In this document: piece by piece, positions 1-64,000 of the stretch
How positions within the stretch are numbered: the stretch's first letter is position 1
How the letters are laid out: each line of letters begins with the position of its first letter
From: Spirochaetota bacterium
GTDB lineage: Bacteria > Spirochaetota > GWB1-36-13 > JAKPDD01
Assembly (NCBI GenBank): GCA_029552945.1
Contig: JAKPDD010000046.1
Location: forward strand, 139,612 to 203,611
DNA: 64,000 nt
Direction of reading: 5' to 3'
Position numbers and translations under genes: made by a program
The notes under the pieces: model-generated
The model's database searches: none
What the model saw: only the letters and a program-made list of their open reading frames with translations
Told to the model about the DNA's origin: nothing

Positions 1-12
1 AGGGATATTAAT

Positions 13-615
13 ATGAGAAATAAGATTATTATTTTTTTGTTATTTTTAAGCTTTGTATGTTATGGTAAAATGGAGGATGACTTTATAGATGCAGTTAAGA
101 CAAATGATCTTGAAAGAACAAAGTCTCTTATTCATCAGGGTGTTAATATTAATTACAAAGATAAAGATGGATTTACTGCATTGCACCATGCTGTCATTAA
201 TAATAATCTTAAAATGATAAATCTTATTTTAAGAGAGAATAGTCCTTTTATACCTACTGATAGATTTTTGCTTTCAGTTCCAGTGGTTGCTCTAAGCGTT
301 ATATTGTTTATAGTTATTGCAGCAATACTTGCTGTTTTTTATTCTCATAAACTTGCAGGGCCTGTGTATAGAATAGAAAAAAGTATATTGAAAATAATTA
401 ATGGTGCCCATAACTTCAGGGTTACACTTAGAAAAAAGGATGAGTTTAAAAACCTTGCTGATACTTTTAATAAGTTGATTGATTATGTTGATAAGCATTA
501 TAAAATAATTGAAAATGTTAAGTCTTTGATAAAGAATTATGAGGAGACAGGTAATAAAGATTTTATAAAAAAGGCTGAAGAGATTATAAACTCACATGTA
601 GAGGAGAGATTGTAA
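13..615 (+). CDS. Membrane signalling protein: N-terminal hydrophobic segment, ankyrin-like repeat, TM helix, HAMP-like domain, short tail
   Basis: 200-aa ORF; ankyrin-like motif DGFTALHHAVINNNLKMINLIL; after the TM helix, LAGPVYRIEKSILKIINGAHNFRVTLRKKDEFKNLADTFNKL fits the HAMP pattern (P...G....R....DEF..LA..FN). Confidence 0.5.
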   Translation: MRNKIIIFLLFLSFVCYGKMEDDFIDAVKTNDLERTKSLIHQGVNINYKDKDGFTALHHAVINNNLKMINLILRENSPFIPTDRFLLSVPVVALSVILFIVIAAILAVFYSHKLAGPVYRIEKSILKIINGAHNFRVTLRKKDEFKNLADTFNKLIDYVDKHYKIIENVKSLIKNYEETGNKDFIKKAEEIINSHVEERL

Positions 616-616
616 A

Positions 617-916
617 TTGGTGGTAATGTATATTGCAGCAGGTTATATTGAGTTTGATACAAGTGATTGTATGAGTCTTAAAGAAAGAAGAAGTGTGATA
701 AATAGTATTATACATAAAACAGTTTCTAAGTTTTCAAGAATATCTATAAATGAAGTTGGTGACTCAAATATTTTAAGTAAAGCTACTATTGGTGTTACTG
801 CTGTGTCTAATGATAAAAAGATAGCTGAATCAATGCTTTCAAGAGTATTAATGTATATAGAAAATGAATTATTTAGAAGTATTCACAGAATAGAGGTAAA
901 TGTTTTTGCCTTATAG
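617..916 (+). CDS. DUF503 (YlxP-like) family protein
   Basis: 99-aa ORF; TTG at 617, in-frame ATG at 626; SLKERRSVINSII and VSND motifs resemble the DUF503 family; starts 2 nt after the upstream stop. Confidence 0.5.
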   Translation: MVVMYIAAGYIEFDTSDCMSLKERRSVINSIIHKTVSKFSRISINEVGDSNILSKATIGVTAVSNDKKIAESMLSRVLMYIENELFRSIHRIEVNVFAL

Positions 917-1367
917 AGTTTATTTCTTACTTTTTATTTTTCTTAATTTTTCACATTTATATTCATCAGTTTATTATGATAGGATAGATTATGTTAAAGA
1001 GATAGTCAGATATGATGATTCTTTAAATATAAAGATATATAAAAAGGTTAGTAAAGAGGATACATTATTTCTTGAAAATTACTGGAAAATATACTACTAT
1101 AAAGATAAGATAATTGCTGAAGAGTTATATCAGAAAAATAGACTTGTGTACTATTATTGGTATTATTACACACCTGAGAAAATATATCAGACTGGTTATT
1201 TCTGGAATGGTATATATACAGATATTGTCTATTTTAAAGCACATGATAAATATATAAAACAGGGCTGGCCATACAATAATTTACCTGACGTTTATAAAGT
1301 CTATAATGCAAAAGATAATAGTTTAATTTATAATCATATCTATAATTTAAGATTACCTTCAAAATAA
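900..1367 (+). CDS. Hypothetical tyrosine-rich protein with N-terminal hydrophobic segment
   Basis: 155-aa ORF with ATG start; unusually Tyr-rich (YYYWYYY, KNRLVYYY); overlaps the upstream gene by 17 nt; no recognised domain. Confidence 0.35.
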   Translation: MFLPYRVYFLLFIFLNFSHLYSSVYYDRIDYVKEIVRYDDSLNIKIYKKVSKEDTLFLENYWKIYYYKDKIIAEELYQKNRLVYYYWYYYTPEKIYQTGYFWNGIYTDIVYFKAHDKYIKQGWPYNNLPDVYKVYNAKDNSLIYNHIYNLRLPSK

Positions 1368-1450
1368 AATTTTAAATAAATCTAAAAATTTATCTCTTTT
1401 ATTTTTAGAGTAAACTATAATACATAAGATAAATTTTATGGTAAAAAATT

Positions 1451-1464
1451 AAACTAATTAGTTT
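1451..1464. promoter_or_regulatory. Perfect 14-bp palindrome AAACTAATTAGTTT upstream of the bcd-etfBA operon (candidate operator)
   Basis: Sequence equals its own reverse complement; about 60 bp upstream of the bcd ATG. Confidence 0.25.
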
Positions 1465-1524
1465 GAATTATTAACTTACTTTATTAATTTTTATTGATAA
1501 AAGTTTAAAATAGAGGGGGAAAAA

Positions 1525-2664
1525 ATGTCATATAATTTAACGCCCTTCCAAGAGATGATAAGAGAGGTTACAAGAGAAATAACTGAAAAAGAGTTTAAAA
1601 ACAGGGCAGAGGAGATTGATAAGGAACATAGGTTTCCGGTAGAAAATGTTGAACTGTTAAAAAAGTTGGGGTATTTAGGGCTTTCAATCCCTAAAGAGTT
1701 AGGTGGATCCGGTGGTGATTATCTATCTTACATTATTGCTCTTGAAGAGATAGCGAGGTATTGTGCAACTACATGTGTTATATTATCAGCACATATATCA
1801 TTAGCTTGTAGTCCAATACTTAGTTTTGGTACACCGGAACAGAAAGAAAAGTTCTTAAGACCACTTGCAAGTGGAAAATATCTTGGTGCTTTTGGTCTTA
1901 CTGAACCTGGTGCTGGTACTGATGCTGGGGCACAGAAAACAAGAGCTGTTCTTGATGGTAATGAATGGGTATTAAATGGAACTAAGGTTTTTATTACCAA
2001 CGCAAAATATGCTGATCTGTATATAATATTTGCTATGACTGATCCTGCAGCTGGTGTTAAAGGTATAAGTGCTTTTATTGTTCCTGCTGATACGAAAGGG
2101 TTTTCGATAGGTAAAATTGAAGAAAAATTAGGTATATCAGGTTCAAGTACAGGTGAATTAATACTTGAAGATGTTAGAATACCAAAAGATTATATTTTAG
2201 GGCAACCTGGCATGGGGTTCAGAATAGCTATGCAGACACTTGATGGTGGAAGGATAGGTATAGCAGCACAGGCACTTGGTATTGCTCAAGGCTCTTTAGA
2301 TGAATCTATCAAATATGTAAAAGAGAGAGAACAATTTGGAAAACCTATAGCTGTCAATCAAGGTCTACAGTGGTATATAGCAGAAATGGCTACAAGGGTT
2401 GAAGCAGCAAGACTACTTGTTTATAATGCAGCAAGATTAAAAGATGCTAAAAAACCTTTTAGTAAAGAAGCTGCAATGGCAAAACTTTATGCATCAGAGA
2501 CAGCTACTTTTGTTTCTCATAAAGCTATTCAATTGTTTGGTGGTTATGGTTATACTAAAGATTATCCTGTGGAAAGGTTTTATAGAGATGCAAGAATTAC
2601 AGAGATATATGAAGGTACTTCAGAAGTTCAAAAAATGGTAATTGCAGCAAATGTTTTAAAGTAG
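1525..2664 (+). CDS. bcd: Short-chain (butyryl-CoA-type) acyl-CoA dehydrogenase
   Basis: 379 aa; acyl-CoA dehydrogenase-like throughout (GAFGLTEPGAGTDAG, C-terminal YEGTSEVQKMVIA); RBS GAGGGGG before ATG; followed by etfB and etfA. Confidence 0.9.
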   Translation: MSYNLTPFQEMIREVTREITEKEFKNRAEEIDKEHRFPVENVELLKKLGYLGLSIPKELGGSGGDYLSYIIALEEIARYCATTCVILSAHISLACSPILSFGTPEQKEKFLRPLASGKYLGAFGLTEPGAGTDAGAQKTRAVLDGNEWVLNGTKVFITNAKYADLYIIFAMTDPAAGVKGISAFIVPADTKGFSIGKIEEKLGISGSSTGELILEDVRIPKDYILGQPGMGFRIAMQTLDGGRIGIAAQALGIAQGSLDESIKYVKEREQFGKPIAVNQGLQWYIAEMATRVEAARLLVYNAARLKDAKKPFSKEAAMAKLYASETATFVSHKAIQLFGGYGYTKDYPVERFYRDARITEIYEGTSEVQKMVIAANVLK

Positions 2665-2673
2665 GAGGATGAA

Positions 2674-3474
2674 ATGGATATAAAAAATATAATAGTTTTG
2701 ATAAAACAGGTTCCAAATACAAATGAAATAAAAATAGATCCAAAAACAGGTACTTTGATAAGGGAAGGTATCCCAAGTATCATGAATCCTGATGATAAGC
2801 ACGCTTTAGAGGAAGCTTTAAAAATAAAAGAACAAACAGGTGCAACTGTTACAGTTATTACAATGGGGCCACCTCAAGCTGAAAAAATATTATTAGAAGC
2901 TTTAGGAATGGGAGCTGATAAAGCTTATCATGTTACTGATAGACTCTTTGCTGGTGCTGATACATTGGCTACTTCATATACATTAAGTTCAGCTATAAAG
3001 AAAATAGGGGAGTTTGATATTATTTTTGCTGGTAGAGAAGCTATAGATGGTGATACTGCTCAAGTTGGTCCTCAAATTGCAGAAATGCTTGGAATCCCAC
3101 AGGTAACTTATGTTAAGAGTGTTGAAATTAAGGGGAAAAAGCTTAAAATAAAAAGAGCACTGGAAAATGGTTATTATGAGGTTGAGGTTGAAACTCCTGT
3201 TTTACTTACAGCAATAAAAGACCTTAATACTCCAAGATACCCTAATGTTGCTAATATTGCTAATGCTTTTGCCAATAAAAGCTCTCTTATTACATTACTT
3301 GGTGCAAATTCATTGGATGTAGACCAAAATAGGTTGGGACTTAAAGGTTCACCTACTCAGGTTTTTAAAAGTTTTTCACCTACTATAAAAAGACAAGGGG
3401 AAATATTAACTGGTAATGCGAGAGAGTCTGCATCAAAACTTAAAGCAAAATTAAAAGAAAGGCACTTAATTTAG
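2674..3474 (+). CDS. etfB: Electron transfer flavoprotein beta subunit
   Basis: 266 aa; typical EtfB N-terminus (IVLIKQVPNT, NPDDKHALEEAL); RBS AGGAGG; 9 nt after bcd. Confidence 0.9.
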   Translation: MDIKNIIVLIKQVPNTNEIKIDPKTGTLIREGIPSIMNPDDKHALEEALKIKEQTGATVTVITMGPPQAEKILLEALGMGADKAYHVTDRLFAGADTLATSYTLSSAIKKIGEFDIIFAGREAIDGDTAQVGPQIAEMLGIPQVTYVKSVEIKGKKLKIKRALENGYYEVEVETPVLLTAIKDLNTPRYPNVANIANAFANKSSLITLLGANSLDVDQNRLGLKGSPTQVFKSFSPTIKRQGEILTGNARESASKLKAKLKERHLI

Positions 3475-3484
3475 GGGGTAAAAT

Positions 3485-4468
3485 ATGGAAAATTATAGAG
3501 GAGTATTAGTTTTTGCTGAACAGAGAGAGGGAAATTTACAGAATGTTGCACTTGAGCTTTTAGGTGAAGCAAGAAAAATAGCAAATAAATTAAATGTTGA
3601 AGTTAGTGCACTTTTGGTGGGACATAAGATAGAAAAATTAGCAGATGCTTTATTTGAATATGGAGCTGATAAGGTTTATGTTGTTGATGATAAAGATTAT
3701 AACTATTATTCAACTGATCATTATGCTCATGTTTTTACTGAGGCGATAAAACAATTAAAACCAGAAATAGTATTAATAGGTGCAACAAGTATAGGTAGAG
3801 ACCTTGCTCCGAGAGTTTCAGCAAGACTTGGAACAGGGCTTACAGCTGACTGTACATCTCTTGATGTTGATGTGGAAAAAAGGTTATTGCTTCAGACAAG
3901 ACCTGCATTTGGTGGTAATGTAATGGCAACTATTATATGCCCTAATCATAGGCCTCAAATGGCAACTGTAAGGCCAGGTGTTATGGAAAAAAATTATGAA
4001 AAAGGTAGAACTGGGAAAGTAGAAAAATTAAATATACCTAAGATAGAATCCAAGGTTAAAGTGCTTAATGTTGTAAAAGAGGCTAAAAAAGCTGTTTCAT
4101 TAAGTGAAGCTAAGGTAATAGTTGCAGGTGGTAGAGGAGTTGGTTCAAAAGAGGGATTCAAACTTATAGAGGAACTTGCTAAGGTTTTAGGGGGTGAGGT
4201 AGGAGCATCAAGGGCTGCTGTTGAAGCTGGTTATATAACAAAAGACCATCAGGTTGGACAAACTGGACAAACTGTTAAACCAGAACTATATATTGCATGT
4301 GGTATATCTGGTGCAATACAACACTTGGCTGGTATGCAATCATCAAGAACAATAATAGCAATAAACAAAGACCCTAATGCACCAATATTCAAAGTATGTG
4401 ATTATGGCATTGTTGGAGAAATAAAAGAGGTTATACCTGCTCTTATTGAAGAGCTAAAAAATAAATAA
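3485..4468 (+). CDS. etfA: Electron transfer flavoprotein alpha subunit
   Basis: 327 aa; EtfA FAD-binding region (AVGASRAAVEAGY, YIACGISGAIQHLAGM); RBS GGGGG. Confidence 0.9.
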   Translation: MENYRGVLVFAEQREGNLQNVALELLGEARKIANKLNVEVSALLVGHKIEKLADALFEYGADKVYVVDDKDYNYYSTDHYAHVFTEAIKQLKPEIVLIGATSIGRDLAPRVSARLGTGLTADCTSLDVDVEKRLLLQTRPAFGGNVMATIICPNHRPQMATVRPGVMEKNYEKGRTGKVEKLNIPKIESKVKVLNVVKEAKKAVSLSEAKVIVAGGRGVGSKEGFKLIEELAKVLGGEVGASRAAVEAGYITKDHQVGQTGQTVKPELYIACGISGAIQHLAGMQSSRTIIAINKDPNAPIFKVCDYGIVGEIKEVIPALIEELKNK

Positions 4469-4482
4469 TATGGAGGAAATTA

Positions 4483-4911
4483 ATGGAGATAATAGGAGTT
4501 ACAGTTGATAATATAAAAGTAGGTGATAAGGCAGCTATAAGAAAGACTATAACTGAGGCAGATATATTAATGTTTGCTGCTGTTTCAACAGATGCAAATC
4601 CTGCACATATAGATGAAGAATATGCAAAAAATACAATATTTAAAAAGAGAATTGCACACGGTGCTTTAACAAGTAGTTTAGTTTCAGCTGTTCTTGGAAT
4701 GAAACTACCTGGCCCTGGTACAATATATATAAGTCAGACTTCAAAGTTCCTTGCACCTGTATATATTGGTGATACTATAACTGCTATAGTTGAAGCAAAA
4801 GAGGTAAATACAGAAAAAAATAGAGTTGTTTTCAGAACATACTGTGAAAATCAGGAAGGAAAAATTGTTATGGATGGCGAAGCTGTTGTTATGCCACCAA
4901 AGAAAAAATAG
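4483..4911 (+). CDS. MaoC-like (R)-specific enoyl-CoA hydratase / dehydratase
   Basis: 142 aa hot-dog-fold protein (FAAVSTDANPAHIDEEYA, IAHGALTSS); last gene of the bcd-etf cluster. Confidence 0.75.
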   Translation: MEIIGVTVDNIKVGDKAAIRKTITEADILMFAAVSTDANPAHIDEEYAKNTIFKKRIAHGALTSSLVSAVLGMKLPGPGTIYISQTSKFLAPVYIGDTITAIVEAKEVNTEKNRVVFRTYCENQEGKIVMDGEAVVMPPKKK

Positions 4912-4930
4912 AATAAGTTTTTAAATTAGA

Positions 4931-4949
4931 TGGAGGGATATTCCCTCCA
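4931..4949. terminator. Bidirectional stem-loop between convergent genes (TGGAGGGA-TAT-TCCCTCCA)
   Basis: 8-bp inverted repeat with 3-nt loop, flanked by A/T-rich sequence; lies between the MaoC stop and the stop of the minus-strand gene. Confidence 0.5.
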
Positions 4950-4954
4950 CATTT

Positions 4955-5590
4955 CTATTGAATTACTATTTTATTTTTATCTATAACAATATCACCTAAG
5001 TCTAACATAGAATTTATAAGGAAAATTTTGTCAAAAAATTTTAAGTCTTTAAGTTTTATTTCTTCTTCTATTATTATTCCTTTTATTAGTAATTCTTCTC
5101 TTTTTGTGCCTTCAAGTAGTGGTGTATTTGGTGTTATAAGTTTTTTTCTATCTGATAATACTATATTTGTATAAGTTGTATCTGTTAGGTAACCATTCTT
5201 TACTATTATTATTTCATCTTTATCTTTTTTTAACTCATTAAATATATTTCTGTCGACTGATTTATATTTATAATCAATATTATTACATTCTATTACGAAT
5301 ATTTTGTCTATATTTTTTATTCTGTATTTTTCTATATCTATCTTTATAATTTCATTAGAGTATACTATTCTTATTTTATATCTGTCTTTATTATCTGGTT
5401 TATCTATTTTTTTTAACTCTTTTTCAAGGTTTAATGGAGTATTATAGGGAAAAAAGACTTTAAATACTTTATTTACTCTTTTTTGATGTAGATCTAAGTT
5501 TATAATTTTGTTGTTTTCATATCGTATTGTTTCTATGAATTGGTACATATATTTTATCCAATAGTTCTTGATATTCTTTTTTAGGATCAC
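4955..5590 (-). CDS. Class IV aminotransferase-fold protein, probable aminodeoxychorismate lyase (PabC-like)
   Basis: 211 aa; directly downstream of the pabB-like gene on the same strand, overlapping it by 74 nt, so the true start is probably an internal Met; short for the family. Confidence 0.45.
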   Translation of the reverse strand: MILKKNIKNYWIKYMYQFIETIRYENNKIINLDLHQKRVNKVFKVFFPYNTPLNLEKELKKIDKPDNKDRYKIRIVYSNEIIKIDIEKYRIKNIDKIFVIECNNIDYKYKSVDRNIFNELKKDKDEIIIVKNGYLTDTTYTNIVLSDRKKLITPNTPLLEGTKREELLIKGIIIEEEIKLKDLKFFDKIFLINSMLDLGDIVIDKNKIVIQ

Positions 5591-6497
5591 TGTAGACTGT
5601 TATTCCACCACCACTTCTATAGTATATTTTATCATGAACTTTTTCAATGTATCTTATCATAACACATGAGTCTAAGTTTTTCCCATCAAAATAGCCAAAT
5701 ACACCTGTATAGTATCCTCTTTTCTCATTTTCTGCTTTTTTTATTATTTCAACTGTTTTCTTTTTTGGAGCACCAGATACGGAACCAGCAGGTAATAATT
5801 TAAATATTATTTCTCCAAGGTTTGAATAATAATTTTCAGGTAATTTGCCTCTTATTTCACTACTTGTTTGTAATATTTTTTTATTATTAGTTTTAATAGT
5901 TTCTATGTATCTATATTTTATAACTTCTACATTTTCAGATACACTATTTAAATCATTTCTTATTAAATCCACGATCGTTATATGCTCAGCTATTTCTTTT
6001 TGATCTTCCAATAGGATTTTTTCTGCATTTTCTATGGATGCATCTATTGTGCCTTTCATAGGGTATGAGTATATATAACCGTCTTTTATTCTTATAAATG
6101 TTTCAGGTGAGAACACTAAAAAATTATCTTGTAGTAATATTTTGTATTTAGCTTCTGCTAGTATAAAAATTGTTTCTAAAGGAATATTAGTCTCTATTTT
6201 AGTTTTGAATGTAAGATTTGTAAGGTATGAGTTTCCATTTCTCTCTTCTTCCTGTACTATGTTTATTTTCTTTAAATATTTATCATATTCTATAGGTTTT
6301 ATAAATAATTTTATTTTTTCTGGAATAGTTTTAATATTTGTATCAGGTATTTTTTGGATATTACCTATCTTGAAAAATATGTTTTCTGGCAGTTCATTCA
6401 TGGAAAATAAAAGAGGTTTTTCCATTTCAAAGTCTATTATAAAGATAAACGGGATTTTTTCTCTTGAAAGTTTATTTATATTTTCTACTATTTCCAT
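5517..6497 (-). CDS. pabB: Aminodeoxychorismate synthase component I-like chorismate-binding enzyme
   Basis: 326 aa; C-terminal chorismate-binding motifs (SGAPKKKTVEIIKKAENEKRGYYTGVFGYF, RSGGGITVYSDP); adjacent class IV aminotransferase supports PabB over TrpE. Confidence 0.7.
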   Translation of the reverse strand: MEIVENINKLSREKIPFIFIIDFEMEKPLLFSMNELPENIFFKIGNIQKIPDTNIKTIPEKIKLFIKPIEYDKYLKKINIVQEEERNGNSYLTNLTFKTKIETNIPLETIFILAEAKYKILLQDNFLVFSPETFIRIKDGYIYSYPMKGTIDASIENAEKILLEDQKEIAEHITIVDLIRNDLNSVSENVEVIKYRYIETIKTNNKKILQTSSEIRGKLPENYYSNLGEIIFKLLPAGSVSGAPKKKTVEIIKKAENEKRGYYTGVFGYFDGKNLDSCVMIRYIEKVHDKIYYRSGGGITVYSDPKKEYQELLDKIYVPIHRNNTI

Positions 6498-6515
6498 TTA
6501 TGTATTTTGATTAAG

Positions 6516-6606
6516 CGGAGAGGGAGGGATTTGAACCCTCGGTACCGCTTTTGGCGGTACAACCCCTTAGCAGGGGGTCCTGTTCGGCCAACTCCAGCAC
6601 CTCTCC
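6516..6606 (-). tRNA. tRNA-Ser (anticodon GCU)
   Basis: Reverse complement folds as a class II tRNA: acceptor GGAGAGG/CCTCTCC, anticodon stem ACCCC/GGGGT, loop CTGCTAA, long variable arm, T-loop GGTTCAAATCC. Confidence 0.85.
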
Positions 6607-6675
6607 AAGTTTTATGAAGTGTATTAAAATTTAATTAAATATAAAATTTTTTAATAAAATTTTTAAAATTAATTT

Positions 6676-8112
6676 TTATAATTTTTCTTTATCATACTCT
6701 AATGCTTCAACTTTTGCTGCAATTTCTATCTGCTCTACCTTTTCTTTTCCAAATCTCTTTATTGTTATTTTATTTTCCCATTTACCTAATTTATAATATA
6801 AAAATGATAGTATTGCTCCCATAACCCAGGCAATAGGTATTCCCCACCATATACCTACTACTCCAATTTTTTTTGACAATATATATGAAATTGGTATTCT
6901 TAATGCCCATAAAGATATTATTGTTATAAACATAGGGATCAATGTATCTCCAACACCTCTTAAAAAACCATGGAATACAAACATAATAGAAAATGCTATA
7001 TAGAATGATGTTACTATTACAAGGTATTGATGACCTATGTTTATTACATTGATTTCATTATTAAATAGTTTAATTATATCAGTACCAAAAATATTTACTA
7101 TTATCACTATTATAAAAGAGTAAGTAATTGATATAAGTAGAGTTTTACTTATACCTTTTTTAGCTCTCTTTATATCATCTTTTCCAATATTTTGTCCTGT
7201 AAATGTTGATAGTGCTGCTGAAAAACTCATAGCAGGCATCATTGCTAAAGAATCAATTCTACCTGCTGCTGTGAATGCTGTTAATGCATCAACACCAAAG
7301 TTGTTAACAATTTTTGTAAGTCCTGCAAAACCAAGAGCAACTGCTATCTGTTGAACTCCAGTAGGTATTCCTAATTTAAGGATTATTTTAAGTAATTTAA
7401 AATCAAGTCTAAGATATTTTATATCTATTTTCAATATAGAGTTCTTTTTTTCAAGGATTATTATTCCAGTGATTAAGCCTATTCCTTCTGAGATAGCTGT
7501 AGCCCATGCCGCACCTTCAATACCCCAGTTAAAATAAACTACAAATAAAAGATCAAGTATTATATTTAGTAGACTAGAGAATATAAGCAAATATAATGGT
7601 GTTTTTGAATCTCCTATCCCTCTTAATGTGCTTGAAAGTCCATGAAATCCAATCAATAATACACTTGTTAAAAAGTTTATTCTTAGGTATTTTGTAGCAT
7701 CTTCTATTATGTTATCAGGTGTATTTATAAGTTTTAAAATGTTTTTTGATAATAAGGTTCCTGCTATTGTTATAACTAGTGAAAACAGGAATAAAAAATA
7801 ATATAGAGTACCATTAAGTTTTTTAAGTTTTTCAATATTCTTTGCACCGTAAAACTGTGAAGCAAGAATTGTTGCTCCCATTGTAAAGCCAAACATCATA
7901 GCAATTATTAAAAATATTATAGGAAAACTTGCACCTACTGCACTCAATCCCTCCTTACCTACAAATTTTCCAATTATAATGGCATCAACTATATTGTAGA
8001 ACTGCATAAGAATATTGCCTAATATAAGTGGAATACTGAAGTTTATTATATTTGATATTATACTACCTTTTGTCATATCTTTCATTGATTTATCCTTTTT
8101 AAGTTTTGTCAT
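6676..8112 (-). CDS. MATE family efflux transporter
   Basis: 478 aa polytopic membrane protein with 12 predicted TM helices and MATE-like repeat organisation. Confidence 0.8.
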   Translation of the reverse strand: MTKLKKDKSMKDMTKGSIISNIINFSIPLILGNILMQFYNIVDAIIIGKFVGKEGLSAVGASFPIIFLIIAMMFGFTMGATILASQFYGAKNIEKLKKLNGTLYYFLFLFSLVITIAGTLLSKNILKLINTPDNIIEDATKYLRINFLTSVLLIGFHGLSSTLRGIGDSKTPLYLLIFSSLLNIILDLLFVVYFNWGIEGAAWATAISEGIGLITGIIILEKKNSILKIDIKYLRLDFKLLKIILKLGIPTGVQQIAVALGFAGLTKIVNNFGVDALTAFTAAGRIDSLAMMPAMSFSAALSTFTGQNIGKDDIKRAKKGISKTLLISITYSFIIVIIVNIFGTDIIKLFNNEINVINIGHQYLVIVTSFYIAFSIMFVFHGFLRGVGDTLIPMFITIISLWALRIPISYILSKKIGVVGIWWGIPIAWVMGAILSFLYYKLGKWENKITIKRFGKEKVEQIEIAAKVEALEYDKEKL

Positions 8113-8257
8113 TTTTTAAAATTTTATTTATAAAAAAGTGTTTTAATATTGAAAATTATTTTTGTAGATTAAAATTTAAGTTTTAAGTTTATTTTATTAA
8201 TATTTTGAATTAAATATTTTAAATTTTGTATAGAATAAATTTTAACAGGGTTATTTT

Positions 8258-8623
8258 ATGAAAAGAGTACTTGTAATTGATGACTCTAATGTTATAAAAG
8301 CAAACACTGAGAGTATAATAACAAAAAATGGATTTGAGTTTGAACATGCTTTTGATGGTAAAGAAGCAATTAATATATTAAAGGCTGGATTTGAACCGAA
8401 TATTATAATTTGTGATATTAATATGCCTAATATGGATGGGCTTGAGTTTTTAGAATGGGTAAAAAACGAAGATAATTTTAAGTTTATTCCAGTAGTAATG
8501 CTAACAACTGAAACAGAAATACAGTTAATGCAAAAAGCTAAAAAACTTGGAGCATCTGGCTGGATAATTAAGCCTTTTGATGAGGATACACTGATCGAAG
8601 TAATAAAAAAATTTATAAGGTAA
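8258..8623 (+). CDS. Single-domain CheY-like response regulator receiver
   Basis: 121 aa; receiver motifs (VLVIDDS, IIICDINMPNMDG, KPFD). Confidence 0.8.
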   Translation: MKRVLVIDDSNVIKANTESIITKNGFEFEHAFDGKEAINILKAGFEPNIIICDINMPNMDGLEFLEWVKNEDNFKFIPVVMLTTETEIQLMQKAKKLGASGWIIKPFDEDTLIEVIKKFIR

Positions 8624-8627
8624 TATC

Positions 8628-9557
8628 ATGTGGATAATAGATATTATAAAAACATCTGGTAAAACAGGTTTTGAGATTGGTGTATACATATTACTTCCTA
8701 TTCTTGTTGTAATGATGGCTTTTATGAGACTTATTGAAAAAAAAGGGATATTAGTAAAAATCGCATTTATTACTTCTCCTGTTATGTTTTTTTCAGGTTT
8801 ACCTGCTATAGGACTTTTTGCTGTTCTTCAGATACTTTTTGTAAACTTTGCTGCTCCCCTTGCTACACTTGCTATAATGGAAGAAGATGATTCGATATCA
8901 GAAAGAGAGGTTGCAGCAGTTCTTGCTGTAATATTTTCAATGCCTCAGGCAAATGCTACTTTTCCATTGACACTAAAGGGATTGAATCTTGGTATAACAA
9001 TTTTTTTTGCTTTAATATCTATGTTTTTGACCGGTATGATAACTTACCATTTACTTACAAGAAATATGGGGGACCATTCTCTTAAGCTCTTAAAAAAAAT
9101 AAATTATCAAAAGTCAAATGAAAAAATATTGAGAATAATTATGGACTCGGGTGCGGAGGGTTTCAGACTTGCTTTAAACTCTATTCCAATGATAATCATC
9201 GCATTATTTATAGTAAATGTTCTTAAGGGTATTGGTTTTATAGAGTTTCTTGAAAGTGTTTTAAAACCAGTGTTTTCTCATTTAGGAATACCTTCTATAA
9301 CAGTTTTACCTGTGGTTACAAAGTATATTGCAGGTGGTACTGCAATGATGGGAGTTACTATCGACTTAATGGATAAAGGTCTTTTAAATAGTCTTGACCT
9401 TAACAGAATAGCAGGGTTTGTTATTAATCCACTTGATCCTGTTGGTGTTGCTATACTTGCAAGTAGTTCTAAAACTTCTAGAGTCTTAAAAAAAGCAATA
9501 ATGGGTGGTATAATAGGAATACTTATAAAAGGTATTTTACATATAATATATTTTTAG
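8628..9557 (+). CDS. Polytopic membrane protein, nucleoside-recognition (Gate) domain-like
   Basis: 309 aa with multiple TM helices; 4 nt after the CheY-like gene; family assignment by pattern only. Confidence 0.4.
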   Translation: MWIIDIIKTSGKTGFEIGVYILLPILVVMMAFMRLIEKKGILVKIAFITSPVMFFSGLPAIGLFAVLQILFVNFAAPLATLAIMEEDDSISEREVAAVLAVIFSMPQANATFPLTLKGLNLGITIFFALISMFLTGMITYHLLTRNMGDHSLKLLKKINYQKSNEKILRIIMDSGAEGFRLALNSIPMIIIALFIVNVLKGIGFIEFLESVLKPVFSHLGIPSITVLPVVTKYIAGGTAMMGVTIDLMDKGLLNSLDLNRIAGFVINPLDPVGVAILASSSKTSRVLKKAIMGGIIGILIKGILHIIYF

Positions 9558-9565
9558 GTTTTATT

Positions 9566-11167
9566 ATGCTTTTTGTTTTTGACAAAAATTATAATCTTAT
9601 ATTTACCCAGTCTAAAGAATATAACTTTATTGAAGTATTAAGAGAGTTTGCATTATCTGATAAAAACTCTGAGACTATAAAATACGATGATAAAATTTAT
9701 TTTTTAACAAAGATCTCTGACTTAAATAATAATATTGCTATTAAAGTTGAAGATATTAGTGAAAATAAGATACCATCAGAAAAGTTGTTTAAATATTTTT
9801 TAAATGCGTTTGAACAGGCTTATGATGGGATTGTTATAACAGATGAAAATAATAATGTTATATATATAAACTCAAATTATGCAAGGTTTCTTGAAGTAAA
9901 TAAAGATGAGAGTATAGGTAAATATATAAAAGATGTTATAAAAGAGAGCAGAATACCTATAGTTTCTGAAACAAAAAAACCTGAAATTGGTTATGTTTGG
10001 GAAACAAAGGGAAAACCACTTCTTGTAAGTAGAATACCTCTTTTTGATAACGGCAGGTTTATAGGGGTTATAGGACTAATACTTTTTAGGAACTCAATAG
10101 AGGTTGCTCAATTTTTAAAAAAGATAGAGAAGATAGAAAAAGAGCTTGCATATTATAAAGAGTCTCAAAATTCAGATTGGTCAGCTAAATATGATTTTGG
10201 ATTTATAAAAACAAGAAGTAAGGAGGTTATTGGGATAATTGAAAGAGCAAAGAAGATTGCAGTAACTAATTCAAACGTTATTATAACTGGGGAGAGTGGG
10301 ACAGGAAAAGAGATTATTGCTCATGCAATACACCTGGCTAGTCCAAGGAGTAATAAACCTTTTGTAAGAATAAACTGTAGTGCTATTCCTGAAGAGCTTT
10401 TTGAATCAGAATTTTTTGGTTATGAAAAGGGTGCTTTTACAGGTGCAAAAGACTTAAAACAAGGAAAGTTTGAAATTGCAAACAGTGGTACTCTATTTCT
10501 TGATGAGATAGGAGACCTTCCTTTAAAAATGCAGGCAAAACTTCTTAGAGTTATCCAGGAAGGAGAAATTGAAAGAGTAGGCGGGACTAAACCTATTAGT
10601 GTTGATGTAAGGATAATTGCTGCAACTAATAAAAACCTTAAAGAACTTATTGAAAGAGGTTTGTTCAGAGAAGACCTTTATTATAGACTATCAGTTTTTC
10701 AAATTAATATGATACCTTTAAGAGAGAGGGTTGAAGATATAAGACTTTTATTTGATTATTTTTTAAAAGAATACATGGATAATATAGGATTCTGCGATAT
10801 AGCAGTTGATGAAGAGGTTTATAATATACTTGAAAAATATTCATGGCCAGGTAATGTTAGAGAATTGAAAAATGTAGTTGAAACTGTAAGTGTATCTCTT
10901 GAAGGATATAAGATAGGGCTTAAAGATATACCAGGTTATATTTTAAACTTTGAACTTAGTAAAAATGTAAAAGATTTAGATAAAAATTATTATAATCGTT
11001 ATAATAATATAAAGGAATATAAAACATCTATATTTGAGCTTGAAAAAAAATTGATAATAGATGCTTTGAATAAAGCTAACGGGAACAAGAAAAAAGCTGC
11101 CAAACTTCTTGGAATAGCAAGGAGCTTGTTATACAAAAAGATAAAAGACTTTGGAATTGAATTATGA
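9566..11167 (+). CDS. Sigma-54-dependent transcriptional activator with N-terminal PAS-like sensor, AAA+ domain and C-terminal HTH
   Basis: 533 aa; Walker [15 protein letters not shown] motif (YEKGAFTGA), arginine finger region, C-terminal Fis-like HTH; no receiver domain. Confidence 0.9.
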   Translation: MLFVFDKNYNLIFTQSKEYNFIEVLREFALSDKNSETIKYDDKIYFLTKISDLNNNIAIKVEDISENKIPSEKLFKYFLNAFEQAYDGIVITDENNNVIYINSNYARFLEVNKDESIGKYIKDVIKESRIPIVSETKKPEIGYVWETKGKPLLVSRIPLFDNGRFIGVIGLILFRNSIEVAQFLKKIEKIEKELAYYKESQNSDWSAKYDFGFIKTRSKEVIGIIERAKKIAVTNSNVIITGESGTGKEIIAHAIHLASPRSNKPFVRINCSAIPEELFESEFFGYEKGAFTGAKDLKQGKFEIANSGTLFLDEIGDLPLKMQAKLLRVIQEGEIERVGGTKPISVDVRIIAATNKNLKELIERGLFREDLYYRLSVFQINMIPLRERVEDIRLLFDYFLKEYMDNIGFCDIAVDEEVYNILEKYSWPGNVRELKNVVETVSVSLEGYKIGLKDIPGYILNFELSKNVKDLDKNYYNRYNNIKEYKTSIFELEKKLIIDALNKANGNKKKAAKLLGIARSLLYKKIKDFGIEL

Positions 11168-11179
11168 ATCATATTTTAA

Positions 11180-11196
11180 TGTCTATAAAGTAGACA
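11180..11196. promoter_or_regulatory. Inverted repeat TGTCTA-N5-TAGACA (candidate enhancer-binding protein site 1)
   Basis: Perfect 6-bp arms with 5-bp spacer; about 190 bp upstream of the candidate -24/-12 element. Confidence 0.45.
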
Positions 11197-11203
11197 AACA
11201 TTA

Positions 11204-11220
11204 TGTCTAATATATAGACA
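11204..11220. promoter_or_regulatory. Inverted repeat TGTCTA-N5-TAGACA (candidate enhancer-binding protein site 2)
   Basis: Identical arms and spacing to site 1, 24 bp downstream of it. Confidence 0.45.
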
Positions 11221-11306
11221 CTAATAGGTACAAATTAAATTCATTGTGTTTTCATACATTTTTATTATTATTGTTTATCTTTTACTTTAGTTTTTATTTT
11301 TCTATA

Positions 11307-11323
11307 TGTCTAAAATAGGGACA
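11307..11323. promoter_or_regulatory. Degenerate third copy TGTCTA-N5-GGGACA
   Basis: Left half-site identical, right half-site matches 4 of 6. Confidence 0.25.
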
Positions 11324-11373
11324 CTATCTTTTTTAAATATATATAAAGTATTGATTATCAAATATTTATATTT

Positions 11374-11389
11374 TGGAACAATTTTTGAC
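11374..11389 (+). promoter_or_regulatory. Candidate sigma-54 (-24/-12) promoter TGGAAC-N5-TTGA
   Basis: GG and the -12 element at canonical spacing; deviates from TGGCAC-N5-TTGC at two positions; about 45 nt upstream of the ATG at 11436. Confidence 0.3.
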
Positions 11390-11435
11390 TATAATGTAAT
11401 TGCTTGTTAACAAAAAAATAACTGGAGGTGTCTTG

Positions 11436-11894
11436 ATGAAAATTAAGTTAAGTGAAAATGCAAAGACCATATTACATGTGGTCAATGCTATTCTCTGGAT
11501 ATGGCTTTTGATAGCCAGCTGGTCTAAAAATGAGGATCTACTAAAAATTACTTTCTTTGTAATGCCTTTTATTGTATTTTTCTATTTATTGATGGGAATT
11601 GAAAAGAGAAATGAAGTAAAATCACCTGTCCCATTATTTTATCCTGCTATAACTCTTTTTATTGTTTGGGTTGTCTCTTTTTATCTTGTTTTAAGTTATA
11701 GAGGAATATCTGTTGATCCTTCTGATTTTATTTTAGGTATGCATCCTTCTATGGCAGCTGCTCTACTTATTTTTTGGATTGGAAATCTTCTTACTACTGC
11801 TTTATCATATGTTCTATTTTTTGATGAGAGTGTTGATGAAAAAGAGTGGAATGATTTTCTTAATGAAGTAAGCAAATATCAAAAACTTAAATAG
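11436..11894 (+). CDS. Small membrane protein preceding the symporter (possible symporter accessory subunit)
   Basis: ORF track starts at TTG 11400; ATG at 11436 has RBS GGAGGTG; about 4 predicted TM helices; 10 nt before the symporter gene. Confidence 0.45.
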   Translation: MKIKLSENAKTILHVVNAILWIWLLIASWSKNEDLLKITFFVMPFIVFFYLLMGIEKRNEVKSPVPLFYPAITLFIVWVVSFYLVLSYRGISVDPSDFILGMHPSMAAALLIFWIGNLLTTALSYVLFFDESVDEKEWNDFLNEVSKYQKLK

Positions 11895-11904
11895 GGGGTG
11901 AACT

Positions 11905-13470
11905 ATGAAATTGGGTAAAATATTAGGAATTATTTTGTTTAATATTATCGCTTTTTCTTCTGTATTTGCTCAGGACAAAAAATTAACAGAATACATGGAA
12001 ACAAGTACTTTTACTGTGATTTATACTATAATGTTTTTATTAATATCTGTTTTATTAGGAGTATGGGCATCAAAGAAGGCTAAAACAGCGGAGGGTTTTT
12101 TTGGTGGAACAAAGTCTTTTGGTCCAATAACTATTGGGCTTGCTTCAATGGCTGCATTGATGAGTGCTTTTGGGTTTGTAGGGGGGCCAGGGCTTGTTTA
12201 TAAATTGGGTTTCTCTTCTATATGGATGACTATTGCATGTGGACCTGGTTTTGCTTATGCATACTGGATATTAGGTAAAAGAATGAGAGCTATGGCAGAA
12301 GTTACATCTGTTGCAACATTACCTGACATAGCAAGGGTAAGATATCAGTGTAATGCAATAAGAGCAATATTTGCTTTTGGCCTATTGATAGCAGCAATTG
12401 CATATCTTTCATCTCAGATGAAAGGTGCGGCAATGACTCTTGCTCAGATGTTGGGTGTATCTGAAACATGGGCAATAGTCATATTTATGGGTGTAATGCT
12501 TATATTCTTATTAAAAGCAGGTATGGCTGCAAGTATAGTAACAGATGCTTTTCAAGGCTTAATAATGCTTATAGGTGTTTTTGCTGTTGTGATTGGTTTC
12601 TTCATATTAACTAAAGGTGATGCTATGGTCTCTATTGCCCAGGCTCAAAACCTTGGAACAAAATATGTTGATGGTATTGGTGCTGCACCATTACAGACAA
12701 TAATAACATTTACAATTGTATTTTTTGTATTTGTAATGTCTCAGTCAACAATGTTAAGTAAGATGTATACTGTTAAGAGCTATAAAGGACTAAAGCAGGC
12801 AGGTCTTTTAAGTGGTGTAACTTATGCTATGGCATCACTTGTATGGATCCTAGTAGGATATGGTGCTCTATATTTGCTTGCTCAGGGTAGGATAGAACCA
12901 CTTCAAAAGGCTGATAATGCTGCTTTTGTTTTTTTAAATGCACTTGAGTCACCAATAATTTCTACATTAGTTATGGCCTCACTCTTTGCTGCTACAATAT
13001 CCACAGCAAGTTACTTTTTAACTTTAGCATCTTCAAGTATTACTAGAGATATATTAGGTTCTTTTGGTGTTGAATTATCACAAGAAAAACAGATAGCATG
13101 GGGAAGAGTAATAATGATTTTAATAGCATTACTGTCTATTGGATTTGCTTATTGGGGAACCGATATGGTTGCTATATTAGGTACAATAGGATGGGGATTT
13201 TTTGCATCTGTTAACTTCCCAACACTTACACTTGGATTATTATGGAAAAGAACAAGTAGAGAGGGTGTACTAACAGGTATAATTCTTGCAATACTCTTAA
13301 ATATCCTCCTACCAATACTTGATAGAACAGGTATATATAAACTACCTTTCCCATATTACACACTCTCAATAGTTGTTTCAATATCAGCAACTGTTTTTGT
13401 ATCATTGTTTACTAAAGGTTCTGCAGGTGATAATCTACCTGAACCTATAAAACCAATATTTAAACTCTAA
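11905..13470 (+). CDS. Sodium:solute symporter (SSS family) transporter
   Basis: 521 aa with about 13 TM helices and SSS-like organisation; RBS GGGGGTG. Confidence 0.8.
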   Translation: MKLGKILGIILFNIIAFSSVFAQDKKLTEYMETSTFTVIYTIMFLLISVLLGVWASKKAKTAEGFFGGTKSFGPITIGLASMAALMSAFGFVGGPGLVYKLGFSSIWMTIACGPGFAYAYWILGKRMRAMAEVTSVATLPDIARVRYQCNAIRAIFAFGLLIAAIAYLSSQMKGAAMTLAQMLGVSETWAIVIFMGVMLIFLLKAGMAASIVTDAFQGLIMLIGVFAVVIGFFILTKGDAMVSIAQAQNLGTKYVDGIGAAPLQTIITFTIVFFVFVMSQSTMLSKMYTVKSYKGLKQAGLLSGVTYAMASLVWILVGYGALYLLAQGRIEPLQKADNAAFVFLNALESPIISTLVMASLFAATISTASYFLTLASSSITRDILGSFGVELSQEKQIAWGRVIMILIALLSIGFAYWGTDMVAILGTIGWGFFASVNFPTLTLGLLWKRTSREGVLTGIILAILLNILLPILDRTGIYKLPFPYYTLSIVVSISATVFVSLFTKGSAGDNLPEPIKPIFKL

Positions 13471-13494
13471 TTATCTTACTTTATTTAGATTATG

Positions 13495-13518
13495 AGCCCT
13501 CTTCTGGGGGCTTTTTTG
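13495..13518 (+). terminator. Stem-loop (AGCCC...GGGCT) followed by TTTTTT between symporter and CoA-transferase genes
   Basis: GC-rich 5-bp stem then T-tract; possible terminator or attenuator inside the putative operon. Confidence 0.4.
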
Positions 13519-13549
13519 TATTTTTTATTTTCTTCTCAGGAGGTTTAAA

Positions 13550-15091
13550 ATGAAAGCTAGAATAGTGTCTGCTGAAGAGGCTGTTAAAAACATAAAGTCT
13601 GGTGATGTTGTTGCAACAGAAGGTTTTGTTGGCAATGGTTTTGCAGAGGAGATTGCGATAGCATTAGAGAAGAGGTTTATTGAAACTGGAGAACCAAGGG
13701 ATCTTACTTTGATATATGCTGCTGGTCAGGGGGATGGTAAAGAGAAAGGATTAAATCACCTTGCATATGAAGGACTTGTAAAAAGAGTGATTGGCGGTCA
13801 CTGGGGGCTTGCACCAAAGTTGGGTAAAATGGCACTTGAAAACAAAATAGAGGCATATAACCTTCCGCAGGGGTGTATATCACACCTTTTTAGAGCTATA
13901 GCTGGTAAAAGACCAGGGCATATTACTCATGTTGGACTTGGAACATTTGTTGATCCAAGAATAAGTGGCGGGAAAATGAATGAAAGGACAAAAGAGGATA
14001 TCGTAAAACTTATAGAGATTGATGGTAAAGAGTATCTTTTTTATAAGTCTATACCAATAGATGTTGCTATATTAAGGGGTACAACAGCGGATACAAGGGG
14101 AAATGTTACACTGGAAAAAGAGGCTCTTACACTTGAGAATCTTTCTATGGCTCAAGCAGCTAAAAACTCAGGGGGGATTGTTATAGTTCAGGTTGAAAGA
14201 ATTGCTGAAGCAGGATCTTTGGCTGCAAGAGATGTAAAAATACCAGGAATTCTTGTAGATTTTATTGTTGTTGCTAAGCCAGAAAATCACTGGCAAACAT
14301 TTTCAGAAAAATATAATCCTGCTTATAGCTGTGAGATAAAAATACCATTATCTGCTATAACTCCATTACCGCTTGATGAAAGAAAGATAATTGGAAGAAG
14401 AGCTGCAATGGAGCTTGTTGAGGGTTCTGTTGTTAATCTTGGTATAGGAATGCCAGAAGCAGTTGGGGTTGTTGCAGCTGAGGAAGGAATATTAAATAAT
14501 TTTATTCTTACTGTTGAACCAGGACCAATAGGGGGAGTACCGGCAGGTGGTTTAAGTTTTGGTGCTTCTTCTAATATGGAAGCATTAGTTGACCAACCCT
14601 ATCAATTTGACTTTTATGATGGTGGGGGACTTGACCTTGCTTTTTTAGGGCTTGCTCAGGTTGATCAGTTTGGAAATATTAATGTAAGTAAGTTTGGACC
14701 AAGGTTTGCAGGTGCAGGTGGTTTTATAAACATAACACAAAATGCTAAAAAAGTTTTCTTCCTTGGTACATTTACTGCAGGTGATTTACAGGTTGAAGTA
14801 AAAGATACTAAATTAAAAATAGTACAGGAAGGAAAGACAAGAAAGTTTGTAAGAAATGTTGAACATATAACTTTTAGTGGTGAATATGCAAAAAAAGTTA
14901 AAAGGCCAGTACTTTATATTACAGAGAGAGCAGTGTTCAAATTAACTGATGAAGGACTTGAACTTATTGAAATTGCACCTGGTATAGATATAGAAAAAGA
15001 TATATTAACACATATGGACTTTAAACCAATAATAAAGTCACCAAAGATTATGGATACTAGAATATTTAAAAAAGATAAAATGGGTCTATAA
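13550..15091 (+). CDS. Acyl-CoA:acetate/3-ketoacid CoA-transferase family protein (fused two-domain type)
   Basis: 513 aa; CoA-transferase family I features in both halves (GGxWG-like region HWGLAPKLG); RBS AGGAGG. Confidence 0.75.
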
Positions 15092-15094
15092 TAT

Positions 15095-15117
15095 AAGGGG
15101 GAATTAACTTTCCCCTT
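15095..15117 (+). terminator. Rho-independent terminator-like hairpin AAGGGG...CCCCTT
   Basis: 6-bp GC-containing stem, then ATTTAATT; 4 nt after the CoA-transferase stop. Confidence 0.5.
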
Positions 15118-15276
15118 ATTTAATTAAAAAAATATTTACTTTTATTTAATTTTTTGTTATATTTAAATACTGTAAGTTGTTTTATCTTAAGAGTAATCTA
15201 AAGAAGTCATACTTGCGATTAATCTTTACTAAAACTCACTTACCAAATAATAATTATTTTCTGGAGGAAAATTATA

Positions 15277-15561
15277 ATGTCAAACAAACTTTATGTTGGA
15301 AATCTAAATTACTCGGTTACAAATGAAGAATTAAGAGTATTTTTTGAGGAAAATTATACTGTAAAAGATGTTAGAGTAATTGAAGGAAAAGGTTTTGGTT
15401 TTGTTGAACTTGAAACAAAAGAAGAAGCAAATGATGCAAAAGAAAGATTTAATGAGTTTGAGTTTAAAGGAAGAAAAATGAGGGTAGATATAGCAAAACC
15501 AAAAAATGAAAATAGGTCTTTTAGAAGAGACAGAGGTTTTTCAAGAGAAAGAAGGTATTAA
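15277..15561 (+). CDS. RRM-type RNA-binding protein
   Basis: 94 aa; RNP-2 (LYVGNL) and RNP-1 (KGFGFVE) motifs; Arg-rich C-terminal tail. Confidence 0.8.
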   Translation: MSNKLYVGNLNYSVTNEELRVFFEENYTVKDVRVIEGKGFGFVELETKEEANDAKERFNEFEFKGRKMRVDIAKPKNENRSFRRDRGFSRERRY

Positions 15562-15578
15562 AAATATATTATTCTTTT

Positions 15579-15600
15579 AAAAGGGGGAGTGCCCCTTTTT
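15579..15600 (+). terminator. Rho-independent terminator AAAAGGGG-GAGTG-CCCCTTTT
   Basis: 8-bp stem, 5-nt loop, T-rich 3' side; about 18 nt after the RRM gene stop. Confidence 0.6.
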
Positions 15601-15968
15601 ATTTTATGTTTGTTTTGATTTTCAATCAGTATTTTCAGATTTTTATTCAATATTTTTTGTGATAAATTGTTCATAAATTTGTGAATTATGGATTTTATTC
15701 TTAAAAATTTATTTTTTAAAACTTTTTAGAGTAAATCGACATGCTAACCACTATTAATAAAGCTAATTGAATATATGAAATTTTAAGGAGTGGATAAAAT
15801 CTTTATTAACTGAACAATTTTTTAAAACTTTTAACCCAAAAGATTTAATATAATAATTTTAAAGACTAATTTTGTAATTGAACGATTATTCTAGAAAATT
15901 TTGATAAAAAAAATTAGTAATAAAATTTTATATATATTTTTTTGTTTAATTTTTAAAGGTTTAACTTT

Positions 15969-17801
15969 TTATTCTACAGTTACACTTTTAGCAAGGTTTC
16001 TTGGTTTATCTACATCTTTACCTTTAAAACTTGCTATATAATATGCTATAAGCTGTAATGGAATAACATTTATAATTGGTTGTACATGATATTCGAGTTC
16101 TGGAACAAATATAACATCATCAGCAAGTTTTGTTATTTTTTTATCACCCTCATTTGCTATTGCAACTACTTTTGCACCCCTTGCTTTTACCTCTTCTATA
16201 TTTGATATTACTTTTTCGTATAGTTCTCTTGTTGCTATTACGAATACAGGAAAGTTTTTATCTATTAAAGCTATTGGGCCATGTTTCATTTCAGCTGCAG
16301 GATAGCCCTCAGCATGTATGTAAGAGATCTCTTTTAGTTTAAGTGCTCCTTCCAGAGCTATGGGGAAGTTAAGGCCTCTTCCAAGGTATAGTGCATTTGA
16401 TATATCTTTATATTTAAATGATATAGACTTTAATATTTCTATGTTTTTTTTAAGAAAATTTTCAACAATATCTGGAAGTTTATTTAAGTCTTCTATTATT
16501 TTTATAAGTTTATCCTGTGGAACTGTTTTTCTGAATTTACCAAAGTATAGTGCTATCAGAAGTGTTACAACAAGTTGAGAAGTAAATGCTTTTGTTGATG
16601 CAACTCCTATTTCTGGGCCAGCGTGTGTATATACTCCCTGCCCAGCTTCTCTTGCTATTGAACTTCCAACTACATTTGTAATACCATATACTCGTCCATT
16701 TAATTGTTTTACTAATTTTAATGCAGCCAATGTGTCTGCTGTTTCTCCTGACTGACTTATGAAAAAGAAGATATCGTCTTCTTTTATTAGAGGGTTTCTG
16801 TATCTAAACTCAGATGCATATTCATGTTCTGAAATTATTCTTGATAGGTCTTCCATAACATACTTAGCATATATTCCAGCATGCCATGATGTTCCACATG
16901 ATATAAAAAATACTCTTTGAATATCCTGTATATCTTTTGGTGTAAGTTTTAATCCACCGAGTTTTACATCATAATTTTCTATAGATATTCTTCCTCTGAA
17001 AGCATTTTTAATTGTTTGTTGCTGCTCAAATATCTCTTTAAGCATAAAGTCAGGATATCCATCTTTGCTTATCTCTTTCAATGACCAGCTTATATGCTCT
17101 ACTTTTTTGTTTATAGACTTTTTTGAAACAGGATCTAATATTTCAAACTCATTATTTTTTATTATTACGACTTCTCCATCGTCAAGATACACAACATTAG
17201 CAGTATAGCCTACTATTGCACTTGGATCTGATACTAAAAAGTTTTCATTGTTTCCTATACCAAGTATTAGTGGGCTTCCCTTCCTTGCACCTATTATAGT
17301 GTTTGGTGTATTTTTATCCATTGCTAATATTGCATAAGCCCCTTCTATTATTTTTAACATATTAAGGAATGCTTCTTTAAAGTCACCTTCGTAAAACTCT
17401 TCAATAAGGTGTGATATTACTTCTGAGTCTGTTTCAGACTTAAAAATATGTCCTTTACTCTCAAGGAATTTTTTTATTTCTGTATAATTTTCTATAATTC
17501 CATTATGTACAATTGCTATACTATTTTTGCAGTCTGTATGTGGATGTGAGTTTATCTGATTTGGTTCACCATGTGTTGCCCATCTTGTATGACCAATACC
17601 AGATATCGCATTAGGTGAAAGACCGTCTATTATTGTAATAAGATTTTTTATTCTCCCCTTATCTTTAAATATTAATAATTCATTATTTTCTTGTAAACAT
17701 ATTCCAGCAGAATCATACCCTCTGTATTCAAGGTTTTTAAGGCCACTTATTAAAATGTCTTTTGCTTTCTTATTTCCAGTATAACCTACTATTCCACACA
17801 T
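15969..17801 (-). CDS. glmS: Glutamine--fructose-6-phosphate aminotransferase
   Basis: 610 aa; N-terminal MCGIVGY nucleophile, two SIS domains, C-terminal KSVTVE. Confidence 0.95.
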   Translation of the reverse strand: MCGIVGYTGNKKAKDILISGLKNLEYRGYDSAGICLQENNELLIFKDKGRIKNLITIIDGLSPNAISGIGHTRWATHGEPNQINSHPHTDCKNSIAIVHNGIIENYTEIKKFLESKGHIFKSETDSEVISHLIEEFYEGDFKEAFLNMLKIIEGAYAILAMDKNTPNTIIGARKGSPLILGIGNNENFLVSDPSAIVGYTANVVYLDDGEVVIIKNNEFEILDPVSKKSINKKVEHISWSLKEISKDGYPDFMLKEIFEQQQTIKNAFRGRISIENYDVKLGGLKLTPKDIQDIQRVFFISCGTSWHAGIYAKYVMEDLSRIISEHEYASEFRYRNPLIKEDDIFFFISQSGETADTLAALKLVKQLNGRVYGITNVVGSSIAREAGQGVYTHAGPEIGVASTKAFTSQLVVTLLIALYFGKFRKTVPQDKLIKIIEDLNKLPDIVENFLKKNIEILKSISFKYKDISNALYLGRGLNFPIALEGALKLKEISYIHAEGYPAAEMKHGPIALIDKNFPVFVIATRELYEKVISNIEEVKARGAKVVAIANEGDKKITKLADDVIFVPELEYHVQPIINVIPLQLIAYYIASFKGKDVDKPRNLAKSVTVE

Positions 17802-17805
17802 TTTT

Positions 17806-18144
17806 TTACTCCAGAGTAGGATATATATTTTTTATTAAATACTGGTGTAATTTCCATAATAACATGTGGTAATTCATATCATCAATATCTGTATCTGTTA
17901 CATAATCAATTTGACCTGACAGTATAAAATTAAGTGATTTTTCCATTTTTGTTATCAAATCATTTATATTTTCATCTTTTTCTATAAAGTTACCAAGGCT
18001 TTTTTTTAATCTATCGTGTAGTGATGCTAATTTTCTTTCTATTGGTATCAAGAATCTATCCTGCTGATAGGCTGTAATTATTTCTTTTATTTGATTGTTT
18101 ACTTCTTCAAACTTTTCCTTATTTAGTTTTTTATCATTAGCCAT
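17806..18144 (-). CDS. Hypothetical protein (helical, no recognised domain)
   Basis: 112-aa ORF lying 4 nt upstream of glmS on the same strand. Confidence 0.35.
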   Translation of the reverse strand: MANDKKLNKEKFEEVNNQIKEIITAYQQDRFLIPIERKLASLHDRLKKSLGNFIEKDENINDLITKMEKSLNFILSGQIDYVTDTDIDDMNYHMLLWKLHQYLIKNIYPTLE

Positions 18145-18162
18145 TGTTTTTGCCCTTAGGTT

Positions 18163-19140
18163 TTATTCAAATAATTTTTCAAACTCTTTCTTGAATATAT
18201 CAACAATTTTATTATCGGTTAAAACCATTATATTCTCATCATTTTTTTCAGTTGCATTTTTTGAAAAGTTAAATGAACCTGTTATCACTTTTTTATTATC
18301 TATAATTATAAATTTATGATGCATTTTACCTTTTCCGTTATAGAGTGTAATAAACTTTCTTAAGTCTGGGTATTGGTATATACTATTTTCATTTTTTGCC
18401 TGGTGTCTGTCAAGAACTATTTTAACATCAATTTTTTCTGATAAATCTTTTATTTTTTTTATTATTCCTTTATGTGTTAGTGCAAAAGCTGCTATAAATA
18501 GACTTTTTTTTGCTTTATTTATTGATTCTTCTATTATTTGATCAACTTTTTCTTCAGGTGAAAAAAATATATTTACGTCTACTTCATCTACTTTAAAATA
18601 ATAATCTTTTGTTTTTTCACCTTTACCAAATATTTTTTTGTAAAACATCTCATCAAATTCTTCTTTATATTTTCTTGCTATTTTTTCGTTTTTTACTATA
18701 ACTAGATTATTCCTATTTTGGTTTATATCATTATATGTAAGATTCATGCTACCTGTTATTGCTATTTTATCATCGATTATTAATATTTTATTATGCATGT
18801 ATGATTTTTTATTATCAAATACTATTGGTATTTTATTATTAAAAAGTGGTTTTATTTCTTTTGTTTTTTTAGCTCTATCATCAAGGACTATATTTACATC
18901 AACGCCTCTTTTTTTTGCTTTTATAAGTTCATCTATTATTCTTTCATGATTTAATTCAAATACAGCAATTTCAATATTTTTTTCAGAACTTCTTATAATA
19001 TCAATTAGTTTTTCCAGTATATTATCTTTATGAGTAAAAAGTATCTCTATATTGCTACTAGCAGTGTATGTTAACGTGTTTAGTAGAAATATATTTATTA
19101 AAAAAAATAGATATATTAATAACCTGTTTTTAATTTTCAA
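18163..19140 (-). CDS. Phospholipase D superfamily protein with two HKD motifs and an N-terminal signal peptide
   Basis: 325 aa; HKD motifs HNKILIIDDKIAITGSMN and HHKFIIIDNKKVITGSFN; hydrophobic N-terminus. Confidence 0.7.
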   Translation of the reverse strand: MKIKNRLLIYLFFLINIFLLNTLTYTASSNIEILFTHKDNILEKLIDIIRSSEKNIEIAVFELNHERIIDELIKAKKRGVDVNIVLDDRAKKTKEIKPLFNNKIPIVFDNKKSYMHNKILIIDDKIAITGSMNLTYNDINQNRNNLVIVKNEKIARKYKEEFDEMFYKKIFGKGEKTKDYYFKVDEVDVNIFFSPEEKVDQIIEESINKAKKSLFIAAFALTHKGIIKKIKDLSEKIDVKIVLDRHQAKNENSIYQYPDLRKFITLYNGKGKMHHKFIIIDNKKVITGSFNFSKNATEKNDENIMVLTDNKIVDIFKKEFEKLFE

Positions 19141-19468
19141 CAGTATTTTCCTCTCTTAAAGACTTTAAGATTATATCTTTTTCTGTAGAGTCAATATTAT
19201 AAAATTCTACACCTAAAAATAGCCTGTTATCTTCTGTCTTTTTTTTCCATCTTACTATACCTCTTAGAGCAAGAGCTTCTGCAAATCCTGGTACATTCAT
19301 TCTGATATGTATTATTGTATTTTCAGGGATTTCAACTGGAGAAAAGAATCCTATACCACCAAGGCTTATGTCATAGGTTTTTGTTTCATATACTTCCTCT
19401 TTTCCTCTTATTTTAAACTGCAAATAAAAATTTTTTTGGACTCTTAGAAATGACCTTTTTTCATTCAT
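19130..19468 (-). CDS. PilZ domain protein (putative c-di-GMP receptor)
   Basis: 112 aa; RxxxR (RSFLR) and DISLGG motifs; overlaps the downstream PLD-like gene by 11 nt. Confidence 0.65.
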   Translation of the reverse strand: MNEKRSFLRVQKNFYLQFKIRGKEEVYETKTYDISLGGIGFFSPVEIPENTIIHIRMNVPGFAEALALRGIVRWKKKTEDNRLFLGVEFYNIDSTEKDIILKSLREENTVEN

Positions 19469-19697
19469 ATTTTCTCCCTGTAATAAAAATAAATGATATT
19501 AAAAAATTTAAATAATAAATATACTAAAATAATAAGGTTAGTAATTACAAATTTTAATTTAGGATTTAATTATTTTTATATAATTCGTTAATTTTAATAT
19601 ATATTATAATTTTTTAATGCTATACTGTTTATTTAATTTTCTTAATTTAATATGCGATAATTTATATTTGCTTTTAAAGTTTTATTGGGTATAAATA

Positions 19698-20618
19698 ATG
19701 AAAAAGATTGAAAAAATATCAACTGTTTTTATGTTCATAGGTTTTTTTATGATATTAACAATATTTATCCTTTTAGGTAAACAAAAGAAAATACTATATT
19801 CTAAAATTAACTTTTATACAATTATAAACACAGTAAAGGATGTAAACTCAGGACAGGATATACTATTGTTAGGCCCTGATACCCCTATTGGTAAGGTAAC
19901 AGGCTTTTCTGTAACTAAAGAGAATAAAGTTAAGGTTGAATTTTTTATATATAGTGAGTTTATAGATAAAATTAGAGAGGATTCGGCAATAGTTTTTATT
20001 CCACCTGCTTTGGGTTTTTTAGGGGGCATTACTATAAAAATGGTGCCAGGTACAGAGTATTATGCGATAAAAAAGGAGGGGGATGTAATACCATCAAATC
20101 ATATGTATGAAGGTGAATTCTTGCTTACATTAAGGGGAGTAAAAGGGAGTGATGATAAAATACCACTCCTTGATAAAGTTGGGCCATTACTTGAAAATAT
20201 TACCTCTGTTTTAGACCCAAAAGGGCCTTTTATGAGAAACTTGACTAATCTTACTTATTATCTTAGTATTTTTTCTATGCAATTAAGTCAGGGCGGTCTA
20301 TTTTCTGTTATTGGAAGTAATACAATAAAGACAAATATTGAAAGAATGATGGCTCAGATAAACTCTATATTAGCAACAAGTGATACTATTATGGCAAATG
20401 ATGTAAGAAACTCATTAGCAAGGGTGAACTTACTTCTAAATAATATAAAAACTTTAACAGATACAATAAATTATAATACTCCAAGGACAATGTCACAAAT
20501 AAATCTTATTCTATTTAGGCTTGAAAGAATGATTGCAAACCTTGAAAAAAGCCCACTATTTGGTGCAACTGGAACAAGAAAAACAGAAAAAAAACAGGAT
20601 ATTTTCATTGGAGAATAA
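19698..20618 (+). CDS. MCE/MlaD-like membrane-anchored protein
   Basis: 306 aa; N-terminal TM helix, MCE-like beta region, helical C-terminus; assignment by pattern only. Confidence 0.4.
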   Translation: MKKIEKISTVFMFIGFFMILTIFILLGKQKKILYSKINFYTIINTVKDVNSGQDILLLGPDTPIGKVTGFSVTKENKVKVEFFIYSEFIDKIREDSAIVFIPPALGFLGGITIKMVPGTEYYAIKKEGDVIPSNHMYEGEFLLTLRGVKGSDDKIPLLDKVGPLLENITSVLDPKGPFMRNLTNLTYYLSIFSMQLSQGGLFSVIGSNTIKTNIERMMAQINSILATSDTIMANDVRNSLARVNLLLNNIKTLTDTINYNTPRTMSQINLILFRLERMIANLEKSPLFGATGTRKTEKKQDIFIGE

Positions 20619-21963
20619 AGATAATAGAGGTACCATACTTGTTGTTGATGATGATTTAAGTGTAAGAGAGTTAATAAAGAATTTTCTTGAGAAAAACTCT
20701 TATAGAGTTTTAATTTCTGAAAACTGGATAAAAGCTGAACCTCTTATCTTAAAAAATAAGATTGATATTATCCTTTTAGATATTAATCTCCCATTTAAGA
20801 GTGGAATTGAAGTATTAAAAGAGAACAAAGATAGGTTTTTGGATACAAAAGTTATAATTTTTTCAGGCAAAAATGATATTGAACTTGCTGTTGAGGCTAT
20901 AAAGCTTGGTGCATTTGATTATGTTCAGAAGACAGACTCTATTGAAAAGATATTAAAAGTTATAGATAATGCTTTGAAGCTTAAAGTTCTTGAGGAAGAA
21001 AATAAGATTTTGAAAAAGAATTTAGCTCCTTTGAAATATATCAAAGGTATATCAAAGTTTTCTGAAGAGATAGATAAACTTATAAAAACAGCAGCCAGAA
21101 CTGATGCAACCGTACTTATTACCGGTGAAAATGGGACAGGAAAACAGGTAGTAGCAGAGACTATTCATAGTATGTCTTTAAGAAAACATGGGCCGTTTAT
21201 TGACATAAACTGTGCTGCAATACCTGAAACCTTACTTGAGAGTGAACTATTCGGGTATAAAAAAGGTGCTTTTACTGGAGCATATCAGGATACAAAAGGT
21301 AAGTTTGAGGCAGCATCAGGTGGTACAATATTTTTAGATGAGATAAGTGAAATACCAATAAGTTTACAGGCAAAGTTGTTAAAGGTTATTGAAAATAAAG
21401 AGTTTACTCCCTTAGGCTCAACACAAGTAAAAAAGCTTAATGCAAGAATAATAGCAGCTACTAATAAGAATCTAGAGGAGGAAATTTCAAATGGTAAATT
21501 CAGACAGGATCTTTTTTATAGATTAAATGTTATAAATATAAGTCTTTTGCCTTTAAGGGAAAGAAGAGATGATATACCTATATTACTTGAAAGGTTTATA
21601 AATAGTTCTGGTAAAGATATAAAATTAAGTAAGGATGCAATACAAATACTTATAGAATATGATTGGCCAGGTAATATTAGAGAGCTTAAAAACTTTGTTG
21701 AAAGGTGTACAGTCATGTCAGAGTCTGAACTAATAACCAAAGATGATGTTATAAAGTTTTTAAACCTCCGTAAAAATAATATTTTTCTTTCAATTCCAAA
21801 TTGTCATAATATAATGCCTTTAAAAGAGTTTCTAGAATGTAAAGAAAAAGAATATCTTGAGTTTATTGTATCAAGATATAAATATAAAAAAGAGATTGCT
21901 AGAATACTTAATATAGAAAGGACTGCTCTTTATAGAAAACTAAAAAAATATAATATCCAATAA
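20608..21963 (+). CDS. Sigma-54-dependent response regulator (receiver, AAA+, HTH; NtrC family)
   Basis: ORF track starts at 20533; a TTG at 20608 with RBS AGGA gives MENKDNRGTILVVDDD, a typical receiver start; GENGTGKQ, GAFTGA, C-terminal HTH. Confidence 0.85.
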   Translation: MENKDNRGTILVVDDDLSVRELIKNFLEKNSYRVLISENWIKAEPLILKNKIDIILLDINLPFKSGIEVLKENKDRFLDTKVIIFSGKNDIELAVEAIKLGAFDYVQKTDSIEKILKVIDNALKLKVLEEENKILKKNLAPLKYIKGISKFSEEIDKLIKTAARTDATVLITGENGTGKQVVAETIHSMSLRKHGPFIDINCAAIPETLLESELFGYKKGAFTGAYQDTKGKFEAASGGTIFLDEISEIPISLQAKLLKVIENKEFTPLGSTQVKKLNARIIAATNKNLEEEISNGKFRQDLFYRLNVINISLLPLRERRDDIPILLERFINSSGKDIKLSKDAIQILIEYDWPGNIRELKNFVERCTVMSESELITKDDVIKFLNLRKNNIFLSIPNCHNIMPLKEFLECKEKEYLEFIVSRYKYKKEIARILNIERTALYRKLKKYNIQ

Positions 21964-21988
21964 AAAGCCCTTTTTGTTAAGGGCTTTT
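21963..21988. terminator. Bidirectional terminator AAAAGCCC-(10 nt)-GGGCTTTT between convergent genes
   Basis: 8-bp stem flanked by A- and T-tracts. Confidence 0.6.
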
Positions 21989-21996
21989 AGAAAAGT

Positions 21997-22485
21997 TTAT
22001 TTATTTTTTTCAAAATTAAGATTGACTTTCCAATAACCATTTTCTTTTATTACTTCTATGTCTTCTTCCTGATCATTTGTTTTTGTTTTTACTGTTGCTT
22101 TATCACCATCTATTTTTGAATCTATTATTTCAAATTTTCCACTTTTTTCTTTCATAGACTTAGCTACATCAGGTTGAGCAAATAATTTTACAAAAAACTC
22201 TCTACCAGAATAATTGTTGAGTTCTTCCATTTTTTTTGTTTCTTCATCTGATTTTCCTGAGTTTTTGCTCATTTGGAGTACGAAAGTAAACATTCCCTTA
22301 AACATTTTTTCCATATTATCTGCTGATTGTTTTGATAGTGAGTCGTAAAAATCGCCACCATTTCCATTAATTATTGAAGTATACATGTTTTTTACAGCAT
22401 CATGTGGTGTGTTTGCTCCTTTACTACCCTTAGAACATGCAATAACTAAGAATAGCAATAAAACTGTTAGAACTATTTTTTTCAT
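21997..22485 (-). CDS. Lipoprotein of unknown function (DUF4878-like)
   Basis: 162 aa; signal peptide with lipobox-like LVIAC; family guess by pattern. Confidence 0.4.
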   Translation of the reverse strand: MKKIVLTVLLLFLVIACSKGSKGANTPHDAVKNMYTSIINGNGGDFYDSLSKQSADNMEKMFKGMFTFVLQMSKNSGKSDEETKKMEELNNYSGREFFVKLFAQPDVAKSMKEKSGKFEIIDSKIDGDKATVKTKTNDQEEDIEVIKENGYWKVNLNFEKNK

Positions 22486-22594
22486 AAAATTCCTCCTGTT
22501 TATAAATTACTAACTAAAATTAACAAGGAAATTTAAGATTATTAAATTTTTATTTTATAAATTTTAATTTCTTAAAATTTTTTAAGGATTTTGT

Positions 22595-23230
22595 ATGATT
22601 AAAATTAAAGGAATTATTGTTGATTTTGATGGTACACTTATTGATACAATGGAACATTTTAAAAAAGTTGCAGGTATTATAATAAACAAATACTATAAAA
22701 TACCAATAGAGGAGGCTGAAAGACTTTATATAGAGACTTCAGGTGTTGCTTTTGTAAGACAAATGGAGATTATAAAACCTGGTGGAGATATGAATAGTAT
22801 TGTTGTAAAAGAGTTTGAAGAACTTAAACTTAAAGGTATCGAAAATGAAAAGATTGATGATGACTCTATTTTTACTCTTAATAAACTTAAAGATAGAGGT
22901 ATAAAACTTGGAATATCATCAGGTAATTTTGAAGATGTGATAATAAGGTTTCTTGAAAAAGAAAACTTTATTTTTGATGTTGTTATGGGTCATAGGGAAG
23001 GATTTGAAAAAGGCTCTGCTCATTTTCAATATTTTCTTGAAAAAACAGGACTTTCAAAGAATGATATTATTTTTATTGGAGATTCTATAAAAGATGGTGA
23101 GAGGGCTTATAGCTTTGGTATAAAGTTTATAGCTAAAGAGGGGATATTTTCTTCTGATAGATTTAAAAAAGAGTTCGGAGAGAACCAAATTGTTATAAAA
23201 AAACTCTCCGAAGTCCTTAATTTTGTTTAA
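22595..23230 (+). CDS. HAD superfamily hydrolase
   Basis: 211 aa; motif I DFDGTLIDT at the N-terminus and a GDS..D motif near the C-terminus. Confidence 0.7.
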   Translation: MIKIKGIIVDFDGTLIDTMEHFKKVAGIIINKYYKIPIEEAERLYIETSGVAFVRQMEIIKPGGDMNSIVVKEFEELKLKGIENEKIDDDSIFTLNKLKDRGIKLGISSGNFEDVIIRFLEKENFIFDVVMGHREGFEKGSAHFQYFLEKTGLSKNDIIFIGDSIKDGERAYSFGIKFIAKEGIFSSDRFKKEFGENQIVIKKLSEVLNFV

Positions 23231-23952
23231 AAATTTAAGATTAATGAGAAAGATGCTGCCATCTCCCTTGTACTATCTAGTAAGTCTGTAAATATAAAGT
23301 CTACGTTAAGCCTGTTATTAAGAAAAAGTACTCTTACCCCTGCAGAAAATATACCTCTATTAAGCTCGCCGGCACCATGTATTGCTGGGTTATTTCTGTA
23401 TTGATAATTTGAAAAGTCAGTAATTATTGCTAATTTACCAATATCTCCTGATAACAATATTTTTTCTATACCGACGCCAAAGTCAATATTTTCCTTTGAT
23501 GCATAGTCTCCAAATGTTTTTCCTATTACTGCTGATGTTTTTGCCCATCCTTCCCATGTAAATGCAAGGTAAAACTGGTAATTATTCCATGTATTTGTAT
23601 TATTTACATTATATTGATAATCAAAACCAATCGCTGCTTTTATAGAACTTGAATCATAAAACTTATATTTTGTATTTAAAATATAAGATGGATCGTCTGA
23701 GTTTGGCTTTTGAAAATCAGCACCAAATCCTATTTCCCAGTTTTGAACAAAAGATATTAATAATCTTGGTAAAAATCCAGTATTGTCGGTTAATAATAAC
23801 CATGAGTTTAATACAACATTGTTTTTGGCTATTGTGTCTGCAGAAGGTGTATTTATATTTCCACTGGTTGCAGCAAGATTTGCTTGATATTCCTTCGCAA
23901 TTGCTATTAATGGCATTAATGTTATAAGTGTAAGCAGTAATAATTTTTTCAT
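23227..23952 (-). CDS. Outer-membrane beta-barrel protein
   Basis: ORF track extends to 23985; the Met at 23952 has RBS AGGAGA and begins a signal peptide MKKLLLLTLITLMPLIAIA; alternating amphipathic strands; C-terminal aromatic residue. Confidence 0.5.
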   Translation of the reverse strand: MKKLLLLTLITLMPLIAIAKEYQANLAATSGNINTPSADTIAKNNVVLNSWLLLTDNTGFLPRLLISFVQNWEIGFGADFQKPNSDDPSYILNTKYKFYDSSSIKAAIGFDYQYNVNNTNTWNNYQFYLAFTWEGWAKTSAVIGKTFGDYASKENIDFGVGIEKILLSGDIGKLAIITDFSNYQYRNNPAIHGAGELNRGIFSAGVRVLFLNNRLNVDFIFTDLLDSTREMAASFSLILNF

Positions 23953-24137
23953 TTTATCTCCTTTTATTTTATATTCTGTCAACATTATTAAAAATTTAAT
24001 ATATTTACTTTTTGAATTATTACAAATTTGTTAATATTTTTTAAGTATTATTCTAAGTATCTAAAGTATTATAGTAAAAAACTTGTCTTATTATTATTTT
24101 GATGAAATATAAACACATAACTTGGCTGAAATTAATT

Positions 24138-24629
24138 CTATTTTCTTTGCTCAATATCTTTTTCTATCTTTTTCACGAAATTATATACCTTTTCTTCATT
24201 TTCCCATGCACCTGTTACCATTATTTTACCATTGTTAATAGGCATTTTTATGATTGGTGTTGTTATAACATCTCCATCAAATATTATAGTAACTTTTTTA
24301 TCAATGTTATTTGTTGTTACTTCTTTTAATATTTTAGTACCTTGTTCGTCAAACTCTATTATAAGGTCATATTTTTTTACAAGTCCTGATGTTAAGCTGA
24401 TTAGTTTTATATTATCGCCAGTTATGAAAGGTTTTTTTTCATAACACTCTTTTTGACCATTTTTTTCTAATATAAAAGTATTGCTACTACAATTACTTTC
24501 AAGATGGATTGTAACTGGTATAATAGCTTTTTTTGGTTTTTCTTTTGGTTTTGCGTTTGAGGTACATGATTGCATTTCTATTGAGAAAATAATAAATAAC
24601 AAAAATACTATTTTTATTTTATTATTCAT
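24138..24629 (-). CDS. Putative lipoprotein co-transcribed with fliEFG
   Basis: 163 aa; N-terminal signal with Cys; begins 15 nt after the fliG stop; no FliH-like features. Confidence 0.4.
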   Translation of the reverse strand: MNNKIKIVFLLFIIFSIEMQSCTSNAKPKEKPKKAIIPVTIHLESNCSSNTFILEKNGQKECYEKKPFITGDNIKLISLTSGLVKKYDLIIEFDEQGTKILKEVTTNNIDKKVTIIFDGDVITTPIIKMPINNGKIMVTGAWENEEKVYNFVKKIEKDIEQRK

Positions 24630-24644
24630 AATAAAATTCCTATT

Positions 24645-25679
24645 TTAAACTATTATTTCATCTTCGCCAGATCTTGCAACAACTACTTCTCCAGTTTCTT
24701 CCAATTTTCTTATTATACCAACTATTTTCTGTTGGGCTTCTTCAACTTCTTTCATTCTAAGTGGTCCCATATATTCCATATCTTCTTTTAGTGTTTGAGC
24801 TGCTCTTTTACTCATGTTTCTAAATATTTTTTCTTGTACTTCTGGGTCAACAGCTTTTAAAGCTTTTGCAAGGTCTTGGTGGTCAACCTCTCTTAATACT
24901 CTCTGTATCGATCTATCATCAAGAATTACTATATCTTCGAATACAAACATTTTCTTTTTGATTTCTTCTGCAAGATCAGGCTCATCCTCCTCCAATGCTT
25001 CCATTATGGACTTTTCAGTAGATCTATCAACATTATTAAGTATTTCAACTATTGTGTCTATACCACCTGCCATTGTAAAGTCTTCACTTGCTATTGTTGA
25101 TATCTTTCTTTCAAGTACTCTTTCAACCTCTCTTAGTGTATCTGGTGATGTTCTATCCATTGTTGCAATTCTTTTTGCTACATTTGCCCTTTTTTCTGGC
25201 TCAATGTTACTTAAAATTTGAGCTGCTTTTTTAGGTTCAAGGTATGATAGTATTAAAGCTATTGTCTGCGGGTGCTCCTGTTGAATAAAGTTTGATAAGT
25301 GTGCTGGGTCTGCTCTTCTTACAAAGTCAAAAGGTCTTACCTGTAGTGATGAGGTAAGTTTATTTATAATATCTATTGCTTTTTGAGTACCAACTGCTTT
25401 TTCCAATACCTCTCTTGCATAATCTATACCACCTGATGATATAAACTCCTGAGCCATCATTAATTCTTGAAACTCAGATAATACTTTTTCCTTTTCAGAT
25501 GGATCTATTTTATCAAGTCTTGCAATTTCAAAAGTAAGTTGCTCTATTTCCTCTTCTTTTAAGTGTTTGAATATATGAGATGATACTTCAGGGCCTACAG
25601 TTACAATAAAAATTGCAGCTTTTGATTTTCCAGTAAGTTGCCTTTTCCCTGGTTTTTTTTGTTCAACTGCTTGTGACAT
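24645..25679 (-). CDS. fliG: Flagellar motor switch protein FliG
   Basis: 344 aa; FliG middle and C-terminal motor domain conserved. Confidence 0.95.
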   Translation of the reverse strand: MSQAVEQKKPGKRQLTGKSKAAIFIVTVGPEVSSHIFKHLKEEEIEQLTFEIARLDKIDPSEKEKVLSEFQELMMAQEFISSGGIDYAREVLEKAVGTQKAIDIINKLTSSLQVRPFDFVRRADPAHLSNFIQQEHPQTIALILSYLEPKKAAQILSNIEPEKRANVAKRIATMDRTSPDTLREVERVLERKISTIASEDFTMAGGIDTIVEILNNVDRSTEKSIMEALEEDEPDLAEEIKKKMFVFEDIVILDDRSIQRVLREVDHQDLAKALKAVDPEVQEKIFRNMSKRAAQTLKEDMEYMGPLRMKEVEEAQQKIVGIIRKLEETGEVVVARSGEDEIIV

Positions 25680-25697
25680 TTTTTACCTCCTTATTGT

Positions 25698-27404
25698 TTA
25701 TTCTTCACTTAACCATGTTCTTAATAGTTTAGCAACATCTTCTGGTTTTTCTTTTGCAAGTTTAATAGCATTATCTTGTAATTCAAGTCTTGCTCTCTCT
25801 TCAGGTGATAGTTCAGCACCTACCGATTCCTGTTCCGCAGCTTTTAGTGCAGCAAATCTTAATGCTTCCTGTTGTTTTATAAGCTCCTCTTCTCTTAATC
25901 TTCTTCTTCTTGCCATCTCTCTTTCTATTGCTTTGTATACTATTGATATTACAAATAAACTTATCAACCCTATTATAACTGCCATTATTGTTTTTCTCAT
26001 TTTTTCAGCTTTTCTTATCTCCTCATCCTCTTTTTCAAACTCTTTTGTTCTGTCAAATTGAATTGAACTTACTGCAACCTTATCTCCTCTACCTTCATTG
26101 AATCCTATATATGCTTTAACACTCTCTTCAACTTTTTTAACTATTATGTCCTCTACTGGTATAAACTTTCTTTTTATTTTCCCATTTTCTATAATAATAT
26201 CTCCCTCTTTATCCCTCTCTTTTTCCCATAGACCATCAAGAAATACTGTAACAGTCATATTTTTTATATCATATGGGGCCTTTCTTATTTCCTGTTCTGA
26301 CCTGCTAAACTCTTTATTTTCAATATCCTCCTGTTTCTCATAAACATTGTATCTATCCATTTTTTCCTTAAGCCCAGCTGGTACCTGGTCCTCTATTCCA
26401 GCAGGACCTTCTGGAATATAACCCTGACCTTTAAATGTTTCTTTTGTACTTTTTTTACTTACTGTAAGTGAATCCACAACTACACTATCATCATAAGGTG
26501 TTTCAGGGTTGTCCGGTTTTATTATAACTGGTTTTAAAAGATTCTCTTTCATTTTAACAACATCCCAATTTAACTCAAGATTAAGTTTTATGTCAAATCT
26601 GTCTGATGTAAAGACTCTCTCAAGTAGTTTTTTAAGTTCATTATAATAATGCATTCTAAGTTTTTCTTTTATTTTTATCTGTTCTTTTGCAAGTCTTATA
26701 TTTTCTTCTTCGTCTGTCTCAGTTAATTTATCAGTTAATACATCACCCTGATTATCAAGTATTACTATATTTTCAGGTGTTAACATATCAACACCTTTTG
26801 CAATAAGGTCTCTTAAACCTTTTATTTTCTTTTTGTTTGTGGTTATATCACTACCTGGGGATGGGGTTATAACTACTGAGGCAGTTAGAGGAAAATTATT
26901 AAGATCATCTTTAAAATATTTTTCTTCACCAAAAGATATAACTACATCGGCTGATTCTATTTCGTCTAATTTTTCTAAATGTTGCTTTATACTTGCAGTT
27001 ATTGCTCTTCTTACATTTATTTTTCTTTCAAAGTCTGTAGTAGTAAAGGGTTGATTATCAAATAATTCCCATGACTTTATTCCCTGAGGTATTATACCTT
27101 CAAGTCCAAGTTCTGTTCTTGCTTTTGCTGCAAGCTCTTTATCCTTAACAAATATCTGATTATCAATAGTTTCAAATTCTATATTCATACCTTTTAATGC
27201 TTTTTGGATCCTTTCTAAGTCTTTTTCACTTATTTTATAGTTTATACCATATAGTGGATATTTACCAGATGATGTTGAAGATACAGATATTACCATGAAT
27301 AGTATAATTATTGCTAATATTATACTACCTACAATTATTTTTTGAGTAAGATTTAATTTCCCAAGTGCTTCTTTTAATTTTTGTATAATCTCCTTTGGAT
27401 TCAT
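25698..27404 (-). CDS. fliF: Flagellar M-ring protein FliF
   Basis: 568 aa; N-terminal TM helix, periplasmic ring domains, C-terminal TM helix plus charged FliG-binding tail. Confidence 0.95.
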   Translation of the reverse strand: MNPKEIIQKLKEALGKLNLTQKIIVGSIILAIIILFMVISVSSTSSGKYPLYGINYKISEKDLERIQKALKGMNIEFETIDNQIFVKDKELAAKARTELGLEGIIPQGIKSWELFDNQPFTTTDFERKINVRRAITASIKQHLEKLDEIESADVVISFGEEKYFKDDLNNFPLTASVVITPSPGSDITTNKKKIKGLRDLIAKGVDMLTPENIVILDNQGDVLTDKLTETDEEENIRLAKEQIKIKEKLRMHYYNELKKLLERVFTSDRFDIKLNLELNWDVVKMKENLLKPVIIKPDNPETPYDDSVVVDSLTVSKKSTKETFKGQGYIPEGPAGIEDQVPAGLKEKMDRYNVYEKQEDIENKEFSRSEQEIRKAPYDIKNMTVTVFLDGLWEKERDKEGDIIIENGKIKRKFIPVEDIIVKKVEESVKAYIGFNEGRGDKVAVSSIQFDRTKEFEKEDEEIRKAEKMRKTIMAVIIGLISLFVISIVYKAIEREMARRRRLREEELIKQQEALRFAALKAAEQESVGAELSPEERARLELQDNAIKLAKEKPEDVAKLLRTWLSEE

Positions 27405-27586
27405 TATAATGCCCCCTCCCTAATATTGAAAATAAAATTATATACATTTTAATTTTTTTCTTTAATTTAAGTATAACAAAAATTAAAATAGTAATCAAAA
27501 AATATATTAACTATATTTTTAAATTTTAAAATTTTTATTATAGAATTAAAAATACTAAAATAAAATATTATTGATGTTAAATCTAA

Positions 27587-27610
27587 GAATATACCAATTG
27601 TGGTATATTC
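27587..27610. promoter_or_regulatory. 24-bp inverted repeat GAATATACCA-ATTG-TGGTATATTC between fliE and fliF
   Basis: Perfect 10-bp arms; 27 nt downstream of the fliE stop on the minus strand. Confidence 0.4.
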
Positions 27611-27636
27611 TAAAAATTCTAAATTAAAAATTTATG

Positions 27637-27963
27637 TTATCTTAGATTTTGAAGTTCTTTAAACCCATCAACAAGTCTTGTAATTACAGACTTCGCGAAT
27701 GATAAAGCAAGTTCAGCTTTTGTTTGTGCAATAGATACTTCATGAGGATTGACACTTTCAGGATCTGTTACCATTTTAACCTGTAGTTGTTCAGCGTTTA
27801 TCTGTAGGTCATTAAGATTTGAAAAAGCATTATTTAGTGCTTCACCGAATGAACCTACAACATTATCAGGTTTTCTGGTATATAGATTATCACTTATGTG
27901 TTTGTTATTGTTTATTTTTAGATTCACATCATAAGGTTTAAGATATGGATTATAGACTCTCAT
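27637..27963 (-). CDS. fliE: Flagellar hook-basal body protein FliE
   Basis: 108 aa; FGEALNNA and C-terminal helix match the FliE pattern; upstream of fliF. Confidence 0.75.
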   Translation of the reverse strand: MRVYNPYLKPYDVNLKINNNKHISDNLYTRKPDNVVGSFGEALNNAFSNLNDLQINAEQLQVKMVTDPESVNPHEVSIAQTKAELALSFAKSVITRLVDGFKELQNLR

Positions 27964-28139
27964 TTTCCCTCCCTCTTGATTTAAGAAAAGTAATTTAAAT
28001 ATAATATTTCGACAACATTCAAATTTTAATTATTTAATTTTTATATCTTTTTATTAATTTTTTAAATCTTTTTGTTTTTTTTATTTTTTAATGTTTAAAT
28101 TAATTGAATACTTTTTTATTTATCTTTTAGGAGTTTTTT

Positions 28140-31100
28140 ATGGAAAATTATTTAGGATTATATGATCTTTTTTGCCCTAATTGTCACGGAATAAACTCTG
28201 ATAACAGAAATATACACAAATATCCATGCAGTTTATGTCTTGAAAAGTATGAAGAAAATAATAACAATAATAAGGATTACGTTGATTATGTATATCAAAT
28301 GTTGGTTGAAAATAAAAGTTTAAAAGATTATAAGGATATAAAAGACATTAAAGATAATTATAATAGATATAGAAAATTTTTTAAGAAGCTTATACTTGCT
28401 GAGCCATGGAGTATTCAGAGGTCATGGTTTAAGAGGGTATTAAAAAATAAGAGTTTTACTGCTTTAGCACCAACAGGAATTGGTAAAACAACATTCGGTA
28501 TTATTACAGCATTATATTATGCAGTTTACGAAAAAAAGAGATCACTTATAATTCTTCCAAATACAAGCTTGTTGCTTAATATAAAAGCTAAAATTGAGGA
28601 ATACTTAAATAAAATTAATAAAAGGCTAAATATACTATTTTATTCATCTTCTTTTATCAATACACCTTTAAAGAAAAAAGAGTTTTTTAAATTGCTTGAT
28701 AAAAACAAGTTTGATGTACTTGTTATTACTAATAATTTTCTTTCACGTAACTTTAAATCTGTTGAAAATAAGTTTTTTGACTTTGTATTTGCTGATGATA
28801 CTGATTCACTTTTAAGAACATCAAAAAATATAGAATATGTTTTAAAACTTATAGGCTTTTCAGATGATGATATTAAATTGGGTTATGAATATGTAAAGTC
28901 ATCATTTGTTTTTAGTAAAAAGTCAGGTGATAATGAGTTTTTAATCAATCATATTTCTCTTAAAAGACAACTTGAATCTTTAAGTATAAATAAGAAAATT
29001 GGTATACTTGTTTTATCTACTGCTACTAATAAAGCAAAAGGTATAAGAGTAAAGTTATTTAAAGCTTTATTATCTTTTGATATTGGTGAAAGGGCAAAGT
29101 CTGGCTCAAACGTTGTTGACCTTTATGATAGCTTTTCTATTGATAATCTTAGAAAGTATATTAAATTGCTTGGTAGTGGTGGAATTATATTTGTGCCTAT
29201 TTATAAAGGGCTTGAGTATGCCAATTATATTTTTGATTCTTTAAAAGATGAATTTATAGTAAAGGTTATTTCATCGGATAATGTAAAAAATATTATTGAA
29301 GAGTTTTCTGAAGGTAAAATAGATATTATAATTGGGGTTGCTTCATCATACGGTCTTCTTGTAAGGGGGATAGACCTTCCTGAAATTATACGATATGCAA
29401 TTTTTGTAGGGGTACCTTCTTATAAGTTTAAAGTTGATTTTTCAGGTGATAGTATTAATTCCTTTCAGCTTATAAGATTATTGGGTGCATTATCTTATGT
29501 TACTGAAGGAGAAGATAAATTAAAGATAGAAAGACAGTTAAAAACTTTAAAAAAGAATTATTTTAATACAAAAGTTGTAGAATATTCACTATTACTTGCA
29601 AAAGATTATATTAAAAGAAATGATATTGTTGAACTTTTGAAAAATACAAACGAGGTTATCTTTAAAGAGGATAAAGATGGTCAATATTTTCTTGTACCAG
29701 ATGTACCTACCTATATACAGGCTTCTGGAAGGACTTCAAGGTTGAGTATTGATGGTTTTACTAAAGGTCTTTCCATAATACTGGAAGATGATAGGAGGCT
29801 TATATCATTTTTAGAAAAGAGAATAAAGTGGCTTGAAGATAGGAGTATTAAAAATTTTAATGATGTTGATATAAGTAAAATAATCTCTCAAATTGATAAA
29901 GATAGAGAAAAAATAAAAATCTTGAAAGAACATAATAAAATAAAAGTTATTAAAGATAAAACATTTACAGCACTTATGATTGTTGAGTCTCCTACTAAAG
30001 CAAATTTAATAGCTAATCTAATAGGTAAGCCTACAACAAGGTATTTAAAATCAATGAATGTATATGAGGTTTCCTTAGGTAGTATGACTCTTATAATTGG
30101 TTCAATAATGGGACATATTTATGATATAACTACTGAAAATTATGGTTTTTATGGGGTAGATGTAGAGAATAATAGATATATTCCAAAATATCTGACTATA
30201 AAGGTTTGTAAAAAGTGTAAAAAGCAGTTTACATCTTATAATTCCTGCCCTTTGTGTGGTTCAGATGAGTTTTATGATAAAAAGGACATAATAATTGATC
30301 TTATAGAGGTCTCAAAAGAGGTTGATACTGTATTTATATCGACTGACCCTGATAGTGAAGGAGAGAAGATAGGATGGGATATCTATTCTTTATTATCGCC
30401 TTATGTTTCAAAAATAAAGAGGGTTGTTTTTCATGAGATAACTAAGAGGGGAATTCTTGAAGGATTCAAAAATATTGGTTTAATAAACCAATCTCTGGTA
30501 AAAGCTCAAATATTAAGAAGAATTCAGGATAGATGGATAGGTTTTAAGTTTTCCAGTGAATTAAAAGACTTTTTTGATGAATATAATATTTCTGCAGGTA
30601 GGGTCCAAACTCCAGTTTTAGGTTATATTATTGATAGAGTAGAGTATAATAAAAATAATAAAAGAAAATATTATAGAATAAAAACTGAGTTTTTTTCGGT
30701 TGATGTTCCAAAGGATGATATAAAAAATATAAAAAAAATAGATACTATTTTAATTGAGGATTCAAAGTATAAAAAGGAAAAAATAGCTCCTATGCCACCA
30801 TTTACGACTGATAGCCTGCTATCAAGTGTAAATAGGGTATTAAAACTGTCAGTTTCAGAAGCTATTAGTATTGCTCAAGACCTTTTTGAAAATGGTCTTA
30901 TAACATATCATAGAACAGACTCTATTCATGTTTCAGATTATGGTAAGAGCCTTGCATATGATTATATAAATGAAAAATTTAATAAAGATGTAATATATAC
31001 AAGGTCATGGGGTGAGGAAGGAACACACGAATGTATAAGGCCGACAAGAGGGCTTGATGTTAAAGAGTTGAGAGAAATGATATATGAAGGAGACCTTTTT

Positions 31101-31667
31101 GTTACTAAGAACATGACTCAGAAACATTTTTCTGTTTATGATTTAATATTTAAAAGGTTTATAGCTTCTCAGATGAGAGATGTAGTTGTTAAAAAGCAGG
31201 AACTAGATGTAAAAATAGATTCTTATTCTACCACTATTTCTTTAAATGTTGATATATATAAAGATGGTTGGAACCTTGTAAGTCCTATTAGTGTTGTTAA
31301 ACCTGTAAAGAAAAAGAGTATAAAAATAGATTCTAAAGAAAAGTTTGTAAAACCTGATAAACCACTATTTGACCAGGCTAGTGTAATAGAGATAATGAAA
31401 GAAAGGGGACTTGGTAGACCTTCAACATATAGCCAGATAATATCGACTTTATTATCAAGGGGTTATATTATTGAGGGTAAGTATAATAAACTTATTCCCA
31501 CTAAAAAGGGTGTTAGTGTATATAAATATCTTATTGAGAAATATAAAAACATTTTTTCTGAAGAGAGAACAAGGGCATTAGAAGAATTAATGAAAGAGAT
31601 TGAAAATGGAAGAAAAGATTACAAAGAAATTTTATCAGATATTTATAATGAAATAAAAACAAACTAG
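28140..31667 (+). CDS. rgy: Reverse gyrase (helicase-like domain fused to type IA topoisomerase)
   Basis: 1175 aa; N-terminal zinc finger CPNCHG...C..C, helicase motif I APTGIGKTTFG after IQRSWFKRV, TOPRIM LMIVESPTKA, catalytic-Tyr region LITYHRTDS. Confidence 0.9.
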   Translation: MENYLGLYDLFCPNCHGINSDNRNIHKYPCSLCLEKYEENNNNNKDYVDYVYQMLVENKSLKDYKDIKDIKDNYNRYRKFFKKLILAEPWSIQRSWFKRVLKNKSFTALAPTGIGKTTFGIITALYYAVYEKKRSLIILPNTSLLLNIKAKIEEYLNKINKRLNILFYSSSFINTPLKKKEFFKLLDKNKFDVLVITNNFLSRNFKSVENKFFDFVFADDTDSLLRTSKNIEYVLKLIGFSDDDIKLGYEYVKSSFVFSKKSGDNEFLINHISLKRQLESLSINKKIGILVLSTATNKAKGIRVKLFKALLSFDIGERAKSGSNVVDLYDSFSIDNLRKYIKLLGSGGIIFVPIYKGLEYANYIFDSLKDEFIVKVISSDNVKNIIEEFSEGKIDIIIGVASSYGLLVRGIDLPEIIRYAIFVGVPSYKFKVDFSGDSINSFQLIRLLGALSYVTEGEDKLKIERQLKTLKKNYFNTKVVEYSLLLAKDYIKRNDIVELLKNTNEVIFKEDKDGQYFLVPDVPTYIQASGRTSRLSIDGFTKGLSIILEDDRRLISFLEKRIKWLEDRSIKNFNDVDISKIISQIDKDREKIKILKEHNKIKVIKDKTFTALMIVESPTKANLIANLIGKPTTRYLKSMNVYEVSLGSMTLIIGSIMGHIYDITTENYGFYGVDVENNRYIPKYLTIKVCKKCKKQFTSYNSCPLCGSDEFYDKKDIIIDLIEVSKEVDTVFISTDPDSEGEKIGWDIYSLLSPYVSKIKRVVFHEITKRGILEGFKNIGLINQSLVKAQILRRIQDRWIGFKFSSELKDFFDEYNISAGRVQTPVLGYIIDRVEYNKNNKRKYYRIKTEFFSVDVPKDDIKNIKKIDTILIEDSKYKKEKIAPMPPFTTDSLLSSVNRVLKLSVSEAISIAQDLFENGLITYHRTDSIHVSDYGKSLAYDYINEKFNKDVIYTRSWGEEGTHECIRPTRGLDVKELREMIYEGDLFVTKNMTQKHFSVYDLIFKRFIASQMRDVVVKKQELDVKIDSYSTTISLNVDIYKDGWNLVSPISVVKPVKKKSIKIDSKEKFVKPDKPLFDQASVIEIMKERGLGRPSTYSQIISTLLSRGYIIEGKYNKLIPTKKGVSVYKYLIEKYKNIFSEERTRALEELMKEIENGRKDYKEILSDIYNEIKTN

Positions 31668-31680
31668 AGTATTGTTTTGT

Positions 31681-32133
31681 ATGAAAAAAAAGATAAAAGC
31701 CGGGAATTATATATATTATTACTACTATGACAATTTGAAAAGGTTAGTTTTTATAAATGTGTGTCAGGGAAAAATTTTTAAAAAAAAGTATGGAGATTAT
31801 GAGTTTATATGGGAGTCTAATCTCTTAAAAGCTCAGGTAAGTAAAATAGAGGGACTGGGAATTACTGAAAGGATTATGTATTTTTATGATAGTTTTAATA
31901 GACTTATAAAAAAAGAGTATTATAACAAAGAGATTTTAAGATATACAGTGATTTTGAGTTATAAAGATAATGAAAATATCCCATATTTTATGGATATAAA
32001 AAGGATGAGTATGGAGTTTTTTAAAACTGAAAATACAAATTGTATAATGGAAATGATAAATATTGTTGGAAAAGACTTTGAAGGGAGTTTTTACCTATTA
32101 GACCTTATTGATAAATATAAACAGAGTTCTTAA
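31681..32133 (+). CDS. Hypothetical Tyr-rich protein with YD-repeat-like motifs
   Basis: ORF track starts at TTG 31672; ATG at 31681; motifs YYYDNLKRL and FYDSFNRLI; 4 nt after the rgy stop. Confidence 0.3.
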   Translation: MKKKIKAGNYIYYYYYDNLKRLVFINVCQGKIFKKKYGDYEFIWESNLLKAQVSKIEGLGITERIMYFYDSFNRLIKKEYYNKEILRYTVILSYKDNENIPYFMDIKRMSMEFFKTENTNCIMEMINIVGKDFEGSFYLLDLIDKYKQSS

Positions 32134-32149
32134 AATTTGAATTAATTAT

Positions 32150-33277
32150 CTATTCAGGTGCTTTAAAGTTATATACTGGTTTTAATCTTAGTTTTATATC
32201 CACACTATTATTAAGTACTTTAATTATATTGTCTGTATCTTTATATGCAAATGGTGCTTCATCTATTGTTCTTCTACTTACACATGTTGAATATATTCCT
32301 TCCATTGATCTTCTGAACTCATCAATATCTATTGACTTTTTTGCTTTATTTCTACTCATTTTTCTACCAGCTCCGTGGGGGGCTGAAAAATTATAATCTT
32401 TATTGCCCTTACCTATTCCAATTATGGCACCATCTCTCATGTTAAATGGTATAACTACCTCTTTTCCCTTATGTGCTGAAATTGCACCTTTTCTTATAAT
32501 ATTATCTTCAAAGTCTATGTAATTGTGTACAGATTCTATTATTTTAAGATTATTTATATCCATCTTTAAAAAATTATTTATGATTCTTTTTGCCATCTCA
32601 AACCTGTTTTTTTTAGCCATTTCTTGAGCAATTTTCATGCTATCAATATAATCTTTACCACCTTTATTGATTGGCAGATATTCAAGGCCTCTTGGTATCT
32701 TTATATTGTTTTTGTTTATATATTCTCTTGCCTTTTTTTGGTAGTATTCAGCAACTTTAAGCCCAAAATTTCTTGAACCTGAATGGATTAATAACCAGAA
32801 GTCTTCATTTTCATCAATATCTACTTCTATGAAATGGTTGCCACCTCCAAGTGAACCTATTGACTTTAAAACTTTATCAGGTTCAGTTCCTACTGTTTCA
32901 GCTACTTTTCTTATTTTATCTTCAAGATTTTTGTCGATTTCTGTTTTTCTATTATTTATTTCAAAACCATAGGGAATATGTGATCTTATAAAAGAATCTA
33001 ATTTTTCAAAAGATATTTTTTCTTTACCAATTTTTATAGCAATAACACCACAACCAATGTCAACACCTATTAAATTTGGTACTATATATTGACCTAATGT
33101 CATTGTAAGGCCTATTACACAACCTTTTCCAGAATGGACATCTGGCATTATTGCTATTTCTGATTCAGAGAATATTTTTTGATCAACTATAGTTTTTATT
33201 TGAATTTCAGCTTCTTTTTCAATATCAGAGTCTATAAAAACCTTAGCAGTATTGTATTCACCTTCTATTTTTATCAT
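32150..33277 (-). CDS. rtcB: RtcB-family RNA ligase-like protein (short form)
   Basis: 375 aa; RtcB-like metal and GTP-binding motifs GGGNHFIEVD, HSGSRNFG, PHGAGR. Confidence 0.7.
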   Translation of the reverse strand: MIKIEGEYNTAKVFIDSDIEKEAEIQIKTIVDQKIFSESEIAIMPDVHSGKGCVIGLTMTLGQYIVPNLIGVDIGCGVIAIKIGKEKISFEKLDSFIRSHIPYGFEINNRKTEIDKNLEDKIRKVAETVGTEPDKVLKSIGSLGGGNHFIEVDIDENEDFWLLIHSGSRNFGLKVAEYYQKKAREYINKNNIKIPRGLEYLPINKGGKDYIDSMKIAQEMAKKNRFEMAKRIINNFLKMDINNLKIIESVHNYIDFEDNIIRKGAISAHKGKEVVIPFNMRDGAIIGIGKGNKDYNFSAPHGAGRKMSRNKAKKSIDIDEFRRSMEGIYSTCVSRRTIDEAPFAYKDTDNIIKVLNNSVDIKLRLKPVYNFKAPE

Positions 33278-33410
33278 CTTTTTTCCTTTTTATTGCTTAT
33301 TATAAATTTATAATAACAAAATTTTTATTATTTTAGTATAAAGTATTTACGAGACTAAATATCTGAATAAAATATTTTTGATTACATTTTCAATCTTAAG
33401 AAATTAAAGA

Positions 33411-33438
33411 GATACCAGTATTACTATTTTCTGGTATC
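33411..33438. terminator. Hairpin GAGATACCAG-(12 nt)-CTGGTATC flanked by A/T tracts
   Basis: 8-bp stem; downstream of the minus-strand small membrane protein gene and upstream of rtcB. Confidence 0.35.
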
Positions 33439-33452
33439 CTCTTTTTTTATTT

Positions 33453-33725
33453 TTAATTATCTTTTGACTTTATTACATCTTTTAGTTCTTTTAGTTCTTC
33501 ATTGAAGAGTTTTGTTAGTGCCAGTACAGCAACACTACTTGCTATTGCTCCAATGCTTACAACTCCTGTTATAACCCATGACGTTACTGTTGCGTTCTGT
33601 ATATTCTGATAAGCAAAAATAAAGAGAACGACTGGAATTCCTGACCCTATTGCTATTGCTGCTATTATAGCAAATATTGCTTTAATCTCTTTTAAAACAA
33701 GAACTGATGTCTTTTTTTCTTCCAT
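33453..33725 (-). CDS. Small membrane protein
   Basis: 90 aa with two predicted TM helices. Confidence 0.35.
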   Translation of the reverse strand: MEEKKTSVLVLKEIKAIFAIIAAIAIGSGIPVVLFIFAYQNIQNATVTSWVITGVVSIGAIASSVAVLALTKLFNEELKELKDVIKSKDN

Positions 33726-33861
33726 TATTTCTCCTTAAAAAATTTTTGATCATTTTGTAATTTATTAAAATTTAATCAGTTTTATTGTAAATTACTTGAC
33801 TTATTTCTAAAAAAATATATCTTTTAAATATGTTATGGAATATGTTTTTTAATTTTTTAAA

Positions 33862-34380
33862 TTGAAAAGGTTAATAATGAATTGCGATATAAGAGAAGAC
33901 TTTCTATATTCTGTTTTTAAAATAATATTGCATAAAATGGGAAATATTGCAAATGTTTTTTCTGTTAACATAGAAGCTTGTTTATCATCATCTTTTTCTG
34001 ATTTTTCTAAACAATTTATTTACAGAATGAGGAATGCAAGCCTCTCTTTAAATAGTTTTATTGATTTTATGAGAGTTTTTTTAGAGCAAAACATTGATTC
34101 AATCAAGTTTAATGATTTTTGGGAAAAAATAGTATCATTAATTTTTTCCAAAAATAAAAATCTTTCTGTTTCAAATATTTTAAATATAAAAAACACTTTT
34201 TTTAGAGCTATTTCAGTTATATTAATATCTATGTCAGGTAGTATAAAAAATATTGAGGAAAAAAATGATATATTGAGGCTGGATTTTTGTGATATTCCAG
34301 ATAATCAGATGTGTGTTTATCTTGATAAAAAAGGGATAAATTATAAAAAAGAGGGAAATTCTATTTTTATTAATTTATAA
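33862..34380 (+). CDS. Hypothetical protein
   Basis: 172-aa ORF immediately upstream of a sigma-54 response regulator gene; no recognised motif. Confidence 0.3.
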   Translation: MKRLIMNCDIREDFLYSVFKIILHKMGNIANVFSVNIEACLSSSFSDFSKQFIYRMRNASLSLNSFIDFMRVFLEQNIDSIKFNDFWEKIVSLIFSKNKNLSVSNILNIKNTFFRAISVILISMSGSIKNIEEKNDILRLDFCDIPDNQMCVYLDKKGINYKKEGNSIFINL

Positions 34381-34414
34381 TTTCTAAGTAATTGAGTAAA
34401 AGGGAGATTTTTTA

Positions 34415-35848
34415 ATGGGGAGTTTAAAGGAATATGTTGAATTGCTTATAATAGATGATGAAGAGATTACAGGACTTACTATAAGAGATTATTTTAGAGC
34501 AATAAGTGGAGAAAGCGTATCTTATAATGTTTCATATTTTTCTGACTCAAAAGAGGGTTTTGAATATTTCAAAAATAATGATATTGATGTTGTTATACTT
34601 GATATAATGTTGAAAGAAGGTGATGGGATGGAACTTTTAAAGAAAATGAAGTCTTATAAACCTGAAACTGAGATAATTATTCTTACTGGCTATGGTAGTG
34701 GTGATAAAAGTATTACTGCACTAAGGTTGGGTGCTTTTGATTTTTTAAGTAAACCTTTTGGACTTACTTCACTTGAAAAAATAATACTTAAGGCTTACAG
34801 TAAAAAAATAATGGCAACTGAAAACAGGATAACAAGCATAATAGAGAATAAAATTTCTGAACTTGAAAAGTCTATTGGCAAAGAGGAGAGTTTTATTGGC
34901 AATGATTCAAAAATAAAAGAGATAATAGGGCTTGTATCAGAGATATCTAAGACAGATTGTAATGTACTTATTCAGGGAGAAAGTGGAACAGGTAAAGAAC
35001 TTATAGCAAGACTTATACATAAGAGTAGCCTTAGGAGTCAAGAACTTTTTTTCCCTATAAACTGTGGTGCAATACCTGAGAACCTTCTTGAGTCCGAACT
35101 TTTTGGTTATGAGAAAGGTGCATTTACTGGTGCTACTAACAGAAAACTTGGTCTATTTGAAGTTGCAACAAAAGGTACAATATTTCTTGATGAAATAGGG
35201 GACCTTCCTATAACATTCCAGGTTAAATTACTTAGAGTTCTTGAAAGAGGTGAGTTTAATAGGGTTGGTGGAACAAAAATACTTAAAACTGAAGCAAGAA
35301 TAATATCAGCAACAAATAAGGACCTTAAAAAAGAGGTTGAAGAGGGTCTTTTTAGAAGGGATCTTTATTACAGGCTTAATGTTATAACAATTACCCTTCC
35401 ACCTTTAAGAGAGAGGAAGGCAGATATACCTTTACTTATTGAATATTTTATTAAGAAAAATGAGAGAAATACTAACAGAAAAATTGAAATATCAAAAGAG
35501 GCCATGCAAATTTTAATTAATTATAATTGGCCAGGAAATGTAAGAGAACTTCAAAATGTTGTAGATAGAATAATAATATTAACTAATAATAATGTTGTGA
35601 CGCCAGAAACAGTTACAAGAGCTCTATCTATGCACGATAACTCTTCTCAATTAATTTCAATAGACAATAAAGATTATGTTCAACTTGTTAGAAAAGACGA
35701 ACTTATAACTCTTGAAGAATTGGAGAAGAGGTATATATCATATTTATATAAAAAAACAGGGGCTAATAAAAGTAAGACTGCCTATCTACTTGGTATATCT
35801 GAGAGAACACTTTATAGAAAGATGAAGCAATATGATATTGATTTTTAG
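34415..35848 (+). CDS. Sigma-54-dependent response regulator (NtrC family)
   Basis: 477 aa; receiver (LLIIDDEE, VVILDIML), [15 protein letters not shown]-terminal HTH. Confidence 0.9.
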   Translation: MGSLKEYVELLIIDDEEITGLTIRDYFRAISGESVSYNVSYFSDSKEGFEYFKNNDIDVVILDIMLKEGDGMELLKKMKSYKPETEIIILTGYGSGDKSITALRLGAFDFLSKPFGLTSLEKIILKAYSKKIMATENRITSIIENKISELEKSIGKEESFIGNDSKIKEIIGLVSEISKTDCNVLIQGESGTGKELIARLIHKSSLRSQELFFPINCGAIPENLLESELFGYEKGAFTGATNRKLGLFEVATKGTIFLDEIGDLPITFQVKLLRVLERGEFNRVGGTKILKTEARIISATNKDLKKEVEEGLFRRDLYYRLNVITITLPPLRERKADIPLLIEYFIKKNERNTNRKIEISKEAMQILINYNWPGNVRELQNVVDRIIILTNNNVVTPETVTRALSMHDNSSQLISIDNKDYVQLVRKDELITLEELEKRYISYLYKKTGANKSKTAYLLGISERTLYRKMKQYDIDF

Positions 35849-36806
35849 AAAAAGAGTTTTATTTTTAAGAACATTAATTTTTATATTTCCTGCTTTGATT
35901 TTTTTTAGTGGGTGTAAAAGATATACAACATTCAGTTTTCCTGCATTAGGAACAATTGTTACTATTACATTGCCATCTGATAACTCTACCTATAATAATT
36001 ATAATAAGTCTAGGGAAATTGTTTATAATCTTCAATCTGTATTTAATAGATATGATCAAAATTCAGCTTTGACTGACTTTAATGATAGAGTTGGAAATTT
36101 TAAAACACTTCCAGAAATTTGTGATGTTATAAACTATTCAAAGTTTATATATAAAATTACTGGGGTTTTTGATATAACAGTTTTGCCATTACTTCAGATA
36201 TGGGATTATAAAAAGGGATTAATACCAACTAAAGGACAGATAGATAATGCTCTTAAAAAATTGTGTATTAATTGTATAAATGTAATTGATAATAATAAAT
36301 GTATTGTTGAAAAAAAAAGAGATGTTAAAATTGACCTTGGTGGTATATCCAAAGGATATATAATAAAAAAACTTTATGAAGAATTATCTAAGGAATATAA
36401 TGAGGGTGTAATAAATATAGGGGGAGATATATTTGCGTTTGGAAAGGATTGGGATGTTTATATTACTGATCCTAAAAGTAAAAAACCAAGATATAAAATA
36501 AGGGTTAAAAATAAGTCAGTTTTTACAAGCGGTGATTATGAAAGATTTTTTTTTAAAAATGGAAGGTTGTATTCTCACATAATAGACCCAAGAACCGGAG
36601 AACCAGCTATTGTTAAGTATCATAGTGTTACTGTTATTGGTGATGATCCTGTAATATCTGATGGACTTGCAACAAGTTTTTTTATATTAGGGCCTGATGA
36701 TTGCTATAGAATTATAAAAAATTATAAAAATTATTCTTTTATGTTTATCGGAGATAATGGATTTATAAAGTCAGATAATTTCCCAGATGTTGAGGAGGTT
36801 AAGTGA
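35832..36806 (+). CDS. apbE: ApbE-family FAD:protein FMN transferase, probable lipoprotein
   Basis: 324 aa; signal peptide ending FFSGC; ApbE-like core (VFDITVLPLLQIWDYKKG, GGISKGYI, DGLATSFF); overlaps the regulator gene by 17 nt. Confidence 0.75.
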   Translation: MILIFRKRVLFLRTLIFIFPALIFFSGCKRYTTFSFPALGTIVTITLPSDNSTYNNYNKSREIVYNLQSVFNRYDQNSALTDFNDRVGNFKTLPEICDVINYSKFIYKITGVFDITVLPLLQIWDYKKGLIPTKGQIDNALKKLCINCINVIDNNKCIVEKKRDVKIDLGGISKGYIIKKLYEELSKEYNEGVINIGGDIFAFGKDWDVYITDPKSKKPRYKIRVKNKSVFTSGDYERFFFKNGRLYSHIIDPRTGEPAIVKYHSVTVIGDDPVISDGLATSFFILGPDDCYRIIKNYKNYSFMFIGDNGFIKSDNFPDVEEVK

Positions 36807-37330
36807 CATTTTTTGATATTATCCAGGAGATTGCTAAAAAATATTCAAGAGTAATTCAGGACTTTCTTTTCAAGTTTATATATGATTCTGAATATGAAGA
36901 AAAAGATGATAATTATTTTAAAAAACTTATTGAAAAAATAGATAATGATATAACTAGTCTTAAAAAACAGATAGAGGAAAAGCAAAGGCTTAAAAAAGAG
37001 ATTATAGATAAGATGAGACAGAGAGAGAATGAAAAAAAATTTTATGAAGAAAATTTTAATTTTAATAGTAAAGGTTATTACAATTATTCCAGTGATAAAT
37101 ACACAAGAAACAACTATAATAAAGATATAGCAAGATATTATGCGATGCTTGAATTAGAATATGGTGCTGGGATAGAGGATGTAAAAAAAGCATATAGAAA
37201 TCTTATGAAAAAATATCACCCTGATTTTTTTTCAAGTGATCCTGAAAAACAGAAAATAGCAAAAGATGTAGCACAGGGATTAACCCGTGCTTATGAAGAA
37301 TTGATTAAATATTTAAAAAACAAGGGTTAG
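36803..37330 (+). CDS. J-domain (DnaJ-like) protein with the J domain at the C-terminus
   Basis: 175 aa; GTG start overlapping the apbE stop; C-terminal J domain with HPD motif (KKAYRNLMKKYHPD). Confidence 0.6.
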   Translation: MTFFDIIQEIAKKYSRVIQDFLFKFIYDSEYEEKDDNYFKKLIEKIDNDITSLKKQIEEKQRLKKEIIDKMRQRENEKKFYEENFNFNSKGYYNYSSDKYTRNNYNKDIARYYAMLELEYGAGIEDVKKAYRNLMKKYHPDFFSSDPEKQKIAKDVAQGLTRAYEELIKYLKNKG

Positions 37331-38751
37331 TCCAGGACTCTTACTCTTATTGATTTTTCTTCAGACATAGGACTTTCAACCCCATCTTTATTTATTGCAG
37401 TTACTCTTATATAATAGACTTTAAAAGGTTGGAGGCCCTTTAGTTTATAGACTATTTTTGGTTGTCCAACTATTTTTTCAAAATCACTTATACTTACAAA
37501 TATTGGTGACTTACCTTCGAGTGCATCTTCACCCCAGTAATAATTTTGTTCAGTTCCATAATAAATCTTATATCCAATTATATTTTTATCAGTTGGTTCT
37601 CTTAATATAATTATTACCTCTTCTCTGCTTGAATAGAGATTTAAATCTAGTGGTATAGGTGGTCTTTTTATTGGATTATGTTTAATTAGTAACTCCTTTA
37701 TTATTGGTGAAAACTTACCGTCAGGAGATGGAAATAATGTTATTCTAAACTGTATATAATTTGCTTTAAATATTGGATTTAAAGATACTTTATGTATATT
37801 ATAATCTTCCCATTTTAATATATCCTCCGGTGTATTGTCGCTAAATGGTTCAAGTGAATATCTATATTCTAATCTCACAAATGTGTCTTTTGGAAGTATT
37901 GCATTTATATCCAGGTTGTAAATCTCTGATAGTTCATCCATTTTTATAACACGGGTATATATGTATCCATTTTCTCTTGAAAATAGGGTTGTTTCTATAT
38001 TATCAGGTCTATTTGATATAAAAAAATTATCTATTAGGCCTATAAATCCTTTTCCCAGTACGTAAAATATATTTGATGGTATATCTAAATACATTATTGG
38101 TGAATTGGGATTGCCATCAGATGTTGTCCATTTTTCGTCCACCAGTATATTGTTTATATAGTATTCTAATTTACCAATAGTAGCATTATATATTACTTTA
38201 TGATGTTGCCATTCTTTTAGAGTTATTATCTTATCAGATGTTAGTTCTATTGTTTTATTTTTTTTTGTAATTGAGTCTAAAAAAATATTATCAAATTTTA
38301 CATAAACTTTACCTTTTCTAAAAAATATTTTAATTTTCCTTAGGTTACCGTCTATTGAAAGGTTTTCAGTTGAAAATATGCTTCCAACTTCTGTACTGAA
38401 AGGTTTTATCCAGAAGTCTATTACCATACCTTCTGAAAAATCGTTTTGGTATTTAAACCTAAGATAGTTTGAAGAATTATAAAAAAGTCCACTTTTTTTA
38501 CCAAATACTCTGTCATCTATAGTACTTATGTTTGTATCAATTTCATCTATATTTTCAAAATCAATTATTTTTCCATTTGTTGATTTGATTTCTTTATCAC
38601 CTGTTTCAATCACTATCCCATTTTCTATTTTTGAGTTTTTAAGATAAAATAGTTCCTTATTATCTTCAGAAAATGTTATTTTTTTTATTAATCCATAGTA
38701 ATTACCTGATAATCCTATTAAAAATAATATTGTAAAAAATTTTTTTTTCAT
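37327..38751 (-). CDS. Secreted protein with C-terminal fibronectin type III-like domain
   Basis: 474 aa; signal peptide; C-terminal segment YKIYYGTE...YYIRVTAINKDGVESP typical of FN3. Confidence 0.4.
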   Translation of the reverse strand: MKKKFFTILFLIGLSGNYYGLIKKITFSEDNKELFYLKNSKIENGIVIETGDKEIKSTNGKIIDFENIDEIDTNISTIDDRVFGKKSGLFYNSSNYLRFKYQNDFSEGMVIDFWIKPFSTEVGSIFSTENLSIDGNLRKIKIFFRKGKVYVKFDNIFLDSITKKNKTIELTSDKIITLKEWQHHKVIYNATIGKLEYYINNILVDEKWTTSDGNPNSPIMYLDIPSNIFYVLGKGFIGLIDNFFISNRPDNIETTLFSRENGYIYTRVIKMDELSEIYNLDINAILPKDTFVRLEYRYSLEPFSDNTPEDILKWEDYNIHKVSLNPIFKANYIQFRITLFPSPDGKFSPIIKELLIKHNPIKRPPIPLDLNLYSSREEVIIILREPTDKNIIGYKIYYGTEQNYYWGEDALEGKSPIFVSISDFEKIVGQPKIVYKLKGLQPFKVYYIRVTAINKDGVESPMSEEKSIRVRVLD

Positions 38752-38893
38752 AAATTTTTTTCCTCAGCTATTATTTTAATTTTTAAAGTAAAAATTCGGT
38801 ATCATTTAAAATATTTTTATTATTTTTTATTTATTAAGATATTGTTTTCATTTTAAAATAAAATTTTTGTTTGAAAGATTTCGGAGAGTTTTT

Positions 38894-40783
38894 ATGAAAA
38901 AAATATTTTTTTTAATATCATTATTTATACCATTTTATATATTTTGTGAGACTGCAACAGAGCTTTATAACAAAGGAAAGGTTTTACTTGATTCATATAA
39001 GTGTTATGAAGCAAGTATATATTTTAATAAAGCTATTGCACTTAATCCTTATTATAAAGAAGCTTATGCTTTGGCAGGAGATTCATACTTTTGTCTTGAA
39101 AATTATATTGAAGCTGAAAAATATTATCAAAAAGCACTTTTTTATGACCCAGAGAACACAAATTATATCTTAAGACTTGCAAAAATAAAATTATCCTTAG
39201 CAAGGGATCCAAAACAGACATTGGGTGCAGAGTATTATATATATAAGGCATACAAGATAAATCCAAGAGATCCTGAGGTTTTAAGAGTATATGGAGATTA
39301 TTATTATAAACTTGGTAAATTAGCAGAAGCTATGGATACGTATCAAAAGGTTATAAAGGGTTCTGACGATTATCTTACTTACCTTAGAATTGCAACAATA
39401 TATATGAGATGGAAAAATTATGAAAAGGCTTATGAATATCTACTGAAAGCTGAAACAATAAAGAGTGATGATTATCGTGTTACTTTTTCGCTTGCTAATT
39501 ATTATATTGAAGTTAAAGATTATGAGAAAGCTGTTTCTTATCTTGAGCTTACTTTAAAAATTTTCCCAGACTTTAAAGATGGCTTAAGAAAAGCTATATA
39601 TTTTTACATTCAAAGGGAAGAATATGCTTCAGCAATAAATAAAATTAATCATATTCTTAAACTTGATCCATTGGGTATATATTATTATTATCTGGGAATT
39701 GCTTATCTTGGACTTGGTAGAAATGAAGACGCTATAAGATTTTTTATGGAAGGAATAAAAAAAGATTCTTCTGATGAGATGATAAGGCTTAAAATTGATG
39801 AACTTGTAGTAAAAAAAATGCCTTTAGGATATGAGCTTAGAAAAGACTTAGGTAATTTTTATTTTCAAAAAGCTAAAAACTCTTATGAAAAGGGTGAGTA
39901 TTATAAAACAGTTTTATTACTCAAAAGAGCTCTCCGAATAAATCCTTTATCTCTTGATATAAGAAAATACCTTGCTAATATATTTAGGGAGAGGGGATTG
40001 ATAAACCTTTTTTTAAACACTTTAAAAAGTGGTCTTTTTGTTAGATTTGACCAGGAGATAAAGGACCTTATAGATCTTAATAATAGATTTTTATGGGATA
40101 AGGTTTCTTATAAAAACTCAATTGATCAATATAAAGAGTATTTGTTTTTACCTGAGGTTTTAGTCTCTGATATTGTTGAAGAGGATAATAATAAACACCT
40201 TTTTATATCTTATGATTTAAAAGATTATATCATAAGTGCTCTTATGAATACATACTCTATTAATGTTAAGTCTATTGAAAAGAAAGAGATTGATGAGATT
40301 GAAAAAACAAATAGATTACTATTAAGACTAAGGTTTATAGAAGGTGAAAATTATATTGAGTTTGTTGCCCAGCTTGTTAATCTTTACACTGGTAATATAT
40401 ATAAAGAGTATACTGTAAGAAAATATGGTAATGATAGGCTTTTGAATTCTATAATTGAATTGTGTGAACAAGTAAAGAGAGATGTTAAACCTTTTGGTAA
40501 AATAATAAAGATTGATGATGATGAGGCTATAATAAGTCTAGGGCAGTTGCAGGGTATAAAGAAGGGGGATAAGTTTATTATATATAACCTTTCAAATATT
40601 GTTGATTCTTTTTATTCCGGCAATCCATTTAATACTCCTGAGGTAATTGGCCATGCCGAAGTCCTGGAAGTTGATGAAATGATAAGTAAAGTAAAACTTT
40701 ATAGAAGTAGTACTGTTGTTTTTAATATGATAAACCTAGATAATATAGCTGTTTATAGGGATAATGATGATAAAAAGAAGTAA
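38894..40783 (+). CDS. Secreted TPR-repeat protein
   Basis: ORF track starts at 38867; ATG at 38894 with RBS GGAG begins a signal peptide; multiple TPR-like repeats in the N-terminal half. Confidence 0.6.
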   Translation: MKKIFFLISLFIPFYIFCETATELYNKGKVLLDSYKCYEASIYFNKAIALNPYYKEAYALAGDSYFCLENYIEAEKYYQKALFYDPENTNYILRLAKIKLSLARDPKQTLGAEYYIYKAYKINPRDPEVLRVYGDYYYKLGKLAEAMDTYQKVIKGSDDYLTYLRIATIYMRWKNYEKAYEYLLKAETIKSDDYRVTFSLANYYIEVKDYEKAVSYLELTLKIFPDFKDGLRKAIYFYIQREEYASAINKINHILKLDPLGIYYYYLGIAYLGLGRNEDAIRFFMEGIKKDSSDEMIRLKIDELVVKKMPLGYELRKDLGNFYFQKAKNSYEKGEYYKTVLLLKRALRINPLSLDIRKYLANIFRERGLINLFLNTLKSGLFVRFDQEIKDLIDLNNRFLWDKVSYKNSIDQYKEYLFLPEVLVSDIVEEDNNKHLFISYDLKDYIISALMNTYSINVKSIEKKEIDEIEKTNRLLLRLRFIEGENYIEFVAQLVNLYTGNIYKEYTVRKYGNDRLLNSIIELCEQVKRDVKPFGKIIKIDDDEAIISLGQLQGIKKGDKFIIYNLSNIVDSFYSGNPFNTPEVIGHAEVLEVDEMISKVKLYRSSTVVFNMINLDNIAVYRDNDDKKK

Positions 40784-41822
40784 AACAAGGGTTATATCTG
40801 TTGGAAATGTAAGAATAGGGGGGGAAAATCCTATTGTTATTCAGAGCATGACAAATACTGAGACTAAAGATAAAGAGAAAACTCTAACTCAAATAATCTC
40901 TCTAAAGAATGAGGGAGCAAAAATTGTAAGAGTATCTGTTAAAGATAACAGGGATGTTGAAGTTTTGCCTTATCTTATTGAAAAATCTGGCATTCCACTT
41001 ATAGCAGACATACACTTTGACTATAAACTTGCAATAGAATCTATAAGAAAAGGTATAGCAGGTATACGGATAAATCCTGGAAATATAAAAGATGAAAAAA
41101 AATTGATAGAGATTATAAAGGAAGCAAAGATAAAAAATACTGCTATAAGAATAGGTGTTAATACAGGTTCTATAGACAGGACAAGATATAAGCCAGATTC
41201 TGAGGGTATGGTATATTCAGCACTGGATTTTATAAAGGAAGCAGAAAAGTTAGGTTTTTATAATATAAAAGTTTCACTTAAGTCTTCGGATATAAAGAAT
41301 AATATTGAGGCAAATAGACTTTTTTCTCAGAAATCAAATTATCCTTTACATATTGGAGTAACTGAGGCTGGCCCTTTAATGATAAGTGCTGTAAGATCAT
41401 CAATAGGTATAGGTGTACTATTATTGGATGGTATAGGTGATACAATAAGAGTCTCTGTAACGGGTGATCCTGTTAATGAGGTTAAAATTGCAAAAGAGAT
41501 ATTGATATCTCTTGGACTTATGAATGGAATAAAATGGATCTCATGTCCTACATGCGGGCGAACCTCTATTGATGTTGAGAAAATAACACTGGAATTAATG
41601 GATTCATTCAAAAATTTTGATGATATAAATAAAATCATAACTATTGCTGTTATGGGATGTACTGTTAATGGACCTGGAGAAGCTAAAGACTCTGATATTG
41701 CTGTTGTTGGAGGGACTGATTATTCATTAATATATATAAAAGGTAGTATTTATAAAAAGGTTGAGAACTTTAATATATTTAAAGAATTAAAACAGGTTAT
41801 AGAGTCATACTTTTTATCTTAA
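40764..41822 (+). CDS. ispG: 4-hydroxy-3-methylbut-2-enyl diphosphate synthase (GcpE)
   Basis: 352 aa; TIM-barrel N-domain and C-terminal Fe-S Cys motifs (CPTCGR, GCTVNGPGE). Confidence 0.9.
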   Translation: MMIKRSKTRVISVGNVRIGGENPIVIQSMTNTETKDKEKTLTQIISLKNEGAKIVRVSVKDNRDVEVLPYLIEKSGIPLIADIHFDYKLAIESIRKGIAGIRINPGNIKDEKKLIEIIKEAKIKNTAIRIGVNTGSIDRTRYKPDSEGMVYSALDFIKEAEKLGFYNIKVSLKSSDIKNNIEANRLFSQKSNYPLHIGVTEAGPLMISAVRSSIGIGVLLLDGIGDTIRVSVTGDPVNEVKIAKEILISLGLMNGIKWISCPTCGRTSIDVEKITLELMDSFKNFDDINKIITIAVMGCTVNGPGEAKDSDIAVVGGTDYSLIYIKGSIYKKVENFNIFKELKQVIESYFLS

Positions 41823-41945
41823 TTTAATTATTCTATGTTTTATTTTTAATTACAACTAATCTCTGTTTTTTTACAAAAAATTTGAATTAAATAGTTAAAT
41901 TTTACTTGTTTAAACTAATCTTTGTAGTTAATTGGAGGTTTTAAG

Positions 41946-42692
41946 ATGTCTGGTCACTCAAAATGGGCTAATATTAAACATAGAAAAGCAGCTCAGGATG
42001 CTAAAAAAGCAAAAGTTTTCACAAAAATACTTAAAGAGATAACTATTGCAGCAAGGATAGGGGGAGGAGATCCTGAAGCTAATCCAAGATTAAGACTTGC
42101 TATTGAGAGAGCAAGAGATAATAACCTACCTAAAGATAATATAGATAAAGCAATAAAGAGAGGGACAGGTGAACTTTCTGGTGTTAATTATGAGGAATAT
42201 ATTTATGAAGGGTATGCACCAGGTGGTGTTGCTCTTTTAATAGAAGTTATGACAGATAATAAAAACAGAACTGGTTCTGAAGTTAGGAGTCTACTTTCAA
42301 AAAATGGTGGTAGTATGGCTGAAGCAGGTGCTGTATCATGGATATTCGAAAAAAAGGGAGTTATTACACTGGAAGGTATATCAGAAGATAAAGTTATGGA
42401 GGTTGCAATAGAATCTGGTGCTGATGATATAGAGAGTGATGGTGATATTGTAAATGTTTATTGTAGTGTTGAATCTTTTGAAGGCTTAACAAAAAATCTA
42501 AAAGAGGTTTTTAAAGATAAAGTAAAAAACGCTGAACTTACCATGGTTCCAAAAAATACTGTTAATATAGAAGATAAAGATACTGCAACAAGAGTTATAA
42601 AGCTTGTTGAATTACTTGAAGACCACGATGATGTTCAGAAGGTACATGCTAATTTTGATATTCCTGATAATATAATGGAATCTTTGGCATGA
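41946..42692 (+). CDS. yebC: YebC/PmpR family DNA-binding regulatory protein
   Basis: 248 aa; N-terminal [14 protein letters not shown] signature. Confidence 0.9.
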
Positions 42693-43150
42693 TAGTATTG
42701 GGGATTGATCCTGGCAGTAGTAGAGTAGGTTATGGTATAATTGAAAAGAGGGGGAATATTTATAAAGCAATTACTTATGGTCTTATAGACCTTCCACCAT
42801 CTATAGAATTATCTGATAAGTTTTTAATAATATACAATAAAATAAAAGAGATTATTGAAAACTACAGACCAGATATAGTTTCTGTTGAAAAAGTATATTT
42901 TTTTAGAAACCAGAAAACTATAACAGAGGTACTTGAGGCAAGAGGGGTTATAATATTATCAGTTGTTCAAAATAATGTTAAACTTATCGAAGTTACCCCT
43001 CTTCAGGTTAAAAGTATAACAGGTTTTGGCAGGGCAAAAAAAGATCAAGTTTCAAAAATGGTACAGATGCTACTAGGTATTGAAATAAAATCTTTTGATG
43101 ATGTGACAGATGCATTAGCAATTGCTATAGCAGGTTCAAACTATTATTAA
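42689..43150 (+). CDS. ruvC: Holliday junction resolvase RuvC
   Basis: 153 aa; MIVLGIDPG start with catalytic Asp, RNase H-like fold pattern; 4-nt overlap with yebC. Confidence 0.85.
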
Positions 43151-43214
43151 TTTAGTTTTATTCTTAATTTTTCATTAAATTTTTATCTAAAATTTTAGGA
43201 TTAAATTTTATTTG

Positions 43215-44300
43215 ATGAATAAAATCATTTCTGCAGTAAAAAAAATTGAAAGTGGTAACCCTGATAAAGATGCTCTTTTATATCTATTTTCTACCAATGA
43301 AGATATTGATATTTTATTTTCAGCTGCTTACGAGGTGAAAGAGAGATATGTAGGTAAGAAAGTATATTTAAGAGGTCTTATTGAGTTTTCTAATATATGT
43401 AAGAAAAATTGTTATTACTGCGGTATCAGGAGAGATAATCATAAAATTAAGAGATATAGTATGAATAAAGAGGAGATTCTAGAATCAGCTATTTTTGCTT
43501 ACAAATCTGGTTTTGGTTCTATAGTATTACAATCAGGTGAAAGAGATGATAGAGACTTCATAAATAATCTTGTTGAAGTTATAAAGGAAATAAAGAGTAT
43601 TACCAATAATGAACTTGGAATAACTTTATGTGTTGGTGAGGAAAAGAGAGATGATTATGAAAAGTTGTTTGAAGCAGGTGCTCATAGATATCTTTTAAGG
43701 ATAGAAACAAGCAATGAAGATTTATATAAAAAAATACACCCTGAAGACCATAGTTTTTATAATAGAGTTGAATGTATTAAAATGTTAAAAAATATTGGAT
43801 ATCAGACAGGCACAGGAGTTATGATTGGACTTCCTTTTCAGACAATTGATGATTTAGTTTCTGATATTGTTTTCTTTGTTGAAAATGATATTGATATGAT
43901 AGGTATGGGCCCATATATAGAACATAAGGATACACCTCTTTTTAAGTATAATTCTAAGTTTACGCTTAAGGAAAGGTTTGAACTTACATTAAAAATGATT
44001 GCTATAATGAGAATATTGATGAAAGACATTAATATTGCATCAACAACTGCACTTCAGGCAATAGATCCAGCTGGAAGAGAGAAAGGAATATTGGCAGGTG
44101 CAAACGTTATTATGCCAAATATTACACCTTTAAAATATAGAGAAGACTATAGACTTTATGAAAACAAGCCGTGTATTAATGAAAACTCTGAAGATTGCAA
44201 GGACTGCGTTTTAAATAGAATAAAAATGATTGGGGAAAGTGTTGCTTTAAACTCTCTGGGGGATCCTATCCATTATTACAGAAGAAATAAGGAATCTTAA
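43215..44300 (+). CDS. hydE: [FeFe]-hydrogenase maturase HydE (radical SAM)
   Basis: ORF track starts at TTG 43212; ATG at 43215; radical-SAM CKKNCYYCGIRRDN and strong similarity along the length to my recollection of HydE rather than BioB. Confidence 0.75.
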   Translation: MNKIISAVKKIESGNPDKDALLYLFSTNEDIDILFSAAYEVKERYVGKKVYLRGLIEFSNICKKNCYYCGIRRDNHKIKRYSMNKEEILESAIFAYKSGFGSIVLQSGERDDRDFINNLVEVIKEIKSITNNELGITLCVGEEKRDDYEKLFEAGAHRYLLRIETSNEDLYKKIHPEDHSFYNRVECIKMLKNIGYQTGTGVMIGLPFQTIDDLVSDIVFFVENDIDMIGMGPYIEHKDTPLFKYNSKFTLKERFELTLKMIAIMRILMKDINIASTTALQAIDPAGREKGILAGANVIMPNITPLKYREDYRLYENKPCINENSEDCKDCVLNRIKMIGESVALNSLGDPIHYYRRNKES

Positions 44301-45295
44301 TGAGAAGTAACTTTGCTTTCTATTTTTTTAATTCTCCTTATGAGGATCCTGTTCTTTATGTGGAGCAGCTTAATTCAAGAGATAACCTTGTTTTTGATCT
44401 TGGTGATGTATCAAAAGTACCTAATTCTCTACTTATGAGAATAAAGTGGGTTTTTATATCCCATGCCCATATAGACCATTTTTGTGGTTTTGTAAAGTTT
44501 TTAAGGACAATCTTAAAAATTGTTGGCAAAGAGGTATATGTCTTTGGACCTGAAGGTATTGCTGATAATGTGGAAGGGGTCTTAAAATCATTTACTTGGA
44601 ATCTTATAGATAATTATAACATTAAGTTTTATGTAAAAGAGATAGGGAGCAGAATAAAAACATACTTTTTTTCTTCATCTGAAAAGTTTTCAAAAGAACT
44701 TATTTCTGAGAGTGATTTTACAGATTTAATTCTGGATGAAGAAAGTTTTCTAGTTAAAACCTCTATAATGGACCATAAAATACCTGTGTTAGGTTTTAGA
44801 CTTGAAGAAAAAAATAGATATGCTGTTGATAAAGAAAGACTTTTAGCATTTGAACTTAAGCCTGGTAAATGGCTTACTGATGTAAAAAAAAAATTAATTA
44901 AAGATGAGATTGATGATTATATCAAAGTTGATAATAAGGTTTTTAAAATAAGAGAACTTGTCGAGAGCAAAATACTTTTTCTCAAAAAAGCTCCCTCTCA
45001 TGCTTATATTACTGATATTGGTTTTACAAAAGATAATTTTATAAAGGCCTGTTCTCTGTCAAAAGATGTTAAAAACCTTTTTATAGAGACTCATTTTACC
45101 CATAAAGAGATTGATATGGCAAGAAAAACATATCATCTTACTGCTTATCAGGCTGGTATAATTGCAGGTGCATCAAGAGCTGAGAGGGTAAGAATATTTC
45201 ATTTTTCTCAAAGATATATTAAGAATAAAATAGGAGAGAAAGAACTTTATTATGAACTTAATAAAGCAAGGTCTTTATTTGGTTACAATTTTTAA
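44300..45295 (+). CDS. Metallo-beta-lactamase fold hydrolase (RNase Z-like)
   Basis: 331 aa; HxHxDH motif (ISHAHIDHFCGF); TAATG overlap with the hydE stop. Confidence 0.55.
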   Translation: MRSNFAFYFFNSPYEDPVLYVEQLNSRDNLVFDLGDVSKVPNSLLMRIKWVFISHAHIDHFCGFVKFLRTILKIVGKEVYVFGPEGIADNVEGVLKSFTWNLIDNYNIKFYVKEIGSRIKTYFFSSSEKFSKELISESDFTDLILDEESFLVKTSIMDHKIPVLGFRLEEKNRYAVDKERLLAFELKPGKWLTDVKKKLIKDEIDDYIKVDNKVFKIRELVESKILFLKKAPSHAYITDIGFTKDNFIKACSLSKDVKNLFIETHFTHKEIDMARKTYHLTAYQAGIIAGASRAERVRIFHFSQRYIKNKIGEKELYYELNKARSLFGYNF

Positions 45296-46701
45296 ACTTC
45301 CTCATTTATTTCTTCTTCATTTTCATCAGAATTATCGTCAGAAGAACTTGTACCAAAATATTCATACAACTTTCTGTGAAGTGTTTTTCTGCCAATATTC
45401 AGTATTTTAGCTGCTTTAGACTTATTGTTTTTGACAAACTTCAGTGTTGACAAAATATATATTTTTTCAACTTCACTTAGCGGGAGACCAAGATTTATTT
45501 TTACAAAGTCTTTCTCAATTATCTCACTTTTTATATGAGGAGGAATATCTTTTTCTGTTATTTCATTTCCTCTCGCAAGTACAACCATACCTTCAATCAA
45601 GTTTCTAAGTTCTCTTATATTTCCTGGCCATGAATATGATTCTAATATAGCCATAGCTTTTGGCGATATAGTAAGCATTGGCTTATTGTTTATCTGACAA
45701 AACTCTTTTATAAAAGCATTAACAAGTAATGGAATGTCATCTTTTCTTTCTCTTAAGGGTGGCATTTTTATTGATACAACTTTTAATCTATAATATAGAT
45801 CTTCTCTGAAGTTTTTTTTCTGTACTTCTTGTAGTAGATCTCTATTTGTAGCTGTTATTACTCTTACATCAACCTTTATTGTTTTTGTTCCACCAACTCT
45901 TTCAAACTCTTTTTCCTGCAATACTCTTAACAATTTTACCTGAATAATTGGAGAAATCTCGCCTATTTCATCTAAAAATAGTGTCCCACCATCAGCAAGT
46001 TCAAACCTTCCCTTTTTCATTGCTATTGCACCTGTAAACGCACCTTTTTCATGACCAAATAGCTCTGATTCGAGAAGGTTTTCGTTAAGGGCTGCACAGT
46101 GTAGTTTTACAAGTGGTTTATCTGCTCTATCACTTAACCTGTGAATAGCATTTGCTATTAACTCTTTTCCTGTTCCACTTTCACCTTCTATAAGTACAGT
46201 TGCTTTTGTTGGTGCAACCTGCTTTACAATATCCATTACGCTTTTAAGTGATGATGAACTTCCTATTATATTTTCAATTCCATATTTTTCATTAAGTTGT
46301 TTTTTAAGTTCTATGTTTTCAAGTATTATATTTTTTTCTTTTATTGCTCTTTCTATTGTTAGTATTAGTTTATCAATATCAACTGGTTTTGTAAAAAAGT
46401 CATATGCACCCTTTTTCATTGATTCGACAGCAGTTTCAACATTACCATGGCCTGTAAGCATTATTACTTTTATATATGGTTTAATGTTATTTATCATTTC
46501 AAGTAATTTTGTACCACTTATTACTGGCATTTTTATGTCTGTTATTACTAAATCAAAATCATTATTTTTTATAAACTCAAAAGCTTCTTCACCATTTGAT
46601 GCTGTTTCAATATTATATCCTTCAAGTTCAAGGGTTTTTTTAAGACCTTCTCTTATATTTTTTTCATCATCAACTATAAGTATATTTCCTGTTGTGTTCA
46701 T
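45292..46701 (-). CDS. Sigma-54-dependent response regulator (NtrC family)
   Basis: 469 aa; receiver ([16 protein letters not shown]), [15 protein letters not shown]-terminal HTH, acidic tail. Confidence 0.9.
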
Positions 46702-46704
46702 TTA

Positions 46705-47232
46705 CTACTCCTTACTTCTTAAAAATGTTAGTTTATTTAGCCCGTATCTCCTTACATCTATTTTATTTAGTAGAAAACTTTCTATTTCTACATATTTTGG
46801 ATGTTGAATTATTATTAATGAATTTTTAATTAGCCTAGATTTTTCTATTTCTCTTGTAAGAGATGGCCAGTGTATAGTGTCATAGGGGGGAGAAAAAAAT
46901 ATGAAATCATTTTCTATCTCATAGTTTTTTAAGAATGTAAATGCATTAATACCTATAACCCTACCATTTACATTAAGTTTTTTTATATTTTCTTCTAACA
47001 ATTTTATTGCATTTCTTTCATTCTCTATAAATATAACTTCTTTAGCACCTCTGCTATAAGCTTCAAAGCCAACACTTCCTGTTCCAGCAAAAACATCAAT
47101 AAATATTTTATTTATAATATCATCTCCTAAAATATTAAAAAGTGCAGACTTTACAACAGATGTTGTTGGTCTTAGCCCTTTACCCTGGGTATCTATTTTT
47201 CTACCCTTTAGTTTTCCAGCTATTATTCTCAT
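46705..47232 (-). CDS. rsmD: 16S rRNA (guanine-N2)-methyltransferase RsmD
   Basis: 175 aa; SAM-binding DVFAGTGSVGFEA and PPY motif. Confidence 0.8.
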   Translation of the reverse strand: MRIIAGKLKGRKIDTQGKGLRPTTSVVKSALFNILGDDIINKIFIDVFAGTGSVGFEAYSRGAKEVIFIENERNAIKLLEENIKKLNVNGRVIGINAFTFLKNYEIENDFIFFSPPYDTIHWPSLTREIEKSRLIKNSLIIIQHPKYVEIESFLLNKIDVRRYGLNKLTFLRSKE

Positions 47233-47392
47233 ATATTTTTTGACCTTATTTTATAAATTATTTTATTTAAATGTAATAAAAAGACACACAAGAGACAAAT
47301 TTACACATGCTAATTTTTTCAAATATTTTACTTTGATCTATTTTTTAATTTTCTTGAAAGTATTATTTATAAATTTTATTACAAAAATTTTT

Positions 47393-47420
47393 TTGTAATT
47401 TTTCTTTTAAGTATTATATT
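47393..47420 (+). promoter_or_regulatory. Candidate sigma-70-type promoter for the tRNA cluster (-35 TTGTAA, 16-bp spacer, -10 TATATT)
   Basis: Hexamers at 47393-47398 and 47415-47420, about 20 bp upstream of the first tRNA; AT-rich context makes chance matches likely. Confidence 0.3.
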
Positions 47421-47439
47421 TAAATTCGCAAGATTGAAA

Positions 47440-47512
47440 GCTGGCGTAGCTCAATCGGTAGAGCAGCTGACTTGTAATCAGCTGGTTGTGGGTTCAATTC
47501 CTATCGCCAGCT
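47440..47512 (+). tRNA. tRNA-Thr (anticodon UGU)
   Basis: Cloverleaf by eye: acceptor GCTGGCG/CGCCAGC, D-arm GCTC/GAGC, anticodon stem GCTGA/TCAGC, loop CTTGTAA, T-loop TTCAATT. Confidence 0.8.
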
Positions 47513-47516
47513 CTTA

Positions 47517-47599
47517 GGGTAGGTGCCCGAGTGGTCAAAGGGAGCAGACTGTAAATCTGCCGCCGGAAGGCTACAGAGGTTCAAGTCCTCTCCTGCCCA
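47517..47599 (+). tRNA. tRNA-Tyr (anticodon GUA)
   Basis: Acceptor GGGTAGG/CCTGCCC with one G-U pair, anticodon stem GCAGA/TCTGC, loop CTGTAAA, long variable arm, T-loop TTCAAGT. Confidence 0.8.
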
Positions 47600-47613
47600 T
47601 TCAATCTAATAAG

Positions 47614-47686
47614 GGGCGGTTAGCTCAGCTGGGAGAGCATCTGCCTTACAAGCAGGAGGTAACAGGTTCGAGCCCTGTACCGCCCA
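47614..47686 (+). tRNA. tRNA-Val (anticodon UAC)
   Basis: Acceptor GGGCGGT/ACCGCCC, D-arm GCTC/GAGC, anticodon stem TCTGC/GCAGG, loop CTTACAA, T-arm ACAGG-TTCGAGC-CCTGT. Confidence 0.8.
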
Positions 47687-48205
47687 CATTTGCCCCTATA
47701 TATCATATCTTCTTATAGTTAAATGGATAAAAATCTTGATTAGGGATATCAATTTCAAGTCTGTATTTCTAAACTTCCCAATATTGAATATCCTAATTTA
47801 TAATCTATTTTTTATTTCATTTTTTTGACTGAAAGGCTCTTTAGCTAGAAATCAATAATTATTTTTATTATCTTTTTAAGAAAACAAGGGATAGTTTTTT
47901 TATTTTTTGATTCCAATTAAGGTTTTTTATATATTTAAATTGTTACAATTTTTTTAAATTAATATTTTGTTCTTTAAACTCAATAGTCAATAAGGTAATT
48001 AATATTTTCTTAATTTTAATATTTTAGTTTTAGGATTTTTAATTTAAAAACTTCTGAGGGTAAGTATATTTTAAACGATAAGGGTTACATAACACTTTTA
48101 GGTTTTAAAGTAATACCACCTATACTCTCATCTTTACTTGGGAAAGACTTTATAATTACTGTTGCTGAAGAGTTCAATTATCTTGAAGCAGAGGATAAAG
48201 AAGAA

Positions 48206-49141
48206 TTGGATAAAATGATTGAAGAGACTAAAGAAAGGCTTGGGGCTAGTTTCCACTGTTTTAGAGATGAGATCAAAAAAGGTTACAGTTTTAGAGTAAC
48301 ATATTCTTATCATACAAAAGATTATTCTTTGAATGGGACACCTTACGATAAGCTTATGTTTCCTGATAGATTAAAAGGTGGGCTTGAAATAAATAGTGAT
48401 AACAGGAGTGCTATATACCTTGCATTAAAGGAGAGAAGAATAGTATCTTCTGTTTTACCCAGAAAAGTATTTGGTGCACCATTATTATCATATTCATCTC
48501 CTATTTTTGATGATAATGGAATTCTAATTGGAGCTGTCTCTTTTTCTAACGATATTACTCAGATTCTTGATATGGCAAAGTCACTGGGTAATATACTCGA
48601 TAGTGATAGTGATACATTGCTTAAAAGAATAGCAGGTAGTTTAAAAAATGAACTTGAAGATGCAAAAATAATAAGTCAAAATCTTAAAGAGGAGTCTTTT
48701 ATAACTGAAAAGTCATCTAAGGCTATTATTGATATAACAAAAGATATTATATCAGTATCTAACAAACTGAATATACTTGCCTTTAATACAGCTATTGAAG
48801 CAACTAAAGTAGGAGGAAGAAATAGTGGTATAAACATAATAGCCAAAGAAATGAGAGCTATTGCTGATATTACAAAAGATTATTCAAAACAGATTTATTC
48901 TAATTCAAGTCTTTTATTTCAATCATCGAAAAAAGTTTATGAGAACTCTAATAATCTTCTGGAAAAAGCCGGAAAATTAGAAAATGATAGTAAAGTTTTA
49001 TTTGATACTTCGGCAAAGATAACAACTCAAAAAGATGAACTTGCCAACCTTGTTAGAATTTCGATAGATGATATAGCAAAGTCTCAAGATGATCTTAATG
49101 CTATTTTTACACTTATAAAAAATGAAAAAAATGGTTTTTAA
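48206..49141 (+). CDS. Soluble chemoreceptor-like protein: PAS-like N-terminal region plus MCP signalling-domain core
   Basis: LNILAFNTAIEATKVGGRNSGINIIAKEMRAIA matches the conserved MCP signalling motif (LNLLALNAAIEAARAGE.GRGFAVVA.EVR.LA); no TM helix; start uncertain (TTG 48206 or ATG 48215), and the frame is open upstream to 48020. Confidence 0.5.
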   Translation: MDKMIEETKERLGASFHCFRDEIKKGYSFRVTYSYHTKDYSLNGTPYDKLMFPDRLKGGLEINSDNRSAIYLALKERRIVSSVLPRKVFGAPLLSYSSPIFDDNGILIGAVSFSNDITQILDMAKSLGNILDSDSDTLLKRIAGSLKNELEDAKIISQNLKEESFITEKSSKAIIDITKDIISVSNKLNILAFNTAIEATKVGGRNSGINIIAKEMRAIADITKDYSKQIYSNSSLLFQSSKKVYENSNNLLEKAGKLENDSKVLFDTSAKITTQKDELANLVRISIDDIAKSQDDLNAIFTLIKNEKNGF

Positions 49142-49222
49142 TTTTTTTATCTATTTTTACCGAAAATTATAATTATGTGTTATTCTTAATTTATTGGATA
49201 CATTATTTTATGGGGGCTGAGA

Positions 49223-50035
49223 ATGAAAATCTTTAAAATACTTACGATTTTTACAATTTTATCTTTTTTTTCTTATTTCCTTTATTCACAAAATATTCCT
49301 AAAAATATACCTTCTGATAAAGTCAATGTAGTTGATTCAAATAATGAAAAAAAGGATAATGTCTCAGATGGTGATCAAACTAAAAAAGATGAAACTAAAA
49401 AAGAGGAAAAAGTTGATGATGGACAAAAGGATATAGATAAAACTACGGAAAATAACAAAGATGAGAAAAAAGATGAAAATAATCAACCAGTTAAAGAGGA
49501 TAAAATAGATAGTATTGAAAAAACTCTTGACAAAGAAAATCTTAATTATAATTATAATATACAACAACCTAAAAGAGTGAAAAATTACACAGAAAAGGGA
49601 ATTATAGAGATAGGAGGAATAAGCTGGTTTGAAAACAAAGCACTAAGAAGTGGTAATTTAAAAAGTATATTATGGACAAATGATTTTATATACTTTTTTA
49701 TTCTTGATTATTTTTTGATGGGTATAAGAGTGGACTTTAATTATAACTTTACAGATAGTATTTATAAATTAACGGGGTATTATGTTATTGGTGGGGCATT
49801 TCCTGTGAGTAATAGTTTTTTTATTATGTTAAGTCTTAATTCTGGATATTCTCAGAATAATTATGAAACATCAAAGTTATTGTTTTCTTATGGCAATGAA
49901 TTATCATTAAAAATAAAGCTTAAAGATCATTTTTTAATGAGTATTGGAATTATGTATAGTTTTTATACAGACTTTTCTCAAGAATTTTTTAATGATAAAT
50001 TAACTGCTAACCTATCTTTCTCTGGTTATTTTTAA
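49223..50035 (+). CDS. Outer-membrane beta-barrel protein with Lys/Asp/Glu-rich linker
   Basis: 270 aa; signal peptide, charged low-complexity region (KKDETKKEEKVDDGQKD), C-terminal beta-strand pattern ending in Phe. Confidence 0.45.
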   Translation: MKIFKILTIFTILSFFSYFLYSQNIPKNIPSDKVNVVDSNNEKKDNVSDGDQTKKDETKKEEKVDDGQKDIDKTTENNKDEKKDENNQPVKEDKIDSIEKTLDKENLNYNYNIQQPKRVKNYTEKGIIEIGGISWFENKALRSGNLKSILWTNDFIYFFILDYFLMGIRVDFNYNFTDSIYKLTGYYVIGGAFPVSNSFFIMLSLNSGYSQNNYETSKLLFSYGNELSLKIKLKDHFLMSIGIMYSFYTDFSQEFFNDKLTANLSFSGYF

Positions 50036-50051
50036 ACTAAGGAGTTAACAG

Positions 50052-50453
50052 ATGTTATGTAAGGATGCAGAGGAACTTATAAAAAAATATAAAGCTGGAT
50101 CTATAACAGCAGATAACTTTTTGTTACTTGTAAGTCATATTAAAGAATGTTCTAAATGTAAAGCTCTTTTTGATAGGGTTGAAGCATCATTGGGTAATAT
50201 TGCTAAAAAAAATTTATTTACAACTATTTATAATAATTTTCTTGAATGGTGTGAAAGAAAATATAGCGAAAAAAAGATCTATACAAAACGTAATTTTTAC
50301 ACTTCTGTTGTTTTTATTATAGGAATTTTACTATATATATTATCTATTTTAAATAAAAGTTATACTTTTAATACTTTTTTTATTATCCTGGCTAGTTTTA
50401 TTGGATTTATTGCAATTTTAATTTTTTTTATAGTTTATTTAGTGAAAGAATAA
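50052..50453 (+). CDS. Membrane protein with N-terminal zinc-finger anti-sigma-factor-like motif
   Basis: 133 aa; C-x25-H-x3-C-x2-C (C3, HIKECSKC) resembles the zinc anti-sigma motif; C-terminal TM helices; no sigma factor gene adjacent. Confidence 0.4.
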   Translation: MLCKDAEELIKKYKAGSITADNFLLLVSHIKECSKCKALFDRVEASLGNIAKKNLFTTIYNNFLEWCERKYSEKKIYTKRNFYTSVVFIIGILLYILSILNKSYTFNTFFIILASFIGFIAILIFFIVYLVKE

Positions 50454-50478
50454 TTTTGTTTTACAGAAGAGGTTCAAG

Positions 50479-53400
50479 ATGAGTAGTATTGTAAAAAATC
50501 TTATTTTTCTTTTTGTTTTAATATTATTTTACTCAATTATAACACTTTTATTAAACTTCAAGGTTGAGTCTGATAGAAAGTTAAGAAAAAAAACAACTAA
50601 TAATATTTTTATTTTACTTTTTGGTTTTAGTTCATCTTTTTTAGTTCTTGATCTATGGTTATTATTAAGTTCTGTTGGTATTTATAATACATTTGGCTGG
50701 TGGGGAGGCTATGCTTTTTTAATTGGTGTTCTAGTAGGGATTTTCTTTTTATCTATGGTATATAAAAGACTTCAGTATTCTTTTAAAAGATATAAAATAT
50801 ATACACCATTTGATTTTTTATCATTTAGGTACCCTGGCTTTAATTTTATATCAAAGGTAGCTAATTATATATTTATGTTAGCATTTTTTCCAATGATTTT
50901 TTTTCAAGTTAAAGTTTTACAGGTACTATTATTTCCTGATATATCTTCATATCTAGGCCTGGCAATAATAATATTCCCTATGCTTATACTATTTCTTTTT
51001 AATGATAATAAAGATAAAAGAGTTCCTTATCTTTTTATTGCTTTTCTTGGTATAGTTTTTATGGTAGCAGGTATATTTGCAAATTATAACACAATTTCAC
51101 AATTATATTTTATTAAACCTAAAATAAGTAATTTTTTAGTAGCTATTCTTTTAGGATTCTCTTTTTATCTTATTATGCCGAGGAACTTTTCAGCTTATTC
51201 ATATAAAAAGATTGATTTTTCTGAGATAGATTCTACAAGAAGAAAGTTTTTTATATCTCTTATTATAGGTGTTATACTTTTATTAAACATCCTGCCTTTA
51301 GGTGGGTTTTATGTAAGTAATAACTTTTTAAGTTTAATTTTAGTATTAACTGTTGCATGTGGTGTTGGAATTTCTCAGTTATTCGCTATTAAGTCTATTA
51401 TATACTCTGGTTTAAAAAGGTATAACACATATTCTATGATGCATGTATCTATAATATCAATTTTTATTTATGTAATACTTACGTTTTTATTTAATTATTT
51501 TATTGAATTGAAAAATATTAACTATAGTAGATTATATATCTGGTCTATTTCTATTCTTCCTATAATTGTTGTTCCCTATATAGGCGGGTTATTTATTAAA
51601 AGGGCAAGGAGTATAAACTTTTATTTAAGTCTTATAGCTGGGCTTATAGTATGGTATCATATGGTTGTAAATGAAGAAATATTGGGTTTTACTATAAGTT
51701 TATTAAAAATCAAGTTTACTACTGAAACTCAGATCTTTTATCCATTTTTAGCATCATTAATATTCTTTATAATTCCACTACCGTTTATAAGAAAAGCTCC
51801 TGAAAATGTAAGAATTTTACTTGAACCTGAAAGTATCGTTATTGAGAGTTTTCTTGAAAAATATGATGATTACAAAAGTTTACTTTATACAAAAGAGGGC
51901 TTAAAAGTATTTATATTGTTTTTTGATAGAAAAAATGAGTTTTTTACAAAAGAGTTTCTAGTTTATATTACTAAATTACCAAGAACAAGGTTAACAAGTA
52001 TATTAGAGGCATTAAAAAAGTTTGGATTTATTGAACAATACGGTGAATATTACACATATAAAAAACAGGATAAAGAGTTTGAAAGACTTTTGGATAAACT
52101 TATAATAGGATATCATGCTGTTGAGAATTTATTAAGATATAAAGCGGAGAAAGACTTTGAAGAATATAGAATTAATGTTATAAAGAAAACAGATGAAATT
52201 GAAACTCATTTTAATATGCTTGAACTTCTCAATGAGGTTTCTAAAGGTCTTTCTAATATAACATCATTTAATGAATTATATAGAAAAATAACGTCTCTTG
52301 TTGTGAATAATCTTGGGTTTGAATGTTCTGAGTTTTTTATGATTAAGAAAAATAATGATAAATATGAGTTTGTCCCTGTTTCTCTATTTTTCTCAAATTA
52401 TAGACACTTAATGTCATCACTTGATTTTTATTCAAGCTATGTTAAGAATAATGAATACATGATGGCAGCTCTTAATAAAGCTATAAATGAAAATATTGTT
52501 GTAATAAATGACCCGAAAGAAATTGAAAAACTTAATACACTTGAAAAATATAGTTCAATAGGTTTTTCACTAATTGTTCAGGATAATCAGCCTTTTGCAA
52601 TATTAGTCTATGGTTATATGAGTGAAGGAAGGACAGTTACATCATCTGACTTGCAAAAAATAGATTTTATTATAAACAATCTTACTCAGACATCTATTAT
52701 TATTTCTTTGTATGAAAGTTTGGAAGAAAAAATAAGACAAAGAACAGCTGAGTTAGAAAAGGCTAACCAGGAATTAAAAGTATTTAACCAGAAATTAAGT
52801 GCATTAAACAAAGAGATAAAAAGGGAAATGATGACAGCATCTTCTATACAAAAGGCTATTTTACCTTCTGAATTTCCTTATCCAGATTATGTTGAAATAG
52901 CTGCGAAATTAAAAGCAATGCCAGACCTTACACTTACTGAAGAAGAGAGAAAAAGGATAGATATCAGTGGTGACTACTATGATGTATTTGATATGGGAGA
53001 TGGTAAGATAGGTATTCTTATAGCAGATGTTACAGGTCATGGTATACCATCAGCTTTAATTACAACAATGGCTAAAATATCATTTTATACTCATGCTATT
53101 GATGGTGGTTCAACAGCAGAAATATGTGATAGAGTAAACAAAGATATTTATGAAGCTATTGGTATAGGTGATACTGGTTTTTATGTAACAGTATTTTTTA
53201 GCATATATGATACAAAAACTGGTAAAATCCAATTTACAAATGCAGGACATCATAAAGGTATTCTTGTTAGAAATAATGGAAGAATAGAATATTTAGATAC
53301 ACAGGGATTTTTTATAGGTTCGTTTGAGGGTGTTGAATATAATTATGGCGAAGCTTATTTTGATGAAGGAGATACTTTTATTTTATATACTGATGGTATA

Positions 53401-53991
53401 GTTGAGCAAAAATCTGAAAAAGATGAGTTTTATGAAGAGATATTTTATAATAAGTTATCTTCAATTTCCGCTAAAAAGCCAAGTGAATTTGTTGAACATA
53501 TATTTTCTGATATAGATGTTTTTAGAGGTTCTTATCCTATTAAGGATGATATGACATTGATTGTTTTAAGAGTAAAAAAGGTTATTGAAAGACCAACTTC
53601 TGAAAAAACAAGTGCTAATATAACTGAGATTTCTTCTCTTATAAAAGATATTATTGAGGAATATAATTCCAAAAAAAAGCTATCAGACAAAAATTTATCA
53701 GTATTAAATAATATAATAGATGATGTTAATAATCCTACACTTTATTACATAAAAGCTATGATTGAGTTTAAAGAGAATAATTTTGAGATATCATCTAAAT
53801 ATTTTAAAAAAGCATTGTCCTTATTAAAACAACCAAATACAATACTTTTAAATAATGCTGGGGTATCATTTTATAAAACAGGTGATTATCAGGAAGCTAA
53901 GAAATGTTGGGATAAAGTTTTGTCAATAGATCCTAATAATGCTAATGCACTTAAAAATATAAAACTTTTAGAAAATAAAAAATTAACTTAA
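50479..53991 (+). CDS. Multidomain sensor phosphatase: 13-TM transporter-like domain, GAF-like region, coiled coil, PP2C/SpoIIE serine phosphatase, C-terminal TPR
   Basis: 1170 aa; about 13 hydrophobic helices in the first 440 residues; PP2C-like motifs ISGDYYDVFD, ADVTGHGIPSAL, ILYTDGIVEQ; TPR-like C-terminus. Confidence 0.7.
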   Translation: MSSIVKNLIFLFVLILFYSIITLLLNFKVESDRKLRKKTTNNIFILLFGFSSSFLVLDLWLLLSSVGIYNTFGWWGGYAFLIGVLVGIFFLSMVYKRLQYSFKRYKIYTPFDFLSFRYPGFNFISKVANYIFMLAFFPMIFFQVKVLQVLLFPDISSYLGLAIIIFPMLILFLFNDNKDKRVPYLFIAFLGIVFMVAGIFANYNTISQLYFIKPKISNFLVAILLGFSFYLIMPRNFSAYSYKKIDFSEIDSTRRKFFISLIIGVILLLNILPLGGFYVSNNFLSLILVLTVACGVGISQLFAIKSIIYSGLKRYNTYSMMHVSIISIFIYVILTFLFNYFIELKNINYSRLYIWSISILPIIVVPYIGGLFIKRARSINFYLSLIAGLIVWYHMVVNEEILGFTISLLKIKFTTETQIFYPFLASLIFFIIPLPFIRKAPENVRILLEPESIVIESFLEKYDDYKSLLYTKEGLKVFILFFDRKNEFFTKEFLVYITKLPRTRLTSILEALKKFGFIEQYGEYYTYKKQDKEFERLLDKLIIGYHAVENLLRYKAEKDFEEYRINVIKKTDEIETHFNMLELLNEVSKGLSNITSFNELYRKITSLVVNNLGFECSEFFMIKKNNDKYEFVPVSLFFSNYRHLMSSLDFYSSYVKNNEYMMAALNKAINENIVVINDPKEIEKLNTLEKYSSIGFSLIVQDNQPFAILVYGYMSEGRTVTSSDLQKIDFIINNLTQTSIIISLYESLEEKIRQRTAELEKANQELKVFNQKLSALNKEIKREMMTASSIQKAILPSEFPYPDYVEIAAKLKAMPDLTLTEEERKRIDISGDYYDVFDMGDGKIGILIADVTGHGIPSALITTMAKISFYTHAIDGGSTAEICDRVNKDIYEAIGIGDTGFYVTVFFSIYDTKTGKIQFTNAGHHKGILVRNNGRIEYLDTQGFFIGSFEGVEYNYGEAYFDEGDTFILYTDGIVEQKSEKDEFYEEIFYNKLSSISAKKPSEFVEHIFSDIDVFRGSYPIKDDMTLIVLRVKKVIERPTSEKTSANITEISSLIKDIIEEYNSKKKLSDKNLSVLNNIIDDVNNPTLYYIKAMIEFKENNFEISSKYFKKALSLLKQPNTILLNNAGVSFYKTGDYQEAKKCWDKVLSIDPNNANALKNIKLLENKKLT

Positions 53992-54092
53992 AGTTTAAAT
54001 TTTTGTAATTTTAAATTTGTGTTTTAAAATTTTGTATTTTATTATATTTTTATACTATTTTAATAAAGTTATCTTTCATAAAAGGGGTAAAT

Positions 54093-54458
54093 ATGCATTT
54101 ACAGGAATTAATAAAAAAGAACTTGGAACAAATAAGGATGCTTTATTTACAAACATTTGAGGAATTAACAAATAATCAGACTAATATAGAAATTGTAATA
54201 AAAGAGGTGCTCGATAAAAAAATTACAGAGGACCAAGCTGTAGAAAAAATAAATAAAGCTGTTTTATATGCTGAAGAGCTTCAAAAAGGTTTTTCTAAAA
54301 AGATGAAAGAGAGTCTTAACTCTTTAATTTCATGTTTTCCTGATGTTGATTCTGAAGAGGTAAAAAAGATAAAAGATGAGATTGAAAAAATTTACCTTGA
54401 AATGGAGGATGGTGTATCACGATTTGTTGAAAAGGTAAAAGAACTTTATAAGATATAG
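54093..54458 (+). CDS. Hypothetical helical protein
   Basis: 121-aa ORF between the sensor phosphatase gene and dxs; no recognised motif. Confidence 0.3.
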   Translation: MHLQELIKKNLEQIRMLYLQTFEELTNNQTNIEIVIKEVLDKKITEDQAVEKINKAVLYAEELQKGFSKKMKESLNSLISCFPDVDSEEVKKIKDEIEKIYLEMEDGVSRFVEKVKELYKI

Positions 54459-54474
54459 ATTTTAAGGTTTTTTA

Positions 54475-56289
54475 ATGTTTAATCTTATAAATTCTCCTTC
54501 TGACATCAAAAGTCTTGATATTAATAAATTAGATATCTTGTCTAAAGAAATAAGAGACTTTTTAATTAAGAGTGTAAAAACAACTGGTGGGCACCTTGCT
54601 TCTAACCTTGGTATAGTTGAGATTACACTAGCTATTGCTAAAGTATTTGATCTTGATAAAAATCCTGTTATATATGATGTAAGTCATCAGTCTTATGTTC
54701 ATAAGCTTATAACTGGAAGAAAGAGTTTTGAAAATTTAAGAATGTTTGGTGGGATTTCAGGGTATACTGACCCTTATGAAAGTAAATATGATGTTTTTAA
54801 ACTAGGTCATGCGGGGACATCAATATCTTTGGGAATGGGTATTAAATTTGCTGCTGATTTTATGAATGAAGATATAAGACCTATTATTATAATAGGTGAT
54901 GCATCTATTTCGAACGGGGTAGCTTTTGAGGCTTTAAATCATTTAGGTGAAGCTAAAAAAGATGTTATAATACTATTAAATGATAATCAGATGTCTATTT
55001 CAAAAACTGTTGGAGCTTTATCTAAGTATTTTTCAGATTTTATGACAAGTAAACTTGTTCTGAATTTAAAAGATATTTCAAAGAAAATCTCTAATGTTCT
55101 TGGAAATAGTTTAAAACTCAATGCTGAAAAAATAGTAAAAAGAATTGAAAACGCTATTTATCCTAATATCTTTAATGTTTTGGGTATAAAGTACATAGGT
55201 CCTATTGATGGCCACAGTATAAAAAACCTGGTAGAAGTTTTTGATTATGTAAAAAAGAATAGAGGTCCTTATCTTGTTCATGTTGTTACAAAGAAAGGGA
55301 AAGGCCTTAAGGAAGCTGAAGAAAATCCAGCAATATACCATAGTGTTTCTGGTATAAAATCTAAAAGAGAGGTTACTTTTACAGATGTTTTTTCTGATGT
55401 AATGGTAAATATAGGTAGAGAATATAAAAATGTATTTGCTATTACTGCCGCAATGTCTGAGGGGACAGGACTTAACAAGTTTGCAAAACTTTATCCTGAT
55501 AGGTATATTGACGTTGGGATTGCAGAGGAACATGCTGTTGCTTTAGCAGCTGCTATGAGCCTTAAAGGTGTAAAACCTGTTGTTGCAATATATTCTACAT
55601 TCCTTCAAAGGAGTTTTGACCAACTTTTTCAGGAAATTAGTCTACAAGACAATATATCTCCTATATTTGTGTTGGATAGAGCAGGTCTGGTTGGGCCTGA
55701 TGGACCTACTCACCATGGTGTTTTTGATATAGGTTATACTAAGATTTTACCAAAAATGGTTTTAATGGCTCCAAAAGATGGCGAGGAACTTGAAAAAATG
55801 TTATATTTTGCTATAAGTATTGATAGACCAGTAGTTATAAGATTTCCTAAATCTGGATTTTTTGAGTTTCATAAATCAGCCCCTTTAGAGTTTGGCAAGT
55901 CTGAAGTTATAAATTATGATAAAAATGCATGTATAAATATATTTACTTATGGTAGTATAATTGGTAATGTGTTTCAAGCAATTGAAAGTCTTGGTATAAA
56001 TTATAATCTTGTAAATCTAAGATTCGCTAAACCACTGGATATTGATACAATATTGAATATAGTTTCAAATAATAAACCAGTTATTACTGTTGAAGAGCAT
56101 TCTTTAATTGGTGGAGTTGGGGAAAGTATTAATTCGATATTGTTGAAAAACTCTTTTAATAATAAAGTTGTAAATCTTGGACTTGATGATATATATTATC
56201 CTCATGGTGATAGAGATAAACTCTTATCTCTTGCTAAATTAGACGTTGATAATATTATTTTATTGATAAAAAATTTTTTAAAAAGTTAA
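54475..56289 (+). CDS. dxs: 1-deoxy-D-xylulose-5-phosphate synthase
   Basis: 604 aa; thiamine-diphosphate binding GDG...N motif region (IIGDASISNGVAFEALNHLG) and transketolase-like C-terminal domains. Confidence 0.95.
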   Translation: MFNLINSPSDIKSLDINKLDILSKEIRDFLIKSVKTTGGHLASNLGIVEITLAIAKVFDLDKNPVIYDVSHQSYVHKLITGRKSFENLRMFGGISGYTDPYESKYDVFKLGHAGTSISLGMGIKFAADFMNEDIRPIIIIGDASISNGVAFEALNHLGEAKKDVIILLNDNQMSISKTVGALSKYFSDFMTSKLVLNLKDISKKISNVLGNSLKLNAEKIVKRIENAIYPNIFNVLGIKYIGPIDGHSIKNLVEVFDYVKKNRGPYLVHVVTKKGKGLKEAEENPAIYHSVSGIKSKREVTFTDVFSDVMVNIGREYKNVFAITAAMSEGTGLNKFAKLYPDRYIDVGIAEEHAVALAAAMSLKGVKPVVAIYSTFLQRSFDQLFQEISLQDNISPIFVLDRAGLVGPDGPTHHGVFDIGYTKILPKMVLMAPKDGEELEKMLYFAISIDRPVVIRFPKSGFFEFHKSAPLEFGKSEVINYDKNACINIFTYGSIIGNVFQAIESLGINYNLVNLRFAKPLDIDTILNIVSNNKPVITVEEHSLIGGVGESINSILLKNSFNNKVVNLGLDDIYYPHGDRDKLLSLAKLDVDNIILLIKNFLKS

Positions 56290-56304
56290 ATTTATTTATA
56301 ATTT

Positions 56305-56658
56305 TTGTATCTGGAGGTATTTATGCAAAATAGTAGCAAGATTAAAGCAGTTTTTCTATTAGCTGTATTAATTATTATAACAGGTTTGATAATCTATTTT
56401 TCAAGCTCAAATAATGTTGCAACAGACGGCCATATAAAAGATATATCATTGATTGATTTAAATAGAGAAATAATAAATACTCAAAAGGTTGTAGTTGATA
56501 CTAAAAATATTATAGAGTCAGTTAACTCAAAAATAAACTTTATGATATTTCTGACAATACTAAATATAATTATATCATCAATTGTTATTTTCTTTACTAT
56601 TATTAAAAGGAGAGAAAAAGATATTAATAACAAGAATGTTGAAAAAAATATTTCTTAA
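56305..56658 (+). CDS. Small membrane protein
   Basis: 117 aa with two predicted TM helices; overlaps the putative lptC start. Confidence 0.3.
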   Translation: MYLEVFMQNSSKIKAVFLLAVLIIITGLIIYFSSSNNVATDGHIKDISLIDLNREIINTQKVVVDTKNIIESVNSKINFMIFLTILNIIISSIVIFFTIIKRREKDINNKNVEKNIS

Positions 56659-57181
56659 TATTTTACTTTTTATTATTTTGACGTACTGTAGTCAACCAAA
56701 TGTTGAGGATGAAATTAAGGAATATAAAGATATAAGTAGATTTTCAGCTGAAAATTATATTTATGTTTCTTATAAAAATAATAAACCAAATATGTTTTTA
56801 AGTAGTGAAAGTGTGAATTATGATAACAAGACTTCTAATTTTGTTATGGATAATGTTATCTCTAAAATAGATTCAGGATATAATGAATACAGTTATATAC
56901 TATCAAAGAAAGGTATTTATAACCTTGAGAATAAAACAACCACATTTTTTGAAAATGTTAAAATTGTTGTTGAAGATAGGTATTTACTTGAGGGTACTTT
57001 TTTCAGGTGGAAAGGGAGTGAATCTGTACTCGAGACAAACCCCGGGACTCCAATCCTTATAAGGGATAAGTCTGGTTTATTAGTAAGTGGATATGATTTT
57101 AAGCTTGATACAAATACAAAAAGGTTTTATATTACAAATGTGTCTATGTCATTACCAGAGTCTGATAATGAAGGCTTTTAG
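56636..57181 (+). CDS. LptC-like LPS export protein
   Basis: ORF track starts at TTG 56582; ATG at 56636 gives an N-terminal membrane anchor MLKKIFLNILLFIILTY followed by a beta-jellyroll-like region; lies directly upstream of OstA-like and LptB genes. Confidence 0.45.
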   Translation: MLKKIFLNILLFIILTYCSQPNVEDEIKEYKDISRFSAENYIYVSYKNNKPNMFLSSESVNYDNKTSNFVMDNVISKIDSGYNEYSYILSKKGIYNLENKTTTFFENVKIVVEDRYLLEGTFFRWKGSESVLETNPGTPILIRDKSGLLVSGYDFKLDTNTKRFYITNVSMSLPESDNEGF

Positions 57182-58316
57182 ATTAATATTTTTTTATTTT
57201 ATTTTTTTTATTCCTTTAACATTATTATCTGAAATTATTATAAAATCTAATAGTATGGATGTTGATTACAGAAATAATTATTTTACACTTAATGGTAATG
57301 TTTCTGTTAATACAAAAGATTATTTTATGACAGCTGATAATCTTATATATAAAAAACAGGAAAAAACTATTATGGCAAGTGGAAATATTGTCATTGAGTT
57401 TATAAAAGATAAGAGAAGAGTTAATGCGAATACTATGATTAAAGACAAGTCATCAACTTTTTTTACAGGAAATCCAGTTCGTTTTGTTGATTTTGATAAA
57501 GAGAGAACAATAGATGGCAATTCTATAAGAATAATTAAGAAAGACAATGATGAGAGTATATATGTAGATGGTAATGTAGTTATAACTACTGATAAAATGA
57601 AGATAGAATCAGAGAAAATTGAATACTACTCTTCTCAGAAAATAATGCTAATAAATGGTAAGTCTATTATCAAAAAGGATGATTATTCTATAAAAACATA
57701 TGGTATAAAATATATTGAAGATGAAAAATTATTAATATTTGATAAAGAGACAGAAATTGAGAAAAATAAAATGAGTGTTCTTGCAAAGAAGGGTTTTTAT
57801 AATGAAAAAGAGGATTTGATTGATACAGAGGATGTCATATATAAAAAAGATGATACTATTATATTGTCTGAAAAACTTAAAAGTTTTAAAAGTAATAATT
57901 CAAATATTTATAGTTTTAAAGGCGTGCGAGAAATTAAAGATAAAAACATGAAAGGAAAAACAAAAGAGATTGAATATGATGAAAAAAATGATATTCTAGT
58001 AATGAAAGGTGATGCTTTCATTCAGGATACAGAAAAAGACCTGGATATAATATCAGATGTTATAAGAATGGATAGAAAACAAGATAAAGCATTTTTAGTT
58101 GGCTCAGTTAATATAAGACAAAAGGATAAGGTTATAACAAGTAGTATTGGTTATTATGATAAAAAAAATGATAAAATAGTAATGACTGGTAATCCTATTT
58201 ATAAAAAGGGAAATGATATAACGTATGCACAGGTTATTATACTTGATACAAAAACAAATAATGTTATAATGCAGGGCGAGATCAAAGGCAAATTTGATAT
58301 CAGGAAGGTAAAATAA
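57168..58316 (+). CDS. LptA/OstA-like periplasmic protein (long form with repeated OstA-like segments)
   Basis: ORF track starts at 57087; ATG at 57168 begins a signal peptide MKAFRLIFFYFIFFIPLTLLS; repeated motifs (TGNPV, MTGNPI, GNVVITTD); about 380 aa, longer than typical LptA. Confidence 0.55.
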   Translation: MKAFRLIFFYFIFFIPLTLLSEIIIKSNSMDVDYRNNYFTLNGNVSVNTKDYFMTADNLIYKKQEKTIMASGNIVIEFIKDKRRVNANTMIKDKSSTFFTGNPVRFVDFDKERTIDGNSIRIIKKDNDESIYVDGNVVITTDKMKIESEKIEYYSSQKIMLINGKSIIKKDDYSIKTYGIKYIEDEKLLIFDKETEIEKNKMSVLAKKGFYNEKEDLIDTEDVIYKKDDTIILSEKLKSFKSNNSNIYSFKGVREIKDKNMKGKTKEIEYDEKNDILVMKGDAFIQDTEKDLDIISDVIRMDRKQDKAFLVGSVNIRQKDKVITSSIGYYDKKNDKIVMTGNPIYKKGNDITYAQVIILDTKTNNVIMQGEIKGKFDIRKVK

Positions 58317-59299
58317 TGGAAAATATAGATGAATTAAAAGCAAAAATAACTGAACTTGAAACTACAATAAAGGCTTATGAAAATATATTAGAACTTACAG
58401 CTAAAGAGCAGAAACAACTTTATTCTCAGCTTGAGGCTTATGAAAAGCTCTTTGAAATGTCCCAGACAGAAATGAAAGAGATAATAAAAAAACAGGAGGA
58501 AGAACTTGATATTGAAAGAGTTAAGAAGGAGACAGAAGAGATTAGACTTAAAAGAATAAAAGGATTTGAGGATATAAAATTATCAACACTTGATATAGTA
58601 AAAAGATTTGGAAGTGTTACAGCAGTTGATCATGTTTCTTTAGAATTAAGAAGGGGTGAGATTGTTGGCTTGTTGGGGCCAAATGGTGCTGGTAAAACAA
58701 CGACTTTTTATATTATAGTTGGTCTTGAAAAACCAGATTCAGGCTTAATTTTTTTTAATGATAAAAACATTACTAAAATGCCAATGTATAAACGTTCCAG
58801 ACTTGGAATAAATTATCTTCCTCAGGAACCATCAGTATTTAGAGGAATGAGTGTAAAAGATAATATAATGTCTATACTTGAGATAAGACAGGACCTTGGT
58901 AAAAACGAAAAAAAGAGAAAGCTTGAAGAATTATTGGAAAAGCTTGATATAGAATATATTGCAAATACACCAGCATATGCTTTAAGTGGTGGTGAAAGGA
59001 GAAGGGTTGAGATAGCAAGAGCATTAGCATCTGAACCTATATTTTTACTTCTTGATGAGCCTTTTGCGGGTATAGACCCTATTGCTGTTCAAGAAATACA
59101 GAACATTATAAAAAAATTGGTTGATGAGACTGGAGTTGGGATATTAATAACTGACCATAATGCAAGAGAGACATTAAGAATAACAGATAGGGCCTATATT
59201 ATTGTTGAGGGTAGTATATTTGCAAGCGGACACTCTGTTGAACTTGCACACAGTCAAAAAGTTAAAAAAATATATCTTGGTGATAATTTTAAGCTCTGA
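58316..59299 (+). CDS. lptB: LPS export ABC transporter ATP-binding protein LptB with about 85-aa N-terminal coiled-coil extension
   Basis: 327 aa; residues about 88-327 align with LptB (GLLGPNGAGKTTTFY, LSGGERRRVEIARAL, LLLDEPFAGIDP, ITDHNARETL); ATG overlaps the lptA stop as TAATG; no alternative start near the ABC domain. Confidence 0.8.
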   Translation: MENIDELKAKITELETTIKAYENILELTAKEQKQLYSQLEAYEKLFEMSQTEMKEIIKKQEEELDIERVKKETEEIRLKRIKGFEDIKLSTLDIVKRFGSVTAVDHVSLELRRGEIVGLLGPNGAGKTTTFYIIVGLEKPDSGLIFFNDKNITKMPMYKRSRLGINYLPQEPSVFRGMSVKDNIMSILEIRQDLGKNEKKRKLEELLEKLDIEYIANTPAYALSGGERRRVEIARALASEPIFLLLDEPFAGIDPIAVQEIQNIIKKLVDETGVGILITDHNARETLRITDRAYIIVEGSIFASGHSVELAHSQKVKKIYLGDNFKL

Positions 59300-59318
59300 T
59301 TTTATTTTCTAAATTTAT

Positions 59319-60335
59319 TTAAATATTTTTTAAAATCTTAATTTTAAGATGTTTTTCTGATGCTATTGTTACATAAAAAATATCTTTATTGATTATTATT
59401 TTCAATATTTTCTCATTTTTTCCAATTTCATCTAACTTTATCTCTTTTTTAATCTTCTTATTGTCTATATCCTCAAATACTATTCTATCATTATCAATTT
59501 TTACTCCAATTATTTTATTTTCAATCTCAAATATGTTTTCAAAATCAACTTTTTCTATTTTATAATCATTATTTTTCTTTATTATAATATTCTTTTCAAA
59601 ATTATTTCCATAATATCCTAAAGGCCTTAAATAATTTAGTATATAGTATTTTTTATTTTTAATTATAAGTTTAGAAGGATATATTCTTTTATTTTCAAAT
59701 AAAGTGCTTTTTTCATCTATCAGTTTTATATTATTATCAAGTTCTAATATTTTAAGGTTGTCCCCATTTTCACTAAAGCTTTTACCAATAATAACTATTT
59801 TACTATCATCAAAATTAAAGTCTGTAATCTGTATTTTATTATTTATTTCATGTATTTTAATATTGAATATATTTTCATCAGTTTCGAGTATCTGACTTTT
59901 TTTATTACTATATATTACACACATTATTTTTTCATGATTTAAGCATTTTATTATATCAGTTTCTCTTGAACCAGTAATTTTATAAAATTTTATTTTTTCC
60001 AGTTCCAGCTTATTGTTAAAAATAGCTAAAAACCCTTCTGATTTTTCATAACCTGTTAAGTTTTTTCCATATACTAAAAAATTATTATTATTGAGTTCTA
60101 TCAATCCATTAGGGTAAAGATTATTATAATTTTTTATTATCTTATTTAAACCTTGGCCATAAAAACCTATGTGGTTGGTTAAACCTGTATGTACTGAAGA
60201 AAATATCATGTTGTATTGATTGTTTATGTTTATTACTGATATTGGGTTTATTATTAAATTATCTGTTTCTATAATAAAATCTGAATATGAAAAAGAATTT
60301 AAAAGAGAGATTAAAGATATTAGAAATTTTTTCAT
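59319..60335 (-). CDS. Secreted hypothetical protein
   Basis: 338 aa; N-terminal signal peptide; Asn/Ile/Lys-rich; no recognised domain. Confidence 0.3.
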   Translation of the reverse strand: MKKFLISLISLLNSFSYSDFIIETDNLIINPISVININNQYNMIFSSVHTGLTNHIGFYGQGLNKIIKNYNNLYPNGLIELNNNNFLVYGKNLTGYEKSEGFLAIFNNKLELEKIKFYKITGSRETDIIKCLNHEKIMCVIYSNKKSQILETDENIFNIKIHEINNKIQITDFNFDDSKIVIIGKSFSENGDNLKILELDNNIKLIDEKSTLFENKRIYPSKLIIKNKKYYILNYLRPLGYYGNNFEKNIIIKKNNDYKIEKVDFENIFEIENKIIGVKIDNDRIVFEDIDNKKIKKEIKLDEIGKNEKILKIIINKDIFYVTIASEKHLKIKILKNI

Positions 60336-60425
60336 TTGATTACCTATGTAAATTATAGTTTAAAATATTAACATACAAATTCCGAAATTCAAAATAAAAT
60401 TTTTTTAAGTTCTATAAGGCAAATT

Positions 60426-61127
60426 ATGAAAATTTTAAAGTTTATACTTTTTATTATTATATTAATGTTTTCTATTTTAAGTCTTTTTCCTGTTATAAAT
60501 CTAAAATTTGTTGTTTTCCACGTTATGTTAATTTTTATCCTATTGTTTCCTTACTATTTTTGGATTCATTCAATTAAAAATGCTATTATTACAGTTTTAA
60601 TAGTTTATATATTTTCAATAGGTTTATTTATATTAACTTCAATCTCAAATCCGGCAAAAACAAAAGAAATAAAAACAACAGCTGAAATATCTCTAACTCC
60701 AAAGATGACAAGAATAGAGTTTAATTTTGATAAGAATATTCTTGTTTATGACTTTACTGATCAAAATTTAAAAAAGGTAAATGATACTTCAGAAAATTAT
60801 AATAAAGATAAGTGGAATATTTTTAAATATTACTATGATAAAGTAAATCTTTTTTATAAAGATATAGATTATACAAAGTTAAAAAATAATAAATTAACTT
60901 TTTTTAAATATATTTTGTGGATACTTTACCTTTTATTATTTGCTTTTGCATTTTCATATAGACCGTCAATTGTAGTAAGCTATTCTATAATATTTTTTAC
61001 ACTTCCTTATATATGGTATGTAGGTTATACTGTTTTTTTAGGTGACTTTAGTCTCTTAAATAATATACTAAAGGGTATTATTTTAGTATTTTTATTAACT
61101 ATAGGACTTGTAAGGGCTAAAATGTGA
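60426..61127 (+). CDS. Hypothetical membrane protein
   Basis: 233 aa; TM helices at both ends with a central soluble segment. Confidence 0.3.
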   Translation: MKILKFILFIIILMFSILSLFPVINLKFVVFHVMLIFILLFPYYFWIHSIKNAIITVLIVYIFSIGLFILTSISNPAKTKEIKTTAEISLTPKMTRIEFNFDKNILVYDFTDQNLKKVNDTSENYNKDKWNIFKYYYDKVNLFYKDIDYTKLKNNKLTFFKYILWILYLLLFAFAFSYRPSIVVSYSIIFFTLPYIWYVGYTVFLGDFSLLNNILKGIILVFLLTIGLVRAKM

Positions 61128-62497
61128 AAAAAAGTTTTTTTAAGTTAATTATTGCATTACTTTTGCAGACTGCTGTTTTTTTTATTTTTTATAAAATTTT
61201 AAAAATAAATTTTATAACATCTTTCATAATATCTTTTAATTTTATTATGTTATCATCAATATTAGTTTTTGGCAGAAGTCTGACAAAAAACATATATATT
61301 TTTCCGTTAGTTTTGTCAAATCTACTATTTATAATTATTTTCTTTTCTGTTGGTAATACAGCTAAACTTAATAATATTGTAAATGATAATTCTGTTATTT
61401 CCAGTGTTGAGGCTATAAAAGATAAGTTTGTTGTATCTTACTCTAGGGAAGAGAGTATACTGATAAGAGATACTTTTTATCTTATAACAGTTTTTGAATA
61501 TGATTTAGCCTATGAAACAATAAAAAAGGTTAAGAGAAATAGTTTTACAGATGAGATAGAAACTTATATTTTAAAGAGTAAACAACAGTTTAATAATGAT
61601 TTTAATAAACTTAGCAAATATTATATAAACTTTGATAAGATAAAGGAGATGTATTATAAGAGAGAGTACCAGTATGTTCTTGATAGGCTTAAACCAGATA
61701 TTGCTAATGTTGATGTTGAAAATGTTTATACTATTGTAAGAACTAAAATTATGGCAATTCAGAATAGAGATTTCTTAAAAAAACAGATGTTAAAAACTAT
61801 AAATGAGTTTTTAAAAGATTCAAAAAATAAAAGTATTACATTTTCTCACCTTTTCTCTGCATTACCTGGTTTATACAAGGTTTATAAAGAAAACTTCATA
61901 GAATATGAGAATAATACAGTAACTTACAGGGATTTTGAGGGTATAAATGATAGTACTGTATGTAATGGGATGTTCACTATTGTAAATCATGAAGGTAAAA
62001 ATACACTTATATATGTAGAAAAACTTATTGAACCTAAAAATCTTTATCCTTTATGGGGTTATAACACATATATTATTAAAGAAAATAATGTTTTAAAACT
62101 TGGCATTGTAAAAATAACAACTAATAGTATAATATATTTTGATAATCTCAATATTAATATTATAAATATACCAAATATATACAATAAGATAAAGAATACA
62201 CCTGATATAATAAAAAGTCCTTTTAATCCATTATGGCTTTTTACATACAAAAAAGAGTATTATGAAGTATATAATACTATGATAAAACAGTTCTGGATTA
62301 TGTTTTTAAAGTTTATTCTTTCAATAATATTTTCAACAATAATAATTATGATTACAATAGACTATTTTAAAACAATTTTTCCTACTATTATGCCATACTT
62401 TTTTTATATACTTCCTTTTATTTTTCTCTTGTTTTTATCATTTCTTTATAGCAGTCTTTCAATAAGATTTGTCAATTTTATTTTTAAAATATTTTAA
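61124..62497 (+). CDS. Hypothetical membrane protein
   Basis: 457 aa; GTG start overlapping the upstream stop (ATGTGA); N- and C-terminal TM helices flank a soluble region of about 300 aa. Confidence 0.3.
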   Translation: MKKSFFKLIIALLLQTAVFFIFYKILKINFITSFIISFNFIMLSSILVFGRSLTKNIYIFPLVLSNLLFIIIFFSVGNTAKLNNIVNDNSVISSVEAIKDKFVVSYSREESILIRDTFYLITVFEYDLAYETIKKVKRNSFTDEIETYILKSKQQFNNDFNKLSKYYINFDKIKEMYYKREYQYVLDRLKPDIANVDVENVYTIVRTKIMAIQNRDFLKKQMLKTINEFLKDSKNKSITFSHLFSALPGLYKVYKENFIEYENNTVTYRDFEGINDSTVCNGMFTIVNHEGKNTLIYVEKLIEPKNLYPLWGYNTYIIKENNVLKLGIVKITTNSIIYFDNLNINIINIPNIYNKIKNTPDIIKSPFNPLWLFTYKKEYYEVYNTMIKQFWIMFLKFILSIIFSTIIIMITIDYFKTIFPTIMPYFFYILPFIFLLFLSFLYSSLSIRFVNFIFKIF

Positions 62498-62544
62498 ATG
62501 ATTTTTATAAATTTTAATGATTATGAAGTTGTAAAGAGGTAATT

Positions 62545-63813
62545 ATGATTGATCCTAAAATAATTGAAAATAATATTTATGTTCTAGAAGAATCTTTAAA
62601 AAAGAGAAATATTGATATATCAATAATTGAATCTATAAAAAAAGTATCAAAAGATAGAAGGGAGATTATAAAAAATAGAGAGACTTTACTTTCCAAAAAA
62701 AACAGTTTATCAAAAGAGTTTGGAGAAAGAAAAAGAAAAGGAATAGATATAAGTGATATTGAAAAAGAAATAATTATTTTAAATAATGAACTAGAAAAAA
62801 TGGATGAATTAGCAAAAAATATAGAGTTAGAATATGAAAGTATTATGCTTAATATACCGAACATATTATCAGAGGATGTTCCTTATGGAAGATCTGAAGA
62901 GGATAATGTTGAGGTAAAAAAGTGGGGACAACCCCGCTCTTTTGATTTTAATCCATTACCGCACTGGGAAATTGGTAAAAATCTGGGGATACTAGATATA
63001 GAAGTAGGCACAAAACTTACAGGGAGCAGGTTTTATGTATTAATGGGAGATGGGGCATTACTGGAAAGAGCATTAATAAACTTTTTTCTTGACTTTTATT
63101 CTGAAAGGGGATATAAAGAGGTATGGCCACCTTATATTGTAAATTCTAATACTATGACTGGTACAGGCCAGTTACCAAAGTTTAAAGATGAGCTATTCAA
63201 AATTGAGGGGCTTGATTATTACCTTATACCTACTGCAGAGGTCCCAGTTACAAACATACATTCTGATCAGATTCTATCTATAGATGAACTTCCTAAATAC
63301 TACTGTAGTTTTACTGCCTGTTTCAGAAAAGAAGCAGGTTCTTATGGAAAAGATACAAGAGGGATAATGAGAGTACACCAGTTTTCAAAAGTAGAACTTG
63401 TAAAGATTGTGGAACCGTCAGTTTCTGAAGAGGAGCATCAAAAACTGTTAAATGATGTTGAGGATGCTCTAAAAAAACTTGGACTTCCTTATAGAGTTAT
63501 TCTTCTATGTGGCGGAGATACTGGATTTTCTGCAAGTAAATGTTATGATGTTGAGGTCTGGATACCTTCTGAAAATAGATACAGAGAAATATCTTCAGTA
63601 AGTAATTTTAGAGACTTTCAAGCAAGGAGAGCAAAGATAAGATATAAAAAAGATGGCAAAAACTATCTGGTGCATACTTTAAATGGATCTGGCCTTGCTA
63701 TTGGTAGAACAATGATTGCAATAATGGAGAATTACCAGAATAAAGATGGAAGTATAACTATACCTGATGCTCTTGTGCCTTATATGAAAGGTAAAAAAAC
63801 AATAGGAGGATAA
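62545..63813 (+). CDS. serS: Seryl-tRNA synthetase
   Basis: 422 aa; N-terminal coiled-coil arm and class II aaRS core (FRKEAGSYGKDTRGIMRVHQF, GSGLAIGRTMIAIMENYQ). Confidence 0.95.
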   Translation: MIDPKIIENNIYVLEESLKKRNIDISIIESIKKVSKDRREIIKNRETLLSKKNSLSKEFGERKRKGIDISDIEKEIIILNNELEKMDELAKNIELEYESIMLNIPNILSEDVPYGRSEEDNVEVKKWGQPRSFDFNPLPHWEIGKNLGILDIEVGTKLTGSRFYVLMGDGALLERALINFFLDFYSERGYKEVWPPYIVNSNTMTGTGQLPKFKDELFKIEGLDYYLIPTAEVPVTNIHSDQILSIDELPKYYCSFTACFRKEAGSYGKDTRGIMRVHQFSKVELVKIVEPSVSEEEHQKLLNDVEDALKKLGLPYRVILLCGGDTGFSASKCYDVEVWIPSENRYREISSVSNFRDFQARRAKIRYKKDGKNYLVHTLNGSGLAIGRTMIAIMENYQNKDGSITIPDALVPYMKGKKTIGG

Positions 63814-63815
63814 TA

Positions 63816-64000
63816 ATGGTATTAAAGAGGGTTATTTTATTAGTTTTTATCCCTTTTTTTATTTATTCTATGAGTGTGGAGGACCTTGATTCTCTTATAA
63901 ATGAAGGTAGATATCAGGAAGCAAAAGAAAAGTTTGAGGCCTCAGATCTTTCTAGAAAAGAATTGAAGGTTATTGAAAGGGCTTTAAAAATATACTCTAA
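63816..64000 (+). CDS. Hypothetical protein, 5' fragment truncated by the window end
   Basis: ATG at 63816 followed by a hydrophobic signal-like segment MVLKRVILLVFIPFF; open to the window end. Confidence 0.25.
   Translation, partial: MVLKRVILLVFIPFFIYSMSVEDLDSLINEGRYQEAKEKFEASDLSRKELKVIERALKIYS

What the first reader, a model, noticed from the sequence alone, without database searches (positions are those of the whole stretch)
9566..15091. Ato-like module: sigma-54 activator with ligand-sensing PAS domain, small membrane protein, symporter and CoA-transferase
The gene order resembles the E. coli atoC-atoDAEB logic (a sigma-54 activator controlling short-chain fatty acid uptake and CoA activation), but here the activator has a PAS-like sensor and no receiver domain, the transporter is an SSS-family symporter with a small accessory membrane protein, and the transferase is a fused single polypeptide. 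The substrate is unknown; acetoacetate, 3-hydroxybutyrate or butyrate would fit. A stem-loop plus T-tract at 13495-13518 separates symporter and transferase, suggesting attenuation within the operon.
Basis: inference. Interest (0 to 1): 0.45.

Follow-up and report, generated by a model that had tools for sequence, protein, structure and literature searches.

The report
Sigma-54 controlled short-chain acid uptake operon
An uncultured spirochaete carries a regulator-plus-operon cassette that most likely imports a small (about four-carbon) organic acid and attaches coenzyme A to it; this is an ordinary kind of catabolic module, but its transporter needs a small membrane partner protein of a family not described before.

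Summary
9566-11167 encodes a sigma-54 activator with a PAS domain, an AAA+ domain carrying GAFTGA, and an HTH, with no receiver. 11436-11894 encodes a 152-aa four-helix membrane protein with no Pfam family. 11905-13470 encodes an SSS symporter. 13550-15091 encodes a fused family I CoA-transferase, 47% identical to E. coli YdiF, with the catalytic Glu conserved.

The 268-bp gap after the activator gene holds the only three TGTCTA-N5-TAGACA palindromes in 64 kb, plus a -24/-12-like element. Two diverged spirochaete relatives keep both features. Syntrophales loci with an adjacent activator have near-consensus TGGCAC-N5-TTGC promoters. Four of the five without one do not.

The small protein precedes the symporter in all 17 loci examined outside this species. 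The pair always sits near CoA-transferases or C4 beta-oxidation enzymes, which suggests a C4 hydroxy-, keto- or enoyl-acid substrate.

The 13494-13513 hairpin is real. An equivalent hairpin follows the symporter gene in all 14 loci tested.

Caveats:
- The window's own -12 element is GA, not GC.
- Co-transcription of the transferase is inferred.
- The substrate is unproven.

Verdict: a new variant of a known kind, of modest interest.

The parts
8258..8623 (+). Stand-alone CheY-like receiver protein (121 aa). It is the first gene of the tightly packed regulator operon; whether it has a role in the module is unknown.
   Evidence: Response_reg E=1.9e-27. It lies 4 nt before the Gate gene. The same arrangement occurs in the related species L037 but not in L007.
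8628..9557 (+). Gate-domain (nucleoside-recognition family) membrane protein, 309 aa, ending 8 nt before the activator gene.
   Evidence: PF07670 E=7.2e-10. The Gate-activator pairing is kept in L007, L013 and L037. Homologues at 43-49% identity in other phyla sit in unrelated contexts.
9566..11167 (+). Sigma-54 enhancer-binding protein: N-terminal region plus PAS sensor (78-171), AAA+ domain (216-380) with GAFTGA, lid domain, and Fis-type HTH (491-529). No receiver domain.
   Evidence: The best NCBIfam model is PrdR at 454.6 bits, below its 795 cut-off. AtoC scores 355.9 against a 714 cut-off and matches only residues 202-532.
11180..11196 (.). Predicted activator-binding palindrome 1: TGTCTATAAAGTAGACA.
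   Evidence: One of only three matches (<=1 mismatch) to TGTCYA-N5-TRGACA in the 64-kb window. All three lie in this intergenic region. Conserved in L013 and L007.
11204..11220 (.). Predicted activator-binding palindrome 2: TGTCTAATATATAGACA.
11307..11323 (.). Predicted activator-binding palindrome 3: TGTCTAAAATAGGGACA.
   Evidence: The equivalent site in L013 is at 2613 and in L007 at 5591.
11356..11368 (+). IHF-consensus-like site TATCAAATATTTA (WATCAANNNNTTR), between palindrome 3 and the -24 element. Inferred.
   Evidence: Read from the sequence. L013 has AATCAATATATTA at the aligned position. In DNA this A+T-rich it could be chance.
11374..11389 (+). Sigma-54 -24/-12-like element TGGAAC-AATTT-TTGAC. 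The -12 dinucleotide is GA instead of the canonical GC.
   Evidence: The positionally equivalent elements are TGGAAT-GATAA-TTGCA in L013/L037 and TGGCAC-GCTTT-ATGCA in L007. The TTGAC reading is identical in four independent assemblies. The window's own match is not significant alone: a score of 11 or more occurs in 28% of 420-nt windows.
11436..11894 (+). Small membrane protein (152 aa) with four TM helices and an acidic C-terminal amphipathic helix. Predicted obligatory partner or subunit of the symporter.
   Evidence: No Pfam family. It lies immediately upstream of the symporter gene in all 17 loci examined outside this species. Only 43 cluster representatives in 1.84 billion proteins reach E<=1e-3. 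Topology.
11905..13470 (+). Sodium:solute symporter family transporter (521 aa), with a signal-peptide-like N-terminal segment.
   Evidence: PF00474 E=3.2e-40. It scores below the cut-offs of the PutP, PanF, VC_2705, MctC and ActP models. The closest genome relatives are in Syntrophales at 51-63% identity.
13494..13519 (+). Intrinsic-terminator-like hairpin GAGCCCTC-TTCT-GGGGGCTT followed by a T-tract, between the symporter and transferase genes.
   Evidence: A strong hairpin lies within 60 nt of the symporter stop codon in all 14 loci tested (z -3.0 to -7.7).
13550..15091 (+). Fused (alpha+beta in one chain) family I CoA-transferase of the YdiF / propionate-CoA-transferase type. Glu323 is the predicted catalytic residue.
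15096..15117 (+). Terminator-like hairpin ending the module.
   Evidence: 8 pairs, 4 G-C.

Best explanation
This is a sigma-54-dependent catabolic cassette for a short-chain carboxylic acid.

Proposed mechanism:
1. The PAS-domain activator senses a cytoplasmic ligand, either the acid or a CoA ester derived from it. This step is inferred.
2. The activator binds the three TGTCTA-N5-TAGACA palindromes just after its own gene.
3. Possibly helped by DNA bending at an IHF-like site, it uses ATP to open the sigma-54 promoter at 11374-11389.
4. The transcript encodes a two-part importer, made of the new four-helix small protein and an SSS cation symporter, which takes up the acid.
5. A terminator-like hairpin directly after the symporter gene stops or stabilises most transcripts.
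6. Read-through expresses the YdiF-type CoA-transferase. It converts the imported acid to its CoA thioester at the expense of acetyl-CoA (or another acyl-CoA), without spending ATP.

The neighbours of this transporter pair and of the closest transferase homologues suggest a C4 acid feeding the 3-hydroxybutyryl-CoA / crotonyl-CoA / acetoacetyl-CoA node. Candidates are 3-hydroxybutyrate, crotonate, acetoacetate or butyrate.

Shown here: domain identities, the catalytic Glu, the conserved gene order, the conserved palindromes and promoter position, and the conserved hairpin. Inferred: the ligand, the substrate, the coupling ion, the physical small-protein/symporter complex, and read-through.
For: **Domains.**

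**Conserved order.** Gate, activator, small protein, symporter and transferase keep this order in L007, where the CoA-transferase is 76% identical to the window's, and in L013/L037, where it is 90% identical.

**Palindromes.** All three <=1-mismatch matches in 64 kb lie in the 268-bp regulatory gap. They recur at matching positions in L013 and L007.

**Promoter in relatives.** Near-consensus sigma-54 promoters (score >=13 of 15.5, about 2% of random 420-nt windows) lie upstream of the small-protein gene in all 11 other loci that encode the adjacent activator. They are absent from 4 of the 5 loci that lack it.

**The organism uses sigma-54.** There are four GAFTGA activator genes in this window alone.

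**Transporter pair.** The small protein and symporter are adjacent in every locus.

**Linkage of the pair to CoA-dependent acid metabolism in Syntrophales.**
- Fused CoA-transferase downstream in L019, L021, L023, L024 and L026, with MaoC in between in L021.
- Two-subunit family I transferase upstream in L015, L017, L020 and L028.
- Family III transferase in L025.
- Hbd-type 3-hydroxyacyl-CoA dehydrogenase next to the pair in L016, L018, L022 and L027.
- Thiolase and MaoC in L016.

**Closest transferase homologue outside the lineage.** At 76% identity it sits in a thiolase, GntP permease, transferase, SDR cluster.

**Precedents.**
- PAS-type sigma-54 activators are predicted to control CoA-transferase/transporter and crt-hbd-thl-maoC-bcd-etf operons in Clostridiales (PMC6615313).
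- PA2005/RpoN control (R)-3-hydroxybutyrate metabolism in P. aeruginosa (title cited).
- Small subunits DUF485 and DUF4212 are required by SSS carboxylate transporters (bioRxiv 10.1101/072470).

**No obvious transferase promoter.** No sigma-70-like promoter was predicted on the + strand between 13243 and 14290. Only 36 nt separate the hairpin from the transferase start codon.
Against: - The window's own -12 element is TTGAC (GA, not the near-invariant GC). Taken alone its match is not significant.
- A perfect TATAAT lies at 11390-11395, so some sigma-70 transcription cannot be excluded.
- No rpoN gene lies in the window.
- The hairpin has a good T-tract and is found after the symporter gene even where no transferase follows. 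It may therefore terminate fully, leaving the transferase as a separate unit.
- No thiolase, Hbd or 3-hydroxybutyrate dehydrogenase is present in the 64 kb.
- The nearby ACAD-EtfBA-MaoC cluster (1525-4911) is not conserved next to the module in the related species.
- YdiF/Pct enzymes are broad in specificity, so C3 acids (propionate, lactate, acrylate) are not excluded. The nearby ACAD scores best against the acryloyl-CoA reductase model, although below its cut-off.
Confidence: 0.68

Rival explanations
1. There are two separate units. The sigma-54 regulon comprises only the small-protein and symporter genes. The hairpin at 13494-13519 is a full terminator, and the CoA-transferase is transcribed on its own and merely lies next door.
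For: - The hairpin has a canonical T-tract.
- An equivalent hairpin ends the small-protein/symporter pair in all 14 loci tested, including those where no transferase follows.
- Close transferase homologues also occur alone, without transporter or activator (L004, L030).
Against: - Only 36 nt, consisting of a T-run and a ribosome-binding site, lie between the hairpin and the transferase ATG.
- No sigma-70-like promoter is predicted there.
- The symporter-to-transferase adjacency is kept in three spirochaete lineages and five Syntrophales loci.
- In L007 the hairpin has no T-tract.
Confidence: 0.2
2. The module serves fermentation rather than catabolism. The symporter imports acetate as the CoA acceptor, and the transferase moves CoA from butyryl- or propionyl-CoA to acetate, releasing butyrate or propionate as an end product. 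This would link to the nearby acyl-CoA dehydrogenase/Etf/MaoC genes.
For: - An ACAD-EtfB-EtfA-MaoC cluster lies 4.6 kb upstream.
- The ACAD is most similar to the clostridial acryloyl-CoA reductase/Bcd type.
- YdiF/Pct enzymes use acetate as acceptor (established knowledge of the family).
- The symporter shows weak similarity to the ActP and MctC monocarboxylate symporters.
Against: - The symporter scores 76 bits against an ActP cut-off of 750.
- The ACAD/Etf cluster is on the far side of three divergently oriented genes and is absent from the same position in the related species.
- A dedicated ligand-sensing activator and a high-affinity-type symporter are more typical of scavenging a scarce substrate (inference).
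Confidence: 0.08
3. The module is for an amino-acid-derived acid, such as proline or 5-aminovalerate. The activator's best model is PrdR and the symporter's best equivalog is the proline symporter PutP.
For: PrdR scores 454.6 bits over residues 43-529, and PutP scores 128 bits.
Against: - Both scores are far below the curated cut-offs of 795 and 515.5.
- No proline reductase or aminovalerate genes lie nearby.
- The neighbours of the transporter pair elsewhere are CoA-transferases and beta-oxidation enzymes.
Confidence: 0.04

Closest known systems
E. coli AtoSC / atoDAEB (acetoacetate and short-chain fatty acid utilisation)
   Same: A sigma-54-type activator gene lies next to an operon that combines a short-chain acid transporter with a family I CoA-transferase. 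The logic of uptake followed by ATP-free CoA activation is the same.
   Different: - The activator has a PAS sensor instead of a phospho-receiver, and there is no AtoS kinase.
- The transferase is a single fused YdiF-type chain, not AtoD plus AtoA.
- The transporter is an SSS with a small partner, not AtoE.
- There is no thiolase in the operon.

This is functional analogy, not membership.
Predicted clostridial sigma-54 regulons CrbR / AhcR / XcgR (PMC6615313)
   Same: [quoted passage not shown]
   Different: - The phyla differ (Spirochaetota and Syntrophales).
- The transporter here is SSS plus a small protein rather than GntP or AtoE.
- The binding-site motif is a different one.
- Orthology of the activators was not tested.
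- The clostridial regulons are themselves mostly computational predictions.
E. coli YdiF and clostridial propionate CoA-transferase (Pct)
   Same: The fused family I fold aligns along its full length (47% identity to YdiF, E=5e-150), and the catalytic glutamate in the TVE(T/P)GPIGG motif is conserved.
   Different: The substrate preference is unknown. The genomic coupling to a dedicated importer and a sigma-54 activator is not a feature of ydiF or pct.
Two-component SSS carboxylate transporters (ActP-YjcH/DUF485; VC_2705-type large subunit with DUF4212)
   Same: A small membrane protein is encoded immediately upstream of an SSS symporter for small organic acids. Adjacency is strictly conserved.
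   Different: The small protein here has four TM helices and about 150 aa, against about two helices and 80-100 aa. It matches neither DUF485 nor DUF4212, nor any other Pfam family. The symporter fails the cut-offs of the ActP and VC_2705 models.
P. aeruginosa PA2005 / RpoN control of (R)-3-hydroxybutyrate metabolism
   Same: A sigma-54 activator governs catabolism of a C4 hydroxy-acid.
   Different: Only the title of this work could be consulted. Its gene set is different, and homology was not tested here.

Membership tests
AtoSC/atoDAEB system | The activator is an NtrC-type response regulator with an N-terminal receiver domain (AtoC). | tested here: not met
   There is no Response_reg hit in the activator. 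The AtoC model scores 355.9 bits against a 714 cut-off and matches only residues 202-532.
AtoSC/atoDAEB system | A cognate sensor kinase (AtoS) is encoded alongside. | tested here: not met
   No HisKA/HATPase_c gene appears among the called genes within 10 kb either side of the transferase gene, about 6 kb upstream of the activator gene. Only an orphan CheY-like gene is present.
AtoSC/atoDAEB system | Two-subunit acetate CoA-transferase AtoD/AtoA, AtoE transporter and AtoB thiolase in the operon. | tested here: not met
   The transferase is a single 513-aa chain and the transporter is PF00474. No thiolase was found in the window by tblastn.
Bacterial enhancer-binding proteins (sigma-54 activators) | AAA+ Sigma54_activat domain with the GAFTGA loop, plus a C-terminal HTH. 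| tested here: met
   PF00158 E=4.9e-73, HTH_8 E=1.6e-13. GAFTGA is encoded at 10430.
PrdR (proline reductase regulator) equivalog | Score above the NCBIfam NF041552 cut-off. | tested here: not met
   454.6 bits against a 795 cut-off.
Sigma-54 promoter | GG at -24 and GC at -12 with the fixed spacing (TGGCAC-N5-TTGC). | tested here: inconclusive
   The window reads TGGAAC-N5-TTGAC. The GG and the spacing are correct, but -12 is GA. The homologous positions in L013 and L007, and the Syntrophales loci with an adjacent activator, carry canonical GC.
Fused family I CoA-transferase (YdiF/Pct type) | Both CoA_trans halves in one chain, full-length similarity to YdiF, and the catalytic Glu in the EXGXXG motif. 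| tested here: met
   PF01144 shows two stretches. 2ahu aligns at E=5e-150 over residues 4-512 with 47% identity. Glu323 in TVEPGPIGG aligns with YdiF Glu333.
Fused family I CoA-transferase (YdiF/Pct type) | Acyl-CoA:short-chain-acid CoA-transferase activity and substrate range. | not testable with these tools
   This needs enzyme assays.
   Only E~5e-4 matches over about 60 N-terminal residues to succinyl-CoA:acetate transferases. There is no PF02550 or PF13336 hit.
Sodium:solute symporter family (TC 2.A.21) | PF00474 / TIGR00813 fold over about 400 residues. | tested here: met
   PF00474 E=3.2e-40 over residues 65-461.
Named SSS subfamilies (PutP, PanF, ActP, MctC, VC_2705) | Score above the curated cut-off. 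| tested here: not met
   Scores against cut-offs: PutP 128/515, PanF 114/328, ActP 76/750, MctC 79/670, VC_2705 98/321.
Known SSS small subunits (DUF485/YjcH, DUF4212) | Sequence match to PF04341 or PF13937. | tested here: not met
   hmmscan at E<=1 gives only three insignificant, unrelated hits. A structural comparison was not possible because the model had pLDDT 54.7.
Intrinsic (Rho-independent) terminator | G+C-rich stem-loop followed directly by a T-run. | tested here: met
   13494-13513 has 8 pairs (5 G-C) followed by TTTTTTGTATTTTTT. Termination efficiency is not testable here.

The most novel reading that the evidence does not exclude
The 150-aa four-helix protein and its symporter may form a previously undescribed two-subunit SSS transporter family. 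It would be dedicated to C4 acids (3-hydroxybutyrate or crotonate) and shared by anaerobic Spirochaetota and syntrophic Syntrophales. It is always wired to CoA-transferases and usually to a PAS-type sigma-54 activator. If so, it would name the so far unidentified short-chain acid uptake system of syntrophic fatty-acid degraders.
Probability: 0.35. Interest if true: 0.45.

Novelty: new variant of a known kind. Interest (0 to 1): 0.3.

Why it matters
Short-chain acids are the main currency of anaerobic digesters and sediments, yet how uncultured spirochaetes and syntrophs take them up is poorly known. This locus gives a testable candidate: a transporter pair, an activating enzyme, a regulator and its DNA sites, shared between two phyla. 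It also adds a third, unrelated family of small partner proteins for SSS carboxylate symporters. The regulatory logic and the enzymology are otherwise conventional.

Tried and rejected
- **Structure of the small protein.** AlphaFold2 on the four-sequence alignment gave pLDDT 54.7 and pTM 0.38. That is too poor for a fold search, so none was run.
- **Gate-domain protein as a general co-sensor.** Its homologues in Alkaliphilus, Neptuniibacter and Desulfuromonadaceae have unrelated neighbours. The pairing is therefore lineage-specific and its role is unknown.
- **Pathway partners in the window.** tblastn with thiolase, Hbd, SDR and GntP sequences from related loci found nothing in the window.
- **ACAD-EtfBA-MaoC cluster as part of the module.** Rejected as firm evidence, because it is not adjacent in the related species.
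- **Riboswitch or leader RNA.** An Rfam scan of 8000-15800 gave only sub-threshold hits on the final terminator.
- **Window-wide search for the sigma-54 consensus.** The degenerate pattern is not enriched (3 found against 1.1 expected). The other hits lie inside genes.
- **Literature on Syntrophus uptake and CoA-transferase.** The paper that could be read does not identify the transporter. Three other papers were not held.
- **SDR in the L001 cluster as 3-hydroxybutyrate dehydrogenase.** This was not confirmed. Its best model is a 3-ketoacyl reductase, below cut-off.


Full report
**Source and setting.** The window is low in G+C (about 28%). It matches a metagenome-assembled Spirochaetota genome from anaerobic digesters (GCA_035361555.1, contig DAOSCS010000001.1). 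Three other assemblies covering the full module differ from it at 1 to 28 of 5526 bases.

**The observation.** All four genes are at the stated coordinates.

- Activator (9566-11167). It has a sigma-54 interaction domain (E=4.9e-73), an AAA lid and a Fis-type HTH. PAS and PAS_9 hits at residues 78-171 are just above the Pfam cut-offs. There is no receiver domain. The GAFTGA loop that contacts sigma-54 is present. The best curated model is PrdR, at 454.6 bits against a 795 cut-off. AtoC matches only the AAA+/HTH part.
- Small protein. It should start at ATG 11436 (152 aa), behind a GGAGGT ribosome-binding site. This is how four of the five public annotations listed call it, and it matches the homologues. 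It has four predicted transmembrane helices and a C-terminal amphipathic helix. It matches no Pfam family even at E<=1.
- Symporter (11905-13470). It belongs to the SSS family (E=3.2e-40) but scores below the cut-offs of the PutP, PanF, ActP, MctC and VC_2705 models.
- Transferase (13550-15091). It is a single-chain family I CoA-transferase. It aligns over residues 4-512 with E. coli YdiF (2ahu, E=5e-150, 47% identity). Glu323, in TVEPGPIGG, aligns with YdiF Glu333. That residue is the catalytic glutamate according to my own knowledge of the YdiF structure papers.

**Regulatory DNA.** The 268-bp gap between the activator gene and the small-protein gene carries three copies of the palindrome TGTCTA-N5-TAGACA, at 11180, 11204 and 11307. 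These are the only three matches with at most one mismatch in the whole 64 kb.

Downstream lie an IHF-consensus-like site (11356-11368) and the element TGGAAC-AATTT-TTGAC (11374-11389), 47 nt before the start codon. Taken alone this element is weak. Its -12 dinucleotide is GA instead of GC, and an equal or better score occurs in 28% of 420-nt windows. The GA reading is the same in four independent assemblies.

Comparison gives the element its weight:
- In the related species (L013/L037) the aligned position reads TGGAAT-GATAA-TTGCA.
- In a more distant spirochaete (L007) it reads TGGCAC-GCTTT-ATGCA.
- Both keep the palindromes at corresponding positions.

Among 14 Syntrophales loci that carry the same transporter pair, the nine with an adjacent homologous activator all have a near-consensus TGGCAC-N5-TTGC 26-134 nt upstream of the small-protein gene. 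Such scores occur in about 1-2% of random windows. Four of the five loci without an adjacent activator have nothing comparable.

I therefore regard activator- and sigma-54-dependent transcription of the small-protein/symporter unit as well supported for the family. It is probable, but with a degenerate -12 element, for this genome. A perfect TATAAT at 11390-11395 has no -35 partner, so some sigma-70 transcription cannot be ruled out.

**The transporter pair.** The small-protein gene lies immediately upstream of the symporter gene, with a gap of about 10-13 nt, in every locus examined. These are three spirochaete lineages and 14 Syntrophales loci. Small-protein identities fall to 29-37%, while the symporters remain 51-63% identical.

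An exhaustive profile search found only 43 cluster representatives of the small protein in 1.84 billion proteins. Small subunits that SSS carboxylate transporters need are already known, namely DUF485/YjcH and DUF4212 (bioRxiv 10.1101/072470). This protein belongs to neither family by sequence, and with four helices it is larger.

**Substrate.** The context in related loci points to a short acid whose CoA ester enters the C4 beta-oxidation node.

| Neighbour of the small-protein/symporter pair | Loci |
|---|---|
| Fused CoA-transferase directly downstream (MaoC hydratase in between in L021) | L019, L021, L023, L024, L026 |
| Two-subunit family I CoA-transferase a few kb upstream | L015, L017, L020, L028 |
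| Family III CoA-transferase | L025 |
| Hbd-type 3-hydroxyacyl-CoA dehydrogenase adjacent | L016, L018, L022, L027 |
| Thiolase and MaoC | L016 |

The replacement of one CoA-transferase type by another, next to the same transporter, argues that the transported molecule is activated by CoA transfer. The nearest transferase homologue outside the lineage (76% identity) lies in a thiolase, GntP permease, transferase, SDR cluster beside a 3-hydroxyacyl-CoA dehydrogenase.

In the window, an acyl-CoA dehydrogenase/EtfBA/MaoC cluster lies at 1525-4911. It is separated from the module by divergent genes and is not adjacent in the related species, so I give it little weight. No thiolase or Hbd gene is in the window.

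C3 acids are not excluded, because YdiF/Pct enzymes are broad in specificity.

**The hairpin.** The stem-loop at 13494-13513 followed by a T-run fits the terminator pattern. A strong hairpin lies within 60 nt of the symporter stop codon in all 14 loci tested, whatever gene follows (z from -3.0 to -7.7 against shuffles). Several are followed by T-rich tracts. L007 has none.

This makes the hairpin the conserved 3' boundary of the small-protein/symporter unit, not a device peculiar to this operon. In the window only 36 nt, a T-run and a ribosome-binding site, separate it from the transferase start codon, and no sigma-70-like promoter is predicted nearby. Read-through, meaning partial termination, is therefore the simplest way to express the transferase. 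The rival view, that the transferase is a separate unit, keeps about 20% of my confidence.

A CheY-like receiver gene (8258-8623) and a Gate-domain membrane protein gene (8628-9557) sit 4 and 8 nt from their downstream neighbours and so probably share a transcript with the activator gene. The Gate-activator pairing is kept in all three spirochaete lineages, and the CheY gene in two. Gate-protein homologues in other phyla have unrelated neighbours. Their role in this module is unknown.

**Comparison with known systems.** The module works like E. coli atoSC-atoDAEB, but none of the five Ato features tested was met. It has no receiver, no kinase, no two-subunit transferase, no AtoE and no thiolase.

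It is closer in design to the PAS-type one-component activators predicted to drive CoA-transferase/transporter and C4 acyl-CoA operons in Clostridiales (PMC6615313). It also resembles sigma-54 control of 3-hydroxybutyrate metabolism in Pseudomonas, for which only the title was available.

**Verdict.** It is a new variant of a known kind of system. The less ordinary points are the new small partner protein, the sharing of the cassette between Spirochaetota and Syntrophales, and the off-consensus -12 element. Interest is modest.

Noticed in passing
window 10430(+), 21265(+), 35117(+), 46044(-): There are four sigma-54 activator genes (GAFTGA motif) within 64 kb, at least two of them the response-regulator type. 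No rpoN box was found in the window. This is a high density of sigma-54 regulators for a small stretch.
   Followed up: partly
window 8258-9557: A stand-alone CheY-like receiver gene and a Gate-domain (nucleoside-recognition family) membrane protein gene are packed 4 and 8 nt from the next gene, ahead of the receiver-less activator gene. The arrangement is conserved in the related species. It is untested whether the orphan receiver or the membrane protein modulates the activator.
   Followed up: partly
window 11387-11395: The -12 element reads TTGAC instead of TTGCA in four independent assemblies. It is followed directly by a perfect TATAAT with no -35 partner. This may be a weakened or partly sigma-70-usable promoter in this species only.
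   Followed up: partly
window 11905-11975 (symporter residues 1-23): The symporter has a signal-peptide-like N-terminal segment, MKLGKILGIILFNIIAFSSVFA/QD. The Syntrophales homologues lack it; their alignments start at residues 16-29 (70 in one locus).
   Followed up: no
P0073 residues 532-661; L019 8644-10674; L023 4236-6227: The Syntrophales versions of the CoA-transferase (about 661 aa, 64-69% identical) carry a C-terminal extension of about 130 aa with no Pfam family.
   Followed up: partly
window 1525-4911: This is an acyl-CoA dehydrogenase, EtfB, EtfA, MaoC dehydratase cluster. The dehydrogenase scores best against the clostridial acryloyl-CoA reductase model (553.6 bits, cut-off 640). 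It is not adjacent to the module in the related species.
   Followed up: partly
window 15277-15561: A small RRM-type RNA-binding protein gene (94 aa) follows the module after a 185-nt A+T-rich spacer. It is absent at this position in the related species L012/L037.
   Followed up: no
window 13-615: An ankyrin-repeat protein (200 aa) is encoded at the window edge. A TGG-N9-TTGCA match at 621-637 lies just downstream of it.
   Followed up: no
L020 10084-12376; L030 7478-8871: IS21-type and rve-type transposase genes flank the transporter pair in L020 and the CoA-transferase in L030. This hints at mobility of these genes in Syntrophales, which may explain the sharing of the cassette between phyla.
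   Followed up: no

What the first reader, a model, noticed from the sequence alone, without database searches (positions are those of the whole stretch)
11180..11323. Tandem TGTCTA-N5-TAGACA palindromes downstream of a sigma-54 activator gene
Two perfect copies of the same inverted repeat (11180-11196 and 11204-11220) and a third degenerate copy (11307-11323) lie between the activator gene and the symporter/CoA-transferase operon. Repeated identical arms fit binding sites for a dimeric HTH regulator better than terminator hairpins, and they sit at enhancer distance (about 60-190 bp) from the candidate -24/-12 element.
Basis: seen in the sequence. Interest (0 to 1): 0.5.

Follow-up and report, generated by a model that had tools for sequence, protein, structure and literature searches.

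The report
Enhancer sites for a sigma-54 activator
The repeated TGTCTA-N5-TAGACA palindromes are real and are most likely the docking sites (enhancer) of the sigma-54 activator encoded just upstream, which switches on a carboxylate-uptake/CoA-transferase operon; this is a normal, well-known type of bacterial gene switch in an uncultured low-GC bacterium.

Summary
Observation confirmed. Exact TGTCTA-N5-TAGACA occurs only at 11180-11196 and 11204-11220 in the 64 kb window (0 expected), with a 2-mismatch copy at 11307-11323.

The sites lie between a PAS/AAA+(GAFTGA)/Fis-HTH activator gene (9566-11167) and an operon of a 152-aa membrane protein, an SSF symporter and a FadX-like CoA-transferase.

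Interpretation supported. Four lineages carry orthologous activators (74-48% identity, identical recognition helix GIARSLLYKK). In each, the otherwise diverged intergenic region keeps three things:
- a TGTC(T/C)A-N5-T(A/G)(G/A)ACA site just after the activator stop codon;
- a second site 59-73 bp upstream of the promoter;
- a -24/-12 element.

Each region has 2-3 hits against about 0.02 expected.

Independently, tandem TGTCTA palindromes in other metagenome contigs sit a fixed 53-57 bp from sigma-54 promoters, often near NtrC-type activator genes.

The motif is a TGT-N11-ACA site, the class predicted for 15 clostridial activator groups and validated for AdhR.

Caveats: the window's own -12 reads TTGA, not TTGC; binding is untested; rpoN was not seen.

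Verdict: ordinary architecture, new member of a known kind.

The parts
9566..11167 (+). Gene for the enhancer-binding protein (533 aa): N-terminal unknown region plus PAS, AAA+ sigma-54 interaction domain with GAFTGA, and a C-terminal Fis-type HTH (…AAKLLGIARSLLYKKIKDFG)
   Evidence: Pfam hits; translation; GAFTGA at about 10430. The best NCBIfam hit is PrdR at 454 bits, below the 795 cut-off.
11180..11196 (.). Distal UAS site 1, perfect palindrome TGTCTA-TAAAG-TAGACA, 13 nt after the activator stop codon; centre about 187 bp upstream of the -24 GG
   Evidence: The orthologous position is conserved in L001, L004 and L037.
11204..11220 (.). Distal UAS site 2, perfect palindrome TGTCTA-ATATA-TAGACA; 24 bp centre-to-centre from site 1; centre about 163 bp upstream of the -24 GG
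   Evidence: The equivalent second site is perfect in L001 at 7615.
11307..11323 (.). Proximal UAS site 3, TGTCTA-AAATA-GGGACA (2 mismatches in the right arm); centre about 60 bp upstream of the -24 GG
   Evidence: A proximal site lies 59-73 bp upstream of -24 in all four orthologous intergenic regions.
11351..11361 (.). Its centre is 19-20 bp upstream of the -24 GG in all four orthologs. It overlaps a match to the IHF-type consensus WATCAANNNNTTR (11356-11368). Its role is unknown.
   Evidence: Alignment A3 and coordinates read. It is not enriched in the window as a whole, so the evidence is positional conservation only.
11374..11389 (+). Candidate sigma-54 promoter TGGAAC-AATTT-TTGAC (-24 GG at 11375-76; -12 reads GA instead of GC); inferred start site near 11400
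   Evidence: It aligns with TGGAATGATAATTGCA (L001), TGGCACGCTTTATGCA (L004) and TGGCACAGATCATGAT (L037). No sigma-70-like promoter was found on the + strand in 11000-11500.
11436..11894 (+). First operon gene: 152-aa membrane protein without a family hit (ATG at 11436 preceded by GGAGG; the mechanical ORF list starts at TTG 11400)
   Evidence: The same 152-aa gene is called in L005/L006. It is syntenic in L001 and L004.
11905..13470 (+). Sodium:solute symporter family transporter (521 aa), below all equivalog cut-offs; distant to PutP, PanF, MctC and ActP
13550..15091 (+). Fused family-I CoA-transferase (513 aa), FadX-like (446 bits, cut-off 750)

Best explanation
The three palindromes are the upstream activator sequences (enhancer) of the PAS-AAA+-HTH enhancer-binding protein encoded immediately upstream.

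Inferred mechanism:
- Dimers of the activator bind each TGTC(T/C)A-N5-T(A/G)(G/A)ACA dyad through the C-terminal Fis-type HTH.
- A signal sensed by the N-terminal/PAS module, probably the transported carboxylate or a derivative, lets the AAA+ domains assemble. Three dimers would make one hexamer.
- The AT-rich DNA between the distal pair (about -210/-185), the proximal site (about -85) and the promoter loops, possibly helped by a protein bound at the conserved -44 palindrome.
- The GAFTGA loops contact sigma-54 holoenzyme sitting at TGGAAC-N5-TTGAC.
- ATP hydrolysis opens the promoter and transcribes the 152-aa membrane protein / SSF symporter / CoA-transferase operon, for uptake and CoA activation of a short-chain carboxylic acid.

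Shown: the sites, their statistical non-randomness, the domain content of the activator, and conservation of sites and promoter in orthologs.

Inferred: binding, hexamer assembly, looping, the signal and the substrate.
For: - Only two exact motif copies exist in 64 kb, with 0 in shuffles. Three hits at up to 2 mismatches fall in 268 bp against 0.019 expected.
- The activator has Sigma54_activat, AAA_lid_14 and HTH_8 domains and a GAFTGA loop.
- The orthologous loci are L001/L002/L003/L132 (74% identity), L004 (48%) and L037 (partial, same HTH). L001 and L004 keep the same gene order; L037 is too short to show the operon. All keep motif sites right after the stop codon and 59-73 bp upstream of a -24/-12 element. 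They have 3, 2 and 2 hits against about 0.015-0.025 expected, P<=2.5e-4 each.
- The recognition helix GIARSLLYKK is invariant across these proteins.
- About 340 kb of loci carrying unrelated PAS-type activators have no site at up to 1 mismatch. The three other GAFTGA activator genes in the window have no such site nearby.
- Independent metagenome loci with tandem TGTCTA palindromes have TGGCA(C/T)-N5-NTG at +53 to +57 in 56 of 166 distinct flanks, against about 0.1 expected. Receiver-AAA+-HTH_8 activator genes are adjacent or nearby.
- Literature: 15 clostridial activator groups are predicted to use TGT-N10-12-ACA sites. Multiple sites mostly lie 100-250 bp upstream of the promoter. Predicted PrdR sites read TGTCTA-N4-TTGACA (PMC6615313).
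- AdhR needs three UAS sites and its DNA-binding domain shifts the fragment carrying them (PMC7017808). Table S3 of PMC6615313 lists the predicted AdhR sites as mostly 17-bp TGT-N11-ACA.
Against: - No binding or expression data exist.
- The window's own -12 element is TTGA, not TTGC, and is not distinguishable from chance by sequence alone.
- rpoN was not seen in the window and the rest of the genome could not be searched.
- More distant activators with the same ARSLLY helix give weaker support. L159 has one 2-mismatch site plus TGGCACGGATTTTGT. L158 has none. L160 has one 2-mismatch site in a different intergenic region.
- Site-to-site and site-to-promoter spacings are not helically constant between orthologs: 24 versus 22 bp, and 59-73 bp.
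- Activators with different recognition helices (PrdR-like; the Bacteroidota-like ITRQTLYNK type) are associated with very similar DNA motifs. The motif alone therefore does not identify which activator binds.
Confidence: 0.8

Rival explanations
1. The palindromes are operators for a different dimeric transcription factor encoded elsewhere, for example a MerR-type GlnR/TnrA-like protein (box TGTNA-N7-TNACA, 17 bp) or a GntR/HutC-type protein (GTCTA/TAGAC half-sites). Such a factor would repress or co-regulate the operon independently of the adjacent activator.
For: The motif is 17 bp with TGT…ACA ends, like the TnrA/GlnR box, and it contains GTCTA/TAGAC, which resembles HutC-type half-sites (own knowledge, not tested). 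Similar motifs are associated with activators that have different recognition helices, so motif-to-protein assignment is not unique.
Against: Positions 5 and 13 are T and A, not the A and T required by TGTNA-N7-TNACA (sequence). The HutC core is contiguous, not split by 5 bp. No such regulator gene is adjacent in any ortholog. The only DNA-binding protein gene conserved next to the sites is the activator. Sites always co-occur with a -24/-12 element, both in the orthologs and in the independent metagenome set.
Confidence: 0.07
2. The two tandem palindromes act at the RNA level. Transcribed from the activator gene, they fold into one long hairpin that terminates or stabilises the 3' end of the RR-Gate-activator transcript.
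For: The RNA of 11160-11260 folds so that site 1 pairs with site 2. The centroid is -14.4 kcal/mol, z = -2.46, and 5 of 200 shuffles fold as well. The hairpin starts 13 nt after the stop codon.
Against: No U-tract follows, and the terminator scan finds nothing at 11170-11330. Stems are AT-rich. L004 and L037 have a single distal palindrome and cannot form the long hairpin, yet they conserve the DNA motif. The third, proximal site and the fixed association with sigma-54 promoters are unexplained by an RNA role. A secondary insulating role in addition to the UAS role is not excluded.
Confidence: 0.05
3. The repeats are chance or neutral low-complexity palindromes in 28% GC DNA, or remnants of a small mobile element, and have no function.
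For: The DNA is very AT-rich (GC 0.28). Hits with 2 mismatches occur elsewhere in the window at about the chance rate.
Against: There are 0 exact matches in shuffles against 2 observed. Positions are conserved in four lineages with 48-74% protein identity, and the spacer sequences differ, so the sites are not copies of one element.
Confidence: 0.02

Closest known systems
Predicted PrdR upstream activator sites of Clostridioides difficile, C. botulinum and C. sporogenes (Nie et al. 2019, PMC6615313, Table S3)
   Same: The activator has a PAS-AAA+-Fis-HTH layout, and PrdR is the best-scoring named profile for the window protein. Sites read TGTCTAAATATTGACA, TGTCTATTTTTTGACA and TGTCTAATTATTGACA, so they share the TGTC…GACA dyad and the TGTCTA arm. 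Several sites lie 100-300 bp upstream of a TTGGCAT-N5-TTGCT promoter.
   Different: PrdR sites are 16 bp (TGTC-N8-GACA) with a TTGACA right arm; here they are 17 bp (TGTC-N9-GACA) with TAGACA. The window protein scores 454 bits, below the PrdR equivalog cut-off of 795. The target is a symporter/CoA-transferase operon, not prd genes. The organism is labelled Spirochaetota, not Clostridia.
AdhR and its three UAS sites upstream of adhA1/adhA2 in Clostridium beijerinckii (PMC7017808; sites listed in PMC6615313)
   Same: Three UAS sites lie upstream of a sigma-54 promoter. Table S3 of PMC6615313 lists the predicted sites as mostly 17-bp TGT-N11-ACA dyads, e.g. TGTCCTAAAAGCATACA. All three are needed for activation, and the isolated DNA-binding domain shifts the fragment. 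This is the best experimentally tested model for how the window's sites should work.
   Different: The sensor module differs (GAF+PAS), the inner bases of the dyad differ, and the target is an alcohol dehydrogenase. AdhR sites lie further upstream (about -200 to -380 from the start codon).
NifA (TGT-N10-ACA) and FhlA upstream activator sequences of Proteobacteria
   Same: The TGT…ACA dyad is recognised by a Fis-type HTH of an enhancer-binding protein upstream of a -24/-12 promoter. Nie et al. make this comparison.
   Different: The spacing is N11 rather than N10. The phylum, sensor domains and regulon all differ.
AtoSC-AtoC control of atoDAEB in E. coli (own knowledge; the AtoC profile is the second-best NCBIfam hit)
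   Same: The functional logic matches: a sigma-54 activator switches on a short-chain-carboxylate transporter plus a family-I CoA-transferase. Clostridial CrbR/XcgR regulons (cotX/cotY-gntT) have the same logic.
   Different: AtoC is a response regulator with a receiver domain and binds a different, longer inverted repeat. Here the sensor is N-terminal/PAS. The score is far below the AtoC cut-off (356 versus 714 bits).

Membership tests
Upstream activator sequence (enhancer) of a sigma-54 enhancer-binding protein | A cognate activator with an AAA+ sigma-54 interaction domain (GAFTGA) and a DNA-binding HTH, usually encoded next to the target | tested here: met
   Sigma54_activat E=4.9e-73, HTH_8 E=1.6e-13, GAFTGA present. 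The gene ends 13 nt before site 1.
Upstream activator sequence (enhancer) of a sigma-54 enhancer-binding protein | Dyad-symmetric sites, often several, roughly 80-250 bp upstream of the promoter | tested here: met
   Three 17-bp dyads have centres 187, 163 and 60 bp upstream of the -24 GG. This matches the distribution reported in PMC6615313.
Upstream activator sequence (enhancer) of a sigma-54 enhancer-binding protein | A -24 GG / -12 GC promoter downstream of the sites and upstream of the target operon | tested here: inconclusive
   The window has TGGAAC-N5-TTGAC, with GA at -12 and 3 mismatches to consensus, which is not significant alone. It aligns with TGGAAT-N5-TTGCA (L001), TGGCAC-N5-ATGCA (L004) and TGGCAC-N5-ATGAT (L037). 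There is no sigma-70-like alternative on the + strand.
Upstream activator sequence (enhancer) of a sigma-54 enhancer-binding protein | Sites conserved in orthologous loci together with the activator's recognition helix | tested here: met
   Four lineages have 2-3 sites each against about 0.02 expected. The helix GIARSLLYKK is invariant. Support is weaker in the more distant L158-L160.
Upstream activator sequence (enhancer) of a sigma-54 enhancer-binding protein | Physical binding of the activator, and activator- and sigma-54-dependent transcription | not testable with these tools
   This needs EMSA or footprinting, reporter fusions and TSS mapping.
Upstream activator sequence (enhancer) of a sigma-54 enhancer-binding protein | rpoN (sigma-54) present in the genome | not tested
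   No RpoN-box peptide was found in the 64-kb window. Four GAFTGA activator genes in 64 kb make rpoN very likely, but that is an inference.
PrdR regulon (proline reductase control) | The activator reaches the NCBIfam PrdR equivalog cut-off and controls prd genes | tested here: not met
   The score is 454.6 bits against a cut-off of 795. Other PAS-type activators score similarly. The target genes are SSF and CoA_trans, not prd.
Rho-independent terminator | A G+C-rich stem-loop followed by a U-tract | tested here: not met
   The terminator scan finds no site at 11170-11330. The stems have 2 G-C pairs of 6 and no T-run follows. The long inter-site hairpin lacks a U-tract and is absent in L004 and L037.
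TnrA/GlnR box | TGTNA-N7-TNACA | tested here: not met
   Positions 5 and 13 are T and A in both perfect copies. The consensus is from own knowledge.

The most novel reading that the evidence does not exclude
The enhancer may be more than three activator sites. All four orthologs also keep an 11-13 bp palindrome, (A)TTGA-N3-TCAA(T), centred 19-20 bp upstream of the -24 GG and overlapping an IHF-like WATCAANNNNTTR match. If a second protein binds there, such as an IHF/HU-type bender or a separate repressor or co-activator, this would be an unusually compact, dual-input sigma-54 promoter in a phylum (Spirochaetota-labelled MAG) where such promoters are unstudied. It would also tolerate a non-canonical -12 TGA. 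In addition, the same TGTCTA-N5-TAGACA dyad appears to be used by an unrelated receiver-type activator family in Bacteroidota-like gut contigs with a rigid 21-bp/55-bp geometry. This hints at a cross-phylum, convergent or ancestral 'TGTCTA' enhancer code for Fis-type HTH domains.
Probability: 0.3. Interest if true: 0.45.

Novelty: new member of a known kind. Interest (0 to 1): 0.3.

Why it matters
The finding assigns a specific DNA motif, TGTC(T/C)A-N5-T(A/G)(G/A)ACA, and a target operon to a previously uncharacterised activator group. That group is known only from metagenomes and has very few members in 5.8 billion proteins. The assignment lets the regulon be predicted in those genomes. It also adds a case of sigma-54 control of short-chain-carboxylate uptake and CoA activation outside Clostridia and Proteobacteria. 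The architecture itself is textbook, so the result is useful annotation rather than new biology. Two by-products are the parts a specialist might follow up: the conserved -44 palindrome, and the fixed-geometry TGTCTA enhancer upstream of MacB/FtsX transporter genes in gut Bacteroidota-like contigs.

Tried and rejected
- A search of the 5.8-billion-protein database with the activator's N-terminal 211 residues alone returned nothing, not even the parent protein. That search was wasted.
- The genome-contig scan used an N-terminal alignment (A2). None carries the motif. They served only as negative controls.
- Exact TGTCTA or TAGACA strings in the supplement of Nie et al. gave no identical site. 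The related PrdR sites were found only after allowing for OCR errors ('TGICTA').
- A literature search for TGTCTA/TAGACA plus sigma-54 found nothing relevant.
- I looked for a genome-specific -12 'TTGA' preference using two other window matches, at 22630 and 45760. Both lie inside ORFs and are probably chance, so the idea was dropped.
- The terminator reading was rejected.
- FNR/CRP identity for the -44 palindrome was rejected. The spacing is TTGA-N3-TCAA, not TTGAT-N4-ATCAA (own knowledge of the consensus).
- PrdR membership was rejected.
- More distant activators with the ARSLLY helix (L158, L160) did not show the motif next to the gene.

Full report
**1. The observation**

The region was read directly.
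- 11180-11196 is TGTCTA-TAAAG-TAGACA and 11204-11220 is TGTCTA-ATATA-TAGACA. Both are perfect 6+5+6 dyads.
- 11307-11323 is TGTCTA-AAATA-GGGACA, with two mismatches in the right arm.
- The exact pattern occurs only at these two places in the 64-kb window, and never in 100 dinucleotide-preserving shuffles.
- With up to two mismatches there are seven hits (3.9 expected). Three of them are in this 268-bp intergenic region.
- Shuffling the intergenic region alone gives 0.019 expected hits, and none of 20,000 shuffles reached three.

**2. Surroundings**

- ORF 9566-11167 encodes a 533-aa protein with a PAS domain, a Sigma54_activat AAA+ domain (E=4.9e-73), AAA_lid_14 and a C-terminal HTH_8. It contains Walker A GESGTGKE and the sigma-54-contacting GAFTGA loop.
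- It appears to be the last gene of a tight cluster, judged from the 4- and 8-nt intergenic gaps: stand-alone receiver domain (8258-8623), Gate-domain membrane protein (8628-9557), then the activator.
- Downstream are a 152-aa membrane protein without a family hit, an SSF symporter (11905-13470) and a fused family-I CoA-transferase (13550-15091). The true start of the 152-aa gene is ATG 11436, preceded by GGAGG. The same gene is called in L005/L006. The CoA-transferase is closest to staphylococcal FadX but below its cut-off.
- The only GG-N10-G(C/A) element in the intergenic region is TGGAAC-AATTT-TTGAC at 11374-11389.
- The simple scans find no sigma-70-like promoter on the + strand and no terminator-like site at the palindromes.
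- The window is 28% G+C and holds three further GAFTGA activator genes: 20533-21963, 34415-35848 and 45292-46701 on the minus strand. None has a TGTCTA dyad nearby.
- The exact protein is deposited as a 'Spirochaetota bacterium' MAG protein, GCA_035361555.1.

**3. Orthologous loci**

In the 5.8-billion-protein collection the activator has very few close relatives.
- P0002 (74% identity), P0003 (48%) and the partial P0061 (54% over the aligned 74% of the query) were found.
- P0121-P0123 are roughly 50% identical to P0003.
- Contigs for P0002 (L001-L003; also L132) and P0003 (L004) have the same gene order: Gate, activator, intergenic region, about 150-aa protein, SSF, CoA_trans.
- P0061 lies on a 2.1-kb contig, L037.

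The intergenic regions read as follows.

| Locus | Sites | Promoter |
|---|---|---|
| L001 | TGTCTATATTTTGTACA (6 nt after the stop); TGTCTATAAAATAGACA (22 bp further); TGTCTATTTTTTGGACA | TGGAATGATAATTGCA |
| L004 | AGTCCATATATTAGACA (overlapping the stop codon); TGTCCATATTATAAACA | TGGCACGCTTTATGCA |
| L037 | TGTCTATAAATTAGACA (19 nt after the stop); TGTCCATAATTCAGACA | TGGCACAGATCATGAT |

- In each locus the number of hits at up to 2 mismatches in the intergenic region is 3, 2 and 2. About 0.015-0.025 are expected, P<=2.5e-4 each, and there are 0-1 hits in the remaining DNA of each locus (about 1.7 kb in L037, about 13 kb in L001 and L004).
- A MAFFT alignment of the four regions shows little conservation outside four islands: the distal site just after the stop codon, the proximal site 59-73 bp upstream of -24, a palindrome (A)TTGA-N3-TCAA(T), and the -24/-12 element.
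- The invariant core of the sites is TGTC-N9-GACA.
- The recognition helix of the HTH, LGIARSLLYKK, is identical in all these proteins, although the proteins are only 48-74% identical overall.
- A more distant member, L159 (P0122, helix ARSLLYNK), also precedes a CoA_trans operon. It has one 2-mismatch site (TGTCCATTATCTAGACT) 106 bp upstream of TGGCACGGATTTTGT.
- Two others, L158 and L160, do not show the motif next to the activator gene.
- About 340 kb of loci carrying unrelated PAS-type activators contain no site at up to 1 mismatch.

**4. An independent test from metagenomes**

A scan of metagenome contigs used TGTCTA-N5-TNNACA-N(4-9)-TGTCTA-N5-TAGACA, which has 22 specified bases.
- Only one, L132, belongs to the window's lineage.
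- The others have 38-56% G+C, and many come from gut metagenome assemblies. They carry pairs of TGTCTAAT-N-ATTAGACA dyads, mostly in a strict 21-bp register.
- Twenty-three of them contain a receiver-AAA+-HTH_8 activator gene within the fetched stretch. It is often directly beside the pair or 1.8-2.9 kb downstream.
- Among 166 distinct oriented flanks, 56 have TGGCA(C/T)-N5-NTG starting 53-57 bp from the pair. The background rate of that pattern in the same loci predicts about 0.1.
- The genes behind these promoters encode MacB/FtsX-type ABC permeases, ABC ATPases and outer-membrane beta-barrels.
- The scan took no account of gene content, yet tandem TGTCTA-N5-TAGACA dyads turned out to be strongly associated with sigma-54 promoters and enhancer-binding proteins.
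- These activators have a different recognition helix (GITRQTLYNK). The dyad alone therefore does not specify which activator binds it.

**5. Comparison with what is known**

- Nie et al. (PMC6615313) reconstructed sigma-54 regulons in 57 Clostridiales. Fifteen activator groups use TGT…ACA dyads separated by 10-12 bp, like NifA and FhlA. Most target operons have several sites, mostly 100-250 bp upstream of TTGGCAT-N5-TTGCT.
- Their predicted PrdR sites include TGTCTAAATATTGACA, TGTCTATTTTTTGACA and TGTCTAATTATTGACA. They share the TGTCTA arm and TGTC…GACA core with the window's sites but are one base shorter.
- PrdR is the best-scoring named profile for the window protein, but at 454 bits against a cut-off of 795. 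Other PAS-type activators score similarly. The protein is therefore not PrdR.
- For AdhR of C. beijerinckii, mutation of any of three UAS sites severely impaired activation, and the isolated DNA-binding domain shifted the fragment carrying them (PMC7017808). Table S3 of PMC6615313 lists the predicted AdhR sites as mostly 17-bp TGT-N11-ACA.
- Several clostridial regulons (CrbR, XcgR, YctR) and E. coli AtoC (own knowledge) couple a sigma-54 activator to a CoA-transferase plus a transporter. That is the logic seen here.
- A 2025 survey also lists CoA-transferase subunits and, in Bacteroidia, FtsX-type permeases among genes with predicted sigma-54 promoters. It does not treat UAS sites (PMC12316311).

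**6. Mechanism**

*Shown:* three non-random dyads, an adjacent activator with all catalytic and DNA-binding motifs, and conservation of the dyads, their positions, a -24/-12 element and the recognition helix in four lineages.

*Inferred:*
- Activator dimers occupy the dyads.
- A ligand sensed by the N-terminal/PAS module permits hexamer formation, three dimers making one hexamer.
- The T-tract-rich spacer (11221-11306) loops.
- The GAFTGA loops remodel sigma-54 holoenzyme at 11374-11389.
- The membrane-protein/symporter/CoA-transferase operon is transcribed from about 11400.
- The substrate is probably a short-chain carboxylate, but it is unknown.

I put 0.8 on the statement that these dyads are the UAS of the adjacent activator.

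**7. Rivals**

- *Another transcription factor's operator (0.07).* The dyad fails the TnrA/GlnR consensus at positions 5 and 13 and does not have the contiguous HutC core. No such regulator is syntenic.
- *An RNA hairpin or terminator (0.05).* The two perfect copies can pair with each other, with a centroid of -14.4 kcal/mol and z of -2.46. There is no U-tract, and L004 and L037 cannot form it. A secondary insulating role is possible.
- *Chance or a mobile-element remnant (0.02).* This is contradicted.

**8. Weak points**

- The window's -12 is TTGA, as is L037's ATGA, instead of TTGC. By sequence alone the promoter is not significant.
- rpoN was not found in the window, and the rest of the genome could not be read.
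- Spacings between sites (24 versus 22 bp) and to the promoter (59-73 bp) are not helically constant.
- The more distant family members give mixed support.

**9. Verdict**

What it describes is a standard sigma-54 enhancer, so it counts as a new member of a known kind. Interest is 0.3. The less ordinary by-products are:
- the conserved TTGA-N3-TCAA palindrome 19-20 bp upstream of -24 (11351-11361), whose function is unknown;
- the tolerated -12 TGA;
- the fixed-geometry TGTCTA enhancer module in Bacteroidota-like gut contigs.

Noticed in passing
window 11351-11361 (extended 11350-11368); L001 7751-7761; L004 7822-7832; L037 1475-1485: An 11-13 bp palindrome, (A)TTGA-N3-TCAA(T), is conserved in all four orthologous intergenic regions. 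Its centre is 19-20 bp upstream of the -24 GG, and it overlaps a match to the IHF-type consensus WATCAANNNNTTR. It is not enriched elsewhere in the window (8 hits against 9.2 expected). Its function is unknown; it may be a DNA-bending protein site or a second regulator's operator.
   Followed up: partly
L038-L157 (except L132), e.g. L039 3243-3280, L053 2845-2882, L064 5482-5520, L047 7558-7595: Tandem TGTCTAAT-N-ATTAGACA dyads are widespread in 38-56% GC metagenome contigs, many from gut samples. They have Bacteroidota-like TAnnTTTG promoters nearby. The dyads sit in a 21-bp register, with a sigma-54 promoter (TGGCA(C/T)-N5-(T/C)TG) starting 53-57 bp away. The promoters lie upstream of MacB/FtsX-type ABC permease, ABC ATPase and outer-membrane beta-barrel genes, near receiver-AAA+-HTH_8 activators (…LGITRQTLYNKMKKYGL). 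I found no description of this UAS in the papers searched.
   Followed up: partly
window 9566-11167, 20533-21963, 34415-35848, 45292-46701(-): There are four GAFTGA-containing enhancer-binding protein genes in 64 kb of a 28% GC genome labelled Spirochaetota. This is an unusually high density. The other three are about 470 aa; their domains were not checked.
   Followed up: no
window 8258-9557; L001 4686-5992; L004 5029-5979: A Gate-domain (PF07670) membrane protein gene immediately precedes the activator gene in all lineages, separated by 8 nt in the window. A stand-alone receiver-domain protein precedes that in the window and in L001. These could be co-sensors for the activator; this was not examined.
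   Followed up: no
window 11387-11388; L037 1510-1512: The -12 element reads TGA instead of the near-invariant TGC in two of four orthologous promoters. This suggests that this promoter family tolerates loss of the -12 C.
   Followed up: partly
window 11180-11220: Because the two perfect dyads are identical, the transcript of this stretch can fold into one long hairpin in which site 1 pairs with site 2. The centroid is -14.4 kcal/mol and z is -2.46. No U-tract follows, and the hairpin is not conserved in L004 or L037.
   Followed up: partly
window 11400 vs 11436: The mechanical ORF list starts the first operon gene at TTG 11400, inside the promoter/5' leader. The start supported by the GGAGG ribosome-binding site and by gene calls in the public assemblies is ATG 11436, giving 152 aa.
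   Followed up: yes
window about 3500-5400 (L005 1-1346): ETF alpha and MaoC-dehydratase genes lie a few kb upstream of the locus. They may belong to the same short-chain acyl-CoA pathway as the regulated CoA-transferase.
   Followed up: no

What the first reader, a model, noticed from the sequence alone, without database searches (positions are those of the whole stretch)
28140..31667. Reverse gyrase in a very AT-rich, flagellated genome
Reverse gyrase is established as a marker of thermophiles and hyperthermophiles. It is encoded here divergently from fliE, in a genome that also encodes LPS export, Bcd/Etf and HydE, implying a thermophilic anaerobic diderm with low G+C. The intergenic region shared with fliE (27964-28139) shows no obvious promoter motif.
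Basis: partly seen in the sequence, partly recalled or inferred. Interest (0 to 1): 0.45.

Follow-up and report, generated by a model that had tools for sequence, protein, structure and literature searches.

The report
Reverse gyrase native to AT-rich spirochaetes
The gene is a complete, apparently functional reverse gyrase that has been inherited within an uncultured, very AT-rich spirochaete lineage; it is ordinary as an enzyme, but one close relative carrying the same gene arrangement comes from a shallow, non-thermal aquifer, so the gene alone does not prove its host is a heat-lover.

Summary
Window 28140-31667 (+) encodes a 1175-aa reverse gyrase (RG): TIGR01054 scores 1197 bits (cutoff 472), it aligns end to end with T. 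maritima and A. fulgidus RG, and the AlphaFold model matches 7FSF/4DDT (TM 0.86/0.92). Both Cys4 zinc fingers, the helicase motifs, the Toprim acidic residues and the catalytic Tyr923 are present.

The exact protein is already in NCBI as 'reverse gyrase [Spirochaetota bacterium]'. The host is an anaerobic, diderm, flagellated spirochaete, and its nearest named relatives are Brevinematia. The gene looks native: its codon usage matches the window, dN/dS is about 0.12, and the divergent fliG-fliF-fliE/rgy arrangement is kept in relatives with 73% and 53% identical RGs.

Thermophily is plausible but unproven. Proteome composition suggests about 55-65 C, against 39-41 C for related control loci, but AT bias inflates that figure. 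tRNA stems have only about 70% G-C pairs. The 53% syntenic relative comes from a 5-m-deep aquifer at Rifle, Colorado. This clade's RGs have the least 'thermophilic' composition of the 122 compared.

Verdict: a new member of a known enzyme family, in a phylum that the papers I could search do not list as carrying RG. Interest is moderate.

The parts
28140..31667 (+). rgy, reverse gyrase coding sequence (1175 aa plus stop)
   Evidence: ORF found. TIGR01054 scores 1196.6 bits over model positions 5-1170 of 1172. PDB 4ddt, 7fsf and 1gku match at E 1e-221 to 1e-213. The structure model has pLDDT 87.5 and matches 7fsf at TM 0.86/0.92.
28173..28238 (+). N-terminal zinc finger: Cys12, Cys15, Cys30, Cys33
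   Evidence: Motif coordinates. The four Cys are invariant in the clade and at least 90% conserved across 43 reverse gyrases. The Pfam zf_Rg hit is weak, 16.1 bits against a cutoff of 25.5.
28467..28490 (+). Helicase motif I / Walker A, APTGIGKT (aa 110-117)
   Evidence: A110, P111, T112, G113, G115 and K116 are invariant in all 43 reverse gyrases aligned.
28794..28805 (+). Helicase motif II, DDTD (aa 219-222); most other reverse gyrases have DDVD
   Evidence: D219, D220 and D222 are invariant. V221T is a clade-specific substitution.
29016..29027 (+). Helicase motif III region, S-TAT (aa 293-296)
   Evidence: A295 is invariant and T296 is at least 90% conserved.
29421..29696 (+). Latch-like insertion in the second RecA domain (about aa 428-519)
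   Evidence: Position inferred from the HMMER alignment to T. maritima reverse gyrase together with the latch boundaries of that enzyme as I recall them. The model shows a helical insert at H441-502. The boundaries are approximate.
29718..29741 (+). Helicase motif VI, QASGRTSR (aa 527-534)
   Evidence: Q527, G530, R531, S533 and R534 are invariant.
29973..30440 (+). Toprim domain (aa 612-767), with Glu616 in VESPTKA and the DPD motif in TDPDSEGE (aa 735-742)
   Evidence: Pfam PF01751 at E 3e-14. Motifs located and their conservation shown.
30207..30257 (+). Second zinc finger, inside Toprim: Cys690, Cys693, Cys703, Cys706
   Evidence: The sequence CKKCKKQFTSYNSCPLC is seen. C690, C693, C703 and C706 are invariant in the clade. 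C690 and C703 are at least 90% conserved family-wide.
30483..31634 (+). Topoisomerase IA core (aa 782-1165); the catalytic Tyr923 lies in ITYHRTDS, at nt 30906-30908
   Evidence: Pfam PF01131 at E 2.6e-77. Tyr923 aligns with T. maritima Tyr851, the residue mutated in 7fsf, and is invariant.
27964..28139 (.). 176-bp AT-rich spacer shared by the divergent fliE and rgy. It holds the rgy Shine-Dalgarno AGGAG at 28129-28133, the fliE Shine-Dalgarno GGAGGG on the - strand just upstream of fliE, and a sigma-70-like candidate at 27976-28005 (+)
   Evidence: The fliE-proximal part is conserved in L007 and partly in L005. The promoter call is not statistically distinguishable from background.
24645..27963 (-). 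fliE (27637-27963), fliF (25698-27404) and fliG (24645-25679). This three-gene flagellar unit is divergent from rgy, and the junction is conserved in relatives
   Evidence: Pfam annotations. The same arrangement is found in L007 and in L005/L006.
31672..32133 (+). Small conserved ORF (150-153 aa) immediately downstream of rgy, possibly co-transcribed, with no known domain
   Evidence: no Pfam or NCBIfam hit. It is 66% identical and in the same position in L007, L019 and L020. It is absent downstream of rgy in the Rifle relative.

Best explanation
This is a functional reverse gyrase: one polypeptide in which an N-terminal SF2 helicase-like ATPase (with a zinc finger and a latch insertion) drives a C-terminal type IA topoisomerase to introduce positive supercoils and re-anneal or protect DNA. 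The gene is a long-standing resident of an uncultured, very AT-rich (28% G+C), anaerobic, periplasmically flagellated spirochaete lineage related to the class Brevinematia. It has been inherited vertically, next to fliE, at least since that lineage split from the GWB1_36_13 lineage.

The host of this window is most likely a moderate thermophile growing at roughly 50-65 C. There the enzyme would guard easily melted AT-rich DNA against local unwinding and damage.

Shown: the gene's identity, the integrity of its catalytic motifs, its fold, its native codon usage, the conserved synteny and purifying selection. Inferred: its enzymatic activity, its physiological role and the host's growth temperature.
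For: Identity and fold. TIGR01054 scores 1197 bits against a cutoff of 472, full length. The protein aligns end to end with solved reverse gyrases. The model has pLDDT 87.5 and matches 7fsf/4ddt at TM 0.86/0.92. Every residue invariant across 43 reverse gyrases is kept, including the Walker A motif, DDxD, QxxGRxSR, Glu616, DPD and Tyr923.

Native gene, not a recent import. GC3 is 0.180 against a window mean of 0.178 +/- 0.025, and the RSCU correlation is 0.93. The exact protein occurs on 19 contigs from independent assemblies with the same neighbours. The fliG-fliF-fliE/rgy junction is conserved in L007 (RG 72% identical) and in L005/L006/L010 (53%). In the NJ tree the four-sequence clade has 100% bootstrap and is sister, at 72%, to reverse gyrases from two GTDB 'Brevinematia' MAGs. 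dN/dS is about 0.12.

Host. NCBI names the source 'Spirochaetota bacterium'. The nearest named FliF relatives are Brevinematales/Brevinematia. FlaA sheath genes lie in the relative's locus. HydE, Bcd/Etf and LptB/A/C are present.

Temperature. IVYWREL is 0.427 over 18.8 kaa, about 65 C, and L007 gives the same. A Brevinema sp. locus gives 39 C and the rgy-less L014 locus gives 41 C.
Against: No sampling temperature could be recovered for any metagenome that carries the window's contig. The IVYWREL excess over the relatives lies mainly in Ile (11.7% against 9.0%) and Tyr, both favoured by AT-rich codons. The four tRNAs have only about 70% G-C stem pairs, and the tRNA-Thr T-stem has 2 G-C pairs and 2 G-U pairs. 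The syntenic relative GWB1_36_13 comes from a 5-m-deep alluvial aquifer. The clade's reverse gyrases have the lowest IVYWREL values of the 122 compared. They also carry 22 substitutions at positions that are at least 85% conserved elsewhere, including R323, which is 100% Arg in the other 39. Positive supercoiling activity has not been tested.
Confidence: 0.6

Rival explanations
1. The enzyme is functional, but the lineage, or part of it, is not thermophilic. Reverse gyrase would then be kept by selection in mesophilic or cold-aquifer spirochaetes for a role not tied to constant heat. Candidates are stabilising very AT-rich DNA against unwinding, DNA-damage protection or renaturation, or survival of transient stress.
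For: The 53% relative has the same fliE/rgy junction and an intact gene, and it comes from groundwater pumped from 5 m depth at Rifle. Along the Rifle-L008 path pN is 0.22 while synonymous sites are saturated, so the gene is constrained there too. Local proteome estimates for L005 and L008 are only 43-49 C. The clade holds the three lowest IVYWREL values of 122 reverse gyrases. The window's tRNA stems resemble those of mesophiles. All RG-bearing loci in this group are AT-rich, at 28-39% G+C. The lowest-temperature RG carriers listed in PMC6878951 grow at 40-60 C.
Against: The window and L007 give 64-69 C by composition, well above the 39-41 C of the related control loci. The field's survey finds no mesophile with the gene. 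The Rifle temperature is not stated in the paper and rests on general knowledge of shallow aquifers. A MAG's presence in cold water does not by itself show growth there.
Confidence: 0.27
2. The gene is a relic that has lost positive-supercoiling activity. It would now act only as a relaxing type IA topoisomerase or helicase, or be on its way to decay after the lineage left hot habitats.
For: It evolves faster than its neighbours: dN/dS is 0.12 against 0.025-0.07 for FliG, FliF and SerRS. The clade has the lowest retention of family-conserved positions, 87-88%. There are substitutions in motif Ia (PT to PN), in motif II (DDVD to DDTD) and at R323.
Against: There are no frameshifts or stops in any of the independent lineages. 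Every catalytic and zinc-binding residue is kept across sequences only 53% identical. dN/dS is far below 1. The retention value is only slightly below that of accepted reverse gyrases such as Persephonella's, at 0.90. The full-length fold is predicted with confidence.
Confidence: 0.08
3. The gene was recently acquired from a thermophilic archaeon or bacterium, or it sits here through mis-assembly or mis-binning.
For: Outside the clade, the next-best hits are about 40% identical and many are archaeal, for example Sulfolobales and Thermoprotei. Bacterial reverse gyrases are generally thought to spread by horizontal transfer (PMC6878951).
Against: Composition and codon usage are identical to the flanks. 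The same junction appears on 19 contigs from different assemblers and archives. Synteny is conserved in three divergent genomes. The nearest reverse gyrases all come from spirochaete or Brevinematia MAGs.
Confidence: 0.03

Closest known systems
Thermotoga maritima reverse gyrase (PDB 4DDT/4DDU/7FSF)
   Same: The architecture is the same end to end: zinc finger, two RecA-like domains with a latch insertion, Toprim with a second zinc finger, and the topo IA core with the catalytic Tyr. E is 1e-221, identity about 35%, and the model matches at TM 0.86/0.92.
   Different: The window protein is about 70 residues longer. Relative to the T. maritima enzyme it has insertions after the first zinc finger, in the first RecA domain (about aa 262-282) and in the latch region. 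Motif II is DDTD and motif Ia is PN. Its composition is much less 'thermophilic': IVYWREL is 0.433 against a family median of 0.477.
Reverse gyrases of moderate thermophiles (Nautilia profundicola 40 C; Caminibacter, Lebetimonas and Nitratiruptor 55 C; Thermodesulfovibrio aggregans 60 C)
   Same: These are bacterial carriers at the low end of the temperature range (PMC6878951). From memory, not tested here, they also have AT-rich genomes, as this lineage does.
   Different: Four of the five are isolates from hydrothermal vent walls, and none is a spirochaete. I did not compare their sequences directly. In this lineage the gene is embedded in a conserved flagellar-gene neighbourhood, and one relative comes from a shallow aquifer.
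Reverse gyrase of 'Spirochaetes bacterium GWB1_36_13' (OHD10217.1) and of two GTDB 'Brevinematia bacterium' MAGs (KM4344-23, 21I_069.bin.51)
   Same: All belong to the same clade: bootstrap is 100% with GWB1_36_13 and 72% with the Brevinematia pair. GWB1_36_13 shares the fliE/rgy junction. All the host loci are AT-rich.
   Different: Identity is 53% and 39-40% respectively. The Brevinematia MAG loci and L008 do not have fliE next to rgy.
Bacterial topoisomerase I (TopA)
   Same: It shares the Toprim domain and topo IA core (PF01751, PF01131; E 1e-50 to T. maritima TopA 2gai).
   Different: TIGR01051 scores 283 bits, below its cutoff of 456. TopA lacks the N-terminal helicase module present here.

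Membership tests
Reverse gyrase (TIGR01054 rgy) | Curated equivalog model matched above its trusted cutoff over its full length | tested here: met
   1196.6 bits against a cutoff of 471.7; protein residues 7-1173 match model positions 5-1170 of 1172.
Reverse gyrase (TIGR01054 rgy) | One polypeptide joining an N-terminal SF2 helicase-like domain to a C-terminal type IA topoisomerase | tested here: met
   Pfam finds DEAD/ResIII at aa 91-235, Toprim at 612-767 and Topoisom_bac at 782-1165. The full-length structural match to 7fsf, 4ddt and 1gku has TM 0.76-0.92.
Reverse gyrase (TIGR01054 rgy) | Helicase ATPase motifs: Walker A GKT, motif II DDxD, motif III (S/T)AT, motif VI QxxGRxxR | tested here: met
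   APTGIGKT at 110-117, DDTD at 219-222, TAT at 294-296 and QASGRTSR at 527-534. The key residues are invariant in 43 reverse gyrases.
Reverse gyrase (TIGR01054 rgy) | Two Cys4 zinc fingers, one N-terminal and one inside Toprim | tested here: met
   C12/C15/C30/C33 and C690/C693/C703/C706 are all present and invariant in the clade. The Pfam zf_Rg model itself scores below its threshold, 16.1 against 25.5 bits.
Reverse gyrase (TIGR01054 rgy) | Latch insertion in the second RecA domain | tested here: inconclusive
   An insertion of about 90 aa (roughly 428-519) aligns with the T. maritima latch region, with gaps, and is modelled as a helical insert. Its boundaries and function were not established.
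Reverse gyrase (TIGR01054 rgy) | Topo IA catalytic machinery: Toprim Glu and DxD, and the active-site Tyr | tested here: met
   E616, D736/D738 and Y923 in ITYHRTDS are present. Y923 aligns with T. maritima Y851.
Reverse gyrase (TIGR01054 rgy) | ATP-dependent positive supercoiling of DNA | not testable with these tools
   This needs a biochemical assay of the purified protein.
Reverse gyrase (ecological hallmark, not a molecular criterion) | The host is a thermophile or hyperthermophile | tested here: inconclusive
   IVYWREL gives about 65 C, against 39-41 C in related control loci. But tRNA stems have about 70% G-C pairs, the composition is AT-biased, no sample temperature is available, and a syntenic relative comes from the shallow Rifle aquifer.
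Bacterial topoisomerase I (TIGR01051 topA_bact) | Equivalog model matched above its cutoff | tested here: not met
   282.6 bits against a cutoff of 456.4, covering only the C-terminal half.

The most novel reading that the evidence does not exclude
A vertically inherited reverse gyrase lineage is maintained by purifying selection in spirochaetes that include organisms growing at mesophilic or lower temperatures, as the Rifle aquifer relative suggests. If so, reverse gyrase is not a strict thermophily marker. In very AT-rich genomes it would serve a role independent of constant heat, such as protection against DNA unwinding or damage. Temperature inferences for ancestors and MAGs that rest on the gene's presence alone would then need caution.
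Probability: 0.3. Interest if true: 0.7.

Novelty: new member of a known kind. Interest (0 to 1): 0.42.

Why it matters
Presence or absence of reverse gyrase is widely used as a one-gene thermometer for uncultured organisms and for reconstructed ancestors such as LUCA, the bacterial ancestor and the Asgard ancestor. The stated rule is that the gene is never found in mesophiles (PMC6878951, PMC12395588).

This locus adds Spirochaetota, specifically relatives of Brevinematia, to the phyla that carry the gene. No paper I could search makes that connection. It also shows an old, syntenic, selectively maintained lineage whose members have the least heat-adapted reverse gyrase compositions seen here. 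One member was recovered from a shallow aquifer.

If growth temperatures confirm a non-thermophilic carrier, the marker's lower limit (40 C in Nautilia) would fall. The link between reverse gyrase and AT-rich DNA would then become directly testable. If instead every host turns out to live at 50-65 C, the finding is simply a routine extension of the gene's known distribution.

Tried and rejected
1. The first GTDB scan, using the single protein, found no relative because its peptide patterns were too specific. The second scan, using a clade alignment, returned only 4 loci and did not return the window's own genome.

2. I searched the paper library for every sample, contig and MAG accession: SRR5007227, ERZ795045, IMG 3300025605 and 3300025589, GWB1_36_13, SRR31897269 and six Ga numbers. 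There were no hits, so the sampling temperatures stay unknown. I have an unverified recollection that the Ga03083xx-Ga03084xx datasets (L019, L020) are Yellowstone hot-spring mats. I did not use it as evidence.

3. One literature search, on reverse gyrase with aquifer or digester terms, was too loosely built and returned nothing useful.

4. I considered whether the host is Exilispira thermophila or a relative, since that is a thermophilic spirochaete with a 24% G+C genome. I found no sequence link, so the idea stays open.

5. Promoter analysis of the fliE/rgy spacer gave candidates that cannot be told apart from the AT-rich background. I looked at sigma-28-like motifs by eye and found them unconvincing.

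6. dS is saturated for every pair except window-L007, so branch-specific dN/dS for the Rifle lineage could not be computed.

7. With only four tRNAs and no rRNA in the window, the RNA-based thermometer has low power.

8. The tree is a neighbour-joining tree on Kimura-corrected distances, because no maximum-likelihood program was available. Deep nodes are unresolved, with bootstraps of 0-12%.
Full report
**Observation.** The ORF lies at exactly 28140..31667 (+) and encodes 1175 aa. The divergent upstream neighbour at 27637..27963 (-) is fliE, followed by fliF and fliG. The window averages 28.1% G+C.

The protein scores 1196.6 bits on NCBIfam TIGR01054 (reverse gyrase equivalog, cutoff 471.7) over essentially the whole model. 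The bacterial TopA model stays below its cutoff, at 283 bits against 456. Pfam sees DEAD/ResIII, Toprim and Topoisom_bac in the expected order. phmmer aligns residues 8-1174 with the solved T. maritima enzyme (E 1e-221) and with the A. fulgidus enzyme.

An AlphaFold2 model built on 43 homologues has mean pLDDT 87.5 and pTM 0.82. Its best PDB matches are the full-length reverse gyrases 7FSF, 4DDT, 8OFB and 1GKU, with TM 0.76-0.92. Topoisomerase I structures cover only the C-terminal half. The gene is a reverse gyrase.

**Integrity.** Both Cys4 clusters are present (C12/15/30/33 and C690/693/703/706). So are Walker A (APTGIGKT, 110-117), motif II (DDTD), motif III (TAT), motif VI (QASGRTSR), the Toprim Glu616 and DPD, and the catalytic Tyr923, which aligns with T. 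maritima Tyr851.

The clade does carry 22 substitutions at positions that are at least 85% conserved in other reverse gyrases. These include PT to PN in motif Ia, DDVD to DDTD in motif II, and R323 to S or G. It retains 87-88% of family-conserved positions, the lowest value in the sample, though only just below accepted enzymes such as Persephonella's at 0.90.

**Host.** The exact protein is already deposited three times in NCBI as 'MAG TPA: reverse gyrase [Spirochaetota bacterium]' (HOJ49246.1, HOM37807.1, HPQ49316.1). It occurs on 19 contigs from ENA, Logan and JGI assemblies with identical neighbours, which rules out a chimeric assembly.

The window's FliF is closest to unnamed MAG proteins. 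Among named ones it is closest to 'Brevinematales/Brevinematia bacterium' at 45-47%, then Brevinema at 40%, then Treponema and Gracilinema at 39%.

HydE is TIGR03956 at 375 bits against 254.6. LptB is TIGR04406 at 345 bits against 240, with LptA-like and LptC-like neighbours. There is an acyl-CoA dehydrogenase with EtfB and EtfA. The window also holds four sigma-54 activators and an MCP. So the host is an anaerobic, diderm, flagellated spirochaete.

**Native or acquired.** The gene's G+C (27.4%), its GC3 (0.180 against a window mean of 0.178 +/- 0.025) and its RSCU correlation with the other genes (0.93) are all typical of the window.

The nearest reverse gyrases are P0002/P0127 at 72-73% identity and P0003 and P0130 at 53%. 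Everything else is 40% identical or less. The fliG-fliF-fliE/rgy junction is conserved in the 73% relative (L007, L019). It is also conserved in the 53% relative, 'Spirochaetes bacterium GWB1_36_13' (L005, L006, L010, L021), whose locus carries spirochaete FlaA sheath genes as well.

The junction is confined to this lineage. The next FliF lineage out (57% identity) has priA at that position. More distant Brevinematales keep the canonical flgB-flgC-fliE-fliF-fliG-fliH-fliI operon.

In a neighbour-joining tree of 122 reverse gyrases the four sequences form a clade with 100% bootstrap. That clade is sister, at 72%, to the reverse gyrases of two GTDB 'Brevinematia bacterium' MAGs. Deeper nodes are unresolved.

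dN/dS between the window and L007 is about 0.12. FliG, FliF and SerRS give 0.025-0.07, and hypothetical proteins give 0.14-0.16. For the Rifle-L008 pair pN is 0.22 with synonymous sites saturated.

In summary, the gene is an old resident under purifying selection. An ancient transfer into an ancestor of this group cannot be excluded, but a recent one can.

Evidence for thermophily:
- The IVYWREL fraction of 55 window ORFs (18.8 kaa) is 0.427, about 65 C on the Zeldovich regression. The coefficients are from memory.
- L007 gives the same value.
- A Brevinema sp. locus gives 39 C and the rgy-less L014 lineage (32% G+C) gives 41 C. The measure therefore does separate lineages within this group.

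Evidence against, or for caution:
- The window's excess over its relatives is almost entirely Ile (11.7% against 9.0%) and Tyr, which AT-rich codons favour.
- The four tRNAs have about 70% G-C stem pairs, and the T-stem of tRNA-Thr has two G-C and two G-U pairs. That is unlike extreme thermophiles.
- The clade supplies the three lowest IVYWREL values among the 122 reverse gyrases. The window's enzyme ranks ninth lowest.
- No sampling temperature could be found for any carrier metagenome.

Most importantly, GWB1_36_13 was assembled from groundwater pumped from 5 m depth. The source is the shallow alluvial aquifer beside the Colorado River at Rifle, and the water was collected on serial 1.2, 0.2 and 0.1 um filters. 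The paper does not state the temperature. That such an aquifer is cool is general knowledge, not a tool result. Local composition for that genome gives about 49 C from only 7 kaa.

I conclude that a moderate thermophile at 50-65 C is the most likely host for this window. The gene's presence alone does not establish that. The lineage may include non-thermophiles.

**Literature.** The standard survey (PMC6878951) lists 247 species that encode the enzyme. Growth optima were available for 174 of them, 89% of which are above 65 C. The lowest is Nautilia profundicola at 40 C. The survey states that the gene is absent from mesophiles, and it does not mention spirochaetes in its main text or in the supplement held in the library.

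A 2025 paper repeats 'not in mesophiles'. No paper in the library combines 'reverse gyrase' with Brevinema*, and none of the 15 papers that hold both 'reverse gyrase' and spirochaet* mentions either term in its title. Thermophilic relatives do exist: Thermospira, Longinema, Exilispira thermophila with a 24% G+C genome, and Exilispira and Brevinema OTUs in a Yellowstone mat.

**Mechanism.** By homology, the helicase-like module binds and hydrolyses ATP and transiently unwinds duplex DNA. The latch couples this to strand passage by the topo IA module through Tyr923. The result is positive supercoiling and re-annealing or protection of DNA. This follows from established knowledge of the family and is not tested here.

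For a 28% G+C chromosome at 50-65 C, local melting is a plausible selective pressure. From memory, the known low-temperature carriers are also AT-rich, which would fit. That is a hypothesis.

**Spacer.** The 176-bp fliE/rgy spacer has good ribosome-binding sites for both genes and a TTGATT-N18-TATAAT candidate at 27976-28005. Promoter-like matches are only modestly enriched over shuffles, 51 against 34.7 +/- 5.5. Nothing firm can be said about regulation.

**Verdict.** As an enzyme this is an ordinary reverse gyrase, and it is already annotated as such in public databases. Three points lift it above routine. It is in a phylum that the searchable literature does not list as a carrier. It has been inherited vertically in a conserved flagellar-gene neighbourhood. 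And at least one syntenic relative comes from a non-thermal aquifer.

I rate it a new member of a known kind, with interest 0.42. I give 0.3 to the more novel reading, that this lineage breaks the rule 'never in mesophiles'.

Noticed in passing
window 31672-32133 (+); L007 13522-13983; L019 6507-6959: A 150-153-aa ORF starts 4-14 nt after the rgy stop. It is 66% identical in the 73% relative and absent from the Rifle relative. It has no Pfam or NCBIfam hit. Its sequence has YD/RHS-repeat-like motifs (YYYYYD..G.L; YFYD..NRLIKKEYY) and atypical codon usage (RSCU r = 0.53). It may be co-transcribed with rgy.
   Followed up: partly
window 24138-27963 (-), compared with L017 and L018: In this lineage fliE-fliF-fliG stands alone and is followed by a small SecDF-P1-head-like protein. 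flgB/flgC are not upstream and fliH/fliI are not downstream. More distant Brevinematales keep the canonical flgB-flgC-fliE-fliF-fliG-fliH-fliI cluster.
   Followed up: partly
window 9566-11167, 20533-21963, 34415-35848 (+) and 45292-46701 (-): Four sigma-54 enhancer-binding proteins lie within 64 kb. Three have receiver domains and one has a PAS domain. This is a high density of sigma-54-dependent regulators.
   Followed up: no
L014 (JGI 3300071169, Ga0611977_00003; contig about 1.04 Mb): The nearest lineage without the fliE/rgy junction (FliF 57% identical) has priA divergent from fliE. It sits on a contig of about 1 Mb, possibly a near-complete small genome. Its local composition looks mesophilic (41 C). 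I could not check whether it has rgy elsewhere.
   Followed up: no
window 28140-31667 (protein positions 141, 221, 323 and others): There are 22 clade-specific substitutions at positions at least 85% conserved in other reverse gyrases. They include T141N (motif Ia), V221T (motif II) and R323S/G, where Arg is found in all 39 non-clade sequences.
   Followed up: partly
window 50479-53991 (+): A 1170-aa protein has a C-terminal SpoIIE/PP2C phosphatase domain and a TPR, and a long N-terminal region with no annotation.
   Followed up: no
window 13-615 (+): An ankyrin-repeat protein, unusual in a free-living bacterium. An ankyrin-rich protein also appears near the fliE cluster in a 48% FliF relative (L016).
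   Followed up: no
window 60426-63813, compared with L007 14343-17725: The block hyp233-hyp457-serS lies 28 kb downstream of rgy in the window, but directly after rgy and the small ORF in the 73% relative. The two genomes therefore differ by a rearrangement or an insertion of about 28 kb.
   Followed up: no
L011, L012, L005, L008, L007 and window: Every locus carrying a reverse gyrase in this spirochaete group is AT-rich (28-39% G+C). A Brevinematales locus with 47% G+C (L017) shows the canonical flagellar operon, and its rgy status is unknown. A possible association between the gene and low G+C was not tested genome-wide.
   Followed up: partly
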